Shown here piece by piece: positions 1 to 64,000 of a stretch of 64,000 nucleotides of DNA; the stretch's first letter is position 1; each line of letters opens with the position of its first letter. Under the pieces are notes generated by a model. The model had not been told where the DNA came from, did not search any database, and saw nothing but the letters and a program-made list of their open reading frames with translations. The position numbers and the translations under genes were made by a program. Source of the stretch: Ostreococcus lucimarinus (Eukaryota); NCBI GenBank assembly GCA_000092065.1, contig CP000592.1, one strand, 5' to 3'.

Positions 1-470
1 CTCGAGGTTGAAGTCCATGACGGCGCGAGCGCGCGCGCGGGCGTCGAGGAATGACGCGGAATTCGCCCAGAAGCGAGAAGCGCCGGCGACACTTCGACAC
101 GCGCGACGCGCGCGATCGTCGACGCGCGGTCGCGTCGACGCGCGACGACGCGCTCGGGACGCGCGACGATCGCGCGCGCGCGCGAACGCGCGACGCGAGC
201 GAACGACGCGGCGGCGTGCGCGTTTGAGAGATGCGTTTGACTGCGCAACTGTCGGGACATTCGGTGTCGCGCGCGCGCGCGAAATGCGGCGCGCGTGATG
301 CGCGCGAGCGCGCGAGCGCGCGGTGCGTCGGCGCGGGAAGCGGGAGCGCGCGTCTTGGACGCGGGCGAGGCGCTCGATCGACGTCGATGGTCGTCGAGGC
401 GCGAGGGAAGGCGACGGGGCGCGAGGGCGACGCGCCTCGGACGCGCGAACGAGCGCGGAAGGGCTCGCGG

Positions 471-1730
471 ATGGTCATCGCGCGCGCCGCGGGCGAAGGC
501 GTGAAGGTGGAGTCGGTGAAAAAACCGCGATTGCCCGCGCTGGACAGCGTGCGGTTCTTTTTGATCACGTACATCTCGGTCGGGCACTTTATCGCGTGCG
601 CGACGAAGAACGCGCTCGCGCTCGCGGCGTTTTCGCAAGTCAACGTCGTCGTCGGAGCGTTTTTCGTGCTCAGTGGGTACGTCGCGGCGTACACGACGAC
701 GGAGCTGGGCAAGTACGAAGCGCAGACGGGGCGATTACGCCCGACTCCAAAGTATTTCGTCAGTCGCGTGATGGGGTTTTATCCGCTGTACTTTGTCGTC
801 AACTGCGTCTTCGCGCCGATGTTTTTTTATGCGGATTCGTTTTACAACGGGCCGTTGACGGCCGCTGTGCACGGTTTCATGACGTTTACTCTCACCCAAG
901 CGTGGTTCCCCATGCACGCCGAGCTTTGGAACGCGCCGACGTGGTTTTTGAGCGCGTTCACGTTTGCCTTGGCGGCGATGCCGTTCGCGTTGCCGAGCGT
1001 GGCGCGCTTCAAGCGCGAGCACTTGCATTCGGTGTTCAAGGTGCTGATAATCGTGTCTCTCTTGGCGAAGATCGCGTACTCCTACGATCTCAACGCATGG
1101 GGCTTCATGGAAGGCATGATGTCCGCGAAGACGCACCCAAACTGGCTGTACTTTAACTCGGTGCGATTTTCACCCTTCAACGCTTTGATCGACGTCTTAC
1201 TCGGCGCCGTCGCCGCGCGAACCGTCATGGTGGACAGCGCCGAGGGCGAGTCCGTGCCGAAGCAAAACAAACTTTTGGCGTGCTCGGCGACGCCGTTGGT
1301 GGCCATGGTGGCGTTTCTAGCCGCTCGCGCGCTCGGCGTCGTCGCAGTCAACGACGCGTTATCGAGGACAATTTTCACCGTTTTGTTCTCCGCGTTCGCC
1401 GTCAACGTACACCGAGAGACGGTGCGCGAGGGCGGTGAGGGGTCTTTGGTCTCGAAGATTCTTTCGCTAAAACCTTTGGTGTACCTCGGAACGATTTCGT
1501 TCCCGATTTACATCTTACACGGTCCCATCGGTCAGGTGTTTTACAAGCGCGTCGTGGCGACGAAACTCTTCGGCAAGGTTTTCACCCAGTACCCGCAATT
1601 TTTCCCAATCTACCTCCTCATCGTTCTCGTCGCCGCCATGCTGACGCACGAGTTTTTCATTAAGAATAAAAAAGTGCAAGAGCTCAGTAAAGCGGTGAGC
1701 GACAAAGCCACGGCGGCGTTGACGGATTAA
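471..1730 (+). CDS. Acyltransferase family 3 (OafA-like) integral membrane protein
   Basis: ORF 231..1730. The motif LDSVRFFLITYISVGHF matches the N-terminal Acyltransferase_3 signature (LDGLRG..A..V...H). At least 8 hydrophobic helices follow. The first ~80 codons of the ORF are Arg/Ala low-complexity read-through of the CG-rich spacer, so the start is placed at Met471; Met387 and Met231 are alternatives. Confidence 0.6.
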   Translation: MVIARAAGEGVKVESVKKPRLPALDSVRFFLITYISVGHFIACATKNALALAAFSQVNVVVGAFFVLSGYVAAYTTTELGKYEAQTGRLRPTPKYFVSRVMGFYPLYFVVNCVFAPMFFYADSFYNGPLTAAVHGFMTFTLTQAWFPMHAELWNAPTWFLSAFTFALAAMPFALPSVARFKREHLHSVFKVLIIVSLLAKIAYSYDLNAWGFMEGMMSAKTHPNWLYFNSVRFSPFNALIDVLLGAVAARTVMVDSAEGESVPKQNKLLACSATPLVAMVAFLAARALGVVAVNDALSRTIFTVLFSAFAVNVHRETVREGGEGSLVSKILSLKPLVYLGTISFPIYILHGPIGQVFYKRVVATKLFGKVFTQYPQFFPIYLLIVLVAAMLTHEFFIKNKKVQELSKAVSDKATAALTD

Positions 1731-1931
1731 CGGCGAAAATCGTGTAAAACAATTTATCGAGACGACTTTTGTCTTTCATAAAAACGCTATCACCTCTTTT
1801 TTATATGCCTAGAGTGTTTCTTATCGGTTTCAAGCGAACGCGATCTAACGCGAACGCTCCCCCGGGTCTCACGACGCCCTCAAAGAGCGCGCTGACCAGC
1901 ACCCACGTCAACTTCGTCGCGAGGACGAAAT

Positions 1932-2477
1932 TTATTCTTCCTCGTTGTCGTCCGCGATGTTGAAGTATCTCAACTCGTACACGTTGCGTTCCTTGTTGGA
2001 CGCAATCACGCGCAACCAATCACGAACGTTGTGCTTCTTGAGGTACTTCTTCGTGAGGTACTTCATGTAGCGCTTGCTCATCGCGACTTCGCTCGTCACC
2101 GTCACCTTCGTCTTGTCGCTCGACACGCTCACCGCCTCGCCGAGCGCGCCCGCCTTACCACCAACCTTGATACGATCGGTGAGGAACGCGGTGAACGAAC
2201 CAATCTCCATAATCTTGTCCTCGACCTATTCGCATCAAAGAATATCGCATCGTCAGTCATCGTCCCTCGTCGTCGTCTCGAGTCGCGCGTTCGCCGCTCG
2301 CCCTGTATTTTAGGGTTTCACACGCACCGGCTTCGCGCAGTCGATGACAAAGGTGGAAACCTTCTTCTTCGTGTCTACGCCCGCGAAAACATCCCACGCA
2401 TCGTCAGTCGTCTCTCCAACTCGCTTCACTCGCGCGCATCCGCGTTCCCACGACGCGCGGCGGCGACGACGATCCAT
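1932..2477 (-). CDS. RPL22: 60S ribosomal protein L22e, two exons: exon 2 at 1932..2225, exon 1 ending at 2328, intron 2226..2327 (GTGCGT...AATAG); 5' end uncertain
   Basis: The ORF 1932..2210 product (...[16 protein letters not shown]...[43 protein letters not shown]) is a near-textbook eL22 C-terminus. The upstream minus-strand frame encodes [15 protein letters not shown], and splicing CCG|GTGCGT to aatag|GTCGAGGAC restores the conserved ...LDC..PVEDxIMD... junction. Exon 1 may begin at Met2477, or a further upstream exon may exist. Confidence 0.8.
2310..2318 (-). promoter_or_regulatory. Telo-box-like element (AAACCCTAA on the minus strand) just inside the RPL22 first intron
   Basis: Plus-strand TTAGGGTTT at 2310..2318 is AAACCCTAA on the gene strand, 9-10 nt downstream of the proposed GT donor. 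Telo-boxes are characteristic cis-elements of plant ribosomal-protein and translation genes (established knowledge); function here is inferred. Confidence 0.35.
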
Positions 2478-2808
2478 CCCGCCGATCGACCCATCGCGCG
2501 TCGGTCGCGCCCGCGCGCCGTTTCTCGACGCCGCGCCGCGCCGTCGTCGCGTTCGACGCGCCGTCGTCGCGGCGAGAATATCGTTCGCACCTTTCGGGGC
2601 CATGATGTCGTCGACGGGCGCTGTCGCGCGCTTCAAAGAGGCGTCGCGCGACGGCGCGGTCGCCGCGGTCGATGCGTCTGTCGTCCGTGTGTGACTCGAG
2701 ACCGCACCGGACCAATCAACCACCGCGCGCGCCTCGGCGCCGCGCGCGTTCCCTCACACGACGACGCCGACGCGCGCGCGATGGACGCGGCGACGGACGC
2801 GGACGCGG

Positions 2809-3099
2809 GTGCGATCGATCGACGCGACGCGCGCGCGCGGGCGAACGCGCGAACGCGCGAACGAACGACTGACGGCTGACACGTCGTCGACGACAGAGCG
2901 CCCGCCGCCGAGCCAAGACGCGCAGGACGCGCGCGATGAGGCCTCGGCGAAGGTGTACCTCGAAACTCACGTCACGAGCGTCCTGCACGACGCCCTGGTG
3001 GCGCTCAACGCCGCGCGCCCGGCGGACCCGCTCGCGTGGCTCGGCGAGTACCTCTTAAAAGAATCCGCCGCGCGAAAGGCGAAAGCCGACGCCGCGTGA
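2809..3099 (+). CDS. Small Dpy-30 motif protein (RIIa-like dimerisation/docking domain)
   Basis: ORF 96 aa. C-terminal YLETHVTSVLHDALVALNAARPADPLAWLGEYLLKES fits the Dpy-30 motif (..L.....RP.DPi.fLa.yLl). N-terminus is low complexity; start uncertain. Confidence 0.5.
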   Translation: MRSIDATRARGRTRERANERLTADTSSTTERPPPSQDAQDARDEASAKVYLETHVTSVLHDALVALNAARPADPLAWLGEYLLKESAARKAKADAA

Positions 3100-3341
3100 G
3101 CGCGCGTAGTGAGTGTAACGCACATCGCATCGAATTGAATGGCAAAATGGAAAAATGGAAACCTGTCCACGACGGGGCGTCCATACTACCGGGACGGGGC
3201 GTCCCGCATGCGCGGCGAAAAAAAGTGCGCTCGGACTCGCGAGCGCGCGCGAGCGTCGTCAGCGCGCGGACGTACCGCTTCGGCGCGATGTCAACGACAA
3301 CCGTTCGCCCAAAAAAAAGATGCGTTTAGATGTCCACTAGA

Positions 3342-3442
3342 TGTCCACGACGGGGCTCGAACCCGCGGCCTTTTGATGACTCGCGCGTCGCTCGCGCGCT
3401 TCGCGTAGAAGTCAAACTATCTTCCAACTGATATACGTGGAC
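3342..3442 (-). tRNA. tRNA-Arg (anticodon TCT) with a ~28-nt intron 3' of position 37
   Basis: Minus-strand read folds as acceptor GTCCACG / D-arm TATC-AGTTGGAA-GATA / anticodon stem TTTGA / loop CTTCTA / [intron CGCGAAGCGCGCGAGCGACGCGCGAGTC] / A-TCAAA / AGGCC / T-arm GCGGG-TTCGAGC-CCCGT / CGTGGAC-A. All stems pair; U33 and purine-37 are present; the T-loop matches the B-box GGTTCGANNCC. Confidence 0.65.
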
Positions 3443-3445
3443 CGA

Positions 3446-3530
3446 CCTGGGGATTGAACCCGTATCAAACAGAACGTCGACCTAGGTAATTTTACCCAAA
3501 GCCGAGTCGCGATAACCGACGCGGGGCGTT
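3446..3530 (-). pseudogene. tRNA-like remnant (T-arm/B-box-like GGGTTCAATCCCC) immediately upstream of tRNA-Arg; no complete cloverleaf
   Basis: Minus strand contains ...GATACGGGTTCAATCCCCAGGTCGG... resembling a T-arm, but its T-stem makes only 3 bp and I could not find a matching acceptor or D-arm. A further copy of the tRNA 3' end (TGTCCACGACGGGG) lies at 3163..3176. Confidence 0.3.
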
Positions 3531-3731
3531 TTCGGTTTATGTACGACGGCGTCGGCGCGCGTCGCGCGCGCGACGCGCGCGCGCGCTCGACACCCGTCGA
3601 CGCGCGGTCGACGCGCGCGCGCGCGACCGAAGCGACGCGTCGCGCGCGAGACAGAAGCGACGACTCGCGCGCGCGGTCGATCTCGAAACCGTCGAAGCGC
3701 GTCGAATCGAATCGAATCGAACGAGACAACG

Positions 3732-5024
3732 ATGGGTGTTGACGCGTCCGACGACGCGACGTCGCGCGCGCGACGCGTCTCGACGACGTCGACGAGCGAG
3801 CGACGCGGGACGGTGATGATGTCCATCGCGGTGATGGCGGTGTCGAGCCTGATGACGCTCGGGATCAAACGAGGGGTCGAGGGACGGGGATCTTCCGCGT
3901 TCGCGACGCCGTTCAAAGCCGCGCTCGGGCAGCGGATGAAGCACTCGACGTGGGACGAAAGTAATCAGCACGACGGTGGGAACGCCGCGGACGATGGATT
4001 TGTGTCGTACGAGCAACAGCGAGATTTCGAAGGACGCGAGTGGGCGTGGGAAAAGAGGATATCTTGCGATGGTCACGAGGCGTTGGATTTCGACGTCGAC
4101 GCCGTCGAGGAGGGGCGCAAGGCGCTTTGGCGGAACGCGTCGTTTTCGTTCCAGTTTTGGCGCACGCCTCGCTCGCGACACTTTCAGCTGTACGAGCAAG
4201 AAAACATACGCAATGCATTTTGCAAGGCGGGACAGTATCAGGTGAACATCGTGACGATGATGGACCACGCGGATTCGTGCGAGTTCGCGCGCGCGCACTA
4301 CGACAAGGGCGCCGAACAGTTTCCCAAGGATGCAAGTCAACATCTCGGGCGGGGCGCGTTTTATTGCGCCACTCGATCGATTTCGAATTTCCCTTACAAA
4401 CTCATGGCGGTATGCGGCGCTCGATCGATGATAGAGTTCAATCGCGTGGAGAACCTTGCCGCCGCCGTAAGGGGTGGCCAGTCCAACGCCGATTACAGCT
4501 TTCTGAACGCCTACTACGCCGACCCCGAGGATTTCGAAATCTCTTTGATTAATCATCGCATTTTCGACCCACAATTGAATCGCGCGTATCCTACGCAATT
4601 CCGTATGGGTTGTTACAAAGATGGCGCGGTCCGGCGTGCCAATAATTGTCAAGACGGAACGGCGTTTGAGCCGCGGCGCGTCATCTCAACGCGTCTGATG
4701 GGCGGCACGGTGGCTGCCGTTGTGAAGATTGGCTACGGTTATAGTCATTTGACCCGTCGCTGGGTTCCTCTTCAAGGTCAAGGCGAGCGTTGGTCGCTCG
4801 ATGACGATGGACTGGTGGTGGAGAGAAGGAGAAAGAGGGCGAAAGGGTGCGTATGCCCGAGCGACGAGGAAGCCATGACGCAAATGGCGCACCACGATGC
4901 TTTCAAGCATTTTCTCGCTTTTGAGGAAAACGCTGACCGAACCATAGGCACAACGAAAATGCACGAGTACGGCTCGTGTCATTGGGTAGACTTCGGACGA
5001 ACGAAGAGGAAACTCGTGGATTGA
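3732..5024 (+). CDS. Hypothetical type II membrane protein: short N-terminus, one TM (SIAVMAVSSLMTLGI), ~380-aa lumenal/extracellular domain; possibly glycosyltransferase-like
   Basis: Clean 430-aa ORF with no convincing antisense alternative. Body composition is visibly lower GC than the neighbouring genes. No family recognised by eye. Confidence 0.45.
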   Translation: MGVDASDDATSRARRVSTTSTSERRGTVMMSIAVMAVSSLMTLGIKRGVEGRGSSAFATPFKAALGQRMKHSTWDESNQHDGGNAADDGFVSYEQQRDFEGREWAWEKRISCDGHEALDFDVDAVEEGRKALWRNASFSFQFWRTPRSRHFQLYEQENIRNAFCKAGQYQVNIVTMMDHADSCEFARAHYDKGAEQFPKDASQHLGRGAFYCATRSISNFPYKLMAVCGARSMIEFNRVENLAAAVRGGQSNADYSFLNAYYADPEDFEISLINHRIFDPQLNRAYPTQFRMGCYKDGAVRRANNCQDGTAFEPRRVISTRLMGGTVAAVVKIGYGYSHLTRRWVPLQGQGERWSLDDDGLVVERRRKRAKGCVCPSDEEAMTQMAHHDAFKHFLAFEENADRTIGTTKMHEYGSCHWVDFGRTKRKLVD

Positions 5025-5062
5025 TTTTAGCCGTAGGTAGTATTAATGAAATTTCGATGTTG

Positions 5063-8000
5063 TCACCCAGTGTTTTGCATCCCGGCTGCGATGCCCTTCA
5101 TCGTGATTTTTAAAACGTCGTTCACCGCGCCCTTGTAATTGTAATCTTGGAACGGGTAACCCTCGAGCAAGGTGATCTTGACTTTTTGCATGCTTAGCTT
5201 ATCGCCATCTTCTTCATTTTCAAGCGCGCGAGCGGCGATGAGATATCGCACTTGACACACGTTGAGCGGCGTGATGTACAGCGACCGCTTGTGAAGTTTG
5301 TGAGCGAGCTTTTTATGCACCTGAACCGCCTCGTTCGCCTCGACTTTTTCTGGTTTGGCGAGCAAACCGATATGCTCGGAGACGGCGAGGATGCAATCGA
5401 TGCTTTCTTGAAGCTCGCCGCGCAGACTGGCGCCGAAGTCGTGCAATTTTGGATCGACAAGGGCTCTTTCGTAATACGCCACGACGACGGGATCCGCCTT
5501 GGCGAGCACCATCTCCACTAAATCGATCGTCACCTCAAAGAAAGGCCAACTTTTGTACATGTCCCTCAGCGTTTCCAGTTCGCCTTCGTCGATCAAGCGT
5601 CTGAATGATGTGGAAATTCCGAGCCAGACTGGCAAGTGGAATCGCGACTGCGTCCACGCGAAAATCCACGGAATTGCTCGAAGAGCGGTGACGCCCGCAC
5701 TCGGTTTACGCTTGGCCGGTCGAGAACCGATGTTGAGCGATCCAAGCTCGGCTCCAGGCGTGGCCTGTGCAAAGTATCCGACGAAATCAGGGGTTTCGAA
5801 CACAGTCTTACGATAATGCGCGCATGAGTATTCGCTCATTCTATCCATGACTCGGCGCCATTCATCGCGAGGATGCGCCGGCGGCTTCAACGTGTGCTCC
5901 AGAACGGACGCCGTGTACAAATCCAGAGTGTGAAAACAGTTTTCTTTTTCACCGAAGTCGGTTTCGATCACTTCTCCTTGCACGGTGACTCTGATGCTAC
6001 CATTCACAGTGCCTGGAGGCTGAGACAACATGGCAATGTGCGCTGGACCTCCCCCGCGACCTACGGTGCCTCCGCGACCGTGAAACAGGGTGAGCGCAAC
6101 GTCAAACTCCTTCCCTGCCGCCACGACGCGTTCTTGACCATCGTACAGCGCCCATGCTGCAGCCATGCGACCAGCGTCTTTTCCACTATCCGAATACCCG
6201 ATCATAACCTCTTGGAATCCCGCGATGTGGTCGTGATACCACTTCACGGAGAAGAGCTGGCGCAACACGCGCGGGGCGTCGTTCAGATCGTCGAGTCGCT
6301 CAAAGAGCGGTGCAACGCGAAGAAGATCCTGTTTGCGACAGCCACACTCGCGCTGTAATAATACAACTGCCAAAACATCGCTGGCACTTGTCGCCATGGA
6401 TATAACGTACGTTCCGAGGGCACCCGGGCACGTTTGTTGCAAGTGCGCAATCATCTTACACGTGTCCAGGACTTCTCGAACGTCGTCCGAGCATTCGAGG
6501 TCGGAAGGTAAAAGTGGCCGCTTGCTCTCAAGCTCGCGTGTCAGGAACTCAATTTTCTGTTCCTCACTCCATTCGAGGTACGATCCGAGGCCGATGTACC
6601 TGGTCACCGCGTCCAAAGCCTCGGCGTGGCGATCAGATTCTTGCCGGATATCGAGTTTGACCAGCCCCAACCCAAAGCACTGCACTTGGCGAATGACGTC
6701 GAGAAGATAGGCGTTGGCAATTTGAGCGTCACCGACTTCGATGAGAGACTCGTAGCACACCACCAAGGGTGCGAACAGTTCGTCCTTGGAACGAATGATA
6801 GTCTCGTCGTTCATGTCGATGTTGACGTCGTTGTCCGCGATGCAACGCTGCAACGCCTCTCGCGTGTTGTAAAGCTTGTCTCGAAGTTCAGCCAAGATGA
6901 CGCGGTAAGGCTCGTGCTCGGGAATGGCCTTCCAAAAGTCATCGTAGTTTCGCTTCTTGCGCTCTTCGAAGATCGTAAAGTTGTCCGTTTCCGAGTTCTC
7001 CAAGATGTCCTTTGCCAACGCCTTGACGGCGTCGTTGCATCGCCACATGGACAAATCGAAAATCAGACGCTGAATCGCTCGGAAGAGTAGGTTAACCCCT
7101 TGCACACGGGCCAAGAGAACGACGTCGCGCGTACATGATGCCGTGACGTATGGGTTGCCGTCACGATCACCACCCATCCACGACCCGAACGTAACGATGG
7201 ATCTGTCGAGCGGCAAACGAGGGCATCCGTTTGCCAAGAGCGACGTGTCCACGCGACGCATGAAAGTTGGGATGCCATCCCAGATGGTTTGCTGAAAGTA
7301 CGTCAGACCCGCGCGCATTTCGTCTTGAGGCTTCGGTGGCGTGCGGCGGATCTCATCTGTGCGCCACGCCGAGGCGACCTTCGATCGAATCTCGTCCAAA
7401 ACTTCTGCACGCTCGTATCGCGAAAGGCGAAATCGTTGCAGCTGCAACAGCTTTTCACGAATTATTCCGAAAGATTTCAACATCGACCGTCTCAAGGCTT
7501 GCGTGGGGTGGGCGGTGAGCACTAAATCAACGTGCTGCACCGCTAAAGCGCTGTAGATTTCCTCCGTCGACTTCCCGGCTCGAAGCAAACCTTTAATCGC
7601 GCCGTTCGTCGTCTTTGCCGGCCCTCGCGGAATATCGTCCAAACGTCTGTGTCTTTCCTCCATCGCGTTCGCCACTTGCTCGGAAATATTGTGCAGATTC
7701 AACAGATTCGAGTACGCCGACGCGAACTGCAACGATTCATCCACTTCCATCGTCTCCAACATCGCCTGCATCGCGTCGAAATCCTTCGGGTCGTGCGAGC
7801 TGCCAAACTTTTCGCTCGCCTCGTACACGCTCTTCAACTGCCCCAAAAACTTATCTCCCGCCGTCTCCCTCACCACGGCGAAGAAGATCGTCCGAAGCAG
7901 TTCATCACACTCCTCAATCACGTCGTGCGCGTTGAACTCCTTCGTCTCTCCCCTACCGCTCAGATAACTCGACGACCGCGCCAGGGCGTCCAGCGCCTCG

Positions 8001-8086
8001 CCCTCCTCGCTCGCGAACAACGACCCCGTCCGTTTATGCGACGTTATCTTCGCCTTATCCTTCCCACTGAACACCGCCTTCAACAT
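5063..8086 (-). CDS. PPC: Phosphoenolpyruvate carboxylase
   Basis: Contains PEPC signatures VLTAHPTQ, GYSDSGKDAGR and FHGRGGTVGRGGGP, and the canonical C-terminus ...GIAAGMQNTG. ORF 5063..8374; the first 96 codons are Arg-rich spacer read-through, so the start is set at Met8086 (MLKAVFSG...). Confidence 0.9.
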   Translation of the reverse strand: MLKAVFSGKDKAKITSHKRTGSLFASEEGEALDALARSSSYLSGRGETKEFNAHDVIEECDELLRTIFFAVVRETAGDKFLGQLKSVYEASEKFGSSHDPKDFDAMQAMLETMEVDESLQFASAYSNLLNLHNISEQVANAMEERHRRLDDIPRGPAKTTNGAIKGLLRAGKSTEEIYSALAVQHVDLVLTAHPTQALRRSMLKSFGIIREKLLQLQRFRLSRYERAEVLDEIRSKVASAWRTDEIRRTPPKPQDEMRAGLTYFQQTIWDGIPTFMRRVDTSLLANGCPRLPLDRSIVTFGSWMGGDRDGNPYVTASCTRDVVLLARVQGVNLLFRAIQRLIFDLSMWRCNDAVKALAKDILENSETDNFTIFEERKKRNYDDFWKAIPEHEPYRVILAELRDKLYNTREALQRCIADNDVNIDMNDETIIRSKDELFAPLVVCYESLIEVGDAQIANAYLLDVIRQVQCFGLGLVKLDIRQESDRHAEALDAVTRYIGLGSYLEWSEEQKIEFLTRELESKRPLLPSDLECSDDVREVLDTCKMIAHLQQTCPGALGTYVISMATSASDVLAVVLLQRECGCRKQDLLRVAPLFERLDDLNDAPRVLRQLFSVKWYHDHIAGFQEVMIGYSDSGKDAGRMAAAWALYDGQERVVAAGKEFDVALTLFHGRGGTVGRGGGPAHIAMLSQPPGTVNGSIRVTVQGEVIETDFGEKENCFHTLDLYTASVLEHTLKPPAHPRDEWRRVMDRMSEYSCAHYRKTVFETPDFVGYFAQATPGAELGSLNIGSRPAKRKPSAGVTALRAIPWIFAWTQSRFHLPVWLGISTSFRRLIDEGELETLRDMYKSWPFFEVTIDLVEMVLAKADPVVVAYYERALVDPKLHDFGASLRGELQESIDCILAVSEHIGLLAKPEKVEANEAVQVHKKLAHKLHKRSLYITPLNVCQVRYLIAARALENEEDGDKLSMQKVKITLLEGYPFQDYNYKGAVNDVLKITMKGIAAGMQNTG

Positions 8087-8490
8087 CGCGCGTTTCTTTA
8101 TCGCCTCCCTCGTCTCCGGTATCGCTCGCGCGTCGTCCCTCGCGCTCGGCGCGTCGTCCCTCGCCGTCCGAAGTCCCGCCTTCGCGTCGTTCGGTCCCTC
8201 GCGTTCGCGTCTCTTTCCTTTCCTTCGCCCGTCGCTTTCTCGCTCGTTCGGTCGTCCGTCGTTCGGTGCGTCGCGCGCGTCCGTCACCGGTCGCGCGTCG
8301 CGTCGAAGCGCGTCGCCGCGCCGTCGTGTGCGCGCGATCGTCGGCGGTTGGCGTCGGCGGGCGCGCTCGCACACGCGGGTGTTTTCTAGGGTCTAGGGCA
8401 TCGCGCTGGGCGTCCCGCCGCGGCGCGCGTGGACGACGCGGCGGAGCGCGACGCGACGACGACGACGACGACGCGACGACGACGACGGTG
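8087..8490. promoter_or_regulatory. Putative bidirectional promoter between PEPC (-) and argininosuccinate lyase (+)
   Basis: Head-to-head genes about 400 bp apart. Spacer is CG-rich with (GACGAC)n and GCGCGACG motifs. Inference only. Confidence 0.35.
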
Positions 8491-10008
8491 ATGTCGCTCT
8501 CGACGCGCGCGACGCCGACGCCGACGCGCGCGAACGCGAACGCGAACGCGAACGCGAACGCGCGACGAAAAAGCGACGCGCGAGGACGAGGACGAAGGCG
8601 CGACGTCGCGCGCGGCGCGGCGAGCGATGAACCGAAAAAGCTGTGGGGCGGACGATTCAGCGAGGCGCAGGACCCGCTGATGGAGAAGTTTAACGAATCG
8701 CTGTCGTTCGATCGACGGATGTGGCGAGAGGACGTGGAGGGTTCGGTCGGGTACGCGCGGGCGCTGGCGAGGGCGAGGGTGATCACGAACGACGAGAGGG
8801 ACGCGCTGATCGATGGATTGGGCGAGGTGGGAAAGGAGTGGGAGCGCGGGGCGTTCGCGGCGAAGGCTGGGGACGAGGACATACACACCGCGAATGAACG
8901 GCGGTTGACGGAACTCATCGGAGACGTCGCGGGGAAGTTGCACACCGGACGGTCGAGAAACGATCAAGTGGCGACGGATACGCGCATGTGGTTGCGCGGG
9001 GAGTTGCTTAGGATTCGAGCGCACCTGAGGACGTTGATTGAGATCGCGGTCGATCGCGCCGAGCGCGAGGTGGACGTGGTCATGCCCGGGTTTACGCACT
9101 TGCAGAGCGCGCAGACGGTGCGATGGTCGCATTGGTTGCTTTCGCACGCCGCGGCTTGGCAGCGAGACGATCAGAGGTTGGGAGACATGATTAAACGCGT
9201 GAACGTCATGCCTCTCGGTTCGGGGGCGTTGGCGGGGAACCCGTTCGGCATCGATCGTCAACTGTTGGCCAAGGATTTGGGTTTCGACGGCGTGTGCCCG
9301 AATTCCATGGACGCCGTGAGCGATCGCGATTACATCGCCGAGGCGAGCTTTTGGGCGTCGATGACGGCCACGCACCTGTCTCGATGGAGTGAAGATTTGA
9401 TCGTGTACTGCTCGCAGCAGTTTGGTATGGTGAAGTGTTCGGACGCGTACTCCACCGGCTCCTCCCTGATGCCGCAAAAGAAGAACCCGGACGCGTTGGA
9501 GCTCTTGCGCGGCAAGAGCGGCACGCAAATTGGTTCGCTCATGGCAGTCTTAGCCACCATCAAGGGCACGCCCACGACGTACAACAAAGATCTTCAAGAG
9601 GTCTGGCACGCCATGTACTACACCGTGGATAATATGAGCGATTCGTTACAAATCGCCGCCGGCTGCTTGGCGACGCTCAAAATTTACCCCGACGCTATGG
9701 AACGCGGTTTGTGCGCGGAAATGCTCGCCACCGATCTCGCCGAGTATCTCGTTCGCAAGGGTGTACCATTTCGCGAGACTCATCACATCTCCGGCGCCGC
9801 CGTCAAGCTCAGCGAAGACCGCGGCGTACCGCTTTCCTCATTAACCGTCGACGACTTGAAGCCCCTCTGCGCCGCCTTCGACGCCGACGTCGCCGAGGTT
9901 TGGTCGTACGAGAAATCCGCCGAGTCCCGCGACACCGAGGGCGGCACCTCGCGTCGCAGCGTTCTCGAGCAGTGCGCCAAGCTTCGCGCGTACCTCGCCG
10001 CCAACTAA
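8491..10008 (+). CDS. ASL: Argininosuccinate lyase (fumarate-lyase family) with N-terminal presequence
   Basis: Fumarate-lyase signature GSSLMPQKKNPD, plus KLWGGRFSE...DRRMW and HTGRSRNDQV blocks. Start placed at Met8491 (MSLSTRATPTPTRANANANANA...). A (CGAACG)5 microsatellite at 8531..8560 encodes the AN-repeat. Confidence 0.9.
   Translation: MSLSTRATPTPTRANANANANANARRKSDARGRGRRRDVARGAASDEPKKLWGGRFSEAQDPLMEKFNESLSFDRRMWREDVEGSVGYARALARARVITNDERDALIDGLGEVGKEWERGAFAAKAGDEDIHTANERRLTELIGDVAGKLHTGRSRNDQVATDTRMWLRGELLRIRAHLRTLIEIAVDRAEREVDVVMPGFTHLQSAQTVRWSHWLLSHAAAWQRDDQRLGDMIKRVNVMPLGSGALAGNPFGIDRQLLAKDLGFDGVCPNSMDAVSDRDYIAEASFWASMTATHLSRWSEDLIVYCSQQFGMVKCSDAYSTGSSLMPQKKNPDALELLRGKSGTQIGSLMAVLATIKGTPTTYNKDLQEVWHAMYYTVDNMSDSLQIAAGCLATLKIYPDAMERGLCAEMLATDLAEYLVRKGVPFRETHHISGAAVKLSEDRGVPLSSLTVDDLKPLCAAFDADVAEVWSYEKSAESRDTEGGTSRRSVLEQCAKLRAYLAAN
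8531..8560 (+). repeat. (CGAACG)5 hexanucleotide microsatellite inside the ASL presequence (encodes ANANANANAN)
   Basis: Seen directly. Confidence 0.9.
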
Positions 10009-10089
10009 TGCGTTGTCATTCAATCCGAGCGCCTTCGTTCGAGCGTCGCCGACGCCGCGCCAACCACCCGCCGCACTGCGCGCCGCGCC

Positions 10090-11097
10090 ATGCCTCGCGA
10101 TCGCCTCCGTTCGCCCCGCGCGCTCGCCGCGCTCGCGTGCGTCATCGCGCTCGCGCGCGCGCGCGCCCGCGCCGACGCGAAAGTGCTCAACGACGACGCA
10201 TTCGTCGGCGACGACGCGCCTCGTTACGTCGTGCGCGTCCCGAAAGATCCACTCGACGTCAGCCCCATCGCGCCGCATCGACGCGTGCCCATGACGGCGC
10301 ACGACGGGAAGAAGTACGTGTGCACGATACCGCTCGGCGCGACCGGTGACGGCGAGGACGACGGCGAGGACGATGGTGCGCTCGAGACGGCGCTGGGCGG
10401 GACGCGCGAAGACGCGGAGACGCCAAAGGCGACGCGGTTGGAGGACATCGAACGCGCGCGCACGGTGGACGAACACCTGCGACCGCTCGAGGGACGATGC
10501 TTTTATTATGGCAATGGCGATTGGTGGACGTACGAGCTGTGTTATAAGACGCGAGTCGAACAGTTCCATCGAGAGGGGACGACGAGGGTGAATTCGTACT
10601 CGCTTGGAAAGTTTGACGAGGCGGCGACGATGGAGTTGGGGAGCGAAAGAGCGGCGACGATGGGCGATGGTGCGGAAGCAGGCGTAGATAGTGGGAAGTT
10701 GGCGCTGGAGAATCAGCGCTATCACGCGCACGCGTTCACAGATGGGACGAAATGTGAAGATGTCGGCGCGGCGTACAGCGAGACGCGGCGCACGAGCGAG
10801 GTGCGCTTCGTGTGCGCCGAGGACGGTAGCGAAGGATTGAGTGGAGTGGAAGAGCCGGCGACGTGTAGATATGTGTTGACTTTTAGAACGCCTCTGGCGT
10901 GCAAAGCGAAAGATTTAAGGCCGAAGCGGCCGGACGTGGAACAAATCACGTGCGCGCTCGTCGAGGACGACGCCGCCGACGAAACGGCGGCGCGCAACGG
11001 TGGAGAAAACCCCGAGCCCGCGACGAACGCCGCCGAGAGCGCCGGGGCTGACGCGCAAACGTCCACCGCGAGCGCGCAATCGCGCGAAGAGCTTTAG
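10090..11097 (+). CDS. OS9: OS-9/Yos9-like ER lectin with MRH (mannose-6-phosphate receptor homology) domain and signal peptide
   Basis: N-terminal signal peptide (ALAALACVIALARARA). MRH-domain block GRCFYYGNGDWWTYELCYKTRVEQFHRE closely resembles the OS-9 WWTYEFCYG...QYH motif; conserved Cys pattern present. Confidence 0.7.
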   Translation: MPRDRLRSPRALAALACVIALARARARADAKVLNDDAFVGDDAPRYVVRVPKDPLDVSPIAPHRRVPMTAHDGKKYVCTIPLGATGDGEDDGEDDGALETALGGTREDAETPKATRLEDIERARTVDEHLRPLEGRCFYYGNGDWWTYELCYKTRVEQFHREGTTRVNSYSLGKFDEAATMELGSERAATMGDGAEAGVDSGKLALENQRYHAHAFTDGTKCEDVGAAYSETRRTSEVRFVCAEDGSEGLSGVEEPATCRYVLTFRTPLACKAKDLRPKRPDVEQITCALVEDDAADETAARNGGENPEPATNAAESAGADAQTSTASAQSREEL

Positions 11098-11280
11098 CGC
11101 GTAGAATCTGTTGTAACTTCTGCGTTCCACATCGACGAAAGCGACGTCGGCCGCGCGCATCACAGCGAGCCGCGGGGCTGACGGAAGAGCGTTGGCGCGG
11201 CTGCCGGAAAACCGCGTCGCGCGCGACGAAATCGCGAAAACGAACACGACTCGCGAGGCGCGACGCGTTCGCGCGTCGAG

Positions 11281-14151
11281 ATGTCCGACGACGCGCGTGC
11301 GACGGCGCAAGATGTCGACTCGGAACGATCTGGCGGCGACCGCGCCGACCGCGCGTTCTCGCGCGTTTCTAGCGTGCAGAGCGTGGAATCGTGCGATGAG
11401 ACACACGCGTGTCGCCCCGAGAGCTCGGGCGCGGGCGCGCCGGCGGTGAGAGCGCATTTGGATGTTGGCGCTCGCGGCGGCGCGGTTTTGAAACGTCGCG
11501 GCGGCGTCGTGGAAACGATTCGCTCACTCATGCGCGTCCGACGATTCGCGGACGCGCTTGAATTGATAAATCGCTCACAGTGTTCGGCGCTGGGCGGAGA
11601 GGCGGGAGCGCTGGCGCTGAGAGGCGAGTGTTACGAGGGTATCGGCGCGGCGCCGGATGCGTTTCGTGCGTACGACTCTTCGCGCGGATTAGACATCGGG
11701 AATCCTGACGCGTGGTGCGGCTTGGCGCGCCTGGCGCACGCCTCGGGGGCGTATACGGACGCGGTGAATTGCTTCCGCGCTGCGCGCGATGCGTACGCAC
11801 GAATCGGTATGACGAAAGAAGCAGAGGAGGCAGAGAAAAAGTTAGCCGCGGCTTGGACGGATCTGGGGACGACGTACAAGGCGAACGGAGAATCTAAGCG
11901 CGCGATGGAGACGTACGCGGAGATCATAGCGGCCGTACCGCATCACGCTGCGGCGGCGTATTACAATATGGGCGTGTCTCTCGTGGAGTGTGGACGATTG
12001 GTCGAGGCGGAGAGCGCTTATCGAAGCTCCATCGCGCTCGATTCGTCAAGAGCTGAGGCGTACTGCAACATCGGCGTCGTCTTCAAGATGACGAATCGCA
12101 TAGATGACGCGCTTGACGCGTGTGAAAAATGTCTGCGCATATCGCCCGATTTCGACCTTGGGAAGAAGAACTTGTCGCTCGTCCTCACGGATCAAGGGAC
12201 GGAGCTAAAGAAGAAGAATTTGCTCGCCGATGCCATTGCGACATACGAGCGAGCGCTTTCATACGACACGACCAACGTTGAGGCGTACTACAACCTCGGT
12301 GTGGCGTGCGCGGAAGCTGAAGAGTACGATCGTGCTATCATTGCGTACGAAAACGCGGGACGTTTAAGGCCGCAGTGCGCGGAAATTTGGAACAACGCCG
12401 GGGTCTTGTACAAGGAAAGAGGTAATGACGCTCGCGCTATGGACTACTACCGCCGCGCCGTCGCGTGCAATCCCAACTTTGCTCAACCTCTCAATAACCT
12501 GGGCGTATTACACACGATGACTGGCGAGGCGCAGCAAGCTTTGGAGACGCTCCAGCGCGCAGTGACGGTGGATCCATCGTATGCGGTGGCGCACAACAAT
12601 TTAGGCGTCTTGTTGCGGGACACGGGAGACATCGAGCACGCGTGTGAGTCGTACAGAGAATGCATTCGAAACTCTCCGAACGATCGTCATGCCGAACAGA
12701 ACTACTTGCTCGCGCTCAATTACGTGCGCCAAGGCGAAGAACCAGACGTTTGTGAGGCGCACGCGACGTGGGGGACGCGGTTTGTGAAACTCGCAGGCCC
12801 GCCGCTTAAGGCTCGAAGGGCAGTTCGTTCGGACAGTGGTGCTGGAACGCCAGGGCGAAGAAAGCTCGTCGTCGGCTACGTCTCTCCTGATATGTACACG
12901 CACTCGGTGAGTTATTTCGCAGCTGCGCCTTTTCGTTCGCACGATAAGGAGAGCGTCAAGCTTGTGGTGTACAACGTGTCGAAATTTTGCGATGCGCAGA
13001 CCGAGCGCCTTCGGAAGTTCACGTTGGAATCCGGAGGCGAGTGGCGCGATTGCGCGTCTCTTGATGAGCGTGAACTCGCCGAGTGCATTCGAGGTGACTG
13101 TGTGGACGTTCTCGTTGAGCTTACCGGGCACACGGCGAACAATCGCCTCGGCACGCTCGCGCTCGAGCCGGCGCCAGTTCAGATCACGTGGATTGGCTAT
13201 CCGAACAGCACGGGAATGCGATCGATCCACTATCGCATCACCGACAAAGTCTGTGATCCGCTGGACACTAAACAGACGTTCACGGAACAGCTCGTTCGTA
13301 TACCGTCACCGCATTCGTTCCTTTGCTACACCCCGAATCCCGAGGCACCACAGCAAGTTTCGGACGCGCCGTGCGCAAGTCAGGGCTTTGTCACGTTTGG
13401 GTGCTTCAATACCATGGCCAAAGTCACCGCCGACGTCCGAGTGGCTTGGAGTCAGATCTTGCTCGCCACTCCCGGAAGTCGCTTGTACTTCAAGTCGAAA
13501 GCTTTCGCGTGCGAAGTTATTCGCCAACGCTTTTTGTCGCAAATGTCTGCGTTGGGAGTAGACAACTGGCGAATCGACTGCGTTCCGCTCGAGCGCGAGA
13601 CATCCTCGCACCTCGCCATGTACGATCGCGTCGATATCGCTCTAGACACCTTCCCATACGCTGGCACGACGACGACATGCGAGTCCCTCCACATGGGCGT
13701 GCCCGTTCTGACGCTCGCCGGCGCGTGTCACGCGCACAACGTGGGCAAGTCGTTGATGACCGCTGTTGGTCTCGAAAGGTTCGTTGCGAAAGATGTGATT
13801 GAGTACGTGCGAATTGCTTCGTCGTATGGCAATAAGATGGATGAGATTCGTGAGCTTCGACGGGGTTTGCGAGAGAAATTGCTGCGCTCGCCCCTGTGTG
13901 ACGCCGCCGGTTTCACACAATCTCTCGAGGTCATCTATCGCAACTTGTGGCAACGATGGTGTGATGAAAAAGCGAGAGAGAGCGATGATGATGAAGACGA
14001 ACGAAGCGATGAAGATGACGACGATAACGGCCAGTGCGGTTCAGTCGACGACTCGAAGGGCGATTCGAATCAGGACACGGCGGAACAATACGAAGGAGAC
14101 GAGAGCGCCGGAGAGTTTTCCTCGAAACTCATAGATACATTAGAGATTTGA
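11281..14151 (+). CDS. SPY: TPR-repeat glycosyltransferase of family GT41 (SPINDLY/O-GlcNAc-transferase-like)
   Basis: About 10 TPR repeats (AYYNMGV, AYCNIGVV, AYYNLGVA, AHNNLGVL...). The C-terminal catalytic region carries SPY/OGT blocks VGYVSPDMYTHSVSYF, ITWIGYPNSTG, IHYRITDKVCDP and LVRIPSPHSFLCYTP. Confidence 0.8.
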   Translation: MSDDARATAQDVDSERSGGDRADRAFSRVSSVQSVESCDETHACRPESSGAGAPAVRAHLDVGARGGAVLKRRGGVVETIRSLMRVRRFADALELINRSQCSALGGEAGALALRGECYEGIGAAPDAFRAYDSSRGLDIGNPDAWCGLARLAHASGAYTDAVNCFRAARDAYARIGMTKEAEEAEKKLAAAWTDLGTTYKANGESKRAMETYAEIIAAVPHHAAAAYYNMGVSLVECGRLVEAESAYRSSIALDSSRAEAYCNIGVVFKMTNRIDDALDACEKCLRISPDFDLGKKNLSLVLTDQGTELKKKNLLADAIATYERALSYDTTNVEAYYNLGVACAEAEEYDRAIIAYENAGRLRPQCAEIWNNAGVLYKERGNDARAMDYYRRAVACNPNFAQPLNNLGVLHTMTGEAQQALETLQRAVTVDPSYAVAHNNLGVLLRDTGDIEHACESYRECIRNSPNDRHAEQNYLLALNYVRQGEEPDVCEAHATWGTRFVKLAGPPLKARRAVRSDSGAGTPGRRKLVVGYVSPDMYTHSVSYFAAAPFRSHDKESVKLVVYNVSKFCDAQTERLRKFTLESGGEWRDCASLDERELAECIRGDCVDVLVELTGHTANNRLGTLALEPAPVQITWIGYPNSTGMRSIHYRITDKVCDPLDTKQTFTEQLVRIPSPHSFLCYTPNPEAPQQVSDAPCASQGFVTFGCFNTMAKVTADVRVAWSQILLATPGSRLYFKSKAFACEVIRQRFLSQMSALGVDNWRIDCVPLERETSSHLAMYDRVDIALDTFPYAGTTTTCESLHMGVPVLTLAGACHAHNVGKSLMTAVGLERFVAKDVIEYVRIASSYGNKMDEIRELRRGLREKLLRSPLCDAAGFTQSLEVIYRNLWQRWCDEKARESDDDEDERSDEDDDDNGQCGSVDDSKGDSNQDTAEQYEGDESAGEFSSKLIDTLEI

Positions 14152-14277
14152 GCGACACATTGTCGCTAGTTGTCAATTTAAAGAAACACGTGTTGATTGA
14201 ATGAGTGTGAAAATAATGTTGTCGCTTATTAAGAAGCTTCTACTGCTCTAATGTTTTGTGTTCGCGCGCAACGCTTC

Positions 14278-15933
14278 TTACAAGGAGAACGCTTCGGGAT
14301 CGGGCGCGGCCGCGCCGCCGGCAGCCTTCGTCTTCTTCTTAGGGATTTCAGTGATGACCGCTTGCGTCGTGAGCACCATACCCGCGATGGAACAAGAGTT
14401 TTGCACGCCAGAGCGGGTGACCTTCTTCGGGTCGAGAACGCCCTTATCAATCAAGTCACCGTACTCGCCAGTCATGGCGTCGTAACCAAAGTTGAATTCG
14501 CCATCCATGACGTGTTGCACAATCACATCACCTTCCGCGCCAGCGTTGTTGCCGATGAGTCTGCACGGAGCCAGAAGCGCCTTTTGAACGATTTCCGCGC
14601 CCAAGCGTTCCTCGGCGTTAGTGAGGGTCGGCTTGAATTCGTCGATCATCTTGCTCAAGTGCACCAAAGCGGCGCCACCACCCGGGACGATGCCTTCCTC
14701 GACCGCGGCAAAAGTGGCGTTCTTGGCATCTTCAATACGAAGCTTGCGTTCTTCTAATTCAGTTTCGGTCGCGGCGCCAACCTTAATGACGGCAACACCA
14801 CCGGCGAGCTTGGCGATGCGTTCGGAAAGCTTTTGGGTATCGTACACGGAATCCGTCTCCGCGAGCTCTTGCTTGAGTTGAGCCACGCGAAGGTCGATGT
14901 CTTCCTTGGACGCACCATCAGCAATCATGGTGGTCGTCGTTTGCGCGATGGAAACCTTACGGGCGTAGCCGAGGCAGTCCATGTTCGCGCGCGCGACGCT
15001 GAGACCGAGATCCTTGGCGATGTATTGAGCGCCAGTGACGATGGCGATGTCTTGCAACAAGGCCTTACGACGCTCACCGAAACCCGGCGCCTTGATGGCG
15101 GCCACCTTAAGCACGCCGCGCATCTTGTTGACCACCAAAGTGGCGAGCGCTTCGCCCGTGATGTCTTCGGCGATGATCAAGAGCGGCGGGGACCCCGCTT
15201 GGGACACCTCTTCCAAAAGTGGCACGAGCACTTGAACTTGTTCAATCTTCTCGTCCGTGATCAAAACGCGACAGCCTTCAAATTCAACCATCAAGCGTTC
15301 GTCGTCGTTGACGAATTGCGGAGAAATGTAACCGCGATCGATTTCCATGCCCTCCTCGACTTCGACAACGGTTTCCAAACCGGTGCCGTTTTCGATGGAC
15401 AAGACGCCATCCGGGCCAACCTTTTCGATGGCTTCGGCAATCATGTCACCGATGGAGACATCGTTACCCGCGGAGATGGAAGCGACGGCACGGATATCTT
15501 GCTGGTTGCGCACCGGAATCGTGAGCTCGTCGAGCTTTTGACGGCAGAATTCAGACGTCTTGTCGATGCCGCGCTTCACCGTCACCGGGTTGGCGCCCGC
15601 GGCGACAGATTGCAAGCCGTACTTGATCATCTCACGCGCGAGCACGGACGCAGTCGTCGTGCCATCGCCTGCAGAGTCATTCGTTCGCCCTGCGACTTCC
15701 TTGATGAGCTGCGCACCGGCGTTCTCCACCGGATCCGGTAATTCGATGGCGCGCGCAATGGTCACTCCGTCGTTAATCACTTGCGGCATCCCAAACTTTT
15801 CCTCGAGCACCACGTTTCTCCCGCGAGGACCGAGCGTCACCCCGACCGCATCCGCCAATTTATCGATTCCAGCTTGAATCTTGCGTCGAGAACTCATGTC
15901 AAACGTGATATCCTTCGCCTCGGCGCGAACCAT
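14278..15933 (-). CDS. CPN60: Chaperonin Cpn60 (GroEL family, plastid-type); main exon only, the N-terminal transit peptide likely lies in an upstream exon
   Basis: A 551-aa ORF of full GroEL length; AKDITFD...[21 protein letters not shown] is plastid Cpn60-like and the Gly-rich segment [16 protein letters not shown] is equatorial-domain-like. The frame stays open 5' of Met15933 through ...[22 protein letters not shown] with no Met up to a TGATGA stop, and a CAG acceptor sits at about 15990. This argues for a 5' intron. Confidence 0.85.
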
Positions 15934-16733
15934 CGCGACGCGGCGGCGGCCGCCACCGCGTCGACTCTGCTTCGCCGTTAGCGCCGACGTCTGCGCGCGT
16001 CATCAATCATCAATCATCATCGTCAGTCGGCGTCATCGCTCGCGCACTATTCTTCACCACCACGCTCGACGCCGTTCGCGCCCGTCGCGCCCTTCGCGCG
16101 CCGTCGCGTCGACGGCTTCGCACCCCAGCCGTCCGACGGCGGCGAGGCGCCCCTCGCGCGCGCCTCCTCCCGCGCCCACGCACGCGCGTCCTCGCGCGTC
16201 GCCGTCACCGCGCCGTCGCGCGATCCAACGCGCGAAAATTTTCTCATCCAGACGCCGCGTCGCGCGCGCGTCGCGCGCGTCGCGTCCCCCCGTCGTCGTC
16301 GTCGTCGCGCGCGATGCCGGACGACCCTGGAAGAATCTTCCGAAGCGCGTCGTCATCGTCGCGCGGCGTCGCGCATCACCGTCGCGCGGCGTCGCAGTCG
16401 CGCGTCGACGATGGGGGCTATATTCACACGCACCGTGAGCGATCGCGAGGTGAGAGACATCATCTTGTGCGCGCGAGAGCGGGCGCGGACGCGTCTCGGA
16501 ATGCGGCTTCGCGCGCGCCTTCGGGGCGAAAACCTGAAAAATTCCGCGCCTTTACGTACGTAGAACGCGCGAGATTCGCCCATTTATCATGACCGCGCGA
16601 GCGACGTACACGACGAGTCTTAAGACCGTGTAGGCGAGCGCTGCACGCGGTGCGATTTCGCGCCGACGGCCGGCGCCGACGCGGCGACGCGACGACGCGG
16701 GGACGCGACGACGCGACGCGACGCGCGCGCGAC

Positions 16734-17696
16734 ATGGCGCGCGGACGCCAGGGCGCGGGACGCGGGCGCGGCGCGCGCGGGCGCGGGCGCGGGCGCGGCG
16801 ACGCGAAGAGCGTCTTGCCCGATTGGGCGCGCGGTGGGAAAGGATTCTGTTCGTGCGTCGACGCCGGGTGCGCGCGACGCCACGAAGACGACGACGACGA
16901 CGACGACGACGCGTCGAGCGCGCCGACGCGGTTCCCGGTGCCGCTGGCGATGTGGGACCTGGCGCAGTGCGATCCGAAGCGGTGCAGCGGAAGGAAGCTG
17001 GCGAGGCTCGGGTGCCTGCGCGAGCTGCGCGTGCAGCAGCGGTGGGCGGGCGTGGCGCTGACGCCGAACGCGACGGAGACGATCTCGCCGAAAGATTACG
17101 AGGTTTTGAACGCAAACGGGTTGGCGGTCGTGGATTGTTCGTGGAATCGATTGGATGACGTGCCGTTTCAGCGATTGCACAGCGCGGCGCCGAGACTGTT
17201 GCCTTGGTTGGTGGCGGCGAATCCGGTGAATTACGGCAAGCCGTGTAAGCTGACGTGCGCCGAGGCGCTGGCGGGCGGACTGTACATCGCGGGGTATCGC
17301 GATGCCGCGGAAGCGCTGATGAATAAGTTCAAATGGGGACACGGATTCATTTCTCTCAATCGCGAGCTGTTGGAGTCGTACATGCAGTGCCGCACGAGCG
17401 AGGAAGTCATCGAGACGCAAAACAAGTGGTTAACGCTCGGGGGACCGGAGGCGGCGCCGAGACGGGACATGATGCCACCGAGCGAGAGTGAGAGCGATGG
17501 TGAGGACGACGATGAGAGCGAAGACGATTTACCACCGCTCGAAAGGAATTTCAATCGGTCCAGAAACGCGATCGAGCGCTCGGGAAACAACTTTCGCAAT
17601 AAACTCGCCGAAGAAGAGGATGAATCATCCGAAGAATCTGAAGACAGCGATGACGAGGAAACGGAAGAGTTGACGAAACGAGTGGCTGAGTTGTAG
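16734..17696 (+). CDS. TSR3: 18S rRNA aminocarboxypropyltransferase TSR3
   Basis: Hallmark LAMWDLAQCDPKRCSGRKL block and the downstream DUF367/RLI-like core (ANPVNYGKPCKLTCAEALAG). Acidic Ser/Glu C-tail. Start at Met16734 (MARGRQGAGRGRG...). Confidence 0.85.
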   Translation: MARGRQGAGRGRGARGRGRGRGDAKSVLPDWARGGKGFCSCVDAGCARRHEDDDDDDDDASSAPTRFPVPLAMWDLAQCDPKRCSGRKLARLGCLRELRVQQRWAGVALTPNATETISPKDYEVLNANGLAVVDCSWNRLDDVPFQRLHSAAPRLLPWLVAANPVNYGKPCKLTCAEALAGGLYIAGYRDAAEALMNKFKWGHGFISLNRELLESYMQCRTSEEVIETQNKWLTLGGPEAAPRRDMMPPSESESDGEDDDESEDDLPPLERNFNRSRNAIERSGNNFRNKLAEEEDESSEESEDSDDEETEELTKRVAEL

Positions 17697-17771
17697 ATTA
17701 ACGTAGTAGTCGGTAGCGTGCCAGTAGTGTTTGTACAGTTCGTATTTCACATAGTTCAGTATTCGGGCGAT

Positions 17772-18407
17772 TCAGCATTCAGGCGACTCGGTCATTCGGC
17801 ATTCGGGCGACAGGACGATAATAGGCAACGAGAGCGTAATTTGGTCGCCTGCGAGTCGCCGAGTGTCCTCAAGAATGTCAATTGTGTCCTCAAGAATGTC
17901 AATTGTGTTAGCATGTCGTGCTCGTGCTTCTTCTTGTTCTTGTTGTTCTTCTCGTCGTTCGTGTTGTTCCGACGCCGCCTCGTCGGGCGAGGGCGTCGGC
18001 GTCGGCTCGTCCTCGTGTCGGCGGCGGCATGCGCGAAGATGATTCGCGAATCCGGCGGCACGCTTCCCGATAAAACCACAATGCGGGCACACCAACGATT
18101 GCGATTTCTTGTGCGTCGACGCGAGGGGCTGATTTGCCGACAACGTCTTCAACTTTTTCATCTTTCGTGCTCTGTAAATTCGACTGTATTCATTCTTTTT
18201 CAACCGCTTTCGCTCTTTTCGTTCTGTATCGTCGCTTCCCTCCGTCGTGCTCGCGCTCTCGTAATATTTCACGTCTGCGCGACTACGGCGACGTTCGTCG
18301 ATCTCTGGCGGAGGATACCCAGGTTCCAAGGCTTCGAGAATGGTGTCGATCTGAACGATGTCGTCGTCGACATCCTTGGGACTCAGGCACAAATCAAATC
18401 GTGGCAC
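17772..18407 (-). CDS. Hypothetical basic protein with one C2HC/C2H2-like zinc-finger motif (CPHCGF...HLRAC) and an in-frame 7-aa duplication
   Basis: ORF 211 aa. Lys/Arg-rich block RKERKRLKKNEYSRIYRARK. TIDILEDTIDILEDT is encoded by a perfect 21-bp x2 tandem duplication at 17865..17906. Family unknown; could be part of a spliced gene. Confidence 0.3.
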   Translation of the reverse strand: MPRFDLCLSPKDVDDDIVQIDTILEALEPGYPPPEIDERRRSRADVKYYESASTTEGSDDTERKERKRLKKNEYSRIYRARKMKKLKTLSANQPLASTHKKSQSLVCPHCGFIGKRAAGFANHLRACRRRHEDEPTPTPSPDEAASEQHERREEQQEQEEARARHANTIDILEDTIDILEDTRRLAGDQITLSLPIIVLSPECRMTESPEC

Positions 18408-18725
18408 GCGTGCGGTAACGCTGTAGAGAGCGTTTTGTTTTTTGATCGATCCTACGGCACCGCAGTACTGTGGTTGGTCAGTTCCTGAACGTTTGTGTGT
18501 GCGCGCGCACTACCTTGCCAGCACCCTGTTGTATCGAGCCGTCCTCTTTAAACACCGTCAATTGCGAGCGAATGAAACCGGGATAGATGGTTCTATCGAT
18601 CAAGCGCTCGAGCTCGCGGCCGACGGTGCGACGGCGGGTCGCCATGAAGAGATGAAGAGAAAGAGAGAGAGTCGAAGTATGAAGATTGCGCGGTTTGGAC
18701 GATTCTCGTTACACGTGGGTTTCTT

Positions 18726-19940
18726 CTAAATCAAGTCGGCCACGTTCATGGGCATTTCGTCGATTTGCGTGGAATAGTACTGTTCGATATCTCTGAGCGC
18801 ACGCACGTCGTCTGCCTTGACGAAGTTGATAGCGACGCCCTTGCGTCCGTATCGCCCCGAGCGACCGATGCGATGGATGTAGTTTTCACGGTTGCCCGGA
18901 AGATCATAGTTGATGACTAAAGACACTTGTTGAACGTCGATACCGCGCGCCCAGACGTCGGTTGTGATCAATACGCGCGTCGTACCGCCTCGGAACTCGT
19001 TCATGATTTCCTCGCGCTCCTTTTGAGGCATGTCGCCGTGCATGGCGGAGACTGTGAAGTTGTTCTGTCGCATTTTCTCCGTGAGCCAATCCACCTTCTT
19101 CTTCGTGTTGCAAAAGATCACCGCTTGCGTGATCGTCAGCGTGTCGTACAAATCGCAAAGCGTGTCGAACTTCCATTCCTCGCGTTCGACGGCGACGAAG
19201 AACTGCTTAATACCTTCAAGCGTTAATTCGTCGCGCTTGACCAAGATGCGCATCGGATCCGTCATAAACTTGCTCGTCATCTCCAACACTTCGTTCGGCA
19301 GCGTGGCGCTCACCAACACCACCTGCGTTTCCGGCGGCAAGTATCTATACACATCGTAAATCTGTTCCTTGAACCCTTTATTCAACATTTCATCCGCCTC
19401 GTCGAGGACCAAAATCTTAATCCCGCGCGTGCGTAAATTCCGCCGCTTTATCATATCGAACACCCGTCCCGGCGTCCCACTGACGATGTGACAGCCGTAA
19501 TCTAATTTACGAATGTCATCCCCGATCGACCGTCCCCCGATGCACGCGTGCACTTGCACGTTCATAAAATTCCCCAGCGACAGCGCCGTCTTCTCCGTCT
19601 GCACCGCCAACTCTCGCGTCGGCGACAGCACCAATCCCTGCACCTCCCTCGATGTCGTGTCCAACATCTGACACAGCGCCAGCGATATCATCGACGTCTT
19701 CCCCGTCCCGCTCTGCGCCTGCGCGATCACGTCCCGTCCGGATATTATCGGCACCACCGCTCGCTGTTGAATCGCGCTCGGCTTTTCGAACCCGTACGAG
19801 TACAGCCCGCGCAGCAAATCCTCACGAATTCCCATCGCGTCGAACGTCGCGCGCGGTTCGATCCCTTCCGACGTCTCGAACGATATCTTTTCATCCGCGT
19901 CGTAGCTCGTCGCGGTTCGCTTGCCCGCGTCTTTCGCCAT
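18726..19940 (-). CDS. EIF4A: Eukaryotic initiation factor 4A (DEAD-box RNA helicase)
   Basis: Contains the Q-motif, [18 protein letters not shown] (VLDEADEM), SAT and [13 protein letters not shown] motifs, and the typical eIF4A N-terminus MAKDAGKRT...[32 protein letters not shown] runs to 20474 through a (CGA)n spacer; start trimmed to Met19940. Confidence 0.9.
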
Positions 19941-20036
19941 CGCGCGCGCTCGCCGCCGTCGATTCGCCGCCGCCGACGCCGCCGTCGACGGAACGATTCG
20001 CGCGCGGTCCGACCGCGCGCGCGCGACGGTGACGAC

Positions 20037-20037
<1 letters not shown>

Positions 20038-20069
<32 letters not shown>
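20038..20069. repeat. (CGA)10 microsatellite in the eIF4A 5' spacer
   Basis: Seen directly. Confidence 0.9.
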
Positions 20070-20070
<1 letters not shown>

Positions 20071-20250
20071 CTCGCGTCGGTCGCGACGCTCGAGCACGCG
20101 AGCGCGAATGCGGCGCGCGATGCGCGCGAATGCGCGACCTCGAGGTCTTCGGCGATGTCGACGCATTGAGACGCGCGCGCGAGTCGGTGCGCGACGCGCT
20201 CGAGCGGCGCGCGCGCCGTCGACGCGCGCGCGCAGCGCCTATCGGTCGTC

Positions 20251-23200
20251 ATGGCGCCCGCGTGGCACGGGCCGTACTGCGTGAGCGTCGTCGCCGTCAT
20301 GTTCATCGCGCTGCTGAAAAATGTCGCGGGGCCGGACGTGTTGATGCTCGGCGCGCTCGCGCTCGAGCTCGCGGCTTCGATCGTGGACCTGGGCGAGGGA
20401 TTGAAGGGGTTCAGCAATAAAGGCTTGCTCACCGTCGCGTGCTTGTTCGTCGTGGCGGCGGGGATATCGAACACGGGCGCGCTGGACTATTACATGAGCA
20501 AAGCCTTGGGGACGCCGAAGAGCGCGGCGGACGCGCAGCTGCGGTTGATGGTGCCGATCGCGGTGGTGAGCGCGTTTTTGAATAATACGCCGGTGGTGGC
20601 GATCATGATACCGATCGTGCAGAAGTGGTCGCGGAAGTGTAAGATTTCGTCGGCGCAGTTGTTCATACCGCTGTCGTTTAGCTCGATTTTAGGCGGCACG
20701 TGCACGCTGATCGGGACGTCGACGAATTTGGTCGTCGATGGCATGCGACGGGAGCGATATCCCAATGAACGCGCGCTCGGGTTGTTTGAGCTGTCGAAGT
20801 TTGGCGTGCCGGTGTTGCTGAGCGGGTTGGCGTACATGCTCATCGCGGCGCCGGCATTGCTGCCGGGCGGCGCGCGAGACGGCAATCGCGCGGGGGGGCA
20901 AGACATGGATATGGACGATTTAACCGTAGGTGCAGTCGTTCCGCGTGGTTCACCCGTCGTGGACGCCGAAGTCGCTGTCTTGCGCGGGTTGAATGGGTTG
21001 TATCTCGTCAGCGTGCAGCGAGGCGACATGCTGATGCGCGCAGTACAACCAGATTTCATTCTCGAGGTTGGTGACATCTTGATCTTCACCGGTCTCGTCG
21101 ATCGCATAGGGGAAGTGTGTAAAACACACGGCTTGGTGCCGCTCACGCACGAAGTGGAGGAGAAAATGTTAGAAGAGAAGAGGAATTCGTTCGACGATTA
21201 TCGCAAGACCAATGAACGCTCAGGTGAAAACGCCGAAAGCACGGTGACGTTTCCTCCGCGCGCGAGGACGCCCTCGCTCACTGGTCAGTCGCAGGACGAC
21301 AGTGGTATTCGAGGCGTTGCGTGGATGCATCGGGAGTCGAGAAAAGATGGGCGAGCGAGTATAGAGTTGCACACGTACGAAAAGATGCTTCGCAAGTTCA
21401 AGTCGAGCGGCAACGACGAAGACGCCGACGGGAGCGCGAGCGATAAAGCCGCCACATCACCGCCGAGCGAGCAGAGAACGCAAAGTGGACGCGCAAGTTT
21501 AGATTACAACTTCAAGCACGGTGAGCGTCGACGACAATTAAGCGACGATATGCGTGAGCATGACTATTTCACTCAGTCGGTTGAGGTCATTCGCGCTCGC
21601 ATACTCGAAAACTCTCCGCTCGTCGGCACAACGCCATCGGAGTGCAAGTTTAGGCACAAATTTAAAGCGTCCATAATGGCGGTGCAGAGTATGGGCGAGA
21701 AATCAGGGACAGGGAACGACGTCCGCCGAGGGCATCTCGGGACGACGATTTTCCGAGCCAACGATATTCTTATGCTTCATGTCTCTCAAGAGAGCCCACT
21801 TCTGGTGCAAAAGCAAGAACGTGAAGCTGCGTCAGCGGAAAACTCGCGACGTGGACTTCCTTCGCCAGGTTCGCGACGGAATTTGTCCTTGGATGCCATC
21901 GAGGCGTCGACGTACACGTGCGGGAACGATTTGGAGGTTTTGCTCACCGACGCGAAGACCGAACTTAACTTTAACGAGTTTGCCATTCCCATGCGCGTCG
22001 TGAGTGGAGGGGCGTTGGATGGCAAAACCATCAGAGGCGTTGATCTGGCGAACGTGCCGGGTTTATTTTGCACGGCAATTCAATCGAACGCGAGCAGCGA
22101 AATGCGCATACCGGACGCCGAGACAATTCTTAATGGTGAAGATATTTTGTGGTTTGCGGGCGATATGAACGGTATGCAGACGCTTCGACGCATTCCTGGG
22201 TTAGTTTCGCAAGAAAATCAAGTGGAAAAGCTCAAGCACGTCCGTAAAACTGATCGAAGATTAGTGCAAGCCGTGATATCACAAGGGAGCTCGCTCGTGG
22301 GGAGATGCGTCCGTGACACGCACTTCAGAACGCGTTACGACGCCGTCATCATCGCTGTCCAACGCAGTGGAGGGCGTATACAGGCGAGAATCGGCGATAT
22401 CGTACTCGAAGCGGGCGACGTTTTGCTCCTGGACACGTCGACGAGTTTTTTGCTTGATCATAAGTCGGATCCGACGTTTGCGCTCATCTCTGAAATCGAA
22501 GACTCCGCTCCGCCGCAATTCGACAAGCTTCTTCCTTCTCTCGGCACAGCAGTAGTGATGATAGCTGTTTTTGTCGCCGGTGCGCTCGATCTCTTCGTCG
22601 CCGCGTTACTGGCTTCGGGCGTCATGCTCGCCACGGGATGTCTGACACAGGAGCAGGCGCGCGCGGCGGTCAAATGGGACGTCATTGTCACGATAGCTGC
22701 CGCGTTCGGAATTTCCGCGGCGATGGAGCAAAGTGGTGTCGCTGCCGGGATTGCATCGACGCTCGTGAGCGCCGGCAACGGCATGGGTACTGGGAAGCCG
22801 GGAATTCTCGTCGCCGTCTACCTCGCCACAGTTGTGTTGTGCAACATCGTCGGTAACAACGCCGCCGCCGCGCTCATGTACCCCATCGCCGCTGGCGCTG
22901 CGGAAAAGCAAGGGATTGATAACGTTCAGATGAGCTACTTGCTCATGCTTGCCGCTTCGGCATCGTTCATGTCTCCATTTGGTTACCAAACCAACTTGAT
23001 GGTGTACGGTCCAGGCGGCTACGTTTTCGCCAATTTCCTCAAGTTCGGCGCACCGATGCAAGTAGTTCAGCTGATCGTCTCTGTTTCTGTTGTTCTACTC
23101 GACAGCAAGTGGTGGATCGGGTGGATCGTGGGTTTCGGCGCCATCCTCACGATTTACCTAACGCGTCTCGTCGTGCCAATTATACGCAAACGGCGAGACG

Positions 23201-23256
23201 CCGCGCGCGGCGGCTCGACCGATTCGCGGCTCGACCCCATTCAGGAAGTTCTGTGA
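20251..23256 (+). CDS. SLT: SLC13/DASS-family anion permease with two central TrkA-C (RCK_C) domains; architecture of the algal SLT Na+/sulfate cotransporters
   Basis: N-terminal permease half ([22 protein letters not shown]...[15 protein letters not shown]). Two TrkA-C-like modules ([19 protein letters not shown]...[12 protein letters not shown] and [21 protein letters not shown]...[10 protein letters not shown]). C-terminal permease half ([14 protein letters not shown]...). A long low-complexity insert lies between the TrkA-C modules. Confidence 0.8.
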
Positions 23257-23476
23257 CCGACGCGAACAGCGACACCACCCACTCGTAGAGCGTCCGTCGC
23301 GATATTTAAGAACGATAAACGACTGTACAATAACCACATCCGCACGCTCTTTCTACCGACGAATCGCATCCGCGCATCGTTTCGCGAGCGTCACGGGCGA
23401 CGCGCGTCTCCGTCCTCACCCACCGCACCTCGAGGCCTCACTCACCCTCGCGCGTTTCTCGCAGCGGATTCCCGCC

Positions 23477-25138
23477 ATGACGGATAGCGCAGTCATTCTC
23501 CATCGCGTCGCTCTGAACGCGGCGTTCATCGCCGTCGGCTACGCGCTGCGCGCGCTGAAAATACTTACCCTCGAAGATGGCAAAACCGTCTTTCGCTTTG
23601 CCACGAACGTGACGCTTCCAGCGCTGTTACTGTACGTCATGACGCGCGCGAGCGCGGTGGGCGCGTCCAGTGGATTGAGTGCGACCGTATCCACGGTGAG
23701 CGCGATCATTCCCGCGTGCTCGTTGCTCGTGGGCGTGGGATGTTCGTTCGGGGCGTACCTCGCGTATCGCAAGTCGCCGGCGCGCGCGAGAGGGTTAGCC
23801 GTCGGGAGCGCGACGGGGGTGAATTTAGGAATGTTTGCGTACCCGTTCGTGGAAGCGATATGGGGGGTGCCTGGTCTGGCGCTATGCGCGATGTGGGACG
23901 CTCCGAACGCGGTGGTGGTGTTCGGCGCGGCGAAGGCTATTTTCGCCGCCGAGCAAAAGCACGGCGACGCGTCTCGAGCCGTGCACGACGACGGCGGGAT
24001 TTACGACGGGGAGTGGTTAGATAAGAAAAAGCACGGGTACGGGTGTTACAAGTACCCGAGCGGGGCGACGTACGAAGGGCAGTGGAAGAATAACGTCAAG
24101 GATGGCTTGGGGGTGTACACGTACGGCAAGGGCGGTTCGTACGCCGGCGAGTTCAAGCGCGGTCGGTTCGACGGGACGGGGATTCGCGTGCTGCGCACGG
24201 GCGCTGTCAAGGCGGGATTATGGGAAGACAACGAGTTTGTCGAGGCTACGACGGTAAAGGATTGCGAAGGGACGATTGCGGCGACGAACGCGGCGGTATC
24301 GACGGCTCGCAAAGCCGCCGAGGCGAGCAACCTCACGATGAAGGATTTATTTTGGAAGGTGGCGAAATTTCCACCGGTGATCGCGGTGACATTGGCCAGT
24401 ATGATGAACTTCACTGGTATTGCACTCCCTCAGACTGCTTCGCAGCTCGTCGTGCCGCTGGCGAACGCGAATAACCCGATCGTGTTGCTCACGCTCGGCG
24501 TCCTTTTCAAGCCAGCGATGGACCGAATGCAAGTGCAAGCGGTGGCTAAATTTATCGGCGTGAAATACGGTCTTGGGTTGCTATCGGCGGCGGTATGTAC
24601 ATTATTCATTCCACAAAGTTTCGCGCTCGCGCGAGGCGTCATAGCCGCGCTGTGCGTGATGCCTGTGCCGTCCATCGTCATGCAATACTCGGCCGAGCAC
24701 GAAAACGACGGCCAACTTGCGGCGGCGATTGTCTTGAGCTCGCAAGCCATGACGCTCGTTTTGATCTGTTGTTTCGCCGTCGTCGCGCCGTACATCGTGA
24801 GTATTGATAAATTCGTGTTTTCGGGCGCCCTTCTTGCTGGCGCCGTTGCCGTGGGCGTAGCGAGCGCCGTCGGCGTCCTGGCGTTGAAGCCGTCTCGGGT
24901 AGACAAGGCGAAGAGTCCGGGCGTGGCGGTGGCACCGACGGCGAGCATGCGATCGACATCCCCACGAAACATCGCTCATCGGCGACAACGGCGCGATGTT
25001 ACGGTAAACATCGCCGTTAATGCCCCTCTTCGTGCGCTGACTGCTCGAGGTTCTTCCTTTACGTCGGCGAAGCGGTCGGCGCCGCAAGCGCCTTTGCGAG
25101 CGGCTCTGAGCGGCGGTGTAAAATTAGTAGGATTGTGA
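23477..25138 (+). CDS. Mem_trans (auxin-efflux-carrier / PIN-LIKES-type) membrane protein with MORN repeats in the central loop
   Basis: N-terminal TM block MTDSAVILHRVALNAAFIAVGYALRALKILTLEDGKTVFRFATNVTLPALLLYV is Mem_trans-like; a C-terminal TM block follows. The central loop holds at least 4 MORN-type repeats (YDGEWLDKKKHGYG, YEGQWKNNVKDGLG, YAGEFKRGRFDGTG...). Confidence 0.55.
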   Translation: MTDSAVILHRVALNAAFIAVGYALRALKILTLEDGKTVFRFATNVTLPALLLYVMTRASAVGASSGLSATVSTVSAIIPACSLLVGVGCSFGAYLAYRKSPARARGLAVGSATGVNLGMFAYPFVEAIWGVPGLALCAMWDAPNAVVVFGAAKAIFAAEQKHGDASRAVHDDGGIYDGEWLDKKKHGYGCYKYPSGATYEGQWKNNVKDGLGVYTYGKGGSYAGEFKRGRFDGTGIRVLRTGAVKAGLWEDNEFVEATTVKDCEGTIAATNAAVSTARKAAEASNLTMKDLFWKVAKFPPVIAVTLASMMNFTGIALPQTASQLVVPLANANNPIVLLTLGVLFKPAMDRMQVQAVAKFIGVKYGLGLLSAAVCTLFIPQSFALARGVIAALCVMPVPSIVMQYSAEHENDGQLAAAIVLSSQAMTLVLICCFAVVAPYIVSIDKFVFSGALLAGAVAVGVASAVGVLALKPSRVDKAKSPGVAVAPTASMRSTSPRNIAHRRQRRDVTVNIAVNAPLRALTARGSSFTSAKRSAPQAPLRAALSGGVKLVGL

Positions 25139-25247
25139 TCGCGCACTCGAAGTATAAATAGATTGATAGTGCTTTTTATTGACATCACACGTTACGTAAG
25201 TTCGTGGGATTTTCAAAACTGCTATTGGAAAACTCGCGCGCCTTTAC

Positions 25248-26268
25248 TCAACTTTCTGCAGTCATGGTTTCGGCTTCCTCGCGAATCGTGCTGTACAGCG
25301 CGGAAGACAAGTAACGCTCGCCAAAGGACGGGAACACCGTCGTGATGAGCTTACCAGCGTTCTCCGGGCGCTTGGCGAGCTGAATCGCCGCCGCGGCCGC
25401 GGCACCGGAGGAGATACCGACCATCAAACCTTCTTGCAACGCGAGCTCCTTGGCCATCGATATGGCGTCGTCGCTCGCGATTTGCACAACTTCGTCGATG
25501 ACGTCCATGTCCAAAATACCCGGGATAAAGCCCGCACCGATGCCTTGAATCTTATGCGGACCCGGTCCACCGCCCGAGAGCACGGGAGACTCCGTCGGCT
25601 CGACGGCGACAATCTTAATGTTCGGGTTCTTGCTCTTCAAGTAGCGACCGGTGCCGGTGATGGTGCCGCCAGTCCCGACGCCCGCGACAAAGATATCGAT
25701 CTGTCCCGCGGTGTCTTCCCAAATCTCCGGTCCCGTGGTTTCAAAATGTACCTTCGGGTTAGCCGGGTTTTCAAACTGTTGCAGCACGTACGAGTTCGGC
25801 GTCTTGGCGGCGATTTCCTCCGCCTTTTGCACCGCTCCCTTCATCCCTTTCGCCGGGTCCGTCAACACCAAATTCGCCCCAAACGCCTTCAACAGAATCC
25901 GTCGCTCGAGGCTCATCGATGCCGGCATCGTAAGCGTAAGCTTATACCCCTTCGCCGCCGCGATGAAGGCCAATCCGATGCCGGTGTTCCCGCTCGTCGG
26001 TTCCACGAGCGTCGTCTTCCCCGGCGTAATCTTCCCCTCTTCCTCCGCCGCCGCGATCATGCTCCATCCGATGCGATCCTTCACGCTGCAGCACGGTTCC
26101 ATTATCTCGAGTTTCGCCGCAATCTCCGCCCCGCATCCCTCCGACGTCTTATTCAAGTACACCATCGGCGTGCATCCCACGAGTTGCGTCACGTTGTCCG
26201 CGATGTTTACGTTTCCCGCTCGCGTCGTCGTTCGCGTTCGCGTCTTCCGCGTCGTCCGCGTCGTCTTC

Positions 26269-26305
<37 letters not shown>

Positions 26306-26336
26306 TCGTCATCGCGCGCACCATCGAGATGGCCAT
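25248..26336 (-). CDS. OASTL: Cysteine synthase / O-acetylserine (thiol) lyase with poly-Thr N-terminal presequence
   Basis: PLP-enzyme blocks CSVKDR (Lys Schiff base), [10 protein letters not shown] and [10 protein letters not shown], with full-length collinearity to plant OASTL. N-terminus [24 protein letters not shown] is encoded by (ACG)n. Confidence 0.9.
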
Positions 26337-26655
26337 CGCGGCGTTCGATCCGTGTCGAGGTCCTGCGAGACGATCGCCGAATCGTCGCGGCTTTCGTCAG
26401 TCGTCGCTCGCTCGGTGCTCCGCGGTGCGTCGTACGCGTCGTCCGCGTCGACGATCCGATCGACGTCGCGCACGCACCGTCGCGCGTCGGCGTGTGCGAA
26501 CGACGGAATCGTCGCGCGAGAGACGCCGACCCGGCGGCGACCGCGCGCGAGGACGCGCTCAACCCTAGTCTAAGGTTTTCCTTGGAAGGTTTTCTTGCGA
26601 ATGCGCGGCGGCGCGAAGGGCGCGGCGACCGAGGCGCGTGACGATGAAAACGGAC

Positions 26656-29600
26656 CTACGAGCGCGGACGCGCGGCGGTGCGAACGCAGATGCGGGTGTG
26701 GTCGTCGTACGCGATGACGCGATGGGCGTGGTCGGGGAGGGGTGGCGAGGCGCGGACGGCGAACTCGGCGACGCGACGACGACGCTCGAGGCGAAGCGCC
26801 AAGTACGCGCGCTCGGCGGGGGATTGGCAGTCGGTGTACACGACGTGGAGGGATGAGGCCGGGATATCGCGAGCGCGGATGGTTTCGCACGCGTCGGCGG
26901 CGGTGAGGAGGCGGGAAATGAGATCCGGGGGGGCGTCGGGAAGCCTGGCGCGCGCGGACGCCGCGCGAAACGTCGCGCGCTCGGCGACTTGGAGCGAGGC
27001 GAAGACGAAATCGTACTCGTCCAGCGTCAACGGCTCGGTGCGCGCGAAAAAGTGCGAGCACGTGTCGATTGCTGTTTTGATCGATTCGTGCGTCTCCGCC
27101 GGTGCTCGCGCTGATGCTTCCTCCGACGACGTGAGCCACCACGACGACAAAATAGCCGCCGTCGCCGCGCACGCGCATCGCGCGGCGACGTCGAAGAGCG
27201 CGGTGGCTGGGATCGTCTCGAGATAATGCATCGCTTTCTCGCCCTCAACGATCGGATCAAACAGAGGGTGCTGTTTATGCGCCGGCACGCGCGGCGCGCG
27301 CGTCCATAGCTCGAGCCACGTGTTTCCGTCGCGGCGCATTCTGTCGCTCAAGCGTCCGCTCGATTCGTCTGTTTGTTCTTCTCCGGCGCCGGAGACGATC
27401 CAATCTTTGGGAGAGTGCCAACGCACGAAATCTTCAAACACCGCGCGTGGATTCGCGGCTTTGAACGCGGACATATCGGACACGAGCGAATCGCTTTGAA
27501 TGCGTTGTCGCGCGGCGCGACCCTCGTCGTCGTCTCCGAACGCTCGAAGCGCCGCTTCGCGCTCCGCCAACGCGTCCTCCGTCATGCACGGTGCTTCTTG
27601 CGTGATCGGCGCGCGAATGAACGCATGCGGTGCGTTCAACAAACGAATTTTCAGTGTCTCTGAGACCCCTTCCGCGCGGCTGTCGTCGCCGTCTTCGGGC
27701 GACAAATCTTCCTCGGCGCTCGCGTACTCGTCCGACTTCGCCGTCGTCGCGCTCTCGCTCCCGCTCATCGCTCTCTCGAGCGCTGCGCTCGAAAGCTCAA
27801 CGTCGCCACTCAACAGCGCGTTTAAATCTAATTCATCGTCCACGGGATGACGCATTCTCGTCGACGTCGAGCTCGTGGTTTTGAGCAAACGATCGAACTC
27901 GTCACCACGTGGCGAGTCGGCGGATCTCGGCTGCGCGCCGTCGCTCGCTCGCGTCGACGCGTGCAACTCGGCGTCGCTCTTCGCGTTCCTTCGCGCGATG
28001 CATTGATTAAGCATCTGCAATTTTTGGTAAACTATGCATGCGCCGTGATCGATGCCTAGAATTTCATCGCGCACGACGCCTGGAACGAGTCGTCCCCGTT
28101 CCCAGTATTCGCGTCGCAACTCGCGAGCGAAAGCGTTCCACGAATGCGCCACCGCGCGCGGATTTTTCAACGAGCAGCACGCGTGAAGGGCGAAACGGGC
28201 AAGGATAGAATTGGCAGGCGCCGTTTTGTACGGTTCACGAAACGACTCTTGCGTCACCAACGCCGTCGTCGCGAAGGACGTAAAGATATCACGCGTCACC
28301 CCTCGAGCCGTTTCGTCGTTCGGTATGTGAGGCGTCTGGTATCCGCGCTCGACCCAAAACTCCGCGCTCGCCAAAGTCATCGTGTCCAATGCCCCCGTCA
28401 CATCTTCGACATCTTCTCCACGAATGATCTCCGCGCTCTCGATGAGCGAGAATATCGCCTCGCTCATCGATGACGTGTCGCTCGAAATGACGGCGTCGTC
28501 CTCCTCGCCTCGATCTCGCGCCGCTTGCGTGAGGTCGCCCCGCAAACGCCAAATCGGCGCGTCTTCGACGTCGAGATCGGAGAATGTGACGCAATCTAAG
28601 CGCACATCGAGCCAGAGCGCGTCCACCTCTAACGTCCGCCACGGATCCTCCGCGTGTACCCATGCAGCCCAAGGACAATCGTCGTCCCACTCGTCGACGC
28701 GCAAACCGAAATCGTCGTCGTCGCTCTCGTCTTCAATTTCAGACGTCATCGGCGATGTCGTAGCCTTTGCGCGCGTGAACTCGCGCGTGATGCGCGCTGA
28801 AACAATCGAACTTTCCAAGGCTTTCGTTTCCGCGTCGATATCTGCCGTAGATGGGTTCGAGCGACGCGTCTCGCGAACGCTTCTGTAAAACGCGTTCACG
28901 CACCCCGCGAAAGTTCGCGCCGTTACCTCCTCGCGCGAACTAAAACGCGTGAACCTTGTGACGTCGGTTTCACAAACCGCATCGTCGTTATCATCACCCG
29001 CGCACACGTCCGCGGAAAAATCGCGCTCGTAAAAACCTCGCGGGGTCGCCACCGCCACGGCGCCGCCGACGCGAAGCGCCGACATCGCCAACGCGAACGC
29101 GGATCGCACCGTCAGGGCCTCGTCCTCGTCCACGAACTGCCCCGCCCCGCTCGCGCTCATCGGACGGACTAAAATCACGCACGCACAATCGAAAAACGTG
29201 ACGTAATCGAACCCATCCACCGTTCGTTTCCTCGCGTCGTACTCGGACGAAGCGCGCGCTCCGTCGCGTCCGGCGTCGCGCGCGAGCTCGAGCAAACTCT
29301 TCCCTCGCAGCGTCTCCCACGCGCGTCCGCGTCTGAGCCGTTCGACATCAACGTACATCTCGCACCCGTACGCCTCTTTCCGCCAGTGCAAGCCGTGTTC
29401 GCGAAACTCGCGTCGAAACGCCGCCGCCGCGCTCGCGCGCGTCGAAACCGTCGCCGCGTCCTCGTCCAACCACTCCCGCAGCGTCGTCTCCGCGTCCCGC
29501 GCCAGCGTCTCGAACGGCGTCGCGCACGAGTAATCCTCGTGCGCGACGACGCGACCGTCGTCCGAGCCATCGTCGTCGTCGCGCGGCGCGTCGTCGTCGT

Positions 29601-29718
29601 CGCGCGCGCGTCCCTCGCGCAAAGTCTCGCGCGCATCCTTCGAGCGTCGCGTCGCGTCGTCGACGTTCGCGCGTCGCGCGTCGACGTCGACGCCGGTCGC
29701 GCGCGCGTCGCTCGCCAT
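26656..29718 (-). CDS. Large conserved protein, Rab3-GAP catalytic-subunit-like (tentative)
   Basis: 1020-aa ORF with low antisense coding potential. Blocks such as ILARFALHACCSLKNP...WNAFARELRREYWERGRLVPGV and IVYQKLQMLNQCIARR recall the Rab3GAP1 C-terminal domain. This rests on my memory of the family, not verified. Confidence 0.35.
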   Translation of the reverse strand: MASDARATGVDVDARRANVDDATRRSKDARETLREGRARDDDDAPRDDDDGSDDGRVVAHEDYSCATPFETLARDAETTLREWLDEDAATVSTRASAAAAFRREFREHGLHWRKEAYGCEMYVDVERLRRGRAWETLRGKSLLELARDAGRDGARASSEYDARKRTVDGFDYVTFFDCACVILVRPMSASGAGQFVDEDEALTVRSAFALAMSALRVGGAVAVATPRGFYERDFSADVCAGDDNDDAVCETDVTRFTRFSSREEVTARTFAGCVNAFYRSVRETRRSNPSTADIDAETKALESSIVSARITREFTRAKATTSPMTSEIEDESDDDDFGLRVDEWDDDCPWAAWVHAEDPWRTLEVDALWLDVRLDCVTFSDLDVEDAPIWRLRGDLTQAARDRGEEDDAVISSDTSSMSEAIFSLIESAEIIRGEDVEDVTGALDTMTLASAEFWVERGYQTPHIPNDETARGVTRDIFTSFATTALVTQESFREPYKTAPANSILARFALHACCSLKNPRAVAHSWNAFARELRREYWERGRLVPGVVRDEILGIDHGACIVYQKLQMLNQCIARRNAKSDAELHASTRASDGAQPRSADSPRGDEFDRLLKTTSSTSTRMRHPVDDELDLNALLSGDVELSSAALERAMSGSESATTAKSDEYASAEEDLSPEDGDDSRAEGVSETLKIRLLNAPHAFIRAPITQEAPCMTEDALAEREAALRAFGDDDEGRAARQRIQSDSLVSDMSAFKAANPRAVFEDFVRWHSPKDWIVSGAGEEQTDESSGRLSDRMRRDGNTWLELWTRAPRVPAHKQHPLFDPIVEGEKAMHYLETIPATALFDVAARCACAATAAILSSWWLTSSEEASARAPAETHESIKTAIDTCSHFFARTEPLTLDEYDFVFASLQVAERATFRAASARARLPDAPPDLISRLLTAADACETIRARDIPASSLHVVYTDCQSPAERAYLALRLERRRRVAEFAVRASPPLPDHAHRVIAYDDHTRICVRTAARPRS

Positions 29719-29780
29719 CGCGCGCCGCGCCGCGCGCGCGGACGCGCGACGCGACGTCGCGCGCGACGGCGTGACGATTT

Positions 29781-30305
29781 GTGTCGCGTCACTCGCCGTC
29801 GCGCATGCGCGGCGTCGTCGCCGCCCTCCTGGACCGCGTCCCGGACCGCGTCCCGCGAACGCACGCGCGCTTTTTCGACGTCGCGAACGCGTGCGCGTGC
29901 GCGGCGTGGATCGTCCTCGCGCGCGACGCGCTGCGCGAGAAGAGATCGGCGCGCGCGAGACGTTTCGTCGTCGACGGCGCGGTCGCGACGCTGTGCGCGG
30001 CGTACGCGTGGTTGCTCGTCGCGTGCGTCGCGAAGGGAGTCGACGCGCGCGCGTCGTTCGGCTCGCTCGCGGGCGTGCGCGCGCTGTTCGAGCGCGACGA
30101 CGCGTTGCTCGCGGGGTGGTTGCACTTTTTAGCCTTTGACGCGCGCGTGGCGGATTGGTTGATTGACGAAGAACGCGCGCGGGGGGTGCCGCGAATGTGC
30201 ACGGCGTGCGTCACGCTGCCGTTGACGTTCGCGTGCGGGCCCGTGGGGTACGCGTGGAGCGCGTGCGCGCGAAAAGTGTTGGCGCGCGAAACGCGAAGAC
30301 GATGA
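29781..30305 (+). CDS. DUF4281 / ABA4-like (neoxanthin-synthesis-associated) small membrane protein
   Basis: GWLHFLAFDARVADWLIDEERARGVPR...TLPLTFACGPVGYAWSA matches the conserved W.HLL..DLF.AR....D...P...L...CP.G motif of the ABA4/DUF4281 family. Start could be Met29805 (MRGVV...). Confidence 0.5.
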   Translation: MSRHSPSRMRGVVAALLDRVPDRVPRTHARFFDVANACACAAWIVLARDALREKRSARARRFVVDGAVATLCAAYAWLLVACVAKGVDARASFGSLAGVRALFERDDALLAGWLHFLAFDARVADWLIDEERARGVPRMCTACVTLPLTFACGPVGYAWSACARKVLARETRRR

Positions 30306-31105
30306 CGGCGCGCGCGAGCGCGCTCGGCGCGGCGTACGCGTGCGCGGCGGCGCTTTGCGGGATGATGATCGTGTGGATCGCGCGCGCGCCGGGGAGCTGC
30401 GCGCCGGCGTACCTGAGCGCGATGAAGGATGCGTCGTTTCGCGAGGCGAGCGACCGCGCGGTGCCGAGAACGTTGTTGACAAAGTATCAGACGAATTTCG
30501 CGGTGTGCGCGACGCACGTGCTGCCGGCGAGCGCGTGGTGCGCGATCGCGCCGTTTCAAATTCACCCGACGGCGCGAAAGCGGTTTCCGAAGGCACACCG
30601 AATCGCGGGGCGAGTGTTCTTCGCGTTGTCGGCGGCGATGACGTACGGGTACGGCGTCATTCACGCGCGAGATTTACACTTTCACGCGAACGATTTCCCA
30701 TCGCTCAAACGCGAGGAATGCGTGTCATTTTGGTTTGATTACGGCAAGATTCCAGGATTGTCGTTCGTGCGCATCGAGCATCTCGGTGCGGCGTGGTTCG
30801 CGTTCACCGCGTGCGCGGCGTACGCCGCCGTCGCGTTTCCGCCGCGAAATTTCGCCGCGCACCGCGCGTGGACGTGGCGTCACGTCGCCGCCGGTCTCTC
30901 CGTCGCCCTCCAGCGCGTCTTCATCGCGCTCCACCACGTCTACTTCAACGCCGCGCACGGATTCGGCCACGCCCACGGCGTGCCAGAGCTCCAGAAGCCC
31001 ATCTTCGCGGACTCTTTAATCTTCGGCGTCGTCGTCGCCGTCGTCGCGTGCGAATCGTGCGTCGCGCTCGCGCGTCCGCCGCGCGACCGGGCGAAAAAGT
31101 CTTGA
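30302..31105 (+). CDS. Hypothetical multi-pass membrane protein
   Basis: ORF 30197..31105, trimmed to Met30302 (MTARASALGAAYACAAALCGMMIVWIA...). Has 5-6 hydrophobic helices and several His-rich motifs. Its ATG overlaps the stop of the upstream ABA4-like ORF (ATGA). Family not recognised. Confidence 0.4.
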   Translation: MTARASALGAAYACAAALCGMMIVWIARAPGSCAPAYLSAMKDASFREASDRAVPRTLLTKYQTNFAVCATHVLPASAWCAIAPFQIHPTARKRFPKAHRIAGRVFFALSAAMTYGYGVIHARDLHFHANDFPSLKREECVSFWFDYGKIPGLSFVRIEHLGAAWFAFTACAAYAAVAFPPRNFAAHRAWTWRHVAAGLSVALQRVFIALHHVYFNAAHGFGHAHGVPELQKPIFADSLIFGVVVAVVACESCVALARPPRDRAKKS

Positions 31106-31215
31106 CGCGTGTATCACGATTACGAAAAAGTCTTGACGCGTAAACATTACGATGACGATGACGATACGATTACGAAAAAGTCTTGACGCGTAAACATTAC
31201 GATGACGATTACGAT
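31091..31215. repeat. Tandem repeat (about 50-bp unit x2.5) containing ACGATTACGAAAAAGTCTTGACGCGTAAACATTACGATGACGAT
   Basis: GAAAAAGTCTTGACGCGT recurs at 31093, 31124 and 31174. It sits between two convergent gene ends. Confidence 0.8.
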
Positions 31216-31305
31216 GACGTTCGCGACGCGCGCGCGTCCGCGCGTCCGCGCTCGAACTCGAATCCGAGGCGGACGTCCAACCTCCGCGGTGCCCGGTGCC
31301 CGGTT

Positions 31306-31590
31306 TCACGTCCCCGACGATTTCCCGACGCACCAGCACGCCGACGCCGCGACCGCCATCGCCGCGCTTTTGAGCGCCGAGACCGCCGACATCGTCGCCC
31401 CCCACGACTGCAACAGCGCGAACGCGCCGCCCGCCGGTACGAGGCCGCCGTAGAACGCGGACTGCGCCGTCGCCGCGAGCGATCCCGCGGCGACGCCCGC
31501 CTGCGTGAATCCCACGAGCGCGAGCGCGGATTTCAACGCCGCGCCGGCGCTCGCGGCACCGACGGCGACGGCGATGAGCGCGTGTAACAT
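31306..31590 (-). CDS. Ifi-6-16 / ISG12 (IFI27-like) family small hydrophobic protein
   Basis: MLHALIAVAVGAASAGAALKSALALVGFTQAGVAAGSLAATAQSAFYGGLVPAGGAFALLQSWGA aligns well with the IFI27/IFI6 core (GFTGAGIAA.S.AA...S......GG.V.AGSLVATLQS.GA). ORF extends to 31728; start trimmed to Met31590. Confidence 0.6.
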   Translation of the reverse strand: MLHALIAVAVGAASAGAALKSALALVGFTQAGVAAGSLAATAQSAFYGGLVPAGGAFALLQSWGATMSAVSALKSAAMAVAASACWCVGKSSGT

Positions 31591-31741
31591 CGAGCGATCG
31601 CACGCGAGGCGCGCCTTCCGTGAAATCGTCGCGCGCGCGCGTCTTCCGTAAAACCGTCGTCGCTCGCGTCGCGCGCGCCGATCTCGCGACGCGGGCGACA
31701 AAAATTCACCCCCGATTGGCGACATCAAAAATCACCCCCGA

Positions 31742-32116
31742 TTGGCGACATCGCGACGGCCCCGCGCGGTGCTCGACCTCGCCCGCGCACTCGTCGACGC
31801 TCGGCCCATGCCCGTGCGCATACGCCTCGCGCGCGTCGGCGCGAGGAACGCGCCGCGCTACCGCGTCTTCGTCGCGGACTCGCGCGCGCCCAGAGACGGG
31901 AAACACATCGAAATCGTCGGACACTACGACCCGATCGCGCAGAGGGATGGACACAAGCACGTCGGGTTGAACATTGAACGCATCAAGTATTGGTTGTCCG
32001 TCGGCGCGCAGCCGAGCGAGACGGTGGCGAGGTTGTTAGGGCAAGCGGGCGTGATTCCAGCGCTGCCGAGGCGAGGCAGCGCGGCGTCGAGAGGGTTCGC
32101 GGCGAGCGGAGGGTGA
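31742..32116 (+). CDS. RPS16: Organellar-type ribosomal protein S16 (bS16), nuclear-encoded with presequence
   Basis: [40 protein letters not shown]...[24 protein letters not shown] is a canonical bS16 sequence; the N-terminal 22 aa look like a targeting peptide. Confidence 0.85.
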
Positions 32117-32257
32117 CGCGCGAACCGCGGAGAGACGCGAAGACGAGACGTAGCTCGGTAGACGGAGTAGAATCATAGACGCTAGAGAAGTGACGAAACA
32201 TGAAAATATCTTCACAAAATCATCAGCGAGCGCTAGGGGTGTGCGCGCGTTCGCTCG

Positions 32258-34537
32258 CTACGACGGCGGCGCGCCGCCGGTGTCGTGCGCGACGCGAAGG
32301 CGAGTCTCGAGTCGCTCGGCGTCCTCGCCGCACGTGTCGAGCAAAGCGTCGCCGTTGAACACCTTGGTGGTGGCGACGACGAAATTGCATCCGCATTCCT
32401 TGGTCTTGGCTAAGTGACGCAGGCACGCGATCTCGGCGTGGGTGACGCCGCCGATGAAGAAAACGAGAACGGTGGGTTTAGGCCAGAGCTCATCCTTGCC
32501 GTCGAGCGGGGCGGCTTTCTCGCGACGCTTGTTGAACTCGCGATAACTCGCCTTGGTGTTCGTCGCGCGTCCATAGTCGTTCTCCGTCTGCGTGTACTCG
32601 AACGTGTCTCCGGGTAAATGCTTCAGCACGTCCTCTCCGGTGTTGTTCGGGGCGATGGTCTTCCACGGCCCTCGCGTCGCCGCCTCGGCGATGCGACAGC
32701 TGAGCGGCGCGTAGCCCGACGAAGAGTAGGCAAACGTGATGTCTTTCGGCTCTTCGGAGCCATCGACACCGTCGGCGACGAGTTTGAGTGGCTTTCGCAC
32801 CTGAGCGAAACCTCTCGGCCGTTTCTTCGCCGCTTCACGATCGACAAACAAAGCCGCGGTTTCGAGCGCGAGGAGCTTGAGCATAATCTCCGGTCCAAAC
32901 GCGTTGAACATGTCGGAGAATAGCTTTTCGTGTACTTTCGGCGGAAATCCGTTGAAACATATGCACGCGAGCACGATCATGCGTAAACACGGCACGGCTT
33001 CGTCGCCGCGGTAAATCATCGTCTCGATGTGCTCGATGACTTTCTTCAAATCTTCCCCTTCCACGCACAAACGCTCGCACTCGAGGCGGTCTTGGAACCA
33101 AATCTTCTTCGTGCAGTCGATCAAGTACTTGGCGAGCGTGGCGTGCAAATCTAAGCCCGTGCCCCCGATGTTGGCTTTAATCTTCTTCACGAAATCGCCG
33201 ATTTCGCTCACGTGTTGATCCTCGACGTTGGACCCCTTAATCGCGGCGTAATCCTCCTTAATCGCCGTCGCGAGGTCGCGAATGACGTTGCACGCTCGCC
33301 CAAAGTTCAAATCGCGAATTTCATCAAACAACTTGTCGGTGTTGTTGAGTTTTGGCCGCATCGCGATCTCGCCAGCCTTGTGCGCTCGCGCGCGAACGGG
33401 CATCTTGCCTCGTTGCTCCTCCGGCAGATTCGCTTCCGCCTCTCTCGCCTTTCTTTCCCTCGTCTCCTCGTCTTCAAACGCGCGTTTGGGAATCGCTACC
33501 GCGCCTTTTTCGATGCCTAAAATCTCATCGATCAACCCCTCGTACGTGAGCTGCGTGCACAGCGGGGTCACCATGTCCACGTCTCGATCGATCAAAACTA
33601 TCATATCTATCAGAGAATCTCCATCAACGCCCGGTTCGACGTGCTCGGGTTCGTCGTCCGCCTGTCCGCCGAGACGAAGCTCGAGCATCAACTGCGCGAC
33701 TTTGTGCGCGATTTCGCCCTTTCCCTTGACGACGTGCGCGAGGCCGGTGACGTCGCGCTGAAGCTTGTGCAACGCCGCGGCGACGTAATACGTGCACGCG
33801 TGCCACTCCTCGGTGACGATTTCGCTGTAGCACTCCGGATACTCGAGCGTGAAAACGTCCGGTTCCACGGGAATCAAGTGCGCGTCGCACGACGTCATCT
33901 CCACGTATTCGAGCGCGTGCAACTCTCGCAGCGCGTCTTCGCACATCGCCGTCGCGCGCGGCACGCACACGACGCACATCTTCGGCAGCGGCGGCACTTC
34001 TGAAAACGCATCCATCGCCGCGTCACCGCTCGCCCGGTCCCTACTCGCGCTCTCGCTCTTCCCCATCGCCCCGCTCGCGACGCGCGTCAACAGACTCGCC
34101 GCCGCGTCTCTCGCGCTCGTTTTCGTTCGGTTCGCGTTCGCCGCTCTTCGCGCGCGCTCGCGCAGCGCGCGCTCCCGGCGATCTCGCACCCCCCGGACGT
34201 GCTCCGCGATCGTCACCATCGCGCTCAACTGCGGACGCACCGCGAACGCGACCGCGTCCGCGTCGTCCTCCGCCGGCAGCTCGCCCCGCGGCTCCAACGC
34301 GTAAAACCTCCGCACGCGCGCCTCGTCTCGCAATCGCCGCGCGACGTCCCGCGTGCACCGCACGAGTCCATTCGCGACGGCGCCGTCCATCGCCAGCGCG
34401 ACGGCGCCGTCGCCGCCGCGCCTCGACAGCGACGCGATCGCCGTCACCAGGGCGTCGCGATTGCGCGCGTCGAGCGTCGACGCGATGGCGCTCGCGGAGA
34501 GCTCGGACAGCACGCGCGTCGACGCGTGAGACGTCAT
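32258..34537 (-). CDS. VPS33: Sec1/Munc18-family protein, VPS33-like
   Basis: Sec1-family blocks (KMCVVCVPRATAMCEDALREL..., DSLIDMIVLIDRDVDMVTPLCTQLTYEGLIDEILGI, LVFFIGGVTHAEIACLRHL). ORF runs to 35251 through about 240 codons of poly-Ser/Pro/Arg spacer read-through; start trimmed to Met34537. Confidence 0.7.
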   Translation of the reverse strand: MTSHASTRVLSELSASAIASTLDARNRDALVTAIASLSRRGGDGAVALAMDGAVANGLVRCTRDVARRLRDEARVRRFYALEPRGELPAEDDADAVAFAVRPQLSAMVTIAEHVRGVRDRRERALRERARRAANANRTKTSARDAAASLLTRVASGAMGKSESASRDRASGDAAMDAFSEVPPLPKMCVVCVPRATAMCEDALRELHALEYVEMTSCDAHLIPVEPDVFTLEYPECYSEIVTEEWHACTYYVAAALHKLQRDVTGLAHVVKGKGEIAHKVAQLMLELRLGGQADDEPEHVEPGVDGDSLIDMIVLIDRDVDMVTPLCTQLTYEGLIDEILGIEKGAVAIPKRAFEDEETRERKAREAEANLPEEQRGKMPVRARAHKAGEIAMRPKLNNTDKLFDEIRDLNFGRACNVIRDLATAIKEDYAAIKGSNVEDQHVSEIGDFVKKIKANIGGTGLDLHATLAKYLIDCTKKIWFQDRLECERLCVEGEDLKKVIEHIETMIYRGDEAVPCLRMIVLACICFNGFPPKVHEKLFSDMFNAFGPEIMLKLLALETAALFVDREAAKKRPRGFAQVRKPLKLVADGVDGSEEPKDITFAYSSSGYAPLSCRIAEAATRGPWKTIAPNNTGEDVLKHLPGDTFEYTQTENDYGRATNTKASYREFNKRREKAAPLDGKDELWPKPTVLVFFIGGVTHAEIACLRHLAKTKECGCNFVVATTKVFNGDALLDTCGEDAERLETRLRVAHDTGGAPPS

Positions 34538-34886
34538 CGCGCGCGCGCTCGACGACGGTCCGCGCGCGCGCGCGTCGCGATGCCGTCGCGAGTGATGACG
34601 GGCGGCGGCGCGCGGTCGCGCGACGGCACTCGTCGCCGCGCGCGCGCGTCGATCGCGTCGATCGCGGCGACGCGCGCGACGATCGATCCGCGTCCCGAAC
34701 GCGCGCGCGTCGCGGCCGCCGATGGACGGCGCGCGCGCCGGCGGCGGCGGCGGCGGCGGCGCCGAGGTCGTCGAGCGATTGCGACGCGCCGTCGAGGCGA
34801 GCGCGCGCGCGCGTCGACAGGGCGAGGGCGGATCGCGCGCGCTGACGGAATCGAGCGCGGCGCGCCTGCGCGCGGTGCGGAGGAAG
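34538..34886. promoter_or_regulatory. Putative bidirectional promoter between VPS33 (-) and RRP6 (+), containing (GGC)n and (GAA)9 microsatellites
   Basis: Head-to-head gene pair. The spacer is almost pure CG with GGCGGCGGC (34738..34760) and GAAGAAGAA (34954..34980) runs. Inference only. Confidence 0.3.
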
Positions 34887-37118
34887 ATGGCGCGCGCGAC
34901 GGCGGCGCTCGTCGGCGGCGGCTGGGACGCGCGCGCGCGAGACGACGACGGCGAAGAAGAAGAAGAAGAAGAAGAAGAAGCGTCGGATTCGGCGTCGGAT
35001 GCGGCGGCGGACGCGGAGGAGAGGTTTCGCGACGTGCGAGACGCGATCGACGCGCGGTGCGATGCGATCGACGCGGCGGTGATGGAGGCGCGAGGGGACG
35101 GGGACGGCGACGGCGACGGCGACTGGGACGAAGGCGCGGCGACGACGACGGCGACGAAGAGACGAACGACGCGACACGACGCCACGCTCGCGAGACCGCA
35201 GGAATCGTTCGAAGACGCGGTGGATAATCGAAGGGAAAACGTCGCGCACAATGGTTCGCGGAAACCGGTCGGGTACGAGAGTTACGAGGCGTTCGCGACG
35301 TTCGCGAAGCGGCGCGACGAGTATCCGGAATTTATTCTCCGAAGCGGACCGGCGACGCTGCCGACGCCCATGGACGAAGACCACGCGCTCCAAGTCGTGG
35401 AGACGGTGGATGCGTTGGAAGAGCTCGCGGCGCACTTGGAAGAGTGCAAAGAGTTCGCGGTCGATCTCGAGCATCACTCGTATCGGTCGTTTAAGGGATT
35501 TACGTGTTTGATGCAAATAAGCACGCGCGAGAGAGATTTCGTCGTCGACGTCTTGGCGCTTCGCTCGCACGTGCGCGACGCGCTCGGGAAGGCGTTCGCG
35601 GACGCTGATAAGCTCAAAGTGATGCACGGCGCCGATAACGACGTGCAGTGGCTTCAAAAAGATTTCGGAATGTTCGTCTCGTGCTTGTTCGACACCGGTC
35701 AAGCCGCTCGCGTGCTCGAGTTGCCGAGCAAAGGTTTGGCGTACCTGCTGCACCACTACTGCGGTATCAAGGCAAACAAGCGGTTTCAGCTCGCTGATTG
35801 GCGTCTGCGTCCGCTGACGAAAGAGATGGTGGAGTACGCGCGCGGAGACACCCATCACTTGTTGTACGTGCACGACAGGTTGAAGGAGGCGCTTCGCGCG
35901 CGCTCGGAAGATTCAATCGCCGAGACGCTCGCGCGCAGTCGCGACGTGTGCTTTAAACGATACGTCCCGCCCTCGTTTGACGACGGCGCGTATTACGAAG
36001 ATTTGCTCAAGACGGATAACTTGAAGGAGCTGAGCGAGCCGCAGTTGGCCGTGTACGCGGCGTTGTTCGACTGGCGCGATCGCGCGGCGCGAGACGCGGA
36101 CGAAAGTTTGGGGTACGTCTTGCCCCGCGCGCTCATGCTTCGCTTGGCGCTCACGGTGCCGTCTACAACGCGCGCACTTTTGGCGGAATGTCGCGGCGAA
36201 GCACCGCTCGTGGCGAAACATGCCGCGCAAGTGGCGGATTTGATTTCTCGCGCGCACGCCGTCGGCGCGCCGAGTTTCAAGCCAAACGGCGCGGAGGCGC
36301 CGGAGGGCGCCGTCCCTGAAGTCGTCGTCGCCGCGCGACCCGCTGTCGAACGCGACGCGCTCACGAACGAGCTCACGTCGACCGCGGCGGCGCTCCCAGC
36401 GCAAGAGCGCGTCTTGGCACCCGTATCCGCGGCGGCGACGACGACGAAGCGCAAGCGCGGATCGATGGCGTCGCTCATGGGAGGCGCGAAGTCATCCCAC
36501 GCGAGCGCGTCGACGATGATTCCGATGGCGCAAATATTCGACGTGTGGGGCAACGATGCGGAACCCGCAGTCGCGCCGCCGGTGAACGACTCGACGATCG
36601 CCGTGGATGCGGCGACGACGAACGCCGCGTCCAAGGCGTCTGAACGCGTCGTCGAACGTCGCGCGGCTCGAGAGGAAATCGAGCTTCCGGGAGGCGTTCG
36701 CGTTCCGGCACCCTTGCGTAAGGTGGACAAACACTTGCCATTTGTCATACCCACCAACGAGATGTCGCGCGCGGATGAAGCCGCGAGCGCGCGCGCCGAA
36801 CTTGCAGCGCGGCGCGCCGAGACGATGCGCGGTTACGAAAGCACCGATAGCGACGACGATGAAGACGAAATCACAGAGGAGATGAAGAGAGATGCGCAAG
36901 ATTTTGATTTGGACGCATCACGTAAAACGTTCGCGTCGCTCGCGAAGGAAAAGTTTGGCATGACCGGCACAGATTTGCTCTTTAAACCGATCGAAGTCGA
37001 AAAGAAGCGGGGCTTCAATCAGCGCTTCAAGGCGGCGTACGACGAACCGTTCAAAGCGGGACCGAAGAGTAAATCGTTCCCTCGTTCGGGCAATCGAAAC
37101 ACAACGTTTCAAAATTAG
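34722..37118 (+). CDS. RRP6: Exosome 3'-5' exoribonuclease RRP6 (DEDDy exonuclease + HRDC domain)
   Basis: Exonuclease motifs FAVDLEHHSYRSFKGFTCLMQIST, MHGADNDVQWLQKDFG and YARGDTHHLLYVHDRL. HRDC block LSEPQLAVYAALFDWRDRAARDADESLGYVLPRALMLRLA. True start may be Met34887 or later; the N-terminus is low complexity. Confidence 0.8.
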   Translation: MDGARAGGGGGGGAEVVERLRRAVEASARARRQGEGGSRALTESSAARLRAVRRKMARATAALVGGGWDARARDDDGEEEEEEEEEASDSASDAAADAEERFRDVRDAIDARCDAIDAAVMEARGDGDGDGDGDWDEGAATTTATKRRTTRHDATLARPQESFEDAVDNRRENVAHNGSRKPVGYESYEAFATFAKRRDEYPEFILRSGPATLPTPMDEDHALQVVETVDALEELAAHLEECKEFAVDLEHHSYRSFKGFTCLMQISTRERDFVVDVLALRSHVRDALGKAFADADKLKVMHGADNDVQWLQKDFGMFVSCLFDTGQAARVLELPSKGLAYLLHHYCGIKANKRFQLADWRLRPLTKEMVEYARGDTHHLLYVHDRLKEALRARSEDSIAETLARSRDVCFKRYVPPSFDDGAYYEDLLKTDNLKELSEPQLAVYAALFDWRDRAARDADESLGYVLPRALMLRLALTVPSTTRALLAECRGEAPLVAKHAAQVADLISRAHAVGAPSFKPNGAEAPEGAVPEVVVAARPAVERDALTNELTSTAAALPAQERVLAPVSAAATTTKRKRGSMASLMGGAKSSHASASTMIPMAQIFDVWGNDAEPAVAPPVNDSTIAVDAATTNAASKASERVVERRAAREEIELPGGVRVPAPLRKVDKHLPFVIPTNEMSRADEAASARAELAARRAETMRGYESTDSDDDEDEITEEMKRDAQDFDLDASRKTFASLAKEKFGMTGTDLLFKPIEVEKKRGFNQRFKAAYDEPFKAGPKSKSFPRSGNRNTTFQN

Positions 37119-37183
37119 CGCGCGCTTGGGCGACGGCGGCTGTATTCTTTTAGAATTTGTATATTTTACACTTTGAGATGGCA

Positions 37184-40100
37184 TCAGTACAACTGCACGG
37201 AGTCGCGCGTATTCGACGAGCTAAACGCTTGAAGCTTGGCCACGGACGAAGGTGGTTCTACGTCCTTGTCCTGCACGTCGTGCACGAGGAACTCACGAAT
37301 AATATCCTGAATTTTATCGCTCACGATATCCACGGCGGCACTCGCCAGCACGCGCTTGTGCCATGTGGAATTCGTCCGCAAATCCTCCTCGTAAAACGCC
37401 AAGCACTCGGCGCCGATGGAGTCCCACAATCCTCGAAGAACACCCACCATGGCGCGTCGCTGCGGCAGCTTCTTGTCCAGTGAAACCTTGATACCATCGA
37501 TGTACGCGAGCACCGGAGCGACGACGGGTTCGACCTCTTGCTTCGGCTTCGCCTTGCACAGCTTCTCCCGCAACGACGGGCCGCAGCTGTACACGCCGTG
37601 TACCGCGCGTCGCAAGTAGCCGTTGTAGTGCGCGCGCAACTCGCCGAGCGTTTCCGTCAAGCCGTGCCCGAGCTCATCTGCACCGGCACTACCGCCGTTC
37701 ACCGCCCAAGTCATCAAACGCTGCCCGACTTTTTCTTCGTCGGCTCTACGAATCTCCATCGACTTGAGCGCGTTGAGCGCCGCGGCGAGCGCCGGAGGAA
37801 TGCCATTGTGCGCGGCGTCTCCTCGACTCAGACGTTTCGACACTTGCTGCGACACTTGCTGCGTTCGTTTAGCGACAGACGCCACACCGTCCTTCATGCT
37901 CCCGAACTTGTTCATCCAGTTGCCCTTGGCGCGCAAAGTCGGCTTCGACGACTTTCCGTCGCCGTCTTCCTTGTTCGCGATGCCGACGTGCAAGTGTTCG
38001 ACCGACTCGGCGATTTGCTTGATGAGCAAGCGCTCGGCGCTGACGAGAACCCTTTCAAGTGCGAGCGCTTGATCGGGCCAACGCGTGACTATGCGCTCGA
38101 AACCGTGCAAAGCATCGTTCATGGCGATGTAAGCCTCCTCGATGGCTGGGCCGACGATGCCCTTCGTGGTGAGCACCGCGACGCATCGCACCTCGAGACG
38201 CCTCTGTGCCGCCGTGATCCAGCCATCGATGTGCGGCTGGAAGATTTTACGCGTGTCGAGCTTGGGTGCACCCATTCTTTGACCATCCTTTTCCTCTATA
38301 GACGCCGAAGCTTGAAGATTGCACGATCTCTCGATGCAGTCCAACACATCCGTCGACGGCGGTCCGGAGGGAGGGCACGCGTCCAACGCGTCCTTGAACG
38401 TCGCCGCAACTTCCGTGCAATACATATCCGCCGAAAGAGCGGGCAAGGAGAATCCACCTGGAAACTCGGAAGCGCTCTGAATCACTCTGTCCGTCTCCAA
38501 CTCGTTCTTGAGCGCCACGCACAATTCTCCGATGGCGACGTACAGCTGCGTGACGAGATCCTTGTTGTTCACCGCCAATTTTCGCTTTTCGTTCACGAGA
38601 ACCGCCTTATTCTTCTTGAAGCATGCTCGCGCGGCGCTGGTGATGTTTTCTGTGAGGATCTCGAGCGCTCCACTCGAGCTCGGATCGCGCTGAAGCGCCT
38701 TGAACAACTCCAAGGAGACGTCGAGCGCGGGCGCGGGGACGATGGGCGGTATGCTTTCGGTGATGCCTCTAAACTCGCTCTCGTCCAATGACTTGTAGTT
38801 TGCGAGACACACGCACACGAGAGTCATGACGGCGGAGCGAATGCCGTTGAGCATCTGCCCTTCCGTAGAACCGAGCGAACCATCGGCTTGACGCCGCAAC
38901 GCCAACTTCAAGTGATCTCTAATCAGCGATAAACAATCCGCCGTCGGCGTGGCCACGGCTAACAAGTGCTGGATGTATCGCAACGATGTGTACGTTTCCG
39001 ACACACCGTGCCCTTTCGCGAGTTCGTCGAGCAAAGTTTGCCATTGACCGTGAATTGTCAATCGACGTCGCGTGAAACCGAGCGCGCGCAGCGCGGCGCC
39101 GAGGGCGAAATCGTACGCCGCCTGAGGCGTGAGCACGTGACTCGCCTCGGCCCAACCCTGCATCGAGCGGTCAGGCGCCGTGCCTGCGCCCGGCGGTGCC
39201 GACATCAGACCCGCACCGACCGCAGCTTCGAACACGGCGCTTAAACTCACCGTCCCTTTCTCGTACTTGTGCGTGTACGCGGCGGCTTGTTCCGTCGCCG
39301 GCATCTCCACCTCGAGCTCCAACGGCAGTTCGACGACTCCAGCTTCGGCTCTCTTGCAGAGCTGATCCAACGCGATTTGCGCCGTGGCGACTTTTGAGCC
39401 ATCAGATTTGAGCGGCACTTCGATGATAAACTCTTTGTCCCCTGGTCCCAGAGCCAAGCGCACCGCAGGTTGCTTGACGGCGATTTCCGCGCACACCTCG
39501 GCGCTGCCCGGGCCACCCTCCGTGCGAACAATCATGTGCTGACCACGCGCTTCAGTCGGGCGTTGCCAACCGTGCTCGCGCGGATCCCAACCTTTGGTGA
39601 ACTTTTTCAAACCACGATCGATGATTTCAACGTCCATGACGGCGATGGTGATGGCGGCCCAGCGCACGCCGCCCGCGCCCGGGCCGACGCCTCGCGTCGA
39701 TTCCGCTCGGCGCATCTTCTCCGGCGTCACGCGAGTTTTCGGTTCAGGCGACCTTCCCTCGTCCGAGTGCACGCCAACTAGAACATTGTCCAAACCGAAC
39801 GCCCGACGAAGCTCAGCGCAGCGTTCATTGAGGAAAAACAAACACGTATCCATGTCGAATCGTCGCTGCGCCGTGAACGATCCGAGCGAGCCTTCGAGAC
39901 AGCTTTGCACGCACGCTTCGTACGCGAGAAGCCGCGCGCGCTCTTCACCGCGCCACATGCCGAGATAACACTCGCCTTTCGGGGGAAGCTCGGGTCCGGG
40001 GCACACGTACGCTCGACCTTCATCGGTATCCGCTCGCAGCGGTCCGTTTGTTGCCGATAAAATCGCCGTCGGCGAACCAAACGCGACGTTCGCCGCCGTC

Positions 40101-40843
40101 AACTGTCGCACCGGTGAACGCGCTTCTTTCGACCGTTTCGTCGCGGTAACCACGCGCGGATTCACGCTTTCGTATCGACTCGGACTCATCGGCACCTCTT
40201 CCTGCGCGCGTTTCTTCCTCGCAGTCGTCATCGAGTCGCGCGGCCCCGAAGACACCTGGCGACTTTTGCGCTCCACGGCGACGACCAGAGGCGCGCCCCA
40301 CGGATCGATCGAGGCTGTGGCGAACGACTCATTCGAACTGTTCACCGCGCTTGATTCACCCTCACGCATGCCCTTCTCGTTTGTCCTCGCCTTTAACGGC
40401 TTATTCGTCGCGCGCGCGTTGATTTTCTCCACCTCCTCGTGCACGACGACCTTCCCCGGCGGCGTCGTCGCCGCGCTCGCGGATTTTTTCGCCATCGCCG
40501 TCAACGACGCGTTCTCTGCCTCGGCTTTGAATTTCACGTTCCCTCGCGTCGTCCGTCGCGTCGTCGTTAACGTCATCGCTTCTTCCTCTCCCTCACTGCA
40601 CGTTCCCGCCGCGTCTTCCTCCGACGCGCTCGCGTCGTTTCGCCGCGTTCGCGCGTTCGCGCGCTTCGTCGTCCCCAATTTCCGTCTCCGTCGCGTCGTG
40701 AGCGGTGAGTCCCGCATCCCGTCGCCATCGTCGTCACCATCGCCTAACGCCCGTCCGCGCGTCGTCTGCACCGCCTCCGTCGTCATTCGCATCGACGCCC
40801 ACGGGTCATCTCTCGCCGCGCCGTTTCGTTGAAACGTCTCCAT
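37184..40843 (-). CDS. Large conserved hypothetical protein (about 1200 aa), possibly Munc13-homology (MUN/DUF810)-like
   Basis: A 1498-aa ORF; the first ~280 codons are low-complexity spacer, so the start is trimmed to Met40843, which remains uncertain. The C-terminal ~900 aa have real protein-like composition with long predicted helical segments. The MUN assignment is a weak guess. Confidence 0.45.
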   Translation of the reverse strand: METFQRNGAARDDPWASMRMTTEAVQTTRGRALGDGDDDGDGMRDSPLTTRRRRKLGTTKRANARTRRNDASASEEDAAGTCSEGEEEAMTLTTTRRTTRGNVKFKAEAENASLTAMAKKSASAATTPPGKVVVHEEVEKINARATNKPLKARTNEKGMREGESSAVNSSNESFATASIDPWGAPLVVAVERKSRQVSSGPRDSMTTARKKRAQEEVPMSPSRYESVNPRVVTATKRSKEARSPVRQLTAANVAFGSPTAILSATNGPLRADTDEGRAYVCPGPELPPKGECYLGMWRGEERARLLAYEACVQSCLEGSLGSFTAQRRFDMDTCLFFLNERCAELRRAFGLDNVLVGVHSDEGRSPEPKTRVTPEKMRRAESTRGVGPGAGGVRWAAITIAVMDVEIIDRGLKKFTKGWDPREHGWQRPTEARGQHMIVRTEGGPGSAEVCAEIAVKQPAVRLALGPGDKEFIIEVPLKSDGSKVATAQIALDQLCKRAEAGVVELPLELEVEMPATEQAAAYTHKYEKGTVSLSAVFEAAVGAGLMSAPPGAGTAPDRSMQGWAEASHVLTPQAAYDFALGAALRALGFTRRRLTIHGQWQTLLDELAKGHGVSETYTSLRYIQHLLAVATPTADCLSLIRDHLKLALRRQADGSLGSTEGQMLNGIRSAVMTLVCVCLANYKSLDESEFRGITESIPPIVPAPALDVSLELFKALQRDPSSSGALEILTENITSAARACFKKNKAVLVNEKRKLAVNNKDLVTQLYVAIGELCVALKNELETDRVIQSASEFPGGFSLPALSADMYCTEVAATFKDALDACPPSGPPSTDVLDCIERSCNLQASASIEEKDGQRMGAPKLDTRKIFQPHIDGWITAAQRRLEVRCVAVLTTKGIVGPAIEEAYIAMNDALHGFERIVTRWPDQALALERVLVSAERLLIKQIAESVEHLHVGIANKEDGDGKSSKPTLRAKGNWMNKFGSMKDGVASVAKRTQQVSQQVSKRLSRGDAAHNGIPPALAAALNALKSMEIRRADEEKVGQRLMTWAVNGGSAGADELGHGLTETLGELRAHYNGYLRRAVHGVYSCGPSLREKLCKAKPKQEVEPVVAPVLAYIDGIKVSLDKKLPQRRAMVGVLRGLWDSIGAECLAFYEEDLRTNSTWHKRVLASAAVDIVSDKIQDIIREFLVHDVQDKDVEPPSSVAKLQAFSSSNTRDSVQLY

Positions 40844-41339
40844 TCGTTCGTTCGTCGTTCGTTCGTTCGCGCGTTCGGCGTTCGTCGTTCGTTCGCGCGA
40901 CGACGCGTCGTCGACGCGCGTCGACGACGGTCGACGACGGACTCCCTCGGTCGGCTCGAGCGCCGCGATCGGTGCGTTCGAGTGTGCGGCGCGCGCGTCG
41001 GTCGCGCATCGCGGCATCTGCGCATTTCGACGGTTTTGTTCCCCTCGCGCGCGCGTCCGTCGGCGCGCGCCGTCGACGTCGTCGGTCGGTCGCCGCGTCC
41101 GCGCGCGATGGGGCGTCGCGACGCCAGCGCGGCGCGCGATGGGGCGTCGAGACGGTGCGGCGTCGACGTCCGCGTCGACGTCCGCGCCGTCGTCCGCGTC
41201 GACGCGCGCGTCGACGCGCGCGACGGCGTCGCGCGTCGCGAACGCGAATCGCCGCCGCCGAGGGTTGGCGCGCGGCGACGACGCGACGGATGGCGCGCGG
41301 TGCGACGCGCGCGGAAGCGCGAAGGGCGCGGTGACGCCG

Positions 41340-43181
41340 ATGCGCGCGCGCGTGACGCGGGCGATCGCGATGATCGGCGAAAGACTCGGAACGACGACGA
41401 CGACGACGACGACGAAGGCGGAGACGACGCGGACGACGCCGCGGCGGGTGGTGTACGACGACGACGGAAACGTGTTGAGCGATTTCGTCGGGCAGACGAC
41501 GTGTGCGATCGAATCAGACGGTGAGAGTGGGATGACGCGCGTGAAGCTGACGACGTACGATCGCGTGGGATTGATGGCGGATTTAGGAAACGCGTTCAAC
41601 TCGATGGCGCTGAGCATTCGGAGCGCGCACTTGACTTCGACGAACGAGGGGCTGGTGGAGTGTACGTTCGTCGCGTCCACGTTTGCGCTTCGAGCGATGG
41701 CGGCGAATGATTACGAAGAGTTGAAAACGCGCTTGGTGACGAGCGCGTTGCGTCGAGGCAAGTCGCCGAAGTGGATCGAACGTCAGGCGCGCCTGAAGCA
41801 ACTCTTCAAGCGCATCGACACCTTGGACAGCGGATACATTTCGCAGCGCGAGGTGGACACGTACGCGAAATCTTTGAAGATGCCGGCATCGTTCGTGCAC
41901 GACTTTGTGGCCGAAGGGGATTCGAACGGGAACGGGTGGATGAACTTTGAAGAGTTTGCCGCGTACGCGCGCTCCAAAGATATCGCTTTGCGCGACGCGT
42001 TTGACTCGTTGGAACCGGACGATAAGGGCGTCATCACGGGAAAACAACTCAAGAGCGGCTTGCGTGATTTAGAGTTGCGCTCGGGGCGATATAACACGCG
42101 TAAAAAACTGCGACAGAAAAATTTAGACGCCGTGCTGCAGTCCGTGTCGGATAACGCTTTGCTCAACGCGGATGATTTCCGCGATTTGCTCGTCTTCATG
42201 CCCGTGGACGCGTTTAGAACGGTGCAGCCGTACTACATGAAGGTTGGTTTAGATATTGGACCTCGCCGTCTCGCGATTCCAGACAAACGTAAAGACGGTT
42301 CACCGTGGGGGCACTTTGTCGCCGGCGGCGTCGCCGGCATCGTCGCCAAGACGATGTCGTCGCCGCTCAACGTCGTCGCGATTCGCACCACCGTGGGTGG
42401 CGACGGCACCGTCGGATTATCGCGAATGTTTCAAAAGATCATGCGCGAGGAAGGAACCAAGGGATTCTTCAAGGGCAATTTAGCGAATTCGGTCTCGAGC
42501 GCGCCTGGCAAGGCGTTTGACTTTTTCGCGTACTCGACGTACAAGAATATGCTCACTCGAGGCGAGCCGCGCGAGCCGACGAATGTTGAACGGCTCTTGG
42601 CGGGCTCGCTCGCTGGTATGACGTCGGACACACTGCTATACCCACTCGAAGTCATCTCCACGAGACTGTCGATCAACACAAAGGCGTACGCGAATTCGCT
42701 CGCCGCCGCCGCCGCGGTGGTTCGTCAGACTGGATTGCGAGGGTTGTACTCTGGCTGGGGGTGTGCGATGCTCGGAACGATTCCTTACACCGGTTTGAGT
42801 TTCGGCACGTACGACATTCTTTCATCAGCGTACAAAAGGGCGACGAAGCAAGAATCCGCGGGCGCCTTACCGACGCTGCTGTGCGGAGTGACTTCGGGGT
42901 TCATCGCGTCCACGGCGTCCTATCCGATTTATCGCGTCACGGTGAGAATGCAAACTGGCCTCGCGCCGAGCTCGTCCATCGCCAATTGCTTGAAGCTCAC
43001 GCTGAAGGAAGGAGGTGCCAAGGCGTTGTTCCGCGGTTGGGTACCGAGCTCGTTGAAAATCGTGCCTCAGGCGGGATTCTCTTTCCTGACGTACGAGCTC
43101 GTGCGCACGCTTTTGAAGGAGAAGGAAGAAAAAGATCGCGCCGCCGCGAGCGCCGCGAAGCAGTCGCCGGGGAAAAGTTGA
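41340..43181 (+). CDS. Calcium-binding mitochondrial carrier (SCaMC/APC-like): ACT-like N-domain, EF-hands, then three mitochondrial-carrier repeats
   Basis: EF-hand loops (DTLDSGYISQREV, DSNGNGWMNFEEF, DDKGVITGKQL). Carrier signatures PLNVVAIRTTV, PLEVISTRLS and PIYRVTVRMQ. An ACT-like fold lies upstream (MTRVKLTTYDRVGLMADLGNAFNSMALSIRSAHL). Start is Met41340 or the ORF start at 41139. Confidence 0.8.
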   Translation: MRARVTRAIAMIGERLGTTTTTTTTKAETTRTTPRRVVYDDDGNVLSDFVGQTTCAIESDGESGMTRVKLTTYDRVGLMADLGNAFNSMALSIRSAHLTSTNEGLVECTFVASTFALRAMAANDYEELKTRLVTSALRRGKSPKWIERQARLKQLFKRIDTLDSGYISQREVDTYAKSLKMPASFVHDFVAEGDSNGNGWMNFEEFAAYARSKDIALRDAFDSLEPDDKGVITGKQLKSGLRDLELRSGRYNTRKKLRQKNLDAVLQSVSDNALLNADDFRDLLVFMPVDAFRTVQPYYMKVGLDIGPRRLAIPDKRKDGSPWGHFVAGGVAGIVAKTMSSPLNVVAIRTTVGGDGTVGLSRMFQKIMREEGTKGFFKGNLANSVSSAPGKAFDFFAYSTYKNMLTRGEPREPTNVERLLAGSLAGMTSDTLLYPLEVISTRLSINTKAYANSLAAAAAVVRQTGLRGLYSGWGCAMLGTIPYTGLSFGTYDILSSAYKRATKQESAGALPTLLCGVTSGFIASTASYPIYRVTVRMQTGLAPSSSIANCLKLTLKEGGAKALFRGWVPSSLKIVPQAGFSFLTYELVRTLLKEKEEKDRAAASAAKQSPGKS

Positions 43182-43245
43182 GCTCGGACAAGAGGAGGTG
43201 TTGTAATTGCATGGTACTATTAATGAGTAGAGCCCTACACGGCGC

Positions 43246-44337
43246 TTACATTTTCTTCGACCCGCACACGGTGCGGTGACGCGGATCCGTTTGTTCTTGA
43301 TGCACGTTTTCGAAACCGGCGTTTGTCAACATTTGCTGCACGTCGATGGTGTAATATTCGTTCGAGTGCGGCTCCGTAGACTTCATGAGCGTGAACAACG
43401 CCGGTGGAAGCTTTTGAATTACCGGACTCTGCGGGTTGTTATCCGTCATCACAAACGTACCGCCCGGTTTCAACACGCGATGCGCCTCCTTCATGAGCGC
43501 CGCCGTCGCGTTCTCGGGACACTCGTGAATCACAAAGGCGAGCGAAACGATGTCAAATGTCGCATCGGAGTACTTGGTGTCTTCGCCTTTACCGTGAACC
43601 CACGTGCGTCGCTCGCTTCCTTCCACGCCTTGATCACTCACGCTCGCCACGGCGAGCATGTACGGCGACAAATCGAGTCCCACGATTTCGGCTTGCGGAA
43701 ACGCCTCGCTCAAGTAGCGCGTCGACATCCCCACCGAACACCCAACGTCGAGAATTTTCTTCGGCTCGACGTCAGTGGCCTCGTTATACTTTTCTCGATG
43801 CGCGCGCACGGTGTCGGTGTACGAGTCTCTCAACCTTTGCTGCGCCGTCTCCGCCGTGATTCTATCCTTGGGCCAAACGCGGAGCGCCATGGAATACGTC
43901 GCGCTTCTCGCCTCCGTAGCGGCGAGCCAGCATAAATTCCCTTCGCTGTACGCGTGAAACGGTTTCAAGTAATACTCCGGGTATTCGATCGAATCGTCCT
44001 TGATCGCCTCGAACGCTTCGTACACCCTCGAGTCGCCCTCCAGGCGCTTCGCCTCGTCGCGCCACTGAATGCCATTCTTCTCCGCCGTCTGAATCAGCGT
44101 CCTTCGTGCCATCGGTTTCATGATGTTTTCGTACAGCAACTCGTTGGAGATCGCGGCGTCGACGAGCTTGGACAGCGCGTCGTCACCGGCCCAATCCGGT
44201 TTCGCCTTCTCGCTCGTCGCGCGCGCGACGGCGCGATGACGCGAACGATATCCACTTCTCGTCGACCTCGTGCGGGACGACGACGACGCGCTCGAGGGTG
44301 ACGCGCGGGCGCTCGCGCGCGATGCGACTGACAACAT
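43246..44337 (-). CDS. Class I SAM-dependent methyltransferase with Ser-rich presequence (plastid-type)
   Basis: Motif I ILDVGCSVGMSTRYL, motif post-I VGLDLSPYML, motif II/III FDIVSLAFVIHEC...VLKPGGTFVM. Resembles plant plastoglobule-type methyltransferases. Confidence 0.75.
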   Translation of the reverse strand: MLSVASRASARASPSSASSSSRTRSTRSGYRSRHRAVARATSEKAKPDWAGDDALSKLVDAAISNELLYENIMKPMARRTLIQTAEKNGIQWRDEAKRLEGDSRVYEAFEAIKDDSIEYPEYYLKPFHAYSEGNLCWLAATEARSATYSMALRVWPKDRITAETAQQRLRDSYTDTVRAHREKYNEATDVEPKKILDVGCSVGMSTRYLSEAFPQAEIVGLDLSPYMLAVASVSDQGVEGSERRTWVHGKGEDTKYSDATFDIVSLAFVIHECPENATAALMKEAHRVLKPGGTFVMTDNNPQSPVIQKLPPALFTLMKSTEPHSNEYYTIDVQQMLTNAGFENVHQEQTDPRHRTVCGSKKM

Positions 44338-44502
44338 ACTCGCGAGAGCGACGGTGGCGGTGCGAACGTCCGCGGCGCGCGTCGTCGAGTGGCGGCGTAG
44401 GTTTTGTCCAACGCGCGATGGCGCGCCTCTACGTTGAAGTTTAAGCGGTACAATGTTCCGATGTTTACACTAAAACTCAAGCTCTAAGTAAATTTAGATG
44501 CC

Positions 44503-45600
44503 TCACAGCGGCTTGACAAGGAGCGTGTTCGGTGCTTTCATCGACATCGCGAGCCCCCCTCTGCGGTAATCGGCGACGAGCGATCTGAAAGCTCGCTGTG
44601 TGGCGTCGATCGTTGCGCGCTCGAGGCGAAAACAGTTTGCTTGCGTGAAGACGTCGATTTTCATTTCCGTGAATTCGCCGGTATCGTTCAACGTGGGAAA
44701 GTACGCGTATCGCAAATCGGCGTTGTATGTTTTCGATGGAAAGCCTGCGTGATCGCCTATGCCTTCGTAATCGTTGAGAAGTTCTCCGCACCCAAAGAGT
44801 ATGAGTCGACGTTTGTAGAGCTCGGCGCTACGCGCGTGATGGCTCGAGTGTCCATGTACGAAGTGCGCACCAGCGTCAATCAGTCGGCGACAGACCATTC
44901 GCGTCTCCGGCTCAATCGAATACCCCCAATTGCCGCCGGCGTGCAGCGAGACGATTTTGATCGGCACGTCTGTGCGTTCGATTTCACGAGCGACTCGATT
45001 CAAGTCGTGTTCGTCTAGAATGAGAGCCAAACCCGCGGCGTTCCTTCGAGCCTGCCACGAAACCGGTACTCCTGAGTTTTCAAGACACAATCCAAATACC
45101 GCGGTGTCGGCAACAATCTTCGGTTCGAACGCCTGAAGGTCGTTTCGTCCTGCGCCCACTCGAGACGCTGAATCAATCGCGTCGAGTGTATCGATCAGTC
45201 CTTTGATGCCAAAGTCCAGTGTGTGATTGTTTGCCAGCGTCAGCACATCGACGCGCAAAGTTGCCAAGACATCGAGACAGTTTTCCTTCGACGCGCGATA
45301 ACACACTCCTTTACGCGGCCAAAACTCATCGTTCGTTGTCACTGACGTTTCCAAGTTTACGACGCTTAAGTCGATGGGCTCTCGCGAACGAAGAGCAGGA
45401 AGCAGGTCGCCGAGCAGTTCCTTCGCCGTCCAGGTTGGTTTACGCTGTATCGCGCACTTCTTCATCGCGAGGCGTACGTAGTCGTTGGCGTGCGTACAAC
45501 AAGATTCGCGTAGCGAGGCGTTTCGCAGCGGATTCGGAAGAACTTGATCCACGCCGCGCGCTAGCATGAGATCCCCGGCGAAAAAGAATTGCTTGGTCAT
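44503..45600 (-). CDS. CapA / PGA_cap family protein (bacterial poly-gamma-glutamate capsule-synthesis-type metallophosphatase)
   Basis: Typical CapA start FFFAGDLMLARG, and metallophosphatase blocks VNLETSV, LANNHTLDFG, VSLHAGGNWG and GHSSHH, with collinearity across about 350 aa. Lower GC than neighbours. Confidence 0.75.
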   Translation of the reverse strand: MTKQFFFAGDLMLARGVDQVLPNPLRNASLRESCCTHANDYVRLAMKKCAIQRKPTWTAKELLGDLLPALRSREPIDLSVVNLETSVTTNDEFWPRKGVCYRASKENCLDVLATLRVDVLTLANNHTLDFGIKGLIDTLDAIDSASRVGAGRNDLQAFEPKIVADTAVFGLCLENSGVPVSWQARRNAAGLALILDEHDLNRVAREIERTDVPIKIVSLHAGGNWGYSIEPETRMVCRRLIDAGAHFVHGHSSHHARSAELYKRRLILFGCGELLNDYEGIGDHAGFPSKTYNADLRYAYFPTLNDTGEFTEMKIDVFTQANCFRLERATIDATQRAFRSLVADYRRGGLAMSMKAPNTLLVKPL

Positions 45601-45670
45601 ACGTCGCGTTCTGAAGCATCGGCTGTTCTCTTAATACATGTCTCTGCGAACGACGCGAACTCACGCGAAA

Positions 45671-48514
45671 TCACGATTCGCCCGCAAACATGTTGAAGGC
45701 TCCTTTTGACAGCAGGTCGCTCTTGTAAGCCCCTTGCGCCAACACCTTCTTCGGTTTTCCGCTCGCCGTGTACTTTTTGAGCCACTGAGGAACTGAATCG
45801 ACGACTATCAAAACGTCCGTATACCCCGCCGACAGCGCGTGCTGCGCGGCGATCTCCGAGCGCTCGTCCGGCGACTCGTCGCCGACGAAAATCAGCGACT
45901 GTGCCTTATCGGCTGCGATGGATGCCAAAGCTTGCGCGAACGCGTCTTTGCCGACAATCGCGTACGTCGGCGAGAGCTTTGATCCTTCCGCTCGACGTAA
46001 AGGGACGTTAATGACGCCGTTGACCGATTCCATATTGAAAGCGTATGGGTTACGCACGTCGATCACCATCGATGATTTGGAAAGTAAACGCTGCACGGCG
46101 TCGTCGACGGAAATTGCCGTCAACGCGATGGCGCCTGAATCGCTCATCGGCGCCGAGAGCAACCAAATCTGATTCGTGACATCATACGCCGATGGATCCG
46201 CCCACTGACTCTTCTCGCTTTCGACGTTGTAAAAGTAAAGCCGATCGAACCTATCAAACGCCACTTTCCACGCGCTATTCGCGTTTGAATTCACCAGATG
46301 CTCCTCGAGTGCTTTCAAGTGGGCAATTTGCGCCGCTTTTCGCTCTTCCGCAAGACCTCCAACGACGGGAAGCTCGGCACCGACGCACGACGTACCAGAT
46401 GCACCGACCACCACGTCCAATTTCCATTCTTGTAAACGCTTTTTGCCGCCAGGTGTATACTCCTTCACCCAGCCATCGTACCCCCCATCGACAACAACGA
46501 CGTTTTCGTACCCGCGATCGATCAGCGCGTCCATGCAGCCGCACCGTTCGGGGTCATCCAACCCATTCGCTTCAATTTGACGCCCCCCGAGAAGCACTAC
46601 TGCAGCGTCTTTGTTTGGAAACTTTGAGGTGAAAACTTCAAGGAACTCTTGCGCATTTGTCGTGTACGTGTACGCAAGTGGTTTTCCTTCGATATTTACG
46701 AGAGGAATGTTCAAAGCGCCCGAAATGCTCTCGCGCCGAAACGATTTGACGTCACGAACGTCGATGACCGAGCACACGCCGGCTTTGAACGCGTCGAAAG
46801 CTTCTTCCACCGAAACCGTCATCCAGCGCTTGGACGATGGAGACTCTGGAATCGATTTTGACTGGATGCCTTCACTAGTCACCGTGAGTCGTCTTTCGGT
46901 CGATTCAAGTTCACGCTTCTCTCTGGCGCGCTTCATCGTCGCTTCGAGAAGCAATCTCCGCGCCTCTATGCTCTCTGGGCTCGCCTTGTTGATACGCATT
47001 TCTGCCGCGCGCGCGCGTCTCACTTCCTCGCGTTTCTTCATCGTCTTGCGCCAGTTATCCTTCGCCTCCATCGCCTCGCGCTCTTCATCCGTCAAGTCTT
47101 CCGGATTCTTTTGCCACTTCATGTACTCGATGGAGAGCTTTTGCGTCATCATGTACTGCTGCTGCTGTGCCAACTCCGTTGCCGCGTCAAACACACTTTG
47201 TGGGGAAATTGAAGCCCCTCGCACGACTTCTTTTGGCGTGTGATAGCGCCAGAGCGAGGAGTCATCGCCGACGTTTCCGAACAAGTCCTCCTCGCCCCCC
47301 AACGACATCTTTCGAATCAAAAACTCGCAACGCTCCCTGACGTCGACCTCGCACATCCAACGTGATACGGCGTCGTCGTATACTTTGGCCCGCGCGGCAC
47401 CAAAAAAGTCTAACGGCTGACCCGGGAACGCATTGACTAGACGCGCTGTGGCGTCTGGAGACCAGTCCACTTCGTCCTTGAAAAGTGCGTGCACGATGTC
47501 ACAGATATCGTCTCGACTAGGATTCCAGTACCACTTATCCATTCTTCCATCGCGCAACAATGGCGCGTAGACCGTTGATAAGTCGTTTCCTGTAACGATG
47601 ATCGGCACGCGCGCAGTTTGCAAATTTTTGCCATCTTCGCCGCGATCTTCGCCAAGACTGACGAGTTCTGGGTGATCACACAAATTCATTAGCGTGCCAC
47701 ACACGGTTTGGTTATTCACCGTGTGCTGCGTGTCCTTGAACCATCCAATACCAGCATCGACGTCGTTGATGATTAAACAGCTCATCACCCCCGTGCGTCG
47801 CAAAATTTCTCCTGCGCGCTTGTATCGCTCGCGAATCAACCGCCCTGGCGCGCCGGCGTTTTCGTCCTCCAACTCACCAGCGCTCGTGATGATCGGCGTC
47901 ACACCCATGGCTTTACACGCAAGTTCCAAATTAAACGATTTCCCGCAACCCTTGCCGCCCCAAACACCCAAAATCAGCGGGGTGTTAGGCGGTTGAACCA
48001 CGACTCCGGCTTCGTTTGTCATCTCTCGCACGTGTCGCAAGCCGCCGCCAAATAAAAAGTTCTTCACCAAGTGCCCGCTCACCTTCTCCATGAAAGCCGG
48101 TGGACAGTGGTAATCGCCGACTAAATTTTTAAACTTTCTAGCCTCTTGATACCGGTACCGAAGCTCGCCGCTCGCGATGTCGGAATCAGCGCCGAGTTGA
48201 AACTCGCCAGTGGCGTTGCGCGTGAAGACGTCGTCCACTACACCTTGTCGGGCGCCGACGTTTGTATTCGTGTTCCCGGTGTCGTTCTTCCCGAGCTCCA
48301 CGAGATAATCGCGCCCAATATTCTTCTGCGTCTTTTCACGCGCCGTCCAAGACGATGGACGGCGCGGACGACCACTCGACGACGTCCCGGAAGATGACGC
48401 CACGAGCGTCGACGAGCGTCGACGACGGACGCTCGACGGACGACAGGGACGACACGAGCGATCGACGTCCGGGGTTGATATCGCTCGTCCCACGGCGCAG
48501 ACTTTGCACGCCAT
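45671..48514 (-). CDS. Rubisco-activase-like AAA+ ATPase fused to rhodanese - WW - rhodanese modules
   Basis: RCA N-domain (CPPAFMEKVSGHLVKNFL). AAA+ core PLILGVWGGKGCGKSFNLELACKAMGV...LIINDVDAG...TVNNQ...VPIIVTGNDLSTVYAPLLRDGRMDKWYW is almost identical to the plant Rca core. Two rhodanese-like domains follow (VIDVRDVKSFRRESI..., MVIDVRNPYAFNMESV...) with a WW motif between them (WKVAFDRFDRLYFYNVESEKSQWADP). ORF runs to 48757; start trimmed to Met48514. Confidence 0.8.
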   Translation of the reverse strand: MACKVCAVGRAISTPDVDRSCRPCRPSSVRRRRSSTLVASSSGTSSSGRPRRPSSWTAREKTQKNIGRDYLVELGKNDTGNTNTNVGARQGVVDDVFTRNATGEFQLGADSDIASGELRYRYQEARKFKNLVGDYHCPPAFMEKVSGHLVKNFLFGGGLRHVREMTNEAGVVVQPPNTPLILGVWGGKGCGKSFNLELACKAMGVTPIITSAGELEDENAGAPGRLIRERYKRAGEILRRTGVMSCLIINDVDAGIGWFKDTQHTVNNQTVCGTLMNLCDHPELVSLGEDRGEDGKNLQTARVPIIVTGNDLSTVYAPLLRDGRMDKWYWNPSRDDICDIVHALFKDEVDWSPDATARLVNAFPGQPLDFFGAARAKVYDDAVSRWMCEVDVRERCEFLIRKMSLGGEEDLFGNVGDDSSLWRYHTPKEVVRGASISPQSVFDAATELAQQQQYMMTQKLSIEYMKWQKNPEDLTDEEREAMEAKDNWRKTMKKREEVRRARAAEMRINKASPESIEARRLLLEATMKRAREKRELESTERRLTVTSEGIQSKSIPESPSSKRWMTVSVEEAFDAFKAGVCSVIDVRDVKSFRRESISGALNIPLVNIEGKPLAYTYTTNAQEFLEVFTSKFPNKDAAVVLLGGRQIEANGLDDPERCGCMDALIDRGYENVVVVDGGYDGWVKEYTPGGKKRLQEWKLDVVVGASGTSCVGAELPVVGGLAEERKAAQIAHLKALEEHLVNSNANSAWKVAFDRFDRLYFYNVESEKSQWADPSAYDVTNQIWLLSAPMSDSGAIALTAISVDDAVQRLLSKSSMVIDVRNPYAFNMESVNGVINVPLRRAEGSKLSPTYAIVGKDAFAQALASIAADKAQSLIFVGDESPDERSEIAAQHALSAGYTDVLIVVDSVPQWLKKYTASGKPKKVLAQGAYKSDLLSKGAFNMFAGES

Positions 48515-48689
48515 CGCGGCCTGCGCGTCGGAGACTGACGCGACGCTTGACGACGCTTTATCCAGAGAGCCAACACCGGGAACGCGGCAGCCAGGCTTTC
48601 GGCGCGTCGGTCGCGCGAGGAGCAGGACTGGAGACGAGGAAGAGGCGACGAGTATACATTTAGCGTTCTTTAATTCGCAGCGTCTACGT

Positions 48690-50948
48690 CTACGATCTCG
48701 AGACGTAGCGGTTGCCCTCGAGCGTGAAGGTGGGTTTGGTGACGATGATGGTCTCATCGGTGTCGTCGTCGATCAAGGCAAAGTACGTCGATACCAATTC
48801 CGCCAAGCAACGGTGGAAGAGGTCGTTGGCGCGCCAGTCGCGCGCGGCGCCGAAACACGACACGCAGTCTTCGTGCGCCGCTTTCAAAGCATCACGCCAT
48901 TCGCGTTGAAACGCGACGAGTGCGTCACGAATGACGAGTGCATCAATGCTCGCGCCTTCACCGCTCCGACGGCGTCGCGAAATCGTCGTAATTCTCGGGA
49001 AGCGCTCCGCCAACGCGTGCGACACAAACGCTTTGGACTCTTCGATGAGTTTTTCTTCAAAGAAGTGCAGACTCGCGAGTTCTGTGGCGAGTTCGTCATC
49101 CTCAGCGCATCTCTCGACACCGTCATCATCGTTGAGATTCGTCAAAGAGCTTAACGTCGAGCAGATGTGATCGTACGACTTTACCAAATACGCGCTTCGC
49201 GAGCGAGGCGACGCCTTGAGCGAAGCGCACAGCTTACTCGTAACACAGTCGTACATCGACCGTCGCAAACGATCGAGAAACAAATCAACCTGATTCGTAA
49301 CGTTAAGTTCATCCGCAGAAGATGCGCCCATGCGCGAATGTGCCACTGTGGTGAGCGCGAGGACAAAGTTTGCGTATCGCTTCACGATGAAACTCGGCGA
49401 CTCTGGATTGGGCTCGAACGACTCTCGCGTGTCCTCGAGCGACTTGACGTGCGCATCACACGCGTGCTTGAACTTCGGCCAAAGTATCATGTTCAAGTTG
49501 TCGATGTACGCGTCCAGCGCGGGCACTCGGCGACGATTCATCACGCGTCTGTGGGCGTTGTTCACGCGGATGGCAATCAACAGCCCGACGGCGTCGTGCC
49601 CAGACTGCGCAACGCCTTGGGCGACGAAATCGTTGTACGCCATCAGTGGACCGGTGAAAACGATTTCAAACATTTCGCGCTCGCCTTTCCAAAATACTTC
49701 GCAAAACGCATACTCGAACGTCGCGGTGTCTATGAGCAGGCGATGCGCGCTTCGGAACAACTCCTCGTAGGCGTGCGCTTCTTGCCTCACCTTGTCCGAT
49801 TGCCGATGCACCACCAACGGAGGCTCTGTCTCTGCCGCATACATGGCACGCGCGCGATTACCAAGATCAAACAAGCTGTCGCCATTCGTCTCATCAGTCT
49901 TGGACGCACTAGAAGACGCCGGCGACGACGTGATGCCCGCGAACATTCCAGCCAAGGCGTTCGCCGCCGCCGACGCGACGTCGGTCGTCGCCGACGTTGT
50001 TGCCGTCGTCGAGGAAGTCGTGCGCGTCCTGGATGCGAGCAAAACTCGAGATCTAGGCGCTTTTGTGACGCGCTTGAGCGAATCCAAATACGAAGTCATC
50101 GCCGTTTTCAACACTTTTCCCACGACATCCGCGTAAGTGCTCTTCACCTCCCAATACACCTCTGGTCCTCGCTTACGTAGGAACTCGATCAGAGGCGCGT
50201 GTCTCGCGAGTGAATTTTCTTGAATTAACTGTACGTTCGCGCGTGGCTTCTTCAACGCCGCGAATTCACCGTACAAGAAGGCCCAAGCGCGGTCGACCGC
50301 CTTGACGCGCAGTCGCTCGAGTTCTGGCGCGACGTCGTTTACAGCGCGACCCGCGCCTTTCGATGCGGACACACTGAGATGATCCAACTTCACCTCGAGT
50401 TCGCGAACGCCTTCGACAAATCCCCCGTCACCGCCGACGAAGTCGCCGTTAAACACGGCGTTAATCAGCGACGGCGGTACCGAAAGCGCCTCCACCGCGT
50501 CGCCTAATTTTCGCTCAGCTCGCGCGCGGTTTGCACTTCGCACGCGTAAATCTTCGCTCGAACGCTGTAACTCCCTAATTTCCATCGATATACGCCCTAA
50601 ATCGTCCTGAAACGTCTTCAACGTTTGTTCCATGTCGCTCAATATCCCGTCGCACGCGTGCACTTCGCCTTGCAGTTGCAGTAAATTCTCGCACTCATCC
50701 GCGTGAGCGTCGATCGAGCGACGCTCGACGTCCACGAGTTTCATTTCGATCTCCCTCGCGCGTCGATCGAGGGATTCGAAATCACCATCATCGTCATCCT
50801 CGCCGTGCTCGTCGTCGTTTTCTCGTCGCAACAGCGCTCGAATGACTTCGTGATTGGCGTACCGCAGTAACGATGCCGACGTGGGAGTCAGCGTCGACGT
50901 GTCGTTGACGCCGCGCTCGGGTGCTCGCATCACGCTCGTACGATCCAT
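48690..50948 (-). CDS. VPS52: VPS52 (GARP complex subunit, Sac2 family)
   Basis: N-terminal coiled-coil block LQLQGEVHACDGILSDMEQTLKTFQDDLGRISMEIRELQRSSEDLRVRSANRARAERKL is typical of Vps52 (LQ..S..M..RL.NR). Full length about 750 aa is consistent. Confidence 0.7.
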   Translation of the reverse strand: MDRTSVMRAPERGVNDTSTLTPTSASLLRYANHEVIRALLRRENDDEHGEDDDDGDFESLDRRAREIEMKLVDVERRSIDAHADECENLLQLQGEVHACDGILSDMEQTLKTFQDDLGRISMEIRELQRSSEDLRVRSANRARAERKLGDAVEALSVPPSLINAVFNGDFVGGDGGFVEGVRELEVKLDHLSVSASKGAGRAVNDVAPELERLRVKAVDRAWAFLYGEFAALKKPRANVQLIQENSLARHAPLIEFLRKRGPEVYWEVKSTYADVVGKVLKTAMTSYLDSLKRVTKAPRSRVLLASRTRTTSSTTATTSATTDVASAAANALAGMFAGITSSPASSSASKTDETNGDSLFDLGNRARAMYAAETEPPLVVHRQSDKVRQEAHAYEELFRSAHRLLIDTATFEYAFCEVFWKGEREMFEIVFTGPLMAYNDFVAQGVAQSGHDAVGLLIAIRVNNAHRRVMNRRRVPALDAYIDNLNMILWPKFKHACDAHVKSLEDTRESFEPNPESPSFIVKRYANFVLALTTVAHSRMGASSADELNVTNQVDLFLDRLRRSMYDCVTSKLCASLKASPRSRSAYLVKSYDHICSTLSSLTNLNDDDGVERCAEDDELATELASLHFFEEKLIEESKAFVSHALAERFPRITTISRRRRSGEGASIDALVIRDALVAFQREWRDALKAAHEDCVSCFGAARDWRANDLFHRCLAELVSTYFALIDDDTDETIIVTKPTFTLEGNRYVSRS

Positions 50949-51068
50949 AGCGATATACGCGCACTCGCGTCGTGCGAGACGCTCGAACCAGAACGCGCGC
51001 CCTGTTTTGAGGCGTCGATGCAGATGTCTAATACTTTACACTTTCGGGCTACTACGTGAGAAGTTTCC

Positions 51069-51737
51069 TTACTCTTTTTCTACGGGCGCGGGCGCGACTT
51101 TCTTCTTCGCCTTCCCCGATGGCTTTGAATTCTTCGCCGCCGCCGCGTTCGTCGGTTTGCCCTTTGAAGAAGTCTTCTTCGCCTTGCCTTTCCTCTTACC
51201 TTTCGCCGGCGGCGCCTCGCCTCGCGCCTGGCTCAGGCGAAAGCGACGAATCTTTGCCGCCACCCCGTCCAACTCTTCGACTTCATCGTGAAAGTCATCC
51301 AACGTATCGCGATCCGCTTGTCTGGCGATTCGTTCGTTCAAGAGGGAAGGAATGTAGCCAAAGTTGCGGTTTCTCAGCAAGTCCTTGAAAGGTTTTTCGC
51401 CGTGCACCATGCGATGCCAGTTTATGTTGCGTCCAATCTCGCCCCCCGCGCCCGCACACCTGCGGCAGTTCACCGCTCCCTTGCCTTGACAAAACATGCA
51501 CTGAAATGTCTCAATCTTCGCGTTCAACGTCGCGAAATCACCTCGATCCTCCGGCTTTTGCAACTTGCCAGTGGCTTTGCAGTGCTCGCAGCGCATCGTC
51601 TTCGCGCCGCCGCAGAGCGTGCACGTTCGGTGTAACCAGTGCGCGCCGGACTCGCGCGCGGCTGCGATGACGGTGCCGACGAAGCATACCTGCGCGCACA
51701 CGCCCAGGATGCCCTTGATGTCGTCTTCACCACCCAT
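51069..51737 (-). CDS. DnaJ-type zinc-finger (4x CxxC) protein with N-terminal TM anchor and Lys-rich tail (BSD2/LQY1/CYO1-like)
   Basis: CTLCGGAKTMRCEHCKATGK...FQCMFCQGKGAVNCRRCAGAGG gives four CxxCxGxG-type motifs. One TM (ILGVCAQVCFVGTVIAAA). C-terminal KGKRKGKAKK low complexity. Confidence 0.5.
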   Translation of the reverse strand: MGGEDDIKGILGVCAQVCFVGTVIAAARESGAHWLHRTCTLCGGAKTMRCEHCKATGKLQKPEDRGDFATLNAKIETFQCMFCQGKGAVNCRRCAGAGGEIGRNINWHRMVHGEKPFKDLLRNRNFGYIPSLLNERIARQADRDTLDDFHDEVEELDGVAAKIRRFRLSQARGEAPPAKGKRKGKAKKTSSKGKPTNAAAAKNSKPSGKAKKKVAPAPVEKE

Positions 51738-51779
51738 CGATGTCGGCGTCGGGCGTCAGGTTATGCGGTGTAGTGAGGG
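51738..51779. promoter_or_regulatory. Very short (about 40-100 bp) shared 5' region of the divergent DnaJ-ZnF and PWI genes
   Basis: Start codons at 51737 (-) and 51780/51840 (+). Inference. Confidence 0.3.
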
Positions 51780-52469
51780 TTGAGATTTTCTCCGCACTTC
51801 CGCACTCGCGCGCGCTCGAGTCTTTACGCGACGAGCCGCATGAGCACGTACAGACAACCGTTCAGCCGCGGTGCCGCGGCGTTCGGGAAACGACCGAGCA
51901 GCTCATCGAGCGCCAACGCCAAGCTCGCCGAGGCGCTCAAGGTGAAAATTGACATCGACAAGGTTGATTTAGAAGTCATCAAACCGTGGATCTCGCGCGA
52001 GATCACCGCGCTGTTGGGGGTGGAGGACGAAGTTTTGATCGGCATGATCGAGGTGTTGCTAGAAGAGTGCAAGATTCACAAGAATGGCGCACACATGTAC
52101 GCGCAGTTGGAGTCGTTTCTCGAAAAGCAAACCGAAACGTTTTGCGTGCAACTGTGGGAGCTCTTGGCGAGCGCACAGGCGAACGCGGGCAAACACGGAG
52201 AGAAAGGCGTGCCATCGAAATTCATGAAGGATACCGAGGCGCAGCGCAAGCGCGAGGACGAGGCGTACGAGCGCATGAAGAAAAATCAGGAACGCGGTCG
52301 CGACGGTCGACGTTCGCAGCAGAAACCGTATGACCGGCCGCCGCGACGACATAGCAGAGATAGGGTAGGACGCGGCCAAGAGAGGCGACGGGATTCTAGA
52401 AGTCCGCCGCGGCGACGGTCGCGGTGGGGCGCCGACGGTGAGCGGAGCGACGGCAGCGACGACGCGTGA
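51780..52469 (+). CDS. SRRM1: PWI-domain protein, SRRM1/SRm160-like
   Basis: KVKIDIDKVDLEVIKPWISREITALLGVEDEVLIGMIEVLLEE...FCVQLWELLASAQ aligns closely with the SRRM1 PWI domain (VNLEVIKPWITKRVTEILGFEDDVVIEFI...ELWPLLLSAQ). RS/RD-rich tail. Start may be Met51840. Confidence 0.8.
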   Translation: MRFSPHFRTRARSSLYATSRMSTYRQPFSRGAAAFGKRPSSSSSANAKLAEALKVKIDIDKVDLEVIKPWISREITALLGVEDEVLIGMIEVLLEECKIHKNGAHMYAQLESFLEKQTETFCVQLWELLASAQANAGKHGEKGVPSKFMKDTEAQRKREDEAYERMKKNQERGRDGRRSQQKPYDRPPRRHSRDRVGRGQERRRDSRSPPRRRSRWGADGERSDGSDDA

Positions 52470-52578
52470 AGGAGGCGAGACACTCATCGAGGTTGAACCG
52501 CGGCAAAACTCAAGATGGAGAAAATTTGTAAAATGTTGAATTCATTATTTCATCAAGTTCATCGCGCACGAGTACAAT

Positions 52579-54597
52579 CTACGCTGCCACGGTTTTCGGC
52601 CACTTGTCGTGAATCCAGCTCTTGAACTTTGCACACGCCGGCAAGAAACCTCCGTTTTCGGCACTATCGGCGATGACCTCGTCGCCATGGACGAATAGCA
52701 TGCGCATGTCCAAATCAACATCGCTCGTAGATGTGGCTTCGGCTAGAGATTTTTCATAAGCCTCACGTTCACTCTTGACAAGTTCTTCGACGTCTTCGCC
52801 GAGTTCTTTGACCCAAGCGTCGTGCGACAAAGGCTTGCCAGTGAGATTATTCACCAACCCGAGGAAGCCCGGCTTGCCGCTGCCGGCACGCCAGTACTCG
52901 GCTTCGAGCGTTGGACCGACTTTTGGGTTATCGACAATGTATCCCTCGGTGCGGAAGAAATGCTCTCGAGTTTGGTGCACGGCCATCTCTGCGAACACGT
53001 ATCCGTGGTAGTATGCGGACGACTCGTCGGCCAAGATGTGCGGCACGCTCATCAACGGACGACCGCTGAAACCTCCTTGAATCTTTTCTTCAATCTCATC
53101 AGCGACGCGGCAAATGTTTTCCGTCGTCAATTGATCTTCCGAAAGCTCGTACAAAGCCTTCTCAAAGTACGGCACGGCGATCATCCCGCGCAGCGCCATG
53201 ACCTTATAAGGGTGCTTTTGTCGAATATTTCGTTCAATCAACTCCCAAGGAATGACGTTGCCCTTGCGATCCTTCGCGTATCGCGCTTGCCACGCAGCGT
53301 CTTCGCACAAGGCGTCGAGAAACATTGATTGTGTCTCCGCCAAGGCGACAGAGAACGGCGCCCGCTCTTGCGCAAACACCGGAGAACCTTGAACGATGTT
53401 GGCAAAGTGCGCGGCGTGTCCGCCTTCGTGCATCAGCGTCGTCAAGGCGGTGTTACCGCTACCAATTTCATCAGGCGTGGCGAGCGAGGTAAAGTTCGAC
53501 TCAGACGGCACCCACGTGCCATCAGTTTTCTTGAACGGCGGCGTCGGCCAGTGGCAAAAACCGTTGGGATACTTGCCGACGCGATCGCATAAATCCAGTC
53601 GCATAGTCGTGCCTTTGTAACCAATCTTCATCGCCCCGAACGAGCGTCCCCAGACCTCGGGAGCGTTTTCAAATGGATAATACGGATCAATCAACTGCGT
53701 CAACTCTCCGCTGAGCGCGTACGCTGTGTTCCATCCCTTGGTCGCGTCTTCGCCCTTTTCCGCCTTGAGCCTGTCGCGCGCGGCGTGCATGAGCGGTCGC
53801 GTAGCTTCCTCCAAGCCATCGAGCATCTCGAAGCACTTCTTCTTGTTGAAGCCTTCCGCTTGCGTCACCTTCATGTCGTAAAAATCCTCGAAACCGAGCG
53901 CGCGCGCGAAGCGGTTGCGCTCGGCGATGATGGCTGGGAAGCCGTTGTCGCACAAAAAGGGACCGTTCGCGCGAAGCGTCTCCCAGCAACTCTTGCGCAC
54001 GCACTCCTCATCGCTCGAGCGAATTTTCGTGCGCAACACCGTGGGCGTGGCCGAGACGAACTTGCCGTCCACATCGGTGTACCCGAGCTCTTGTTTATTG
54101 CGCGCCGCTTGCAACGCGTTCTCCTTCGCGATGGCGGATTCGCGCAACGCCACGGCTTCTTTGGACTCGACGATGTAGCACTTGAGCGTTTTTTCGATTT
54201 GCTCCAGCACAATCCTTTGGTCATCCGTGACGTCTTTGGACGCCAACAACTCGCGCGTCTTCGCCAACGTCTCAGCGTCGCCCATGAACGTCTCCAGCGC
54301 GTTGAACGACTTCGTCAGCGCCTCCACGTCGTTCCCTCGCAGGTTCATCTTCGTCGCCCAAAAGTTATCCTCGAACGTCTTGTGCTTGGCCAGGTATTCA
54401 TCGTTGAAAGCGTCGATGAAGGACGCCGGCGTCGTCGTCGCCGAGTTCGCCATGACGTGACGTCCTCGTCCTCTCGCGGCGACGTTTCCGACGACGGCGC
54501 GCTCGCGAGCGCGTCGAGCGAGCGTCGAGGCCGAGCGCGTCGAGGTCGAGTTCAACGCCGATCCGCGATGCGTGATCACTCGAGCGATGACGCGCAT
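52579..54597 (-). CDS. Zinc metallopeptidase, M3-like (neurolysin/oligopeptidase-fold gluzincin) with presequence
   Basis: HEGGHAAHF...(about 25 aa)...ALAETQSMFLD matches the M3 HExGHxxH...E.PSQ.xEN arrangement; about 600-aa mature length. ORF runs to 55002; start trimmed to Met54597 (the 48 aa before MANSATT look like a targeting peptide). M2/M32 relatives not excluded. Confidence 0.55.
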   Translation of the reverse strand: MRVIARVITHRGSALNSTSTRSASTLARRARERAVVGNVAARGRGRHVMANSATTTPASFIDAFNDEYLAKHKTFEDNFWATKMNLRGNDVEALTKSFNALETFMGDAETLAKTRELLASKDVTDDQRIVLEQIEKTLKCYIVESKEAVALRESAIAKENALQAARNKQELGYTDVDGKFVSATPTVLRTKIRSSDEECVRKSCWETLRANGPFLCDNGFPAIIAERNRFARALGFEDFYDMKVTQAEGFNKKKCFEMLDGLEEATRPLMHAARDRLKAEKGEDATKGWNTAYALSGELTQLIDPYYPFENAPEVWGRSFGAMKIGYKGTTMRLDLCDRVGKYPNGFCHWPTPPFKKTDGTWVPSESNFTSLATPDEIGSGNTALTTLMHEGGHAAHFANIVQGSPVFAQERAPFSVALAETQSMFLDALCEDAAWQARYAKDRKGNVIPWELIERNIRQKHPYKVMALRGMIAVPYFEKALYELSEDQLTTENICRVADEIEEKIQGGFSGRPLMSVPHILADESSAYYHGYVFAEMAVHQTREHFFRTEGYIVDNPKVGPTLEAEYWRAGSGKPGFLGLVNNLTGKPLSHDAWVKELGEDVEELVKSEREAYEKSLAEATSTSDVDLDMRMLFVHGDEVIADSAENGGFLPACAKFKSWIHDKWPKTVAA

Positions 54598-55394
54598 GCG
54601 ACACGAGGCGGTGTGTGACGATCTCGATGACGACGGGACGACGCGCCTCTCATCCAGCGAGACCCCGCAGACGTCGTCGCCGACGCTGGCGCGGGCACCG
54701 CGCGCGCGATGACGCCGCCGGCGTCCGTCGATGGCGACGACGTGCGCCAAGACACCGACGACGTCGTCATCGCGCGTGCGCTGCGCGCGACGCTCGTGCA
54801 CGTCTGCACCGCGCGCGGGTCGTTGAAGTCGTGCTGACCGAGCGAAGTTCCGAGACGCGTGTTCGGGGGTAAATCGGCGCCCGCAGGCGACGACTCGCGC
54901 TTGAGACGGGCGATTCGAGGGAAATCGTGGCGCGATTACATGGAGCTCACGCGACGGATCGCGATCGAGGAAGCGGAGCGCGGGAAGATTGAAATCACTC
55001 AAAAGGGCGAGGCGGTGTCGCCGCCGAGCACGTTCAGGGGACCGATTCGATTGCGATTGCGACGGACGGCAACGGTGAACATTGGTGACGGCGAAGTTAA
55101 AGTCGAAGGTGCAGCGTCGCAGCCGTCGTCGAAGAGGCGTAAACGAAACGTTTCGCCAAACTAACGGTCGCTCGTGAAGGCTCGAGCGGAAACGGCGACG
55201 CTCCGTCGCGCGCGCTCGACGCCCGATACGCCGTTAGAGTTCACCGATGCGGTCGGCAAATAGAATTGTAATACCGATTTTCATGATACATCGCTTGAAC
55301 AAGTTCAGCCTTAGCGACCTCGGACGCGGTCAAAGACGTGTGCGATTGTACAATAGACAAAGATTATATCCGATTGCTTGACGTTCGAAGTACT

Positions 55395-56165
55395 CTAAAC
55401 ATAATTCGTTGTTTCATAGGAAGGAGTAGGAAAATCATAGCAGCGGGCCATCCAGTTTGCAGGCGGTGACCAGCCTGTCACCACCGCATGGTGATCTCTC
55501 CAGTCTCTAGGTTCCCAGCCGGGGGAGAGCTTCAAAGAACGAATATATTCCAGTGTGTCCAGTGCTTCCACATTGCGAAGCTTTTCGTCATCTCTTTTTT
55601 CCACCAACACGCAGAATTCATTTACTTCCGCTACGCCCTCGCCGGCTTTTCTTTCTATTTTGTACATGCCGGCTCTGCATTGGAGGCCCATATTGAAAAG
55701 CTTAGCCTCGTTGACTTGCTGACAAACTTTCTTAAATGCCTCTACCATTTGCGGCGGTGTGTTTCGCACCGGGCCGCTTACAGAGCAGCACAAGCATCGG
55801 ATCGTTTCACAAATGGGCCACCCCCCCATGTCCTGTAGTGCGCCGTTCAAGATATCTACAAGCTCGTTCGCCACGGGTGAGTTTCTCGACCAATCTGGGT
55901 CCCGGGGACGCTTGGAAGGCACTTCAGCCAATTGTGCAACGTGCCTTTGGTACAAAGGCACGTCGCACGCGACTGAATCCGTCATCACGGAGTGCGAAGC
56001 GGGACGGTGGGGCGCCTTTATGTGGGTATGGGTTTCCAGCAGGGGAGCGATGTGCCAGGATGGTACATCGCGCGACACGAAGTCGATCGGGATTTTCTTC
56101 TGACATTGAAGAACTGCGAGCAGGTCGGGGTGATAGAATGCTGGCGCGCTTAGCGAACCACCCAT
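55395..56165 (-). CDS. Hypothetical protein with a putative N-myristoylation signal (MGGSLSA); Cys-rich; lower GC
   Basis: Clean 256-aa ORF divergent from the giant ORF; no family recognised. Confidence 0.4.
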   Translation of the reverse strand: MGGSLSAPAFYHPDLLAVLQCQKKIPIDFVSRDVPSWHIAPLLETHTHIKAPHRPASHSVMTDSVACDVPLYQRHVAQLAEVPSKRPRDPDWSRNSPVANELVDILNGALQDMGGWPICETIRCLCCSVSGPVRNTPPQMVEAFKKVCQQVNEAKLFNMGLQCRAGMYKIERKAGEGVAEVNEFCVLVEKRDDEKLRNVEALDTLEYIRSLKLSPGWEPRDWRDHHAVVTGWSPPANWMARCYDFPTPSYETTNYV

Positions 56166-56405
56166 GACGCGCTGAGATTTCTTTTCTCGTGCACGCGCGC
56201 GTTTTGTTTCATTCGTGCCTGTGCGTCGCTCGCGTCGCGGAGTGATGCTCGTGTCGTCCGTCTTTCGACGGGTCTAGGGTTTCAGTGCTTCGTCGAATCT
56301 GGGGAAAAACCATTTTGCTTGAGCACGGCGAGACTTTCAAGACGCACCTGACAGAGCGGTGCGCGCAGGCCACGCAGCTCGCAGTGGGGGCGCGTCTCGT
56401 CGTGA

Positions 56406-59400
56406 GTGACGATGTCGGAGGCGGTGCTCACGGCGAGTGAACCCGTCGGGCCGGTGCAGGCGCCGGCGGACGCGGCGGCGGCGCCGGCGAGGGAGACGAT
56501 TGGGGCTTTTTCGCTCGCGCGGGCGAAGAGTTCGGTGCGGAGACTGAGCCAGTCGAAGCGGGAGCGGCGCGGGGAGACGACGAAGACGCGGTTCACGGAG
56601 GTGACGACGGTGGTGGGCGCGCGGGAACGCGGGAGCGATGGTGCGGCGGATGAGGACGTCGGTGGGTCGGCGCGGGAGAGAGACGACGCGAGACGTTTGC
56701 GAAAAAGAGAATCGGTCAAGGTGAACATGCTTCGCGCGAGGACGTTCAAGGCGATGAATGGGGGCGGCGGCGCGAGCGGGCGCGGCAACGGTAGGGTGTT
56801 CGTGGACGTGGAGACCGGGGATAGTTTCGTGTCCACGGGGGATCTCACGAGCGTGGATGAGAAACGGTTCCGCGAACTCGACGCCGAGGGCGTGTTGGAG
56901 GTGGTGAAACTCGTCGAGGGAGGCGAGCAGGTGCTGATGAGTTCGGTGCAACCGTCGCTGTTGGAGAATTTGTCCACTCTTCCAGTGCAGGTGGAAGTCG
57001 GATGGGCGGGTGATTCCTGGCGCGCGGTGCTTCGAATGTTGATGATCGCGTCGTACGACGACGTCAATCGACTTCGATTTACTCGAGGTTTGGACGCCGC
57101 GATGCACTTTCTCAGCGGCGCCGAATCCTTCTTGCTCGGATCCGTCATCTCGGCGTACGAGTCTGGAAACACCAGTGATCTCAAGCGATTGCTTCGTCAT
57201 GCCTTTTTGAATCGCAACGTCAGTCGAGTGCTCGTGCAGCAAATGTCTCGTTACGACATTTTCTGGCACACGCACTGGTCGGTGAAATTTAACAGAATGA
57301 TGGACGCGTTCGGCACCGTTCCCGTGATCGGATTCACCGGTTTCCCATCCTCTGAAAACTTCCAAAACACGCGAAACTTTGTCGTTGGCTCCTTCTTCCG
57401 CGTGTTCCTCGGTCAAGGCAACTGGATCACTCGTGTTCTCACCGGACGCGAGGCGCTCATCACCGACGATCCGAACGTCGTCGCGCAAAATCTCGCCGCG
57501 GAGACGAACAGTTTCGAGGCATCCAACCTCGCACAACACGGTGCGTTTGTCGGACGCATGAAGACGAACGAATTCCGCGCCAATCATCGGTTACCGACGG
57601 ATGAGAGCGTCGTTCGTACCTTTGCCGTGTCGCCGTCGAGCACGCTTGTGAACAACGGCGTCGTGCACGTGGTGTCGCAGTTGGCGAGACATTGGCACAG
57701 CATGCTCGACCAACCGTACGGTAACTTTGCGCATCAACGCCAAGAGCAGCTGAATCCGTTGGAGACGCTTCGATTCCACATGCCCGTCGTCTTGTTTACT
57801 CTCGCCAATTTGCGAGGCTTGAATGCGTGGGACTCCACCGTGTTGGCGCCCGTGCTCAAAAAGTTGCAAAACATCCCGCCGGTGGCCAACGCGGTCATGA
57901 TCAAGCCCATCGTTCGTATGATTTCTAAGGAGCTCGCCGCGAACGTGTGCGGCGGAAGTAAGATAATTTACGATCCCTTTAAGAGTTGGTTGAAAGCCAT
58001 CGAGAGGAGTCTCACGCGGTTGGACGAGGAAGCGCAACAAGTCGCGTTGATCTGCAGCGCGGTTCAGAATGGCGTCGCAATTGGACACAGCGCGATCGCG
58101 CAAAGTAATTTCATCGCGCCGACCGAAGCGCAAATGAAGCAGGCTGTGCACTCTGTGTGTCTCGGCGAGCCCGTCAGTACGAAGTGCGGCGTCACTGAGG
58201 TGCAAGTCAAATCGGCTCTCAATTTGCTCGCGCCGAGAGACAAGCGCATGCTCATTCAACTCGTAAAGAGCGGTTACACAAATTCTAAAGCTGTCGTGTT
58301 ACTCACATCGAGAGCTTGCACACTCCTCAGCCGCAACATCAGACGGGAAGCGCTGTCCAAGACAATCGTCAAGATGTCAAAGGGTGACGAAGTTGCGAAC
58401 TTTGACACGAAAAAGGCGTACTGGGTCAAGGATCAGTACGGCGTCGGCCGCGTGTATATTTTTGAACGCGAGAATACGGACGGAACCTGCACGTTTACGG
58501 ATCGCGCCACGCGCGCAGAGCACTGCTTCGACTTTTCAAAGTCCACACTCAGCGCGTACAAGTATGTCGAAGTTGGCGAGTCGATCGTTCGCGCGCAAAA
58601 GGCGTTCATGACGATCGAATTAGACCACGGCTCGGTTTTCTCTTACGCTTCATTCATGGAGTTGTCCTTTTTGCGTTCGCCACTTCGACAACTGCTGGTA
58701 TTGTCACAATTCCACTGCGAAGAAATCGACGATGCTCGTCTCAATATCTTATCAGCCATCAAGCACTCTGCGACGCGAACCGAAGTGACCGTGAAAGAGC
58801 TGAAACTTGGTCAGCGATACTTTGTCTACGAGGAGAAATCGTACACGCCTTTCTTGTTCGACGAAGCTTTGCAAAGTGATAAGGCGCGCTTGTCGGCGCT
58901 CAAGATGAAGAAGATTGTCACCGTGCCGCCGCAGTCGATGATTGTCATCGGAGGCGGTCCGACTGGTTTGCTCACAACCCTTCACTGCCTCGAAAACGTC
59001 TTGTTAAGCGATGGCGTCATGCGCATCTATGAATCGCGCGATGCTTTCACTCAGGCTGGCGCAACTTTCGAAAGAGCGCAGATTGTTCGACTGGACGCGC
59101 GCTGGATCGCATGTCTTCGTTTCCATCTCGGTACAATTTACGAGGATGTTTTCATTCCAACCCCGGGTGATACGAGCTCACACTACGGCAACGTGCTTCC
59201 GTCGCAAGGCTTCATCGAGATCACCATCAAGGATTTGGAGAATATGATGAACGTGGGCGTTTCGCAACGTCTCTCTCGTGGATTGCTGACGCAAGATACG
59301 AATAGCGGCGCGCAGTACGACGTACGACAAAACAAGCTGATCAAAACGGGCAAGGCGCTCAAGATTACTGACTTGATTCTGCGTAAAGTCGATAACGAAG

Positions 59401-62400
59401 GATCTCCATCCGACGAACCCTTCTCTTGGAAGGTGGTCGACGTCGTGTACAACAAATCTTACTTGGCGACGGATCTCAAACTCGGTGAAGTTTATTCCGT
59501 GTACATCTTGGATCAACAGCAATGCTTACCGTATCGACTTGTCGGTGTCAATATCGACAAGGAATTCTATGAATTCAAGTCAATTCATTCCGCGTACGAC
59601 GACTTTGCGTGCTTTGCAAATAAGCTGCCGTCCGTCTATCACAAGGATACAAAGGCACACTCTTTGGTGGAAAGTTTGGTCATCGAATCCGTCATTCGCG
59701 GAAGCGACGGAAAGTATGTGCAAGAGGTGCTGCCTTACAACGAGATTGCCTCACAGAAGTTTGAGCTGGACATCGAGCACTACCACGTCGTCGAGGCCAT
59801 CGGTAAGCCCGCTGGCAGTCCGGTGCACTTTGCAATCACGCAGACCGAGCCGTACGGCGTGGCTTGTCTCGCGGGACTCAAGGTGAGCCAAGGCATGCAC
59901 AACTTTGGTAACTCGAGATGGCGCAGCAGAGTGGTCGATGACATTCGCAGTCACACGGATCAGAACACTCGCATCGTCGGTGACTTTACCAAGGTTGTCA
60001 ACTCTCAGAAAATCACGAAGAAGATGCTCAAATTCATCACCAAGGATGTCGATTGGCGTCTCCACTTTGAGCGTCTCGTCGGGGATTGTGGATTTTCTGC
60101 AGAAATGCCAGAAATTTGGCAGACGATGTGCACGCTCGTCAAACAACACACAAAGCAAGCTCCCTACGTCCGACGTCATCTGCAGACGCGCTTCTTCGAG
60201 ACTGGCGACAACTTCTACCTCGGTATGGAGTTGACGAGAGAATACGACGAATGGAAAACGAAGACAGTTGATTCATTGGTCAAGTCTACGCTCACGTGGA
60301 ACTCCAAGCCGAAGAACGCACAAGATATTAAGAAGAAAGAGGACAAGTTACGAAACCTGAAGGGCGCTCTCACCAGATCGATCGACCGTCTCTGGTACGA
60401 CGCAACTCTCGAGACAATTCGCTTCGGCGACGTGTACAACCCAGGTGGACAGCAGTTCATTCCTCGTCTTTATTTCATCGATTCGTTGACTCCGGTCACT
60501 CTTGGGTCTTTGCCTGGATTCGAGAGCTTTAGAGTCGTCGACCAACCGAACGACCGTTACGATGTCATCATGACTGGTGTGTCGGGCGCCGTCGTGCGCA
60601 ACGTCGAAGGTTACGTTTCCAAGATGTCCAACTCCACCATGGTGTATCGAGGAAGTAACCTCACTCGAGCGCCGAACGGAAACACCGAATCAAAGGTTTC
60701 GATGGCGACGTTCCCCGTGGCGCACTACGTCAATCACCGCACGATGCGCGTGCGCTCGGACAGCAAAGATAAGGGATACGTCTTCGCTTTCTGCGGCGAT
60801 GAACAGAGCACCCCGCACTTTATGCGTTACTCTGGTCTTACCGGTGCGTGCATCAACAGTATGCTCTTCAACAACTTTATCGGCGACGCGATTATCGGCG
60901 TAGCGTTCCAAGATCGCTTCCGCACGTACTCGAGCTCGACCAACTGGTCGAACGGTGAAGTCGTCACGCGCGGTACCGGCGCCAACTACGGCGTCGATGG
61001 TTTCCTTCGACCGTCGTTTCCGTACAAGGAGGGCGTCCGCTATCTGTATTCGAAGTACATCGAGTGTCGCGAGAGCGATAATGACGTCGCTCAACTGCTG
61101 ACGGATGACTGGAAGGTGAAGTTCTGTTCGGCTCTCATCCCCAGAGGCCTCGAAGACAATCAATCGTACCTCTCCGCGCTGAGCGAGCAAATGTCTCACG
61201 TCATTTACGAAGTCTTCATGGAGGAGGTTGGCAAGGATCCCAGCTTCACCGCCATGGACTTGTGCGATCGTCTCGCCGAGGCGAACGACAAGGTCGGCGA
61301 GAGCGACGAACCGTGGCGAGAACTTCTCGAACGCGCAAATATTTCCGACGACACGAAAAAGATGCTCACGGAAAAACACGTGTGGATCGCGAACAGCTTG
61401 GATGCATTGACGCAAGAGCTCATCGAGTACGCCTCATTCTTGCGAGAAAATGGATTCCGTTTCACGAGTTACGCGGAAAAACAGCCGAATCCGGTCGACT
61501 CCGTCATCGATAGCACCTCTGTCGAAACGCAAGCTTTCGCCGAAGGTCTCACCATGAGCGCGGCGCTCGCCGCCGCGGCGCTCGTCTTGTCGACTTCGAA
61601 TCCGCTTAGTGCCGCCGCGCTGTCCGCGTTCACGCCGATCGTCGCCTTCGGTACCATCACCGGGGCGAGTCGATACAAGAACAGAAACGAAGAGTGGCTC
61701 GTCGCGTACAAGGACAATTTGTTCAAGCAGGCTGAACGAGGCGCGTACGACGTCATGTCGCGCGATGCTCAAAAACAGTCTCTGCACGCGAGTCCGTACG
61801 TGAACGACTTGCGATCCATGATGGATGCGTTCGTCAAGATGTGCGCGTATTACAACTTCCCCGAGCCCAAAGAATTGTTTCACCACTTCGAAGCCTTCGT
61901 GGAAGACGTGCACGGCGACAGAGCGTGCTCTGAATTCGACGAGTATCTCGTGTCGGTGGCCATAGCGGAGACGTTTTACAAGAGCGCGTATCTTCAAGAT
62001 CACCTCGTGAAGATGCACGAAGTCGTGGGAGACATGATGTACTGGCGGTCTCAGAGCAGTGAACCCGGAACGGCTGTTGATATGCAGGCGCAGTGCTTAT
62101 TCGAGCGCGTCGTCGTGCTTCGTCGCGTGCTCGAAAAGTCTATTCGTCGCGGTCACATCAGATTTGGCTTCATCAGAACGGGCAATTACTCCAAGTCTCA
62201 CGTCGGTGACCTCGTCAAGTTCTGGATAAACATCCTGATGTACCCAATCTTGCTCTTTCGTCGTGATGACTTGTCGCCCTCAAACGCTCGCGCCTCGGCC
62301 AAGGCGTGGTACAAGCCGGCGAACATCGCCATCACGGAGACGGCGAGGGACGCGCGAGCGCTCGCGGAGCGCGCGAGTCACGCGAAATTGGCTCGCGCAG

Positions 62401-63215
62401 CCTTTGATCTGGAGAGCTTCACCATCGCGTCGAACGAGAGTTACACCGCGAGTTTCATCATTTTTTCGGCGCTTCTCTCATTCTGCACGGGTATCGTCTT
62501 CACGATCGGTAACATCGCCGCTCGCGTCAAGGTGCAAAAGTGGTCCACCGACTTGACCTCGGCGGGTTCGTACTCGTTCGGTCTCGTCACCCCGCTCTCC
62601 GCCATCTTGGCCCTGTTCTGGTTATCTCGAGTCCAGTTCCACATCATTCGACTCGCGTTGCTCCTCAACACGAAGATGAAACCGTTATCCGACGAACCGC
62701 GCGGCAAGTTGAAGAGTTGCATCAAAATGGCGCTCGCCCAGGGTCTGTTGACGCAAGTGAGAATGTGCATCGCTCTCGCGACCGCCGTCGCCCTTCCGTG
62801 GGCGCTCTGCGTGCGTGAAGCCTCTACTTTCGGTCTCAACTTCACCGACCGATCTGAGAACGTTCCCTTCTACATCGCCTCTGTCGCCGTCATCGCCTCC
62901 GTCGTCTCCTGGTTCGTCTTCTTTTGGAAGGAGTACGTCGTTCGCTACAACCTCCCGTCCAAGCTCGGGCAACACGTCTGCGCCGCCTTTCTGGACGACA
63001 TCGAACACAACCGACAAACCGTCGACATCCCTCACTCTTCCACCCTCGATCACCACCGTCTCGAACGCACGACGTGGGAATACGCCGCTCGGGTCTTCAT
63101 TCGCAAGTATCGATTCGACGCCGTCTTCGGCGCCGACCGCTTTGGAAGTCTCCTCCAGTACGTCCAATCCGGGTGCGTCGTCTCCGCCCGCGGCGAATCG
63201 CCGATGTCCGTCTGA
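56406..63215 (+). CDS. Giant (2269 aa) single-exon hypothetical protein: central flavoprotein-monooxygenase-like core with dinucleotide-binding GxGxxG motif and C-terminal multi-TM anchor
   Basis: Uninterrupted 6.8-kb ORF, lower GC than genome-typical genes. A Rossmann FAD/NAD site MIVIGGGPTGLLTTLHCLE is followed by MRIYESRD. About 650 aa downstream lies a GD...G.TG.(C)IN motif (FCGDEQSTPHFMRYSGLTGACINSMLF) like the PHBH-type GDAAH...GxGxN block. Four to five predicted TM helices span aa 1900-2150. No family recognised for the other ~1500 aa. Confidence 0.6.
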   Translation: MTMSEAVLTASEPVGPVQAPADAAAAPARETIGAFSLARAKSSVRRLSQSKRERRGETTKTRFTEVTTVVGARERGSDGAADEDVGGSARERDDARRLRKRESVKVNMLRARTFKAMNGGGGASGRGNGRVFVDVETGDSFVSTGDLTSVDEKRFRELDAEGVLEVVKLVEGGEQVLMSSVQPSLLENLSTLPVQVEVGWAGDSWRAVLRMLMIASYDDVNRLRFTRGLDAAMHFLSGAESFLLGSVISAYESGNTSDLKRLLRHAFLNRNVSRVLVQQMSRYDIFWHTHWSVKFNRMMDAFGTVPVIGFTGFPSSENFQNTRNFVVGSFFRVFLGQGNWITRVLTGREALITDDPNVVAQNLAAETNSFEASNLAQHGAFVGRMKTNEFRANHRLPTDESVVRTFAVSPSSTLVNNGVVHVVSQLARHWHSMLDQPYGNFAHQRQEQLNPLETLRFHMPVVLFTLANLRGLNAWDSTVLAPVLKKLQNIPPVANAVMIKPIVRMISKELAANVCGGSKIIYDPFKSWLKAIERSLTRLDEEAQQVALICSAVQNGVAIGHSAIAQSNFIAPTEAQMKQAVHSVCLGEPVSTKCGVTEVQVKSALNLLAPRDKRMLIQLVKSGYTNSKAVVLLTSRACTLLSRNIRREALSKTIVKMSKGDEVANFDTKKAYWVKDQYGVGRVYIFERENTDGTCTFTDRATRAEHCFDFSKSTLSAYKYVEVGESIVRAQKAFMTIELDHGSVFSYASFMELSFLRSPLRQLLVLSQFHCEEIDDARLNILSAIKHSATRTEVTVKELKLGQRYFVYEEKSYTPFLFDEALQSDKARLSALKMKKIVTVPPQSMIVIGGGPTGLLTTLHCLENVLLSDGVMRIYESRDAFTQAGATFERAQIVRLDARWIACLRFHLGTIYEDVFIPTPGDTSSHYGNVLPSQGFIEITIKDLENMMNVGVSQRLSRGLLTQDTNSGAQYDVRQNKLIKTGKALKITDLILRKVDNEGSPSDEPFSWKVVDVVYNKSYLATDLKLGEVYSVYILDQQQCLPYRLVGVNIDKEFYEFKSIHSAYDDFACFANKLPSVYHKDTKAHSLVESLVIESVIRGSDGKYVQEVLPYNEIASQKFELDIEHYHVVEAIGKPAGSPVHFAITQTEPYGVACLAGLKVSQGMHNFGNSRWRSRVVDDIRSHTDQNTRIVGDFTKVVNSQKITKKMLKFITKDVDWRLHFERLVGDCGFSAEMPEIWQTMCTLVKQHTKQAPYVRRHLQTRFFETGDNFYLGMELTREYDEWKTKTVDSLVKSTLTWNSKPKNAQDIKKKEDKLRNLKGALTRSIDRLWYDATLETIRFGDVYNPGGQQFIPRLYFIDSLTPVTLGSLPGFESFRVVDQPNDRYDVIMTGVSGAVVRNVEGYVSKMSNSTMVYRGSNLTRAPNGNTESKVSMATFPVAHYVNHRTMRVRSDSKDKGYVFAFCGDEQSTPHFMRYSGLTGACINSMLFNNFIGDAIIGVAFQDRFRTYSSSTNWSNGEVVTRGTGANYGVDGFLRPSFPYKEGVRYLYSKYIECRESDNDVAQLLTDDWKVKFCSALIPRGLEDNQSYLSALSEQMSHVIYEVFMEEVGKDPSFTAMDLCDRLAEANDKVGESDEPWRELLERANISDDTKKMLTEKHVWIANSLDALTQELIEYASFLRENGFRFTSYAEKQPNPVDSVIDSTSVETQAFAEGLTMSAALAAAALVLSTSNPLSAAALSAFTPIVAFGTITGASRYKNRNEEWLVAYKDNLFKQAERGAYDVMSRDAQKQSLHASPYVNDLRSMMDAFVKMCAYYNFPEPKELFHHFEAFVEDVHGDRACSEFDEYLVSVAIAETFYKSAYLQDHLVKMHEVVGDMMYWRSQSSEPGTAVDMQAQCLFERVVVLRRVLEKSIRRGHIRFGFIRTGNYSKSHVGDLVKFWINILMYPILLFRRDDLSPSNARASAKAWYKPANIAITETARDARALAERASHAKLARAAFDLESFTIASNESYTASFIIFSALLSFCTGIVFTIGNIAARVKVQKWSTDLTSAGSYSFGLVTPLSAILALFWLSRVQFHIIRLALLLNTKMKPLSDEPRGKLKSCIKMALAQGLLTQVRMCIALATAVALPWALCVREASTFGLNFTDRSENVPFYIASVAVIASVVSWFVFFWKEYVVRYNLPSKLGQHVCAAFLDDIEHNRQTVDIPHSSTLDHHRLERTTWEYAARVFIRKYRFDAVFGADRFGSLLQYVQSGCVVSARGESPMSV

Positions 63216-63814
63216 CGGCCGCGCGCGCGTCCTCCACCGGCCGGCGTCGTCACGTACACTATTCATTGATACTCATAATACTCATAATAATCATCGTTGG
63301 TATACTTTCGCGTTCGCGTCCATCCTTCGCGTCGTCTCTCTCTCGTCTCTCGCGTTTGGATAAAACGCCACGGATTCATAATAATCTCCGCACACGCATC
63401 CGCATCCGCACACGCCGACGCCCCGCCCGTCGATCGGTCCGTCCATGCATAAAGGATCCTCCGCAGGCTTTCCACTCAAATCGACTGTGTGTCACGCAAG
63501 AGGAGTGCTTGGGGTTCCATTATTTTCACAGAGGACAAACTACGACTGGTCGTTTGTCGTCCAACACGAACACTGCAGAAGGAACTTTGACGCAAGAGTC
63601 CGGAGCCGTCCGGAGCGTCGAGGGGGAAGTCTGCGGTGCCGTGCTGGGCGATGAGTGATGGCCGTAGGGTGTCGTGAAGGTGCACAGGAAGGATGCGAAT
63701 GCTAGTGACTTTTCGGGTTTAGTACGACCCAGAGAACCTAGGGTAGGGTGTAATAAGTATTAGCTAGTCGGTCGGTTACGGCACTTCTCCCGAAGCGCCT
63801 CCCTCCCTCATGCG

Positions 63815-64000
63815 TAGGGTTTAGGGCTTTGGTTTAGGGTTTAGGGTTTAGGGTTTAGGGTTTAGGGTTTAGGGTTTAGGGTTTAGGGTTTAGGGTTTAG
63901 GGTTTAGGGTTTAGGGTTTAGGGTTTAGGGTTTAGGGTTTAGGGTTTAGGGTTTAGGGTTTAGGGTTTAGGGTTTAGGGTTTAGGGTTTAGGGTTTAGGG
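63815..64000 (+). repeat. Telomere: (TTTAGGG)n array, G-strand 5'->3' toward the window end (right chromosome end), preceded by about 600 bp of subtelomere
   Basis: From 63832 perfect TTTAGGG units run to the end of the window (at least 24 units); degenerate units TAGGGTTTAGGGCTTTGG lie at 63815..63831. Confidence 0.95.

What the first reader, a model, noticed from the sequence alone, without database searches (positions are those of the whole stretch)
55200..63815. Lower-GC subtelomeric island carrying two divergently transcribed orphan genes
From about 55.2 kb to the telomere the composition drops visibly (AT-rich words such as aatagaattgtaataccgattttcatgatacatcg) and the CG-rich GCGCGACG spacers seen elsewhere vanish. 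The island holds only the putatively myristoylated Cys-rich 256-aa orphan (55395..56165, minus) and the giant ORF (56406.., plus), head-to-head with about 240 bp between them. This could be a co-regulated lineage-specific module or a foreign segment captured at the chromosome end.
Basis: seen in the sequence. Interest (0 to 1): 0.55.

Follow-up and report, generated by a model that had tools for sequence, protein, structure and literature searches.

The report
Rearranged chromosome end, not foreign DNA
The last 8.6 kb of this Ostreococcus lucimarinus chromosome is a patchwork of native genes moved there by recent rearrangements, including a 2,267-residue membrane protein with a flavin-monooxygenase domain, and it is neither foreign DNA nor a pair of orphan genes.

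Summary
The window is a chromosome end of Ostreococcus lucimarinus CCE9901.

The GC dip is real but modest: 55.1% against 60.0%. The giant gene has ordinary codon usage (GC3 0.70). Only the small gene is a true compositional outlier.

Neither gene is an orphan. The giant protein has 462 homologous clusters. It contains a group A (MICAL/PHBH-like) flavin-monooxygenase fold and a C-terminal multi-pass membrane region. The small protein belongs to a family with a conserved N-terminal MG(C/G)xxS motif, and a paralogue was recovered from metagenomic contigs beside genes that CCE9901 carries on a 709-kb chromosome.

In related Ostreococcus lineages the giant gene is chromosome-internal, in conserved synteny (PigN … giant … apyrase). 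Here homology to that locus covers only 56388-63447. It starts 22 nt before the ATG and stops exactly after the neighbouring apyrase gene's ATG. Then come 368 unmatched nt and the telomere. A 99.9%-identical wild haplotype keeps the apyrase gene.

The island is therefore a recent mosaic made by translocation and a new chromosome end. It is not a foreign insert or a conserved two-gene module.

The parts
54940..55164 (+). DUF3253 gene (74 aa). It is the last gene of the ordinary chromosome arm and marks the proximal edge of the island.
   Evidence: Pfam PF11625, E 1e-10. Called gene in L007 and L010.
55165..55442 (.). Low-GC stretch holding the quoted AT-rich words and the last 16 codons of the small ORF. 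It has no counterpart at the paralogous locus.
   Evidence: Sequence. Homology to the paralogue starts at 55443. It matches only CCE9901-like contigs.
55395..56165 (-). Small gene, 256 aa (XP_001420877 / A4S636). It has a predicted N-myristoylation motif (MGGSLS) and belongs to a conserved family. It is a compositional outlier.
55443..56256 (-). Segment paralogous to the small-gene locus that lies beside the Apple-domain/PAP/RRS1 genes. Identity is 88.6% nt at 55443-55914 and 74% at 56028-56256, with extra sequence of roughly 40-50 codons in between that the 206-212-aa paralogues lack.
56257..56387 (.). 131-nt junction filler with no match in any fetched locus. It contains one telomere-like TAGGGTTT at 56275-56282.
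56388..63447 (+). Relocated block: 22-24 nt of leader, the giant gene, its 232-nt 3' intergenic region and the ATG of the former downstream apyrase gene. It is 98.4-98.7% identical to relatives whose flanks are different.
56412..63215 (+). Giant gene, 2267 aa (XP_001420717 / A4S637). The family is conserved from about aa 200 to 1700.
58899..61031 (+). Group A flavin-monooxygenase fold (about aa 830-1540). It carries invariant GGGPTG (847-852) and GDEQSTPHF…GLTGACIN (1462-1482), with large insertions.
61533..62939 (+). C-terminal region with about 6-7 hydrophobic, helix-length segments (aa 1708-2176). This is a predicted multi-pass membrane anchor.
   Evidence: Kyte-Doolittle scan.
63448..63814 (.). 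About 368 nt of terminal sequence with no match in relatives. It replaces the apyrase gene that follows in the wild haplotype L010.
   Evidence: The junction is crossed by 30 nt in the separate contig L006.
63815..64000 (+). Telomere, (TTTAGGG)n, 26.7 copies, running to the window end.

Best explanation
The island is a recent structural mosaic at the end of a standard O. lucimarinus chromosome. It was assembled from native Ostreococcus sequences by ectopic rearrangement.

Shown:
1. In three related lineage groups, 90%, 96% and 98.4% identical at this gene, the giant gene lies inside a conserved block: RED_N, PigN, Ank, 1103-aa, 336-aa, 223-aa, then GIANT, then apyrase, 276-aa, S1, deaminase, HisIE, Usp, ORC1.
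2. In CCE9901-like genomes a breakpoint 22 nt upstream of the ATG joins the gene to a diverged duplicate of a small-gene locus that lies beside the Apple-domain/PAP/RRS1 genes in metagenomic contigs (CCE9901 carries those flanking genes on a 709-kb chromosome).
3. In CCE9901 the chromosome ends after a second breakpoint placed exactly after the apyrase ATG. That breakpoint is followed by 368 unmatched nt and the telomere. A 99.9%-identical wild haplotype still carries the apyrase gene there.

Inferred:
- The events were a translocation or inversion followed by breakage and acquisition of a new end, by telomere capture or healing.
- The head-to-head arrangement is a by-product. It gave the giant gene a new 5' region.
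- The lower GC mostly reflects the giant gene's own amino-acid composition (low GC1 and GC2, normal GC3), plus the atypical small gene and AT-richer junction DNA.

Function:
- The giant protein is most likely a membrane-anchored FAD-dependent group A monooxygenase acting on an unknown substrate. The fold and motifs are shown. The activity is inferred.
- The small protein is most likely a lipid-anchored (N-myristoylated) peripheral membrane protein. This rests on the motif only.
For: Identity of the locus:
- Exact matches to XP_001420717 and XP_001420877 of CCE9901, on a chromosome of about 539-540 kb.

Internal synteny in relatives:
- L015, L022 and L032 are contigs of 103-147 kb with the gene far from their ends.
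- L015 and L008 are collinear over 26.8 kb at about 88% nt. Flank proteins are 77-96% identical and the giant protein about 90%, so it evolves at the background rate.
- The 10 places shown of the 24 longest contigs (52-174 kb) read for the 90% lineage all keep the same order.

Breakpoints:
- Window homology to these loci is confined to 56388/56390-63447, or to 63286 in a third context.

Junctions are real:
- The left junction is present in independent metagenome contigs L010/L011 and L034.
- L010 shares window-specific SNPs to within 10 nt of 63447, then continues into its own apyrase allele, 95.8% identical to L015.
- L006, from a separate read set, crosses 63447 by 30 nt at 100% identity.

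Small-gene paralogy.
Composition.
Protein fold.
Breadth of the families.
Against: - I could not locate the apyrase-side and PigN-side blocks in the CCE9901 genome. The chimeric homologue search failed, and 90% clusters of flank proteins showed no CCE9901 member. The reciprocal junction, and the choice between translocation and duplication, are therefore unverified.
- That absence could also mean the 98.4% lineage is not conspecific with CCE9901, which would leave room for introgression.
- Whether the 368-nt terminal piece is a shared subtelomeric element is unknown.
- The right-hand junction rests on the reference assembly plus only 30 nt of one other contig.
- The metagenomic contigs are not taxonomically labelled. 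'Lineage' is inferred from identity levels.
Confidence: 0.8

Rival explanations
1. The island is a foreign segment, viral, bacterial or from a distant eukaryote, captured at the chromosome end by horizontal transfer.
For: - GC is lower than the rest of the window.
- The small gene has deviant GC3 and CpG o/e.
- Neither protein has a Pfam family.
Against: - The giant gene is syntenic and diverges at the same rate as its flanks between two Ostreococcus lineages.
- Its GC3 and CpG are normal.
- Neither gene has a relative in IMG/VR viral contigs.
- The small gene has a paralogue in metagenomic contigs, beside genes whose products are identical or >=90% similar to CCE9901 proteins on a 709-kb chromosome.
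Confidence: 0.03
2. The two genes form a conserved, co-regulated, lineage-specific functional module that shares a bidirectional promoter.
For: - They are head-to-head with a 246-bp spacer.
- The arrangement is present in wild CCE9901-like contigs L010 and L034.
- A transcript-sized contig, L006, starts 50 nt inside the small gene's coding region, so the 5' ends may overlap.
Against: - The pairing is absent from every other context of the giant gene (tblastn of the small protein).
- The spacer is itself a three-piece mosaic: 91 nt from the paralogue's upstream region, 131 nt unmatched, 22-24 nt of giant-gene leader.
- Small-gene paralogues pair with other genes: a 250-aa gene and a DUF285 giant ORF.
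Confidence: 0.05
3. The giant gene is a recurrently relocating gene-sized cassette, or a rearrangement hot spot tied to the gene, moved by a specific mechanism. Candidates are templated break repair, RNA-mediated copying and telomere-associated capture. On this reading it is not a passive passenger of one translocation.
For: - At least four flank contexts occur among sequences 90% or more identical: the ancestral one, the PALP/PseudoU/LHC one (12 contigs, homology only from -275 to +71 around the gene), the CCE9901 one, and L020.
- There is also a 2.2-kb insertion variant 152 nt upstream of the ATG.
- All breakpoints lie within about 300 nt of the gene ends.
- A telomere-like TAGGGTTT lies in the left-junction filler, and a TTTAGG-like string lies at the PALP-type junction.
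Against: - Breakpoints differ between events. I found no shared 6-mers, direct or inverted, at the junctions, so no target-site duplications or terminal repeats, and no poly(A) tract.
- The oceanic 90% lineage is completely stable.
- The protein shows no recombinase-like domain in Pfam, and its one recognisable domain is a monooxygenase.
- Compact genomes put breakpoints close to gene ends by default.
Confidence: 0.1
4. The terminal structure is an assembly artefact of the reference genome or of the metagenomic contigs used for comparison.
For: One comparison contig, L005, is a clean mosaic. It is 100% L036-type left of about 55695 and 100% window-type right of it. It is probably chimeric or recombinant.
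Against: - The left junction is seen in three independent sources besides the window: L007, L010/L011 and L034.
- The right junction is crossed by L006.
- L010 cannot be a k-mer chimera, because it carries window-specific SNPs 10 nt before the junction and its own allele after it.
- The ancestral context is supported by more than 20 long contigs.
Confidence: 0.03

Closest known systems
Subtelomeric rearrangement and chromosome-end renewal (ectopic exchange, breakage followed by telomere capture or healing), as described in yeasts, Plasmodium and Chlamydomonas (for example bioRxiv 10.1101/2021.01.29.428817, seen)
   Same: Terminal position, a mosaic of segments with different origins, strain-specific structure, and a breakpoint followed directly by a short unique stretch and telomere repeats.
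   Different: No multi-copy subtelomeric repeat arrays or tandem gene families are visible here. The relocated piece is a single-copy conserved gene. Only one chromosome end was available, so sharing of the 368-nt element among ends is untested.
Low-GC outlier chromosomes of Mamiellophyceae (part of chromosome 2, and the small hypervariable chromosome 19 of O. tauri; PMC5498103)
   Same: Lower GC than the genome average, genes without known domains, and documented translocations of genes from standard chromosomes with strain-to-strain structural variation.
   Different: This is 8.6 kb at the end of a standard chromosome of about 540 kb. The main gene has normal GC3 and CpG. I saw no tandem repeats other than the telomere array.
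MICAL and other group A (PHBH-type) FAD-dependent monooxygenases and halogenases
   Same: The predicted fold of aa 781-1600 matches MICAL1/3, PhqK, KMO, CndH, VioD and UbiH. The GxGxxG and GD fingerprints are invariant across the family.
   Different: Sequence identity is about 10%. No Pfam FAD_binding_3 hit reaches threshold. There are no CH or LIM domains. The fold is interrupted by large insertions and embedded in a 2267-aa protein, between a 600-aa conserved N-terminal region of unknown fold and a multi-pass membrane region.
N-myristoylated or dually acylated small membrane-associated proteins (MGxxxS/T, MGC motifs)
   Same: N-terminal MGGSLS here and MGCxxS in most relatives. G2 is conserved in at least 90% of the aligned members.
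   Different: There is no recognisable domain downstream. The family motifs (FYHPDLL, DPDWSRNSP, GGWP, NEAKLFNMGLQCRA, WSPPxNWM) match nothing in Pfam, NCBIfam or PDB.

Membership tests
Group A flavoprotein monooxygenase (PHBH/MICAL fold) | N-terminal beta-alpha-beta dinucleotide-binding motif GxGxxG, followed by an acidic residue at the end of strand 2 | tested here: met
   VIGGGPTGL at aa 845-853, with E874, R876 and D877 invariant in 9 homologues. A weak Rossmann-type Pfam hit covers aa 823-859.
Group A flavoprotein monooxygenase (PHBH/MICAL fold) | C-terminal GD fingerprint (GD…P…G.G.N) that contacts the flavin ribityl | tested here: met
   FCGDEQSTPHFMRYSGLTGACIN at aa 1460-1482. G1462, D1463, P1468, G1475, G1478 and N1482 are invariant. 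Reading this as the GD motif rests on my knowledge of the family.
Group A flavoprotein monooxygenase (PHBH/MICAL fold) | Overall three-dimensional fold | tested here: met
Group A flavoprotein monooxygenase (PHBH/MICAL fold) | DG motif; FAD binding and NAD(P)H-dependent oxygenation | not testable with these tools
   I could not place the DG motif with confidence. Activity needs biochemistry.
MICAL family proper | Monooxygenase domain followed by calponin-homology and LIM domains | tested here: not met
   No CH or LIM hit in Pfam on the full protein or on segments. The C-terminus is hydrophobic multi-pass instead.
Orphan (taxonomically restricted) gene | No detectable homologue outside the species | tested here: not met
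   Giant: full-length homologues at 34-52% identity, 462 clusters at E <= 1e-3. Small: 115 clusters down to 33% identity. The taxa of the hits are not labelled, so the exact phylogenetic breadth is unknown.
Horizontally acquired / viral island | Composition and codon usage unlike the host, relatives in donor genomes, absence from sister lineages | tested here: not met
   The giant gene's GC3 and CpG are normal. It is syntenic in sister lineages. There are no IMG/VR relatives. Only the small gene is compositionally odd.
Mamiellophyceae low-GC outlier-chromosome region | Sustained low GC over a large fraction of a chromosome, with deviant gene structure and content | tested here: not met
   The dip is 8.6 kb, 55.1% against 60.0%, and another 8.6-kb stretch of the same window reaches 56.0%. 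No tandem repeats other than the telomere.
Subtelomere | Directly adjacent to telomere repeats and structurally variable between strains | tested here: met
   Telomere from 63815. The wild haplotype L010 differs beyond 63447.
Subtelomere | Sequence elements shared among several chromosome ends | not testable with these tools
   Only one chromosome end is in the window. The 368-nt terminal piece matched nothing fetched.
N-myristoylated protein | Met-Gly start with a small residue at position 6 (MGxxxS/T), conserved in relatives | tested here: met
   MGGSLS here. G2 is nearly invariant and S/T is frequent at position 6 across 24 aligned members. Lipidation itself is not testable here.

The most novel reading that the evidence does not exclude
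The 7-kb giant gene behaves as a recurrently relocating, gene-sized unit. At least three or four independent events, among lineages less than 10% diverged, have breakpoints within about 300 nt of its ends, and telomere-like remnants lie at two junctions. This would point to an undescribed mechanism in Mamiellophyceae, for example telomere-associated capture or templated break repair, that moves single genes between internal and terminal positions. The gene also represents a large, unannotated family of membrane-bound MICAL-like flavoenzymes in marine picoeukaryotes.
Probability: 0.12. Interest if true: 0.7.

Novelty: new member of a known kind. Interest (0 to 1): 0.4.

Why it matters
The finding shows with base-level breakpoints that standard Ostreococcus chromosomes, and not only the known outlier chromosomes, undergo recent strain-specific rearrangements that move conserved genes to a chromosome end and give them new promoters. 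This bears on how these very compact genomes vary within huge natural populations.

It also assigns a first structural handle, a group A flavin monooxygenase fold plus a membrane anchor, to a widespread 2,000-2,400-residue protein family that is annotated only as 'predicted protein'. It further defines a small, probably lipid-anchored protein family.

For the scan itself, this is a caution. A local GC dip plus 'no Pfam hit' did not indicate foreign DNA here.

Tried and rejected
- **Chimeric protein query.** I joined the apyrase, the 283-aa protein and a 300-aa flank protein to find their CCE9901 orthologues. It returned only distant apyrases, probably because low-complexity words swamped the candidate list.
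- **Exact-sequence cluster look-ups of flank proteins.** No CCE9901-named member was found for the ancestral or PALP-type flanks, so the present position of those blocks in CCE9901 is unknown.
- **L005.** It first looked like a third location of the gene pair. Column-by-column identity showed a clean switch between two paralogous loci, so I set it aside as a probable chimera or recombinant.
- **Single-sequence AlphaFold of aa 781-1600.** Useless, pLDDT 31. Redone with a 34-sequence alignment.
- **Pfam, NCBIfam and PDB sequence or profile searches on both proteins and on segments.** Nothing beyond a Rossmann fragment.
- **Viral origin.** No relatives in IMG/VR.
- **Look-ups that could not run.** P0376 was not on record. 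The afdb50 fold library was unavailable.
- **Literature.** Palenik et al. 2007 is not held. The accession numbers occur in no held paper. My recollection that O. lucimarinus chromosome 21 derives from pieces of other chromosomes could not be checked and is not used.
- **Junction repeats.** No shared direct or inverted 6-mers at the PALP-type (B) junctions; at the window (C) junctions only two overlapping direct 6-mers (CGCAGG/GCAGGC), read as chance, and no inverted ones. So no target-site duplications or terminal repeats.
- **Rfam and tRNA scans of 50-64 kb.** Empty.
Full report
**Identity of the locus**

Both ORFs match annotated 'predicted proteins' of Ostreococcus lucimarinus CCE9901 exactly. 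They are XP_001420717/A4S637 (2267 aa) and XP_001420877/A4S636 (256 aa). They lie on a chromosome record of about 539-540 kb. The window ends in 26.7 copies of the plant-type TTTAGGG repeat starting at 63815. This is therefore a true chromosome end of a standard chromosome.

**Check of the observation**

Confirmed:
- The ORFs are at 55395-56165 (-) and 56412-63215 (+).
- The spacer between them is 246 bp.
- The quoted AT-rich words are present.
- GC of 55200-63815 is 0.551 against 0.600 elsewhere. It is lower than all 466 equally long windows in the rest of the sequence.
- The GCGCGACG/CGTCGCGC motif is depleted: 2 copies against about 11 expected.

Qualified:
- The next-lowest 8.6-kb window, around 44.4-53 kb, is 0.560. 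The drop is shallow.
- The giant ORF is unremarkable against 23 other genes of the window: GC 0.553 (z -1.4), GC3 0.703 (z -0.4), CpG o/e 1.51 (z -1.3). Its low GC comes from codon positions 1 and 2 and from its middle third.
- Six other genes in the window also lack the motif, and over half of the motif copies lie in coding sequence.
- The small ORF is a real outlier: GC3 0.576 (z -2.7), CpG o/e 0.97 against 1.67 ± 0.13.
- The island's 1 kb of non-coding DNA is also low, 0.554 against 0.627.

**The genes are not orphans**

The giant protein:
- It has near-identical copies in hundreds of environmental sequences. The 90% cluster has 477 members, and several of the listed contigs are 7-8 kb, about transcript size.
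- Full-length homologues exist at 41-49% identity.
- An exhaustive HMMER search with aa 200-1399 found 462 clusters at E <= 1e-3 and 165 at E <= 1e-30. These include proteins of 1900-2350 aa at 34-52% identity.
- The nine aligned homologues are densely conserved from about aa 200 to 1700.

The small protein:
- It has 115 homologous clusters from 95% down to 33% identity.
- Conserved motifs are MG(C/G)xxS at the N-terminus, FYHPDLL, DPDWSRNSP, GGWP, KVCxxxNEAKLFNMGLQCRA, VLVEK, WSPPxNWM and a C-terminal PPYNETTNHV.

Neither family has relatives in IMG/VR viral contigs.

**Where the giant gene normally lives**

Metagenomic contigs carrying close relatives fall into clear classes.

*Class A, the ancestral context.*
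- The gene order is RED_N, PigN, Ank, 1103-aa, 336-aa, 223-aa, then GIANT, then apyrase (GDA1/CD39), 276-aa, S1, deaminase, HisIE, Usp, ORC1.
- It occurs at three divergence levels from the window: 98.4% (L015, L016, L018, L022, L032), 96% (L019, L021, L053) and 90% (L008, L009, L023-L029, L043-L052).
- In L015, L022 and L032 the contigs are 103-147 kb and the gene is far from their ends.
- L015 and L008 are collinear across 26.8 kb at about 88% nt. The giant gene is also 88% identical between them.
- Their flank proteins are 77-96% identical. The giant proteins of this divergence level are about 90% identical (window vs L008).
- The gene is therefore an ordinary vertically inherited resident of that locus.
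- In the 90% lineage, the 10 places shown of the 24 longest contigs read (203 index blocks list the gene) all keep this order.

*Other contexts.*
- Class B (12 contigs, 98.7% identical) shares only about 275 nt upstream and 71 nt downstream of the gene. It then continues into a 217-aa gene, cysteine synthase, a pseudouridine synthase and an LHC gene.
- L020 (91%) has yet other flanks.
- L053 (96.7%) keeps the ancestral context but has a 2.2-kb insertion with an ankyrin-repeat ORF 152 nt upstream of the ATG.

**The structure in the window**

Homology of the window to class A is confined to 56388/56390-63447.

*Left junction.*
- Identity begins at GCGCGTCTCGTCGTGAGTGACGATG, 22 nt before the start codon.
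- The whole ancestral promoter and leader region has therefore been replaced.

*Right junction.*
- Identity runs through the 232-nt 3' intergenic region and stops exactly after the ATG of the apyrase gene.
- The window then has about 368 nt that match nothing fetched, followed by the telomere.

*The 246-bp spacer is composite.*
- 56166-56256 resembles the upstream region of a paralogous small gene (77%).
- 56257-56387 is unmatched.
- 56388-56411 is the ancestral leader of the giant gene.

*The small gene is a diverged duplicate.*
- A 206-212-aa paralogue lies convergent to an Apple-domain protein gene, next to poly(A) polymerase and RRS1.
- The products of those flanking genes cluster with CCE9901 proteins on a 709-kb chromosome. 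The poly(A) polymerase is identical to the CCE9901 protein.
- The window copy matches that locus at 88.6% nt (55443-55914) and 74% (56028-56256). In between it carries extra sequence of roughly 40-50 codons.

**Are the junctions real?**

- The left junction is present in L007 (a separate 540-kb record), in an 88.7-kb metagenome contig (L010/L011, 99.9% identical over 18 kb) and in L034 (99.7%).
- L010 continues past 63447 into an apyrase gene. It shares window-specific bases only 10 nt before the junction and has its own allele afterwards, 95.8% identical to L015. It therefore cannot be a de Bruijn chimera.
- L010 thus shows a haplotype with the new left junction but the old right flank.
- The CCE9901 right junction is crossed by 30 nt in L006, a 7,363-nt contig from SRA run SRR1179203. 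L006 is 100% identical to 56115-63477.
- L006 is transcript-sized. If it is a transcript, which is my inference, the giant gene's 5' end overlaps the first 50 nt of the small gene's coding region.
- L005 seemed to place the gene pair beside the PAP genes. It is an exact switch between two paralogous sequences, so I discarded it.

**Most likely history (inferred)**

1. The ancestral state is the internal locus.
2. A breakpoint 22 nt upstream of the ATG joined the giant gene, with its distal flank, to a duplicated small-gene segment next to DUF3253 and the M3 peptidase. This state is seen in L010.
3. In the CCE9901 lineage a second break, at the apyrase start codon, was followed by acquisition of a short unmatched piece and a telomere.

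A 1.5% divergence from the class A 98.4% group is of the order of the intergenic diversity reported within O. tauri, π about 0.01 (PMC5498103). This is compatible with variation within a species or between very close lineages.

Between the window and L015 there are 50 non-synonymous and 26 synonymous codon differences. Between the window and L008 there are 220 and 313. This is the usual excess of amino-acid polymorphism at short distances, or relaxed constraint. I did not pursue it.

**What the proteins are**

*Giant protein.*
- Pfam, NCBIfam and PDB sequence searches give only a Rossmann fragment at aa 823-859.
- An AlphaFold model of aa 781-1600 built on a 34-sequence alignment is confident: pLDDT 82.9, pTM 0.79.
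- Foldseek against the PDB returns MICAL3, MICAL1, PhqK, PnpA, Bmp2 and kynurenine 3-monooxygenase, best E 4.8e-6.
- The GGGPTG and GD…P…G.G.N fingerprints are invariant in the family.
- The fold is split by large insertions.
- A 600-aa conserved region of unknown fold precedes it. Six or seven hydrophobic helix-length segments follow it, at aa 1708-2176.
- I therefore read the protein as a membrane-anchored FAD monooxygenase with unknown substrate. It is not a MICAL in the family sense, because it has no CH or LIM domains.

*Small protein.*
- It has a conserved N-terminal Gly2, with Cys3 in most relatives. This fits N-myristoylation and palmitoylation.
- Nothing else about it could be identified.

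**Verdict**

- It is wrong that the segment is foreign, that the genes are orphans, or that they form a conserved module.
- The kind of event, subtelomeric rearrangement with a new end, is well known. The instance is new.
- It is moderately interesting for Mamiellophyceae genome dynamics and for a large uncharacterised flavoenzyme family.

Noticed in passing
window 56275-56282: A telomere-like TAGGGTTT lies inside the 131-nt unmatched filler at the left junction. Outside the telomere the 8-mer occurs only here and at 2311 (0.22 expected per window). It may be a remnant of a telomere-associated joining event, or chance.
   Followed up: partly
L001 about 7617-7630 (and the other PALP-type contigs); L002, L012, L014, L017, L025, L027, L030 about 12790-12920: In the PALP-type context the breakpoint after the giant gene is followed at once by CTTTAGGCTTTCG. 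This resembles the degenerate first telomere units of the window (TTTAGGGCTTTGG). A two-unit interstitial TTTAGGG repeat lies about 5.3 kb further on.
   Followed up: no
L053 7111-9300 (also L054, L056): A 96.7%-identical lineage has a 2.2-kb insertion carrying an ankyrin-repeat ORF (494-561 aa) 152 nt upstream of the giant gene's ATG. This is another structural variant at the same 5' flank.
   Followed up: partly
window 55395-56165: The small gene's CpG observed/expected is 0.97, against 1.67 ± 0.13 for 23 other genes, and its GC3 is the lowest in the window. The cause is unknown. Possibilities are origin in a differently composed region, low expression or methylation.
   Followed up: no
L041 1-6941: At the paralogous small-gene locus of another genome, the neighbour is a different giant ORF of more than 2720 aa with DUF285 (BspA-like repeat) hits, near the start of a 41-kb contig.
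   Followed up: no
window 56412-63215 compared with L015 and L001: Between near-identical copies there are about twice as many non-synonymous as synonymous codon differences (50 to 26, and 54 to 24). Against the 90% lineage the counts are 220 to 313.
   Followed up: no
window 44400-53000: A second low-GC stretch (8.6-kb windows at 0.560-0.562) covers several ordinary long genes with GC3 0.61-0.67. GC declines gradually over the distal 20 kb rather than stepping down at 55.2 kb.
   Followed up: partly
CCE9901 proteins ABO99724/ABO99758 (poly(A) polymerase) and ABO99545/ABO99580 (RRS1), seen through L005: Each of these proteins carries two GenBank accessions with the same sequence on a 709-kb record. 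This suggests a duplicated segment or duplicated annotation near the paralogous small-gene locus.
   Followed up: no
L005 1-1250: This metagenomic contig switches from 100% identity with one paralogous small-gene locus to 100% identity with the window within about 60 nt (window about 55695-55754). It is either a chimeric assembly or a real gene-conversion or recombination product between paralogues. Several family members (P0013, P0022) show the same mosaic pattern at protein level.
   Followed up: partly

What the first reader, a model, noticed from the sequence alone, without database searches (positions are those of the whole stretch)
56406..63215. Giant 2269-aa single-exon subtelomeric ORF with a split flavin-monooxygenase-like core and C-terminal membrane anchor
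This is the largest ORF in the window by a factor of two, sits about 600 bp from the telomere, and has a clearly lower GC (roughly 50%) than the surrounding genes. It carries an unmistakable dinucleotide-binding motif (VIGGGPTGL...E). It also has a distant GD...GLTGACIN block in the arrangement of PHBH-type flavoprotein hydroxylases, but the two halves are about 650 aa apart instead of about 300. A further ~850 aa lie N-terminal and 4-5 TM helices C-terminal. I know of no described family with this architecture; it could be a lineage-specific membrane-bound oxidoreductase or a laterally or virally acquired gene.
Basis: partly seen in the sequence, partly recalled or inferred. Interest (0 to 1): 0.75.

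Follow-up and report, generated by a model that had tools for sequence, protein, structure and literature searches.

The report
Giant membrane-anchored flavin monooxygenase-like algal protein
The 2,267-residue open reading frame next to the telomere is a real, selectively constrained Ostreococcus lucimarinus gene whose centre folds like a PHBH/MICAL-type FAD monooxygenase expanded by large insertions and tethered by C-terminal membrane helices; it belongs to a widespread but undescribed family in marine algae and shows no sign of recent viral or foreign origin.

The parts
56166..56411 (.). Divergent intergenic/promoter region shared with the upstream gene A4S636 (55395-56165, minus strand). 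Similarity to the L014/L001-type loci stops at 56388, 24 nt before the ATG. A telo-box-like TAGGGTTT lies at 56275-56282.
56412..63215 (+). Complete single-exon CDS (2267 aa plus stop) = XP_001420717.1 / UniProt A4S637, 'predicted protein', O. lucimarinus CCE9901.
   Evidence: dN/dS 0.19 against L015. The 7,363-nt contig L006 from run SRR1179203 is 100% collinear with 56115-63477.
56412..57008 (+). aa 1-199: poorly conserved, charged, low-complexity N-terminus with no signal-peptide-like hydrophobic stretch.
   Evidence: Conservation profile and hydropathy scan; dN/dS 0.51
57009..58898 (+). aa 200-829: conserved N-terminal domain(s) of unknown fold, most conserved at aa 320-480 (motifs NLAAE, HRLPTDES, HWH, GNFAHQR). 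No detectable homology to any Pfam family or PDB sequence.
   Evidence: dN/dS 0.17
58899..61211 (+). aa 830-1600: expanded group A flavoprotein monooxygenase (PHBH/MICAL-type) module.
58950..58967 (+). GGGPTG dinucleotide-binding motif (aa 847-852). The beta2 acidic residue E874 is at 59031-59033.
   Evidence: 96-100% conserved over 112 sequences. Weak Rossmann-family Pfam hits. afoD alignment.
59286..59768 (+). aa 959-1119: beta-rich insertion between the first FAD-binding segment and the 'DG'-position strand. Boundaries are approximate.
   Evidence: DSSP of the AF2 model, pLDDT mostly 85-95; variable sequence
59784..59828 (+). aa 1125-1139, HVVEAIGKPxGSxVH: the strand-turn at the position of the group A 'DG' motif. 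The canonical Asp is replaced by Ile or Thr.
   Evidence: The alignment to the canonical motif was made by eye, not by structural superposition.
60003..60458 (+). aa 1198-1349: largely helical insertion interrupted by the invariant LQTRFFETGDNFYLGME beta-hairpin. Boundaries are approximate.
60795..60857 (+). aa 1462-1482, GDEQSTPHFMRYSGLTGACIN: the GD motif (FAD ribityl/pyrophosphate contact in group A enzymes).
   Evidence: G1462, D1463, Q1465, T1477, G1478 and N1482 are 100% conserved
61533..61661 (+). aa 1708-1750: conserved hydrophobic helical hairpin, a possible re-entrant or membrane-associated segment.
62454..62924 (+). aa 2015-2171: four predicted transmembrane helices at positions conserved in full-length relatives.
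   Evidence: Kyte-Doolittle scan of 9 aligned relatives; dN/dS 0.33
62925..63212 (+). aa 2172-2267: C-terminal tail with a conserved TWEYxARxF..YRFDxVFxADRF motif.
63216..63447 (+). 3' flank shared with other lineages (92-100% identity). It ends at ...GTCCATG, the start codon of the downstream neighbour gene in L014, L015 and L017.
63448..63814 (.). Unique subtelomeric sequence that replaces the ancestral downstream genes. The part up to 63582 is also present in the environmental contig L042.
63815..64000 (+). Telomere: (TTTAGGG)n, degenerate from 63815 and perfect from 63833 to the window end.

Best explanation
This is a real, vertically inherited nuclear gene of the O. lucimarinus lineage. 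It encodes a giant, C-terminally membrane-anchored, multi-domain protein.

Shown: its central 770 residues adopt the group A (PHBH/MICAL-type) flavoprotein monooxygenase fold. The FAD-binding fingerprints are near-invariant and are interrupted by about 375-450 residues of inserted beta-rich and helical subdomains. This module is preceded by a conserved ~630-residue region of unknown fold. It is followed by a hydrophobic hairpin and a four-helix membrane anchor.

Inferred mechanism: with no signal peptide and an even number of TM helices, the N-terminal bulk probably faces the cytosol on an endomembrane. The core would bind FAD non-covalently. Reduced flavin would react with O2 to form a C4a-(hydro)peroxyflavin. 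That intermediate would oxygenate a membrane-proximal substrate, either a lipid or isoprenoid (as in squalene epoxidase or KMO-type anchored enzymes) or a protein side chain (as in MICAL).

Because the canonical 'DG' Asp is missing, the way the flavin is reduced is uncertain. It could be direct NAD(P)H, or delivery by another domain or partner. The substrate is unknown.

The protein belongs to an undescribed family, conserved end to end, in diverse marine eukaryotic algae including diatoms.
For: - ORF and annotation.
- Purifying selection over every region, strongest in the core (omega 0.06).
- Full-length homologues at 41-49% identity with the same layout.
- 129 clusters by profile search and 527 representative clusters by exhaustive HMMER.
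- Fragmented genomic copies are collinear with full-length ORFs.
- AF2 model with 112 sequences, pLDDT 83.1, pTM 0.79.
- All 50 listed Foldseek PDB hits (of 85 at E<=1e-3) are PHBH-fold monooxygenases or halogenases.
- Motif conservation.
- Conserved TM positions.
- GC3 typical of the host.
- The gene's dS between L014 and L015 (0.266) is close to that of flanking PigN (0.289).
Against: - No sequence-profile match to FAD_binding_3 or any FPMO Pfam family reaches threshold. Only the Rossmann segment scores weakly.
- The fold assignment rests on a predicted structure, and identity to solved enzymes is 9-13%.
- The model has low-confidence loops at core 87-103 and 335-357.
- The canonical DG Asp is absent, so direct NAD(P)H use is not assured.
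- FAD binding, catalysis, membrane topology, localisation and substrate are all untested.
- Transcription in O. lucimarinus is only suggested by a transcript-sized contig whose library type I could not verify.
Confidence: 0.7

Rival explanations
1. FAD-dependent, but not a classical single-component NAD(P)H monooxygenase. It could be a two-component-type oxygenase that receives reduced flavin, as group E/F enzymes (styrene monooxygenase, halogenases) do. Or it could be a reductase or oxidase acting on membrane lipids, like geranylgeranyl reductase. The N-terminal domain might act as the electron-delivering or substrate-presenting partner.
For: - The canonical DG Asp is replaced by Ile or Thr across the family.
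- A strongly conserved extra N-domain is always fused.
Against: - The halogenase WxWxIP motif is absent.
- No reductase-like domain (flavin reductase, FNR, cytochrome b5 reductase) is detected anywhere in the protein.
Confidence: 0.25
2. One reading: a laterally or virally acquired gene. It would be foreign DNA parked in a subtelomere, recognisable by low GC.
For: - Patchy distribution. Below the >=90% Ostreococcus clusters, the next relatives are <=49% identical over the full length (<=61% in the core). The neighbouring PigN gene, by contrast, has a 69-73% tier that I take to be other Ostreococcus clades, although these clusters carry no names.
- No labelled O. tauri, Micromonas or Bathycoccus orthologue appeared.
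- The gene lies in at least 5 different flank contexts in closely related lineages.
Against: - GC3 of 0.70 and GC of 0.553 are within the host range.
- No relative in 2.9 M viral contigs and no close fold in BFVD.
- dS equals that of the flanking gene between lineages that share the internal locus.
- The internal locus is the ancestral one, being syntenic in lineages 88% identical.
- In a rough NJ tree the Ostreococcus sequence is not nested among the diatom-labelled sequences.
- The telomeric position is a derived truncation.
Confidence: 0.12
3. The 7-kb gene is itself a mobile cassette or part of a mobile element. That would explain why it appears with unrelated flanks in near-identical genomes.
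For: - Similarity to other loci stops within 24-274 bp upstream and 71-232 bp downstream of the CDS.
- There are at least five flank combinations among copies 91-99.9% identical.
- About 12 independent assemblies of the L001-type locus all end 380-740 bp upstream of the gene.
Against: - No terminal inverted or direct repeats, or target-site duplications, at the boundaries.
- No transposase, integrase or reverse-transcriptase domain.
- The boundaries differ between contexts, so there is no fixed element end.
- In the loci fetched, L001-type and L014-type contigs come from different samples, so this looks like one copy per lineage and not paralogues (sample ids).
- Intergenic spacers in this compact genome are only about 100-300 bp, so any viable rearrangement breakpoint must hug a gene.
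- The 3' break in CCE9901 is a simple truncation at the neighbour's ATG.
Confidence: 0.06
4. Annotation or assembly artefact: several ordinary genes fused by unrecognised introns, or a non-functional relic ORF.
For: No domain annotation exists, and the size is extreme for a genome with short genes.
Against: - The same N-domain, core and TM layout is found as a single uninterrupted ORF in at least 8 distant relatives on separate contigs.
- All regions are under purifying selection.
- Environmental contigs reproduce the ORF at 99.85-99.9% identity.
- Split copies elsewhere are collinear pieces of the same gene.
Confidence: 0.02

Closest known systems
MICAL family [F-actin]-monooxygenases (MICAL1/2/3)
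   Different: In MICAL the FPMO is N-terminal and is followed by CH, LIM and bMERB domains, none of which is detected here. MICALs are soluble, whereas this protein has 4 TM helices. Sequence identity is 11-13%. The core here is about 280-300 residues longer than the crystallised MICAL monooxygenase domain (about 480-490 residues; target lengths). The canonical DG motif is degenerate.
p-Hydroxybenzoate hydroxylase-type aromatic hydroxylases (group A FPMOs; Pfam FAD_binding_3, PF01494), e.g. PHBH, PnpA, HspB, MHPCO
   Different: The module is about 770 aa against about 390 aa, with motif spacings of 284 and 332 aa. From my own knowledge of the PHBH numbering the canonical spacings are about 150 and 127 aa. 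No Pfam match reaches threshold. The DG Asp is absent. The module is embedded in a 2267-aa membrane protein.
Membrane-anchored group A FPMOs: kynurenine 3-monooxygenase (C-terminal TM anchor) and squalene epoxidase
   Different: Those enzymes are about 450-575 aa with one or two anchoring helices and no large extra domains. There is no sequence-level similarity.
Flavin-dependent halogenases (CmlS, CndH, PltA, Bmp2, tryptophan halogenases)
   Different: The defining WxWxIP motif is absent from the protein. The catalytic Lys could not be mapped.

Membership tests
Group A flavoprotein monooxygenases (PHBH fold) | N-terminal beta-alpha-beta dinucleotide-binding motif GxGxxG, with an acidic residue at the end of beta2 | tested here: met
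   GGGPTG at aa 847-852 (96-100% conserved) and E874 (95%) over 112 sequences. The model shows strand 13-17, helix 21-36, strand 41-44.
Group A flavoprotein monooxygenases (PHBH fold) | GD motif (GD...P....G.G.N) contacting the FAD | tested here: met
   GDEQ(S/A)TPHFMRYSGLTGACIN, with G1462, D1463, T1477, G1478 and N1482 100% conserved.
Group A flavoprotein monooxygenases (PHBH fold) | DG motif (dual FAD / NAD(P)H role) | tested here: inconclusive
   The equivalent strand-turn reads HVVEAIGKP. The Gly is conserved (92%), but the Asp position is Ile (70%) or Thr (14%).
Group A flavoprotein monooxygenases (PHBH fold) | Overall three-dimensional fold | tested here: met
Group A flavoprotein monooxygenases (PHBH fold) | Sequence-profile membership (Pfam FAD_binding_3 or related models above the gathering score) | tested here: not met
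   No FPMO family reaches threshold in the window protein or in 8 relatives. Only sub-threshold Rossmann-segment hits appear: Glu_dehyd_C E 1e-4, DAO 5e-4, NAD_binding_9 0.014. The PDB profile search found only afoD, E 0.32.
Group A flavoprotein monooxygenases (PHBH fold) | Binds FAD and catalyses NAD(P)H- and O2-dependent oxygenation | not testable with these tools
   Needs purified protein.
MICAL family | FPMO domain followed by calponin-homology, LIM and C-terminal bMERB/coiled-coil domains | tested here: not met
   No CH, LIM or bMERB (DUF3585) hit in Pfam scans of the window protein and 8 relatives. Here the FPMO module is central, not N-terminal.
Flavin-dependent halogenases | WxWxIP motif near the flavin, plus a catalytic Lys | tested here: not met
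   No W.W.IP, and not even a W.W, anywhere in the 2267-aa protein.
Kynurenine 3-monooxygenase / squalene epoxidase | Sequence membership in the respective families, about 450-575 aa, with 1-2 anchoring helices | tested here: not met
   No Pfam or NCBIfam hit. The architecture is four to five times larger, with 4 TM helices plus a hairpin. Only the fold is shared.
Mobile genetic element (transposon or retro-copy) | Defined element ends (TIR/LTR/TSD or poly(A)) and/or a transposition enzyme | tested here: not met
   No terminal repeats at 56388 or 63286/63447. The boundaries vary between contexts. No transposase or RT domain.

The most novel reading that the evidence does not exclude
The family defines a new class of giant membrane-tethered flavoenzyme in marine algae. 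In this reading the invariant ~630-residue N-terminal region is a second, as yet unseen functional module (substrate-presenting, regulatory or electron-delivering) that works with an expanded MICAL/PHBH-type oxygenase lacking the canonical NAD(P)H 'DG' motif. The whole would be a self-contained redox machine acting on a membrane lipid or on a protein or cytoskeletal target, with no characterised counterpart. A secondary strand: the locus marks a recurrent chromosome-breakage and rearrangement site in Ostreococcus populations.
Probability: 0.2. Interest if true: 0.7.

Novelty: new variant of a known kind. Interest (0 to 1): 0.45.

Why it matters
Group A flavoprotein monooxygenases are among the best-studied oxygenases. 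This family shows the fold embedded in a 2,200-2,500-residue membrane protein, with insertions that roughly double the catalytic module and a large partner domain that has no detectable homologue.

The family is abundant in marine metagenomes and in what appear to be metatranscriptome assemblies (the CCE9901-type 90%-identity cluster alone has 477 member sequences). It is under strong constraint (core omega 0.06). It is shared by prasinophyte and diatom lineages, and it is invisible to Pfam and NCBIfam. Defining it would remove a sizeable piece of 'dark' protein space from ocean datasets. It would also give flavoenzymologists a new scaffold, possibly with a non-canonical way of reducing the flavin.

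For genome biology, the locus is a clean natural example of terminal truncation with a new telomere, and of repeated rearrangement around one gene in a very compact eukaryotic genome.

Tried and rejected
- **Direct Pfam, NCBIfam and PDB sequence searches of the whole protein.** Nothing reached threshold.
- **Profile searches against PDB** with the core (A2), the full length (A1) and a deeper N-domain alignment (A4). These gave only Rossmann-segment noise: afoD E 0.32, 2i0z E 0.46, DAHP synthase E about 1. The N-domain stays unassigned.
- **First AF2 run with 9 sequences.** It gave pLDDT 55 with the FAD segments unresolved, and I discarded it in favour of the 112-sequence run.
- **AFDB Foldseek search.** The library was not installed, so I obtained no UniProt-labelled structural neighbours.
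- **Viral origin.** The IMG/VR pattern scan and the BFVD fold search were both negative.
- **Recent horizontal transfer between Ostreococcus species.** I suspected this because neighbour-gene clusters of L014 and L001 showed no CCE9901 member. I rejected it after dS(window-L014) came out at 0.019, the only comparable flanks were 92-96% identical, and dS(L014-L015) of the gene equalled that of PigN. The PigN homology search did not return a labelled CCE9901 orthologue and so did not help.
- **Mobile cassette.** No terminal repeats, and the boundaries vary.
- **Interstitial CCCTAAA in L002 as a sign of a telomere.** It is only 2.5 copies, so I did not pursue it.
- **Literature searches** for the accessions, the SRA run, MICAL in diatoms, and Ostreococcus flavin monooxygenases. 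Nothing relevant. One search (Ostreococcus + subtelomeric) returned 30 papers that I did not read; none of the 12 listed titles concerns this locus or family.
- **Halogenase assignment.** No WxWxIP motif.

Full report
**1. What is in the sequence**

The ORF listing gives an uninterrupted ORF at 56406..63215 (+), 2269 codons from a GTG. The first ATG is at 56412. The 2267-aa product from there is identical to XP_001420717.1 / UniProt A4S637, 'predicted protein' of Ostreococcus lucimarinus CCE9901, on a 538,963-bp chromosome record. Close relatives start at the same ATG.

The window ends in a plant-type telomere. TTTAGGG repeats are degenerate from 63815 and perfect from 63833 to 64000, which places the array 600 bp after the stop codon.

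VIGGGPTGL is at aa 845-853 and GDEQSTPHFMRYSGLTGACIN at aa 1462-1482, 615 residues apart. A Kyte-Doolittle scan finds four strong hydrophobic helices at aa 2015-2171 and a hydrophobic hairpin at aa 1708-1750.

Two parts of the observation are overstated:
- The next-largest ORF has 1477 codons, a ratio of about 1.5, not 2.
- The ORF's GC is 55.3% (52-54% in the middle), not about 50%. Several neighbouring genes have 55-57% GC. Its GC3 of 0.70 lies inside the window's range of 0.59-0.79.

**2. It is a real gene under selection, not a fusion or a relic**

I compared the window gene with a lineage that carries it at 90% nucleotide identity (L015). dS is 0.27 and dN/dS is 0.19 overall. By region, dN/dS is:

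| Region | dN/dS |
|---|---|
| Low-complexity N-terminus (aa 1-199) | 0.51 |
| N-domain (aa 200-829) | 0.17 |
| Core (aa 830-1600) | 0.06 |
| Linker (aa 1601-2000) | 0.23 |
| TM region and tail (aa 2001-2267) | 0.33 |

Eight distant relatives (41-49% identical, 1887-2474 aa) align end to end with the same layout. They sit as single ORFs on 7-8-kb contigs that carry nothing else, with GC from 27% to 55%. These contigs look like assembled mRNAs, although I could not verify the library types.

On genomic contigs of other algae the gene is broken into collinear pieces at recurring positions (core positions ~100, ~302 and ~331). That pattern is what introns would produce. Examples are L012, which also carries PsbU and a protein kinase, and L013.

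A 7,363-nt contig from run SRR1179203 is 100% collinear with window 56115-63477. This is consistent with an intronless transcript, but I could not establish what kind of run it is.

**3. What the protein is**

No Pfam or NCBIfam model and no PDB sequence reaches significance, for the window protein or for its relatives. Only the Rossmann segment gives weak hits: Glu_dehyd_C 1e-4, DAO 5e-4, NAD_binding_9, and afoD at E 0.32.

A first AlphaFold2 model of aa 830-1600 from 9 sequences was poor (pLDDT 55). A profile search then recovered 129 clusters. A 112-sequence alignment from these gave a good model, with pLDDT 83.1 and pTM 0.79.

- **Foldseek against the PDB** returns only PHBH-fold flavoenzymes among its 50 listed hits (85 hits at E<=1e-3). 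These include PnpA, MICAL1/3, Mpy16/Bmp2/PltA/ChlB4 halogenases, aklavinone-11-hydroxylase, TetX and PHBH. E-values run from 7e-7 to 2e-4, and target-normalised TM is about 0.4-0.54.

So about 300-320 of the 771 core residues form the canonical fold. The rest are insertions. By the model's secondary structure these are a beta-rich block (about aa 959-1119), a largely helical block (about aa 1198-1349) and a further beta subdomain (about aa 1370-1415).

Across 112 sequences:
- GGGPTG is 96-100% conserved, and the beta2 acid E874 is 95% conserved.
- The following FERAQIVRLDxRWIAMLRYHLG segment is nearly invariant.
- In the GD motif, G1462, D1463, Q1465, T1477, G1478 and N1482 are 100% conserved.
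- At the place of the group A 'DG' motif the family reads h-h-E-A-(I/T)-G-K-P. The glycine is kept but the aspartate is not.
- The halogenase WxWxIP motif is absent.

The mode of flavin reduction is left open.

**4. The other two thirds**

Residues 200-829 are conserved. The stretch aa 320-480 is 60-70% identical across relatives that are 41-49% identical overall. They match nothing, even with a 42-sequence profile against PDB sequences.

The C-terminal hydrophobic helices fall in the same alignment columns in all full-length relatives: a hairpin near positions 1717/1741, and four helices near 2024, 2063, 2121 and 2163.

There is no N-terminal signal-like hydrophobic segment. From this I infer, without having tested it, that the bulk of the protein faces the cytosol and is tethered to an endomembrane by the C-terminal bundle.

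**5. Distribution and origin**

An exhaustive HMMER search of 1.84 billion cluster representatives with the core profile finds 527 proteins at E<=1e-3 and 213 at E<=1e-30. All of the top 150 are family members or fragments.

The only source names are O. lucimarinus and three diatoms: Amphora coffeiformis, Cylindrotheca fusiformis and Ditylum brightwellii. In a rough NJ tree the Ostreococcus sequences group with unlabelled sequences, including one from a 27%-GC organism. The diatom-labelled sequences lie in other clades.

No relative was found in 2.9 million viral contigs, and there is no close fold in BFVD.

Below the >=90% Ostreococcus clusters, the next relatives are <=49% identical over the full length. 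The neighbouring PigN gene, by contrast, has a 69-73% tier (unnamed clusters that I take to be other Ostreococcus clades). No labelled O. tauri, Micromonas or Bathycoccus orthologue appeared.

This patchiness is compatible with repeated loss or with an old transfer. I could not search those genomes directly. Recent acquisition is not supported:
- GC3 is host-typical.
- Between two lineages that share the same internal locus, the gene's dS (0.266) equals that of the flanking PigN gene (0.289).

**6. The 'subtelomeric' position is derived**

In L014, L021, L028 and L038 (gene 98.7% identical to the window), and in L015, L016, L029 and L032 (about 90% identical), the gene lies inside a chromosome. 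Upstream are PigN, an ankyrin protein and a NUP1-like gene. Downstream are an apyrase, an S1-domain gene, dCMP deaminase, HisIE, Usp and ORC1/Cdc6. The two groups are syntenic at about 88% identity on both sides, so this is the older arrangement.

- **Upstream.** CCE9901 shares nothing with them beyond 24 nt before the ATG.
- **Downstream.** Similarity runs to ...GTCCATG at about 63447. That ATG is the start codon of the next gene in L014, L015 and L017. The window then switches to about 370 bp of unique sequence and the telomere.

The environmental contig L042 is 99.85% identical to window 46412-63582 and ends there. So the truncated arrangement exists in nature and is not an assembly artefact. 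L017 is 99.9% identical to the window upstream and across the gene, but continues into L014-type downstream sequence. This indicates polymorphism, or possibly a chimeric assembly.

A third arrangement has the gene followed by cysteine synthase, pseudouridine synthase and LHC genes. It recurs in about 12 assemblies, all of which stop 380-740 bp upstream of the gene. L025/L027 and L026 carry yet other flanks.

There are no terminal repeats or transposition genes, and the boundaries differ from case to case. I therefore read these as ordinary rearrangements whose breakpoints must fall in the very short intergenic spacers. Their number around one gene remains unexplained.

**7. Mechanism, with the status of each step**

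*Shown:*
- The gene is real and constrained.
- The core has a group A FPMO fold in a good-confidence model.
- The FAD fingerprints are conserved.
- The hydrophobic C-terminal helices are conserved.
- The family is widespread.

*Inferred from established flavoenzyme chemistry:*
- FAD is bound non-covalently.
- Reduced flavin reacts with O2 to give a C4a-(hydro)peroxyflavin, which oxygenates a substrate.
- Membrane tethering suggests a lipid or isoprenoid substrate, or a membrane-proximal protein substrate. The analogies are squalene epoxidase and KMO on one side and MICAL on the other.

*Open:*
- Whether NAD(P)H reduces the flavin directly. The canonical DG Asp is missing, as in the two-component enzymes.
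- What the N-domain does.
- The substrate and the compartment.

**8. Verdict**

- The structural interpretation (an expanded PHBH-type flavoprotein core plus a membrane anchor, with no described family) is supported.
- The evolutionary interpretation (lineage-specific, foreign or viral, marked by low GC and subtelomeric position) is not supported.

This is a new architectural variant of a well-known enzyme fold, and it defines an unannotated family in marine algae. It is moderately interesting. I rate novelty as 'new variant of a known kind' and interest at about 0.45.

Noticed in passing
window 63216-63814 (junction at ~63447); loci L014, L015, L017, L042: CCE9901 and the environmental contig L042 lose similarity to related lineages at the ATG of the downstream neighbour gene. 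They continue with ~370 bp of unique sequence and then the telomere. This looks like a terminal truncation or rearrangement with a new chromosome end that exists in natural populations.
   Followed up: yes
loci L001-L004, L018-L020, L023, L031, L033, L036, L041; L025/L027; L026; L014-L016: The same single-copy gene (91-99.9% identical) occurs with at least five unrelated flank combinations in Ostreococcus metagenome contigs. About 12 independent assemblies of one arrangement all break 380-740 bp upstream of the gene, where their sequences are only 81-94% alike. That could reflect a variable or repeated, possibly subtelomeric, region.
   Followed up: partly
window 56275-56282 (also 2311-2318): There is a telo-box-like TAGGGTTT in the 246-bp divergent promoter between A4S636 and the giant gene. 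It is one of only two non-telomeric occurrences in 64 kb (0.22 expected by chance). L026 has CCCTAAACCC in the equivalent upstream region, and L002 has CCCTAAACCCTAAACCC about 5.6 kb downstream of the gene's stop codon.
   Followed up: no
L005 1-192 and whole locus: P0003 is the closest non-Ostreococcus relative of the core among the full-length relatives (61% identity). It comes from a 27%-GC eukaryote, where it is an intronless 2429-aa ORF downstream of a tail-anchored SNARE-like gene fragment. The organism is unidentified.
   Followed up: no
L012 (154-kb contig) and rows P0122/P0123 (both on one 109-kb contig): Some algal genomes appear to carry two paralogues of the family on one contig. 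Intron positions at core positions ~100, ~302 and ~331 recur across many fragments, which suggests lineage-specific conserved introns.
   Followed up: partly
window-L014 and L001-L014 comparisons of the CDS: Between very close lineages dN/dS is high: 0.56 at dS 0.019, and 1.09 at dS 0.004. Between more distant lineages it is 0.19. This is the usual excess of slightly deleterious polymorphism at short divergence, or relaxed constraint on the N-terminus and TM regions.
   Followed up: no
BFVD hits A0A5J6VKC3 (Megaviridae environmental sample) and A0A7D3V5L1 (Fadolivirus kinase), plus many 60-90-aa phage proteins: Short (55-165-column) structural matches are seen, probably to one of the small beta subdomains inserted in the core. 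This hints that the insertions are common small beta-barrel modules and not novel folds.
   Followed up: no
L002 12726-12765: There is a (GGCAGTC)n microsatellite about 5.5 kb downstream of the gene's stop codon in the L001-type locus, at the end of several contigs.
   Followed up: no
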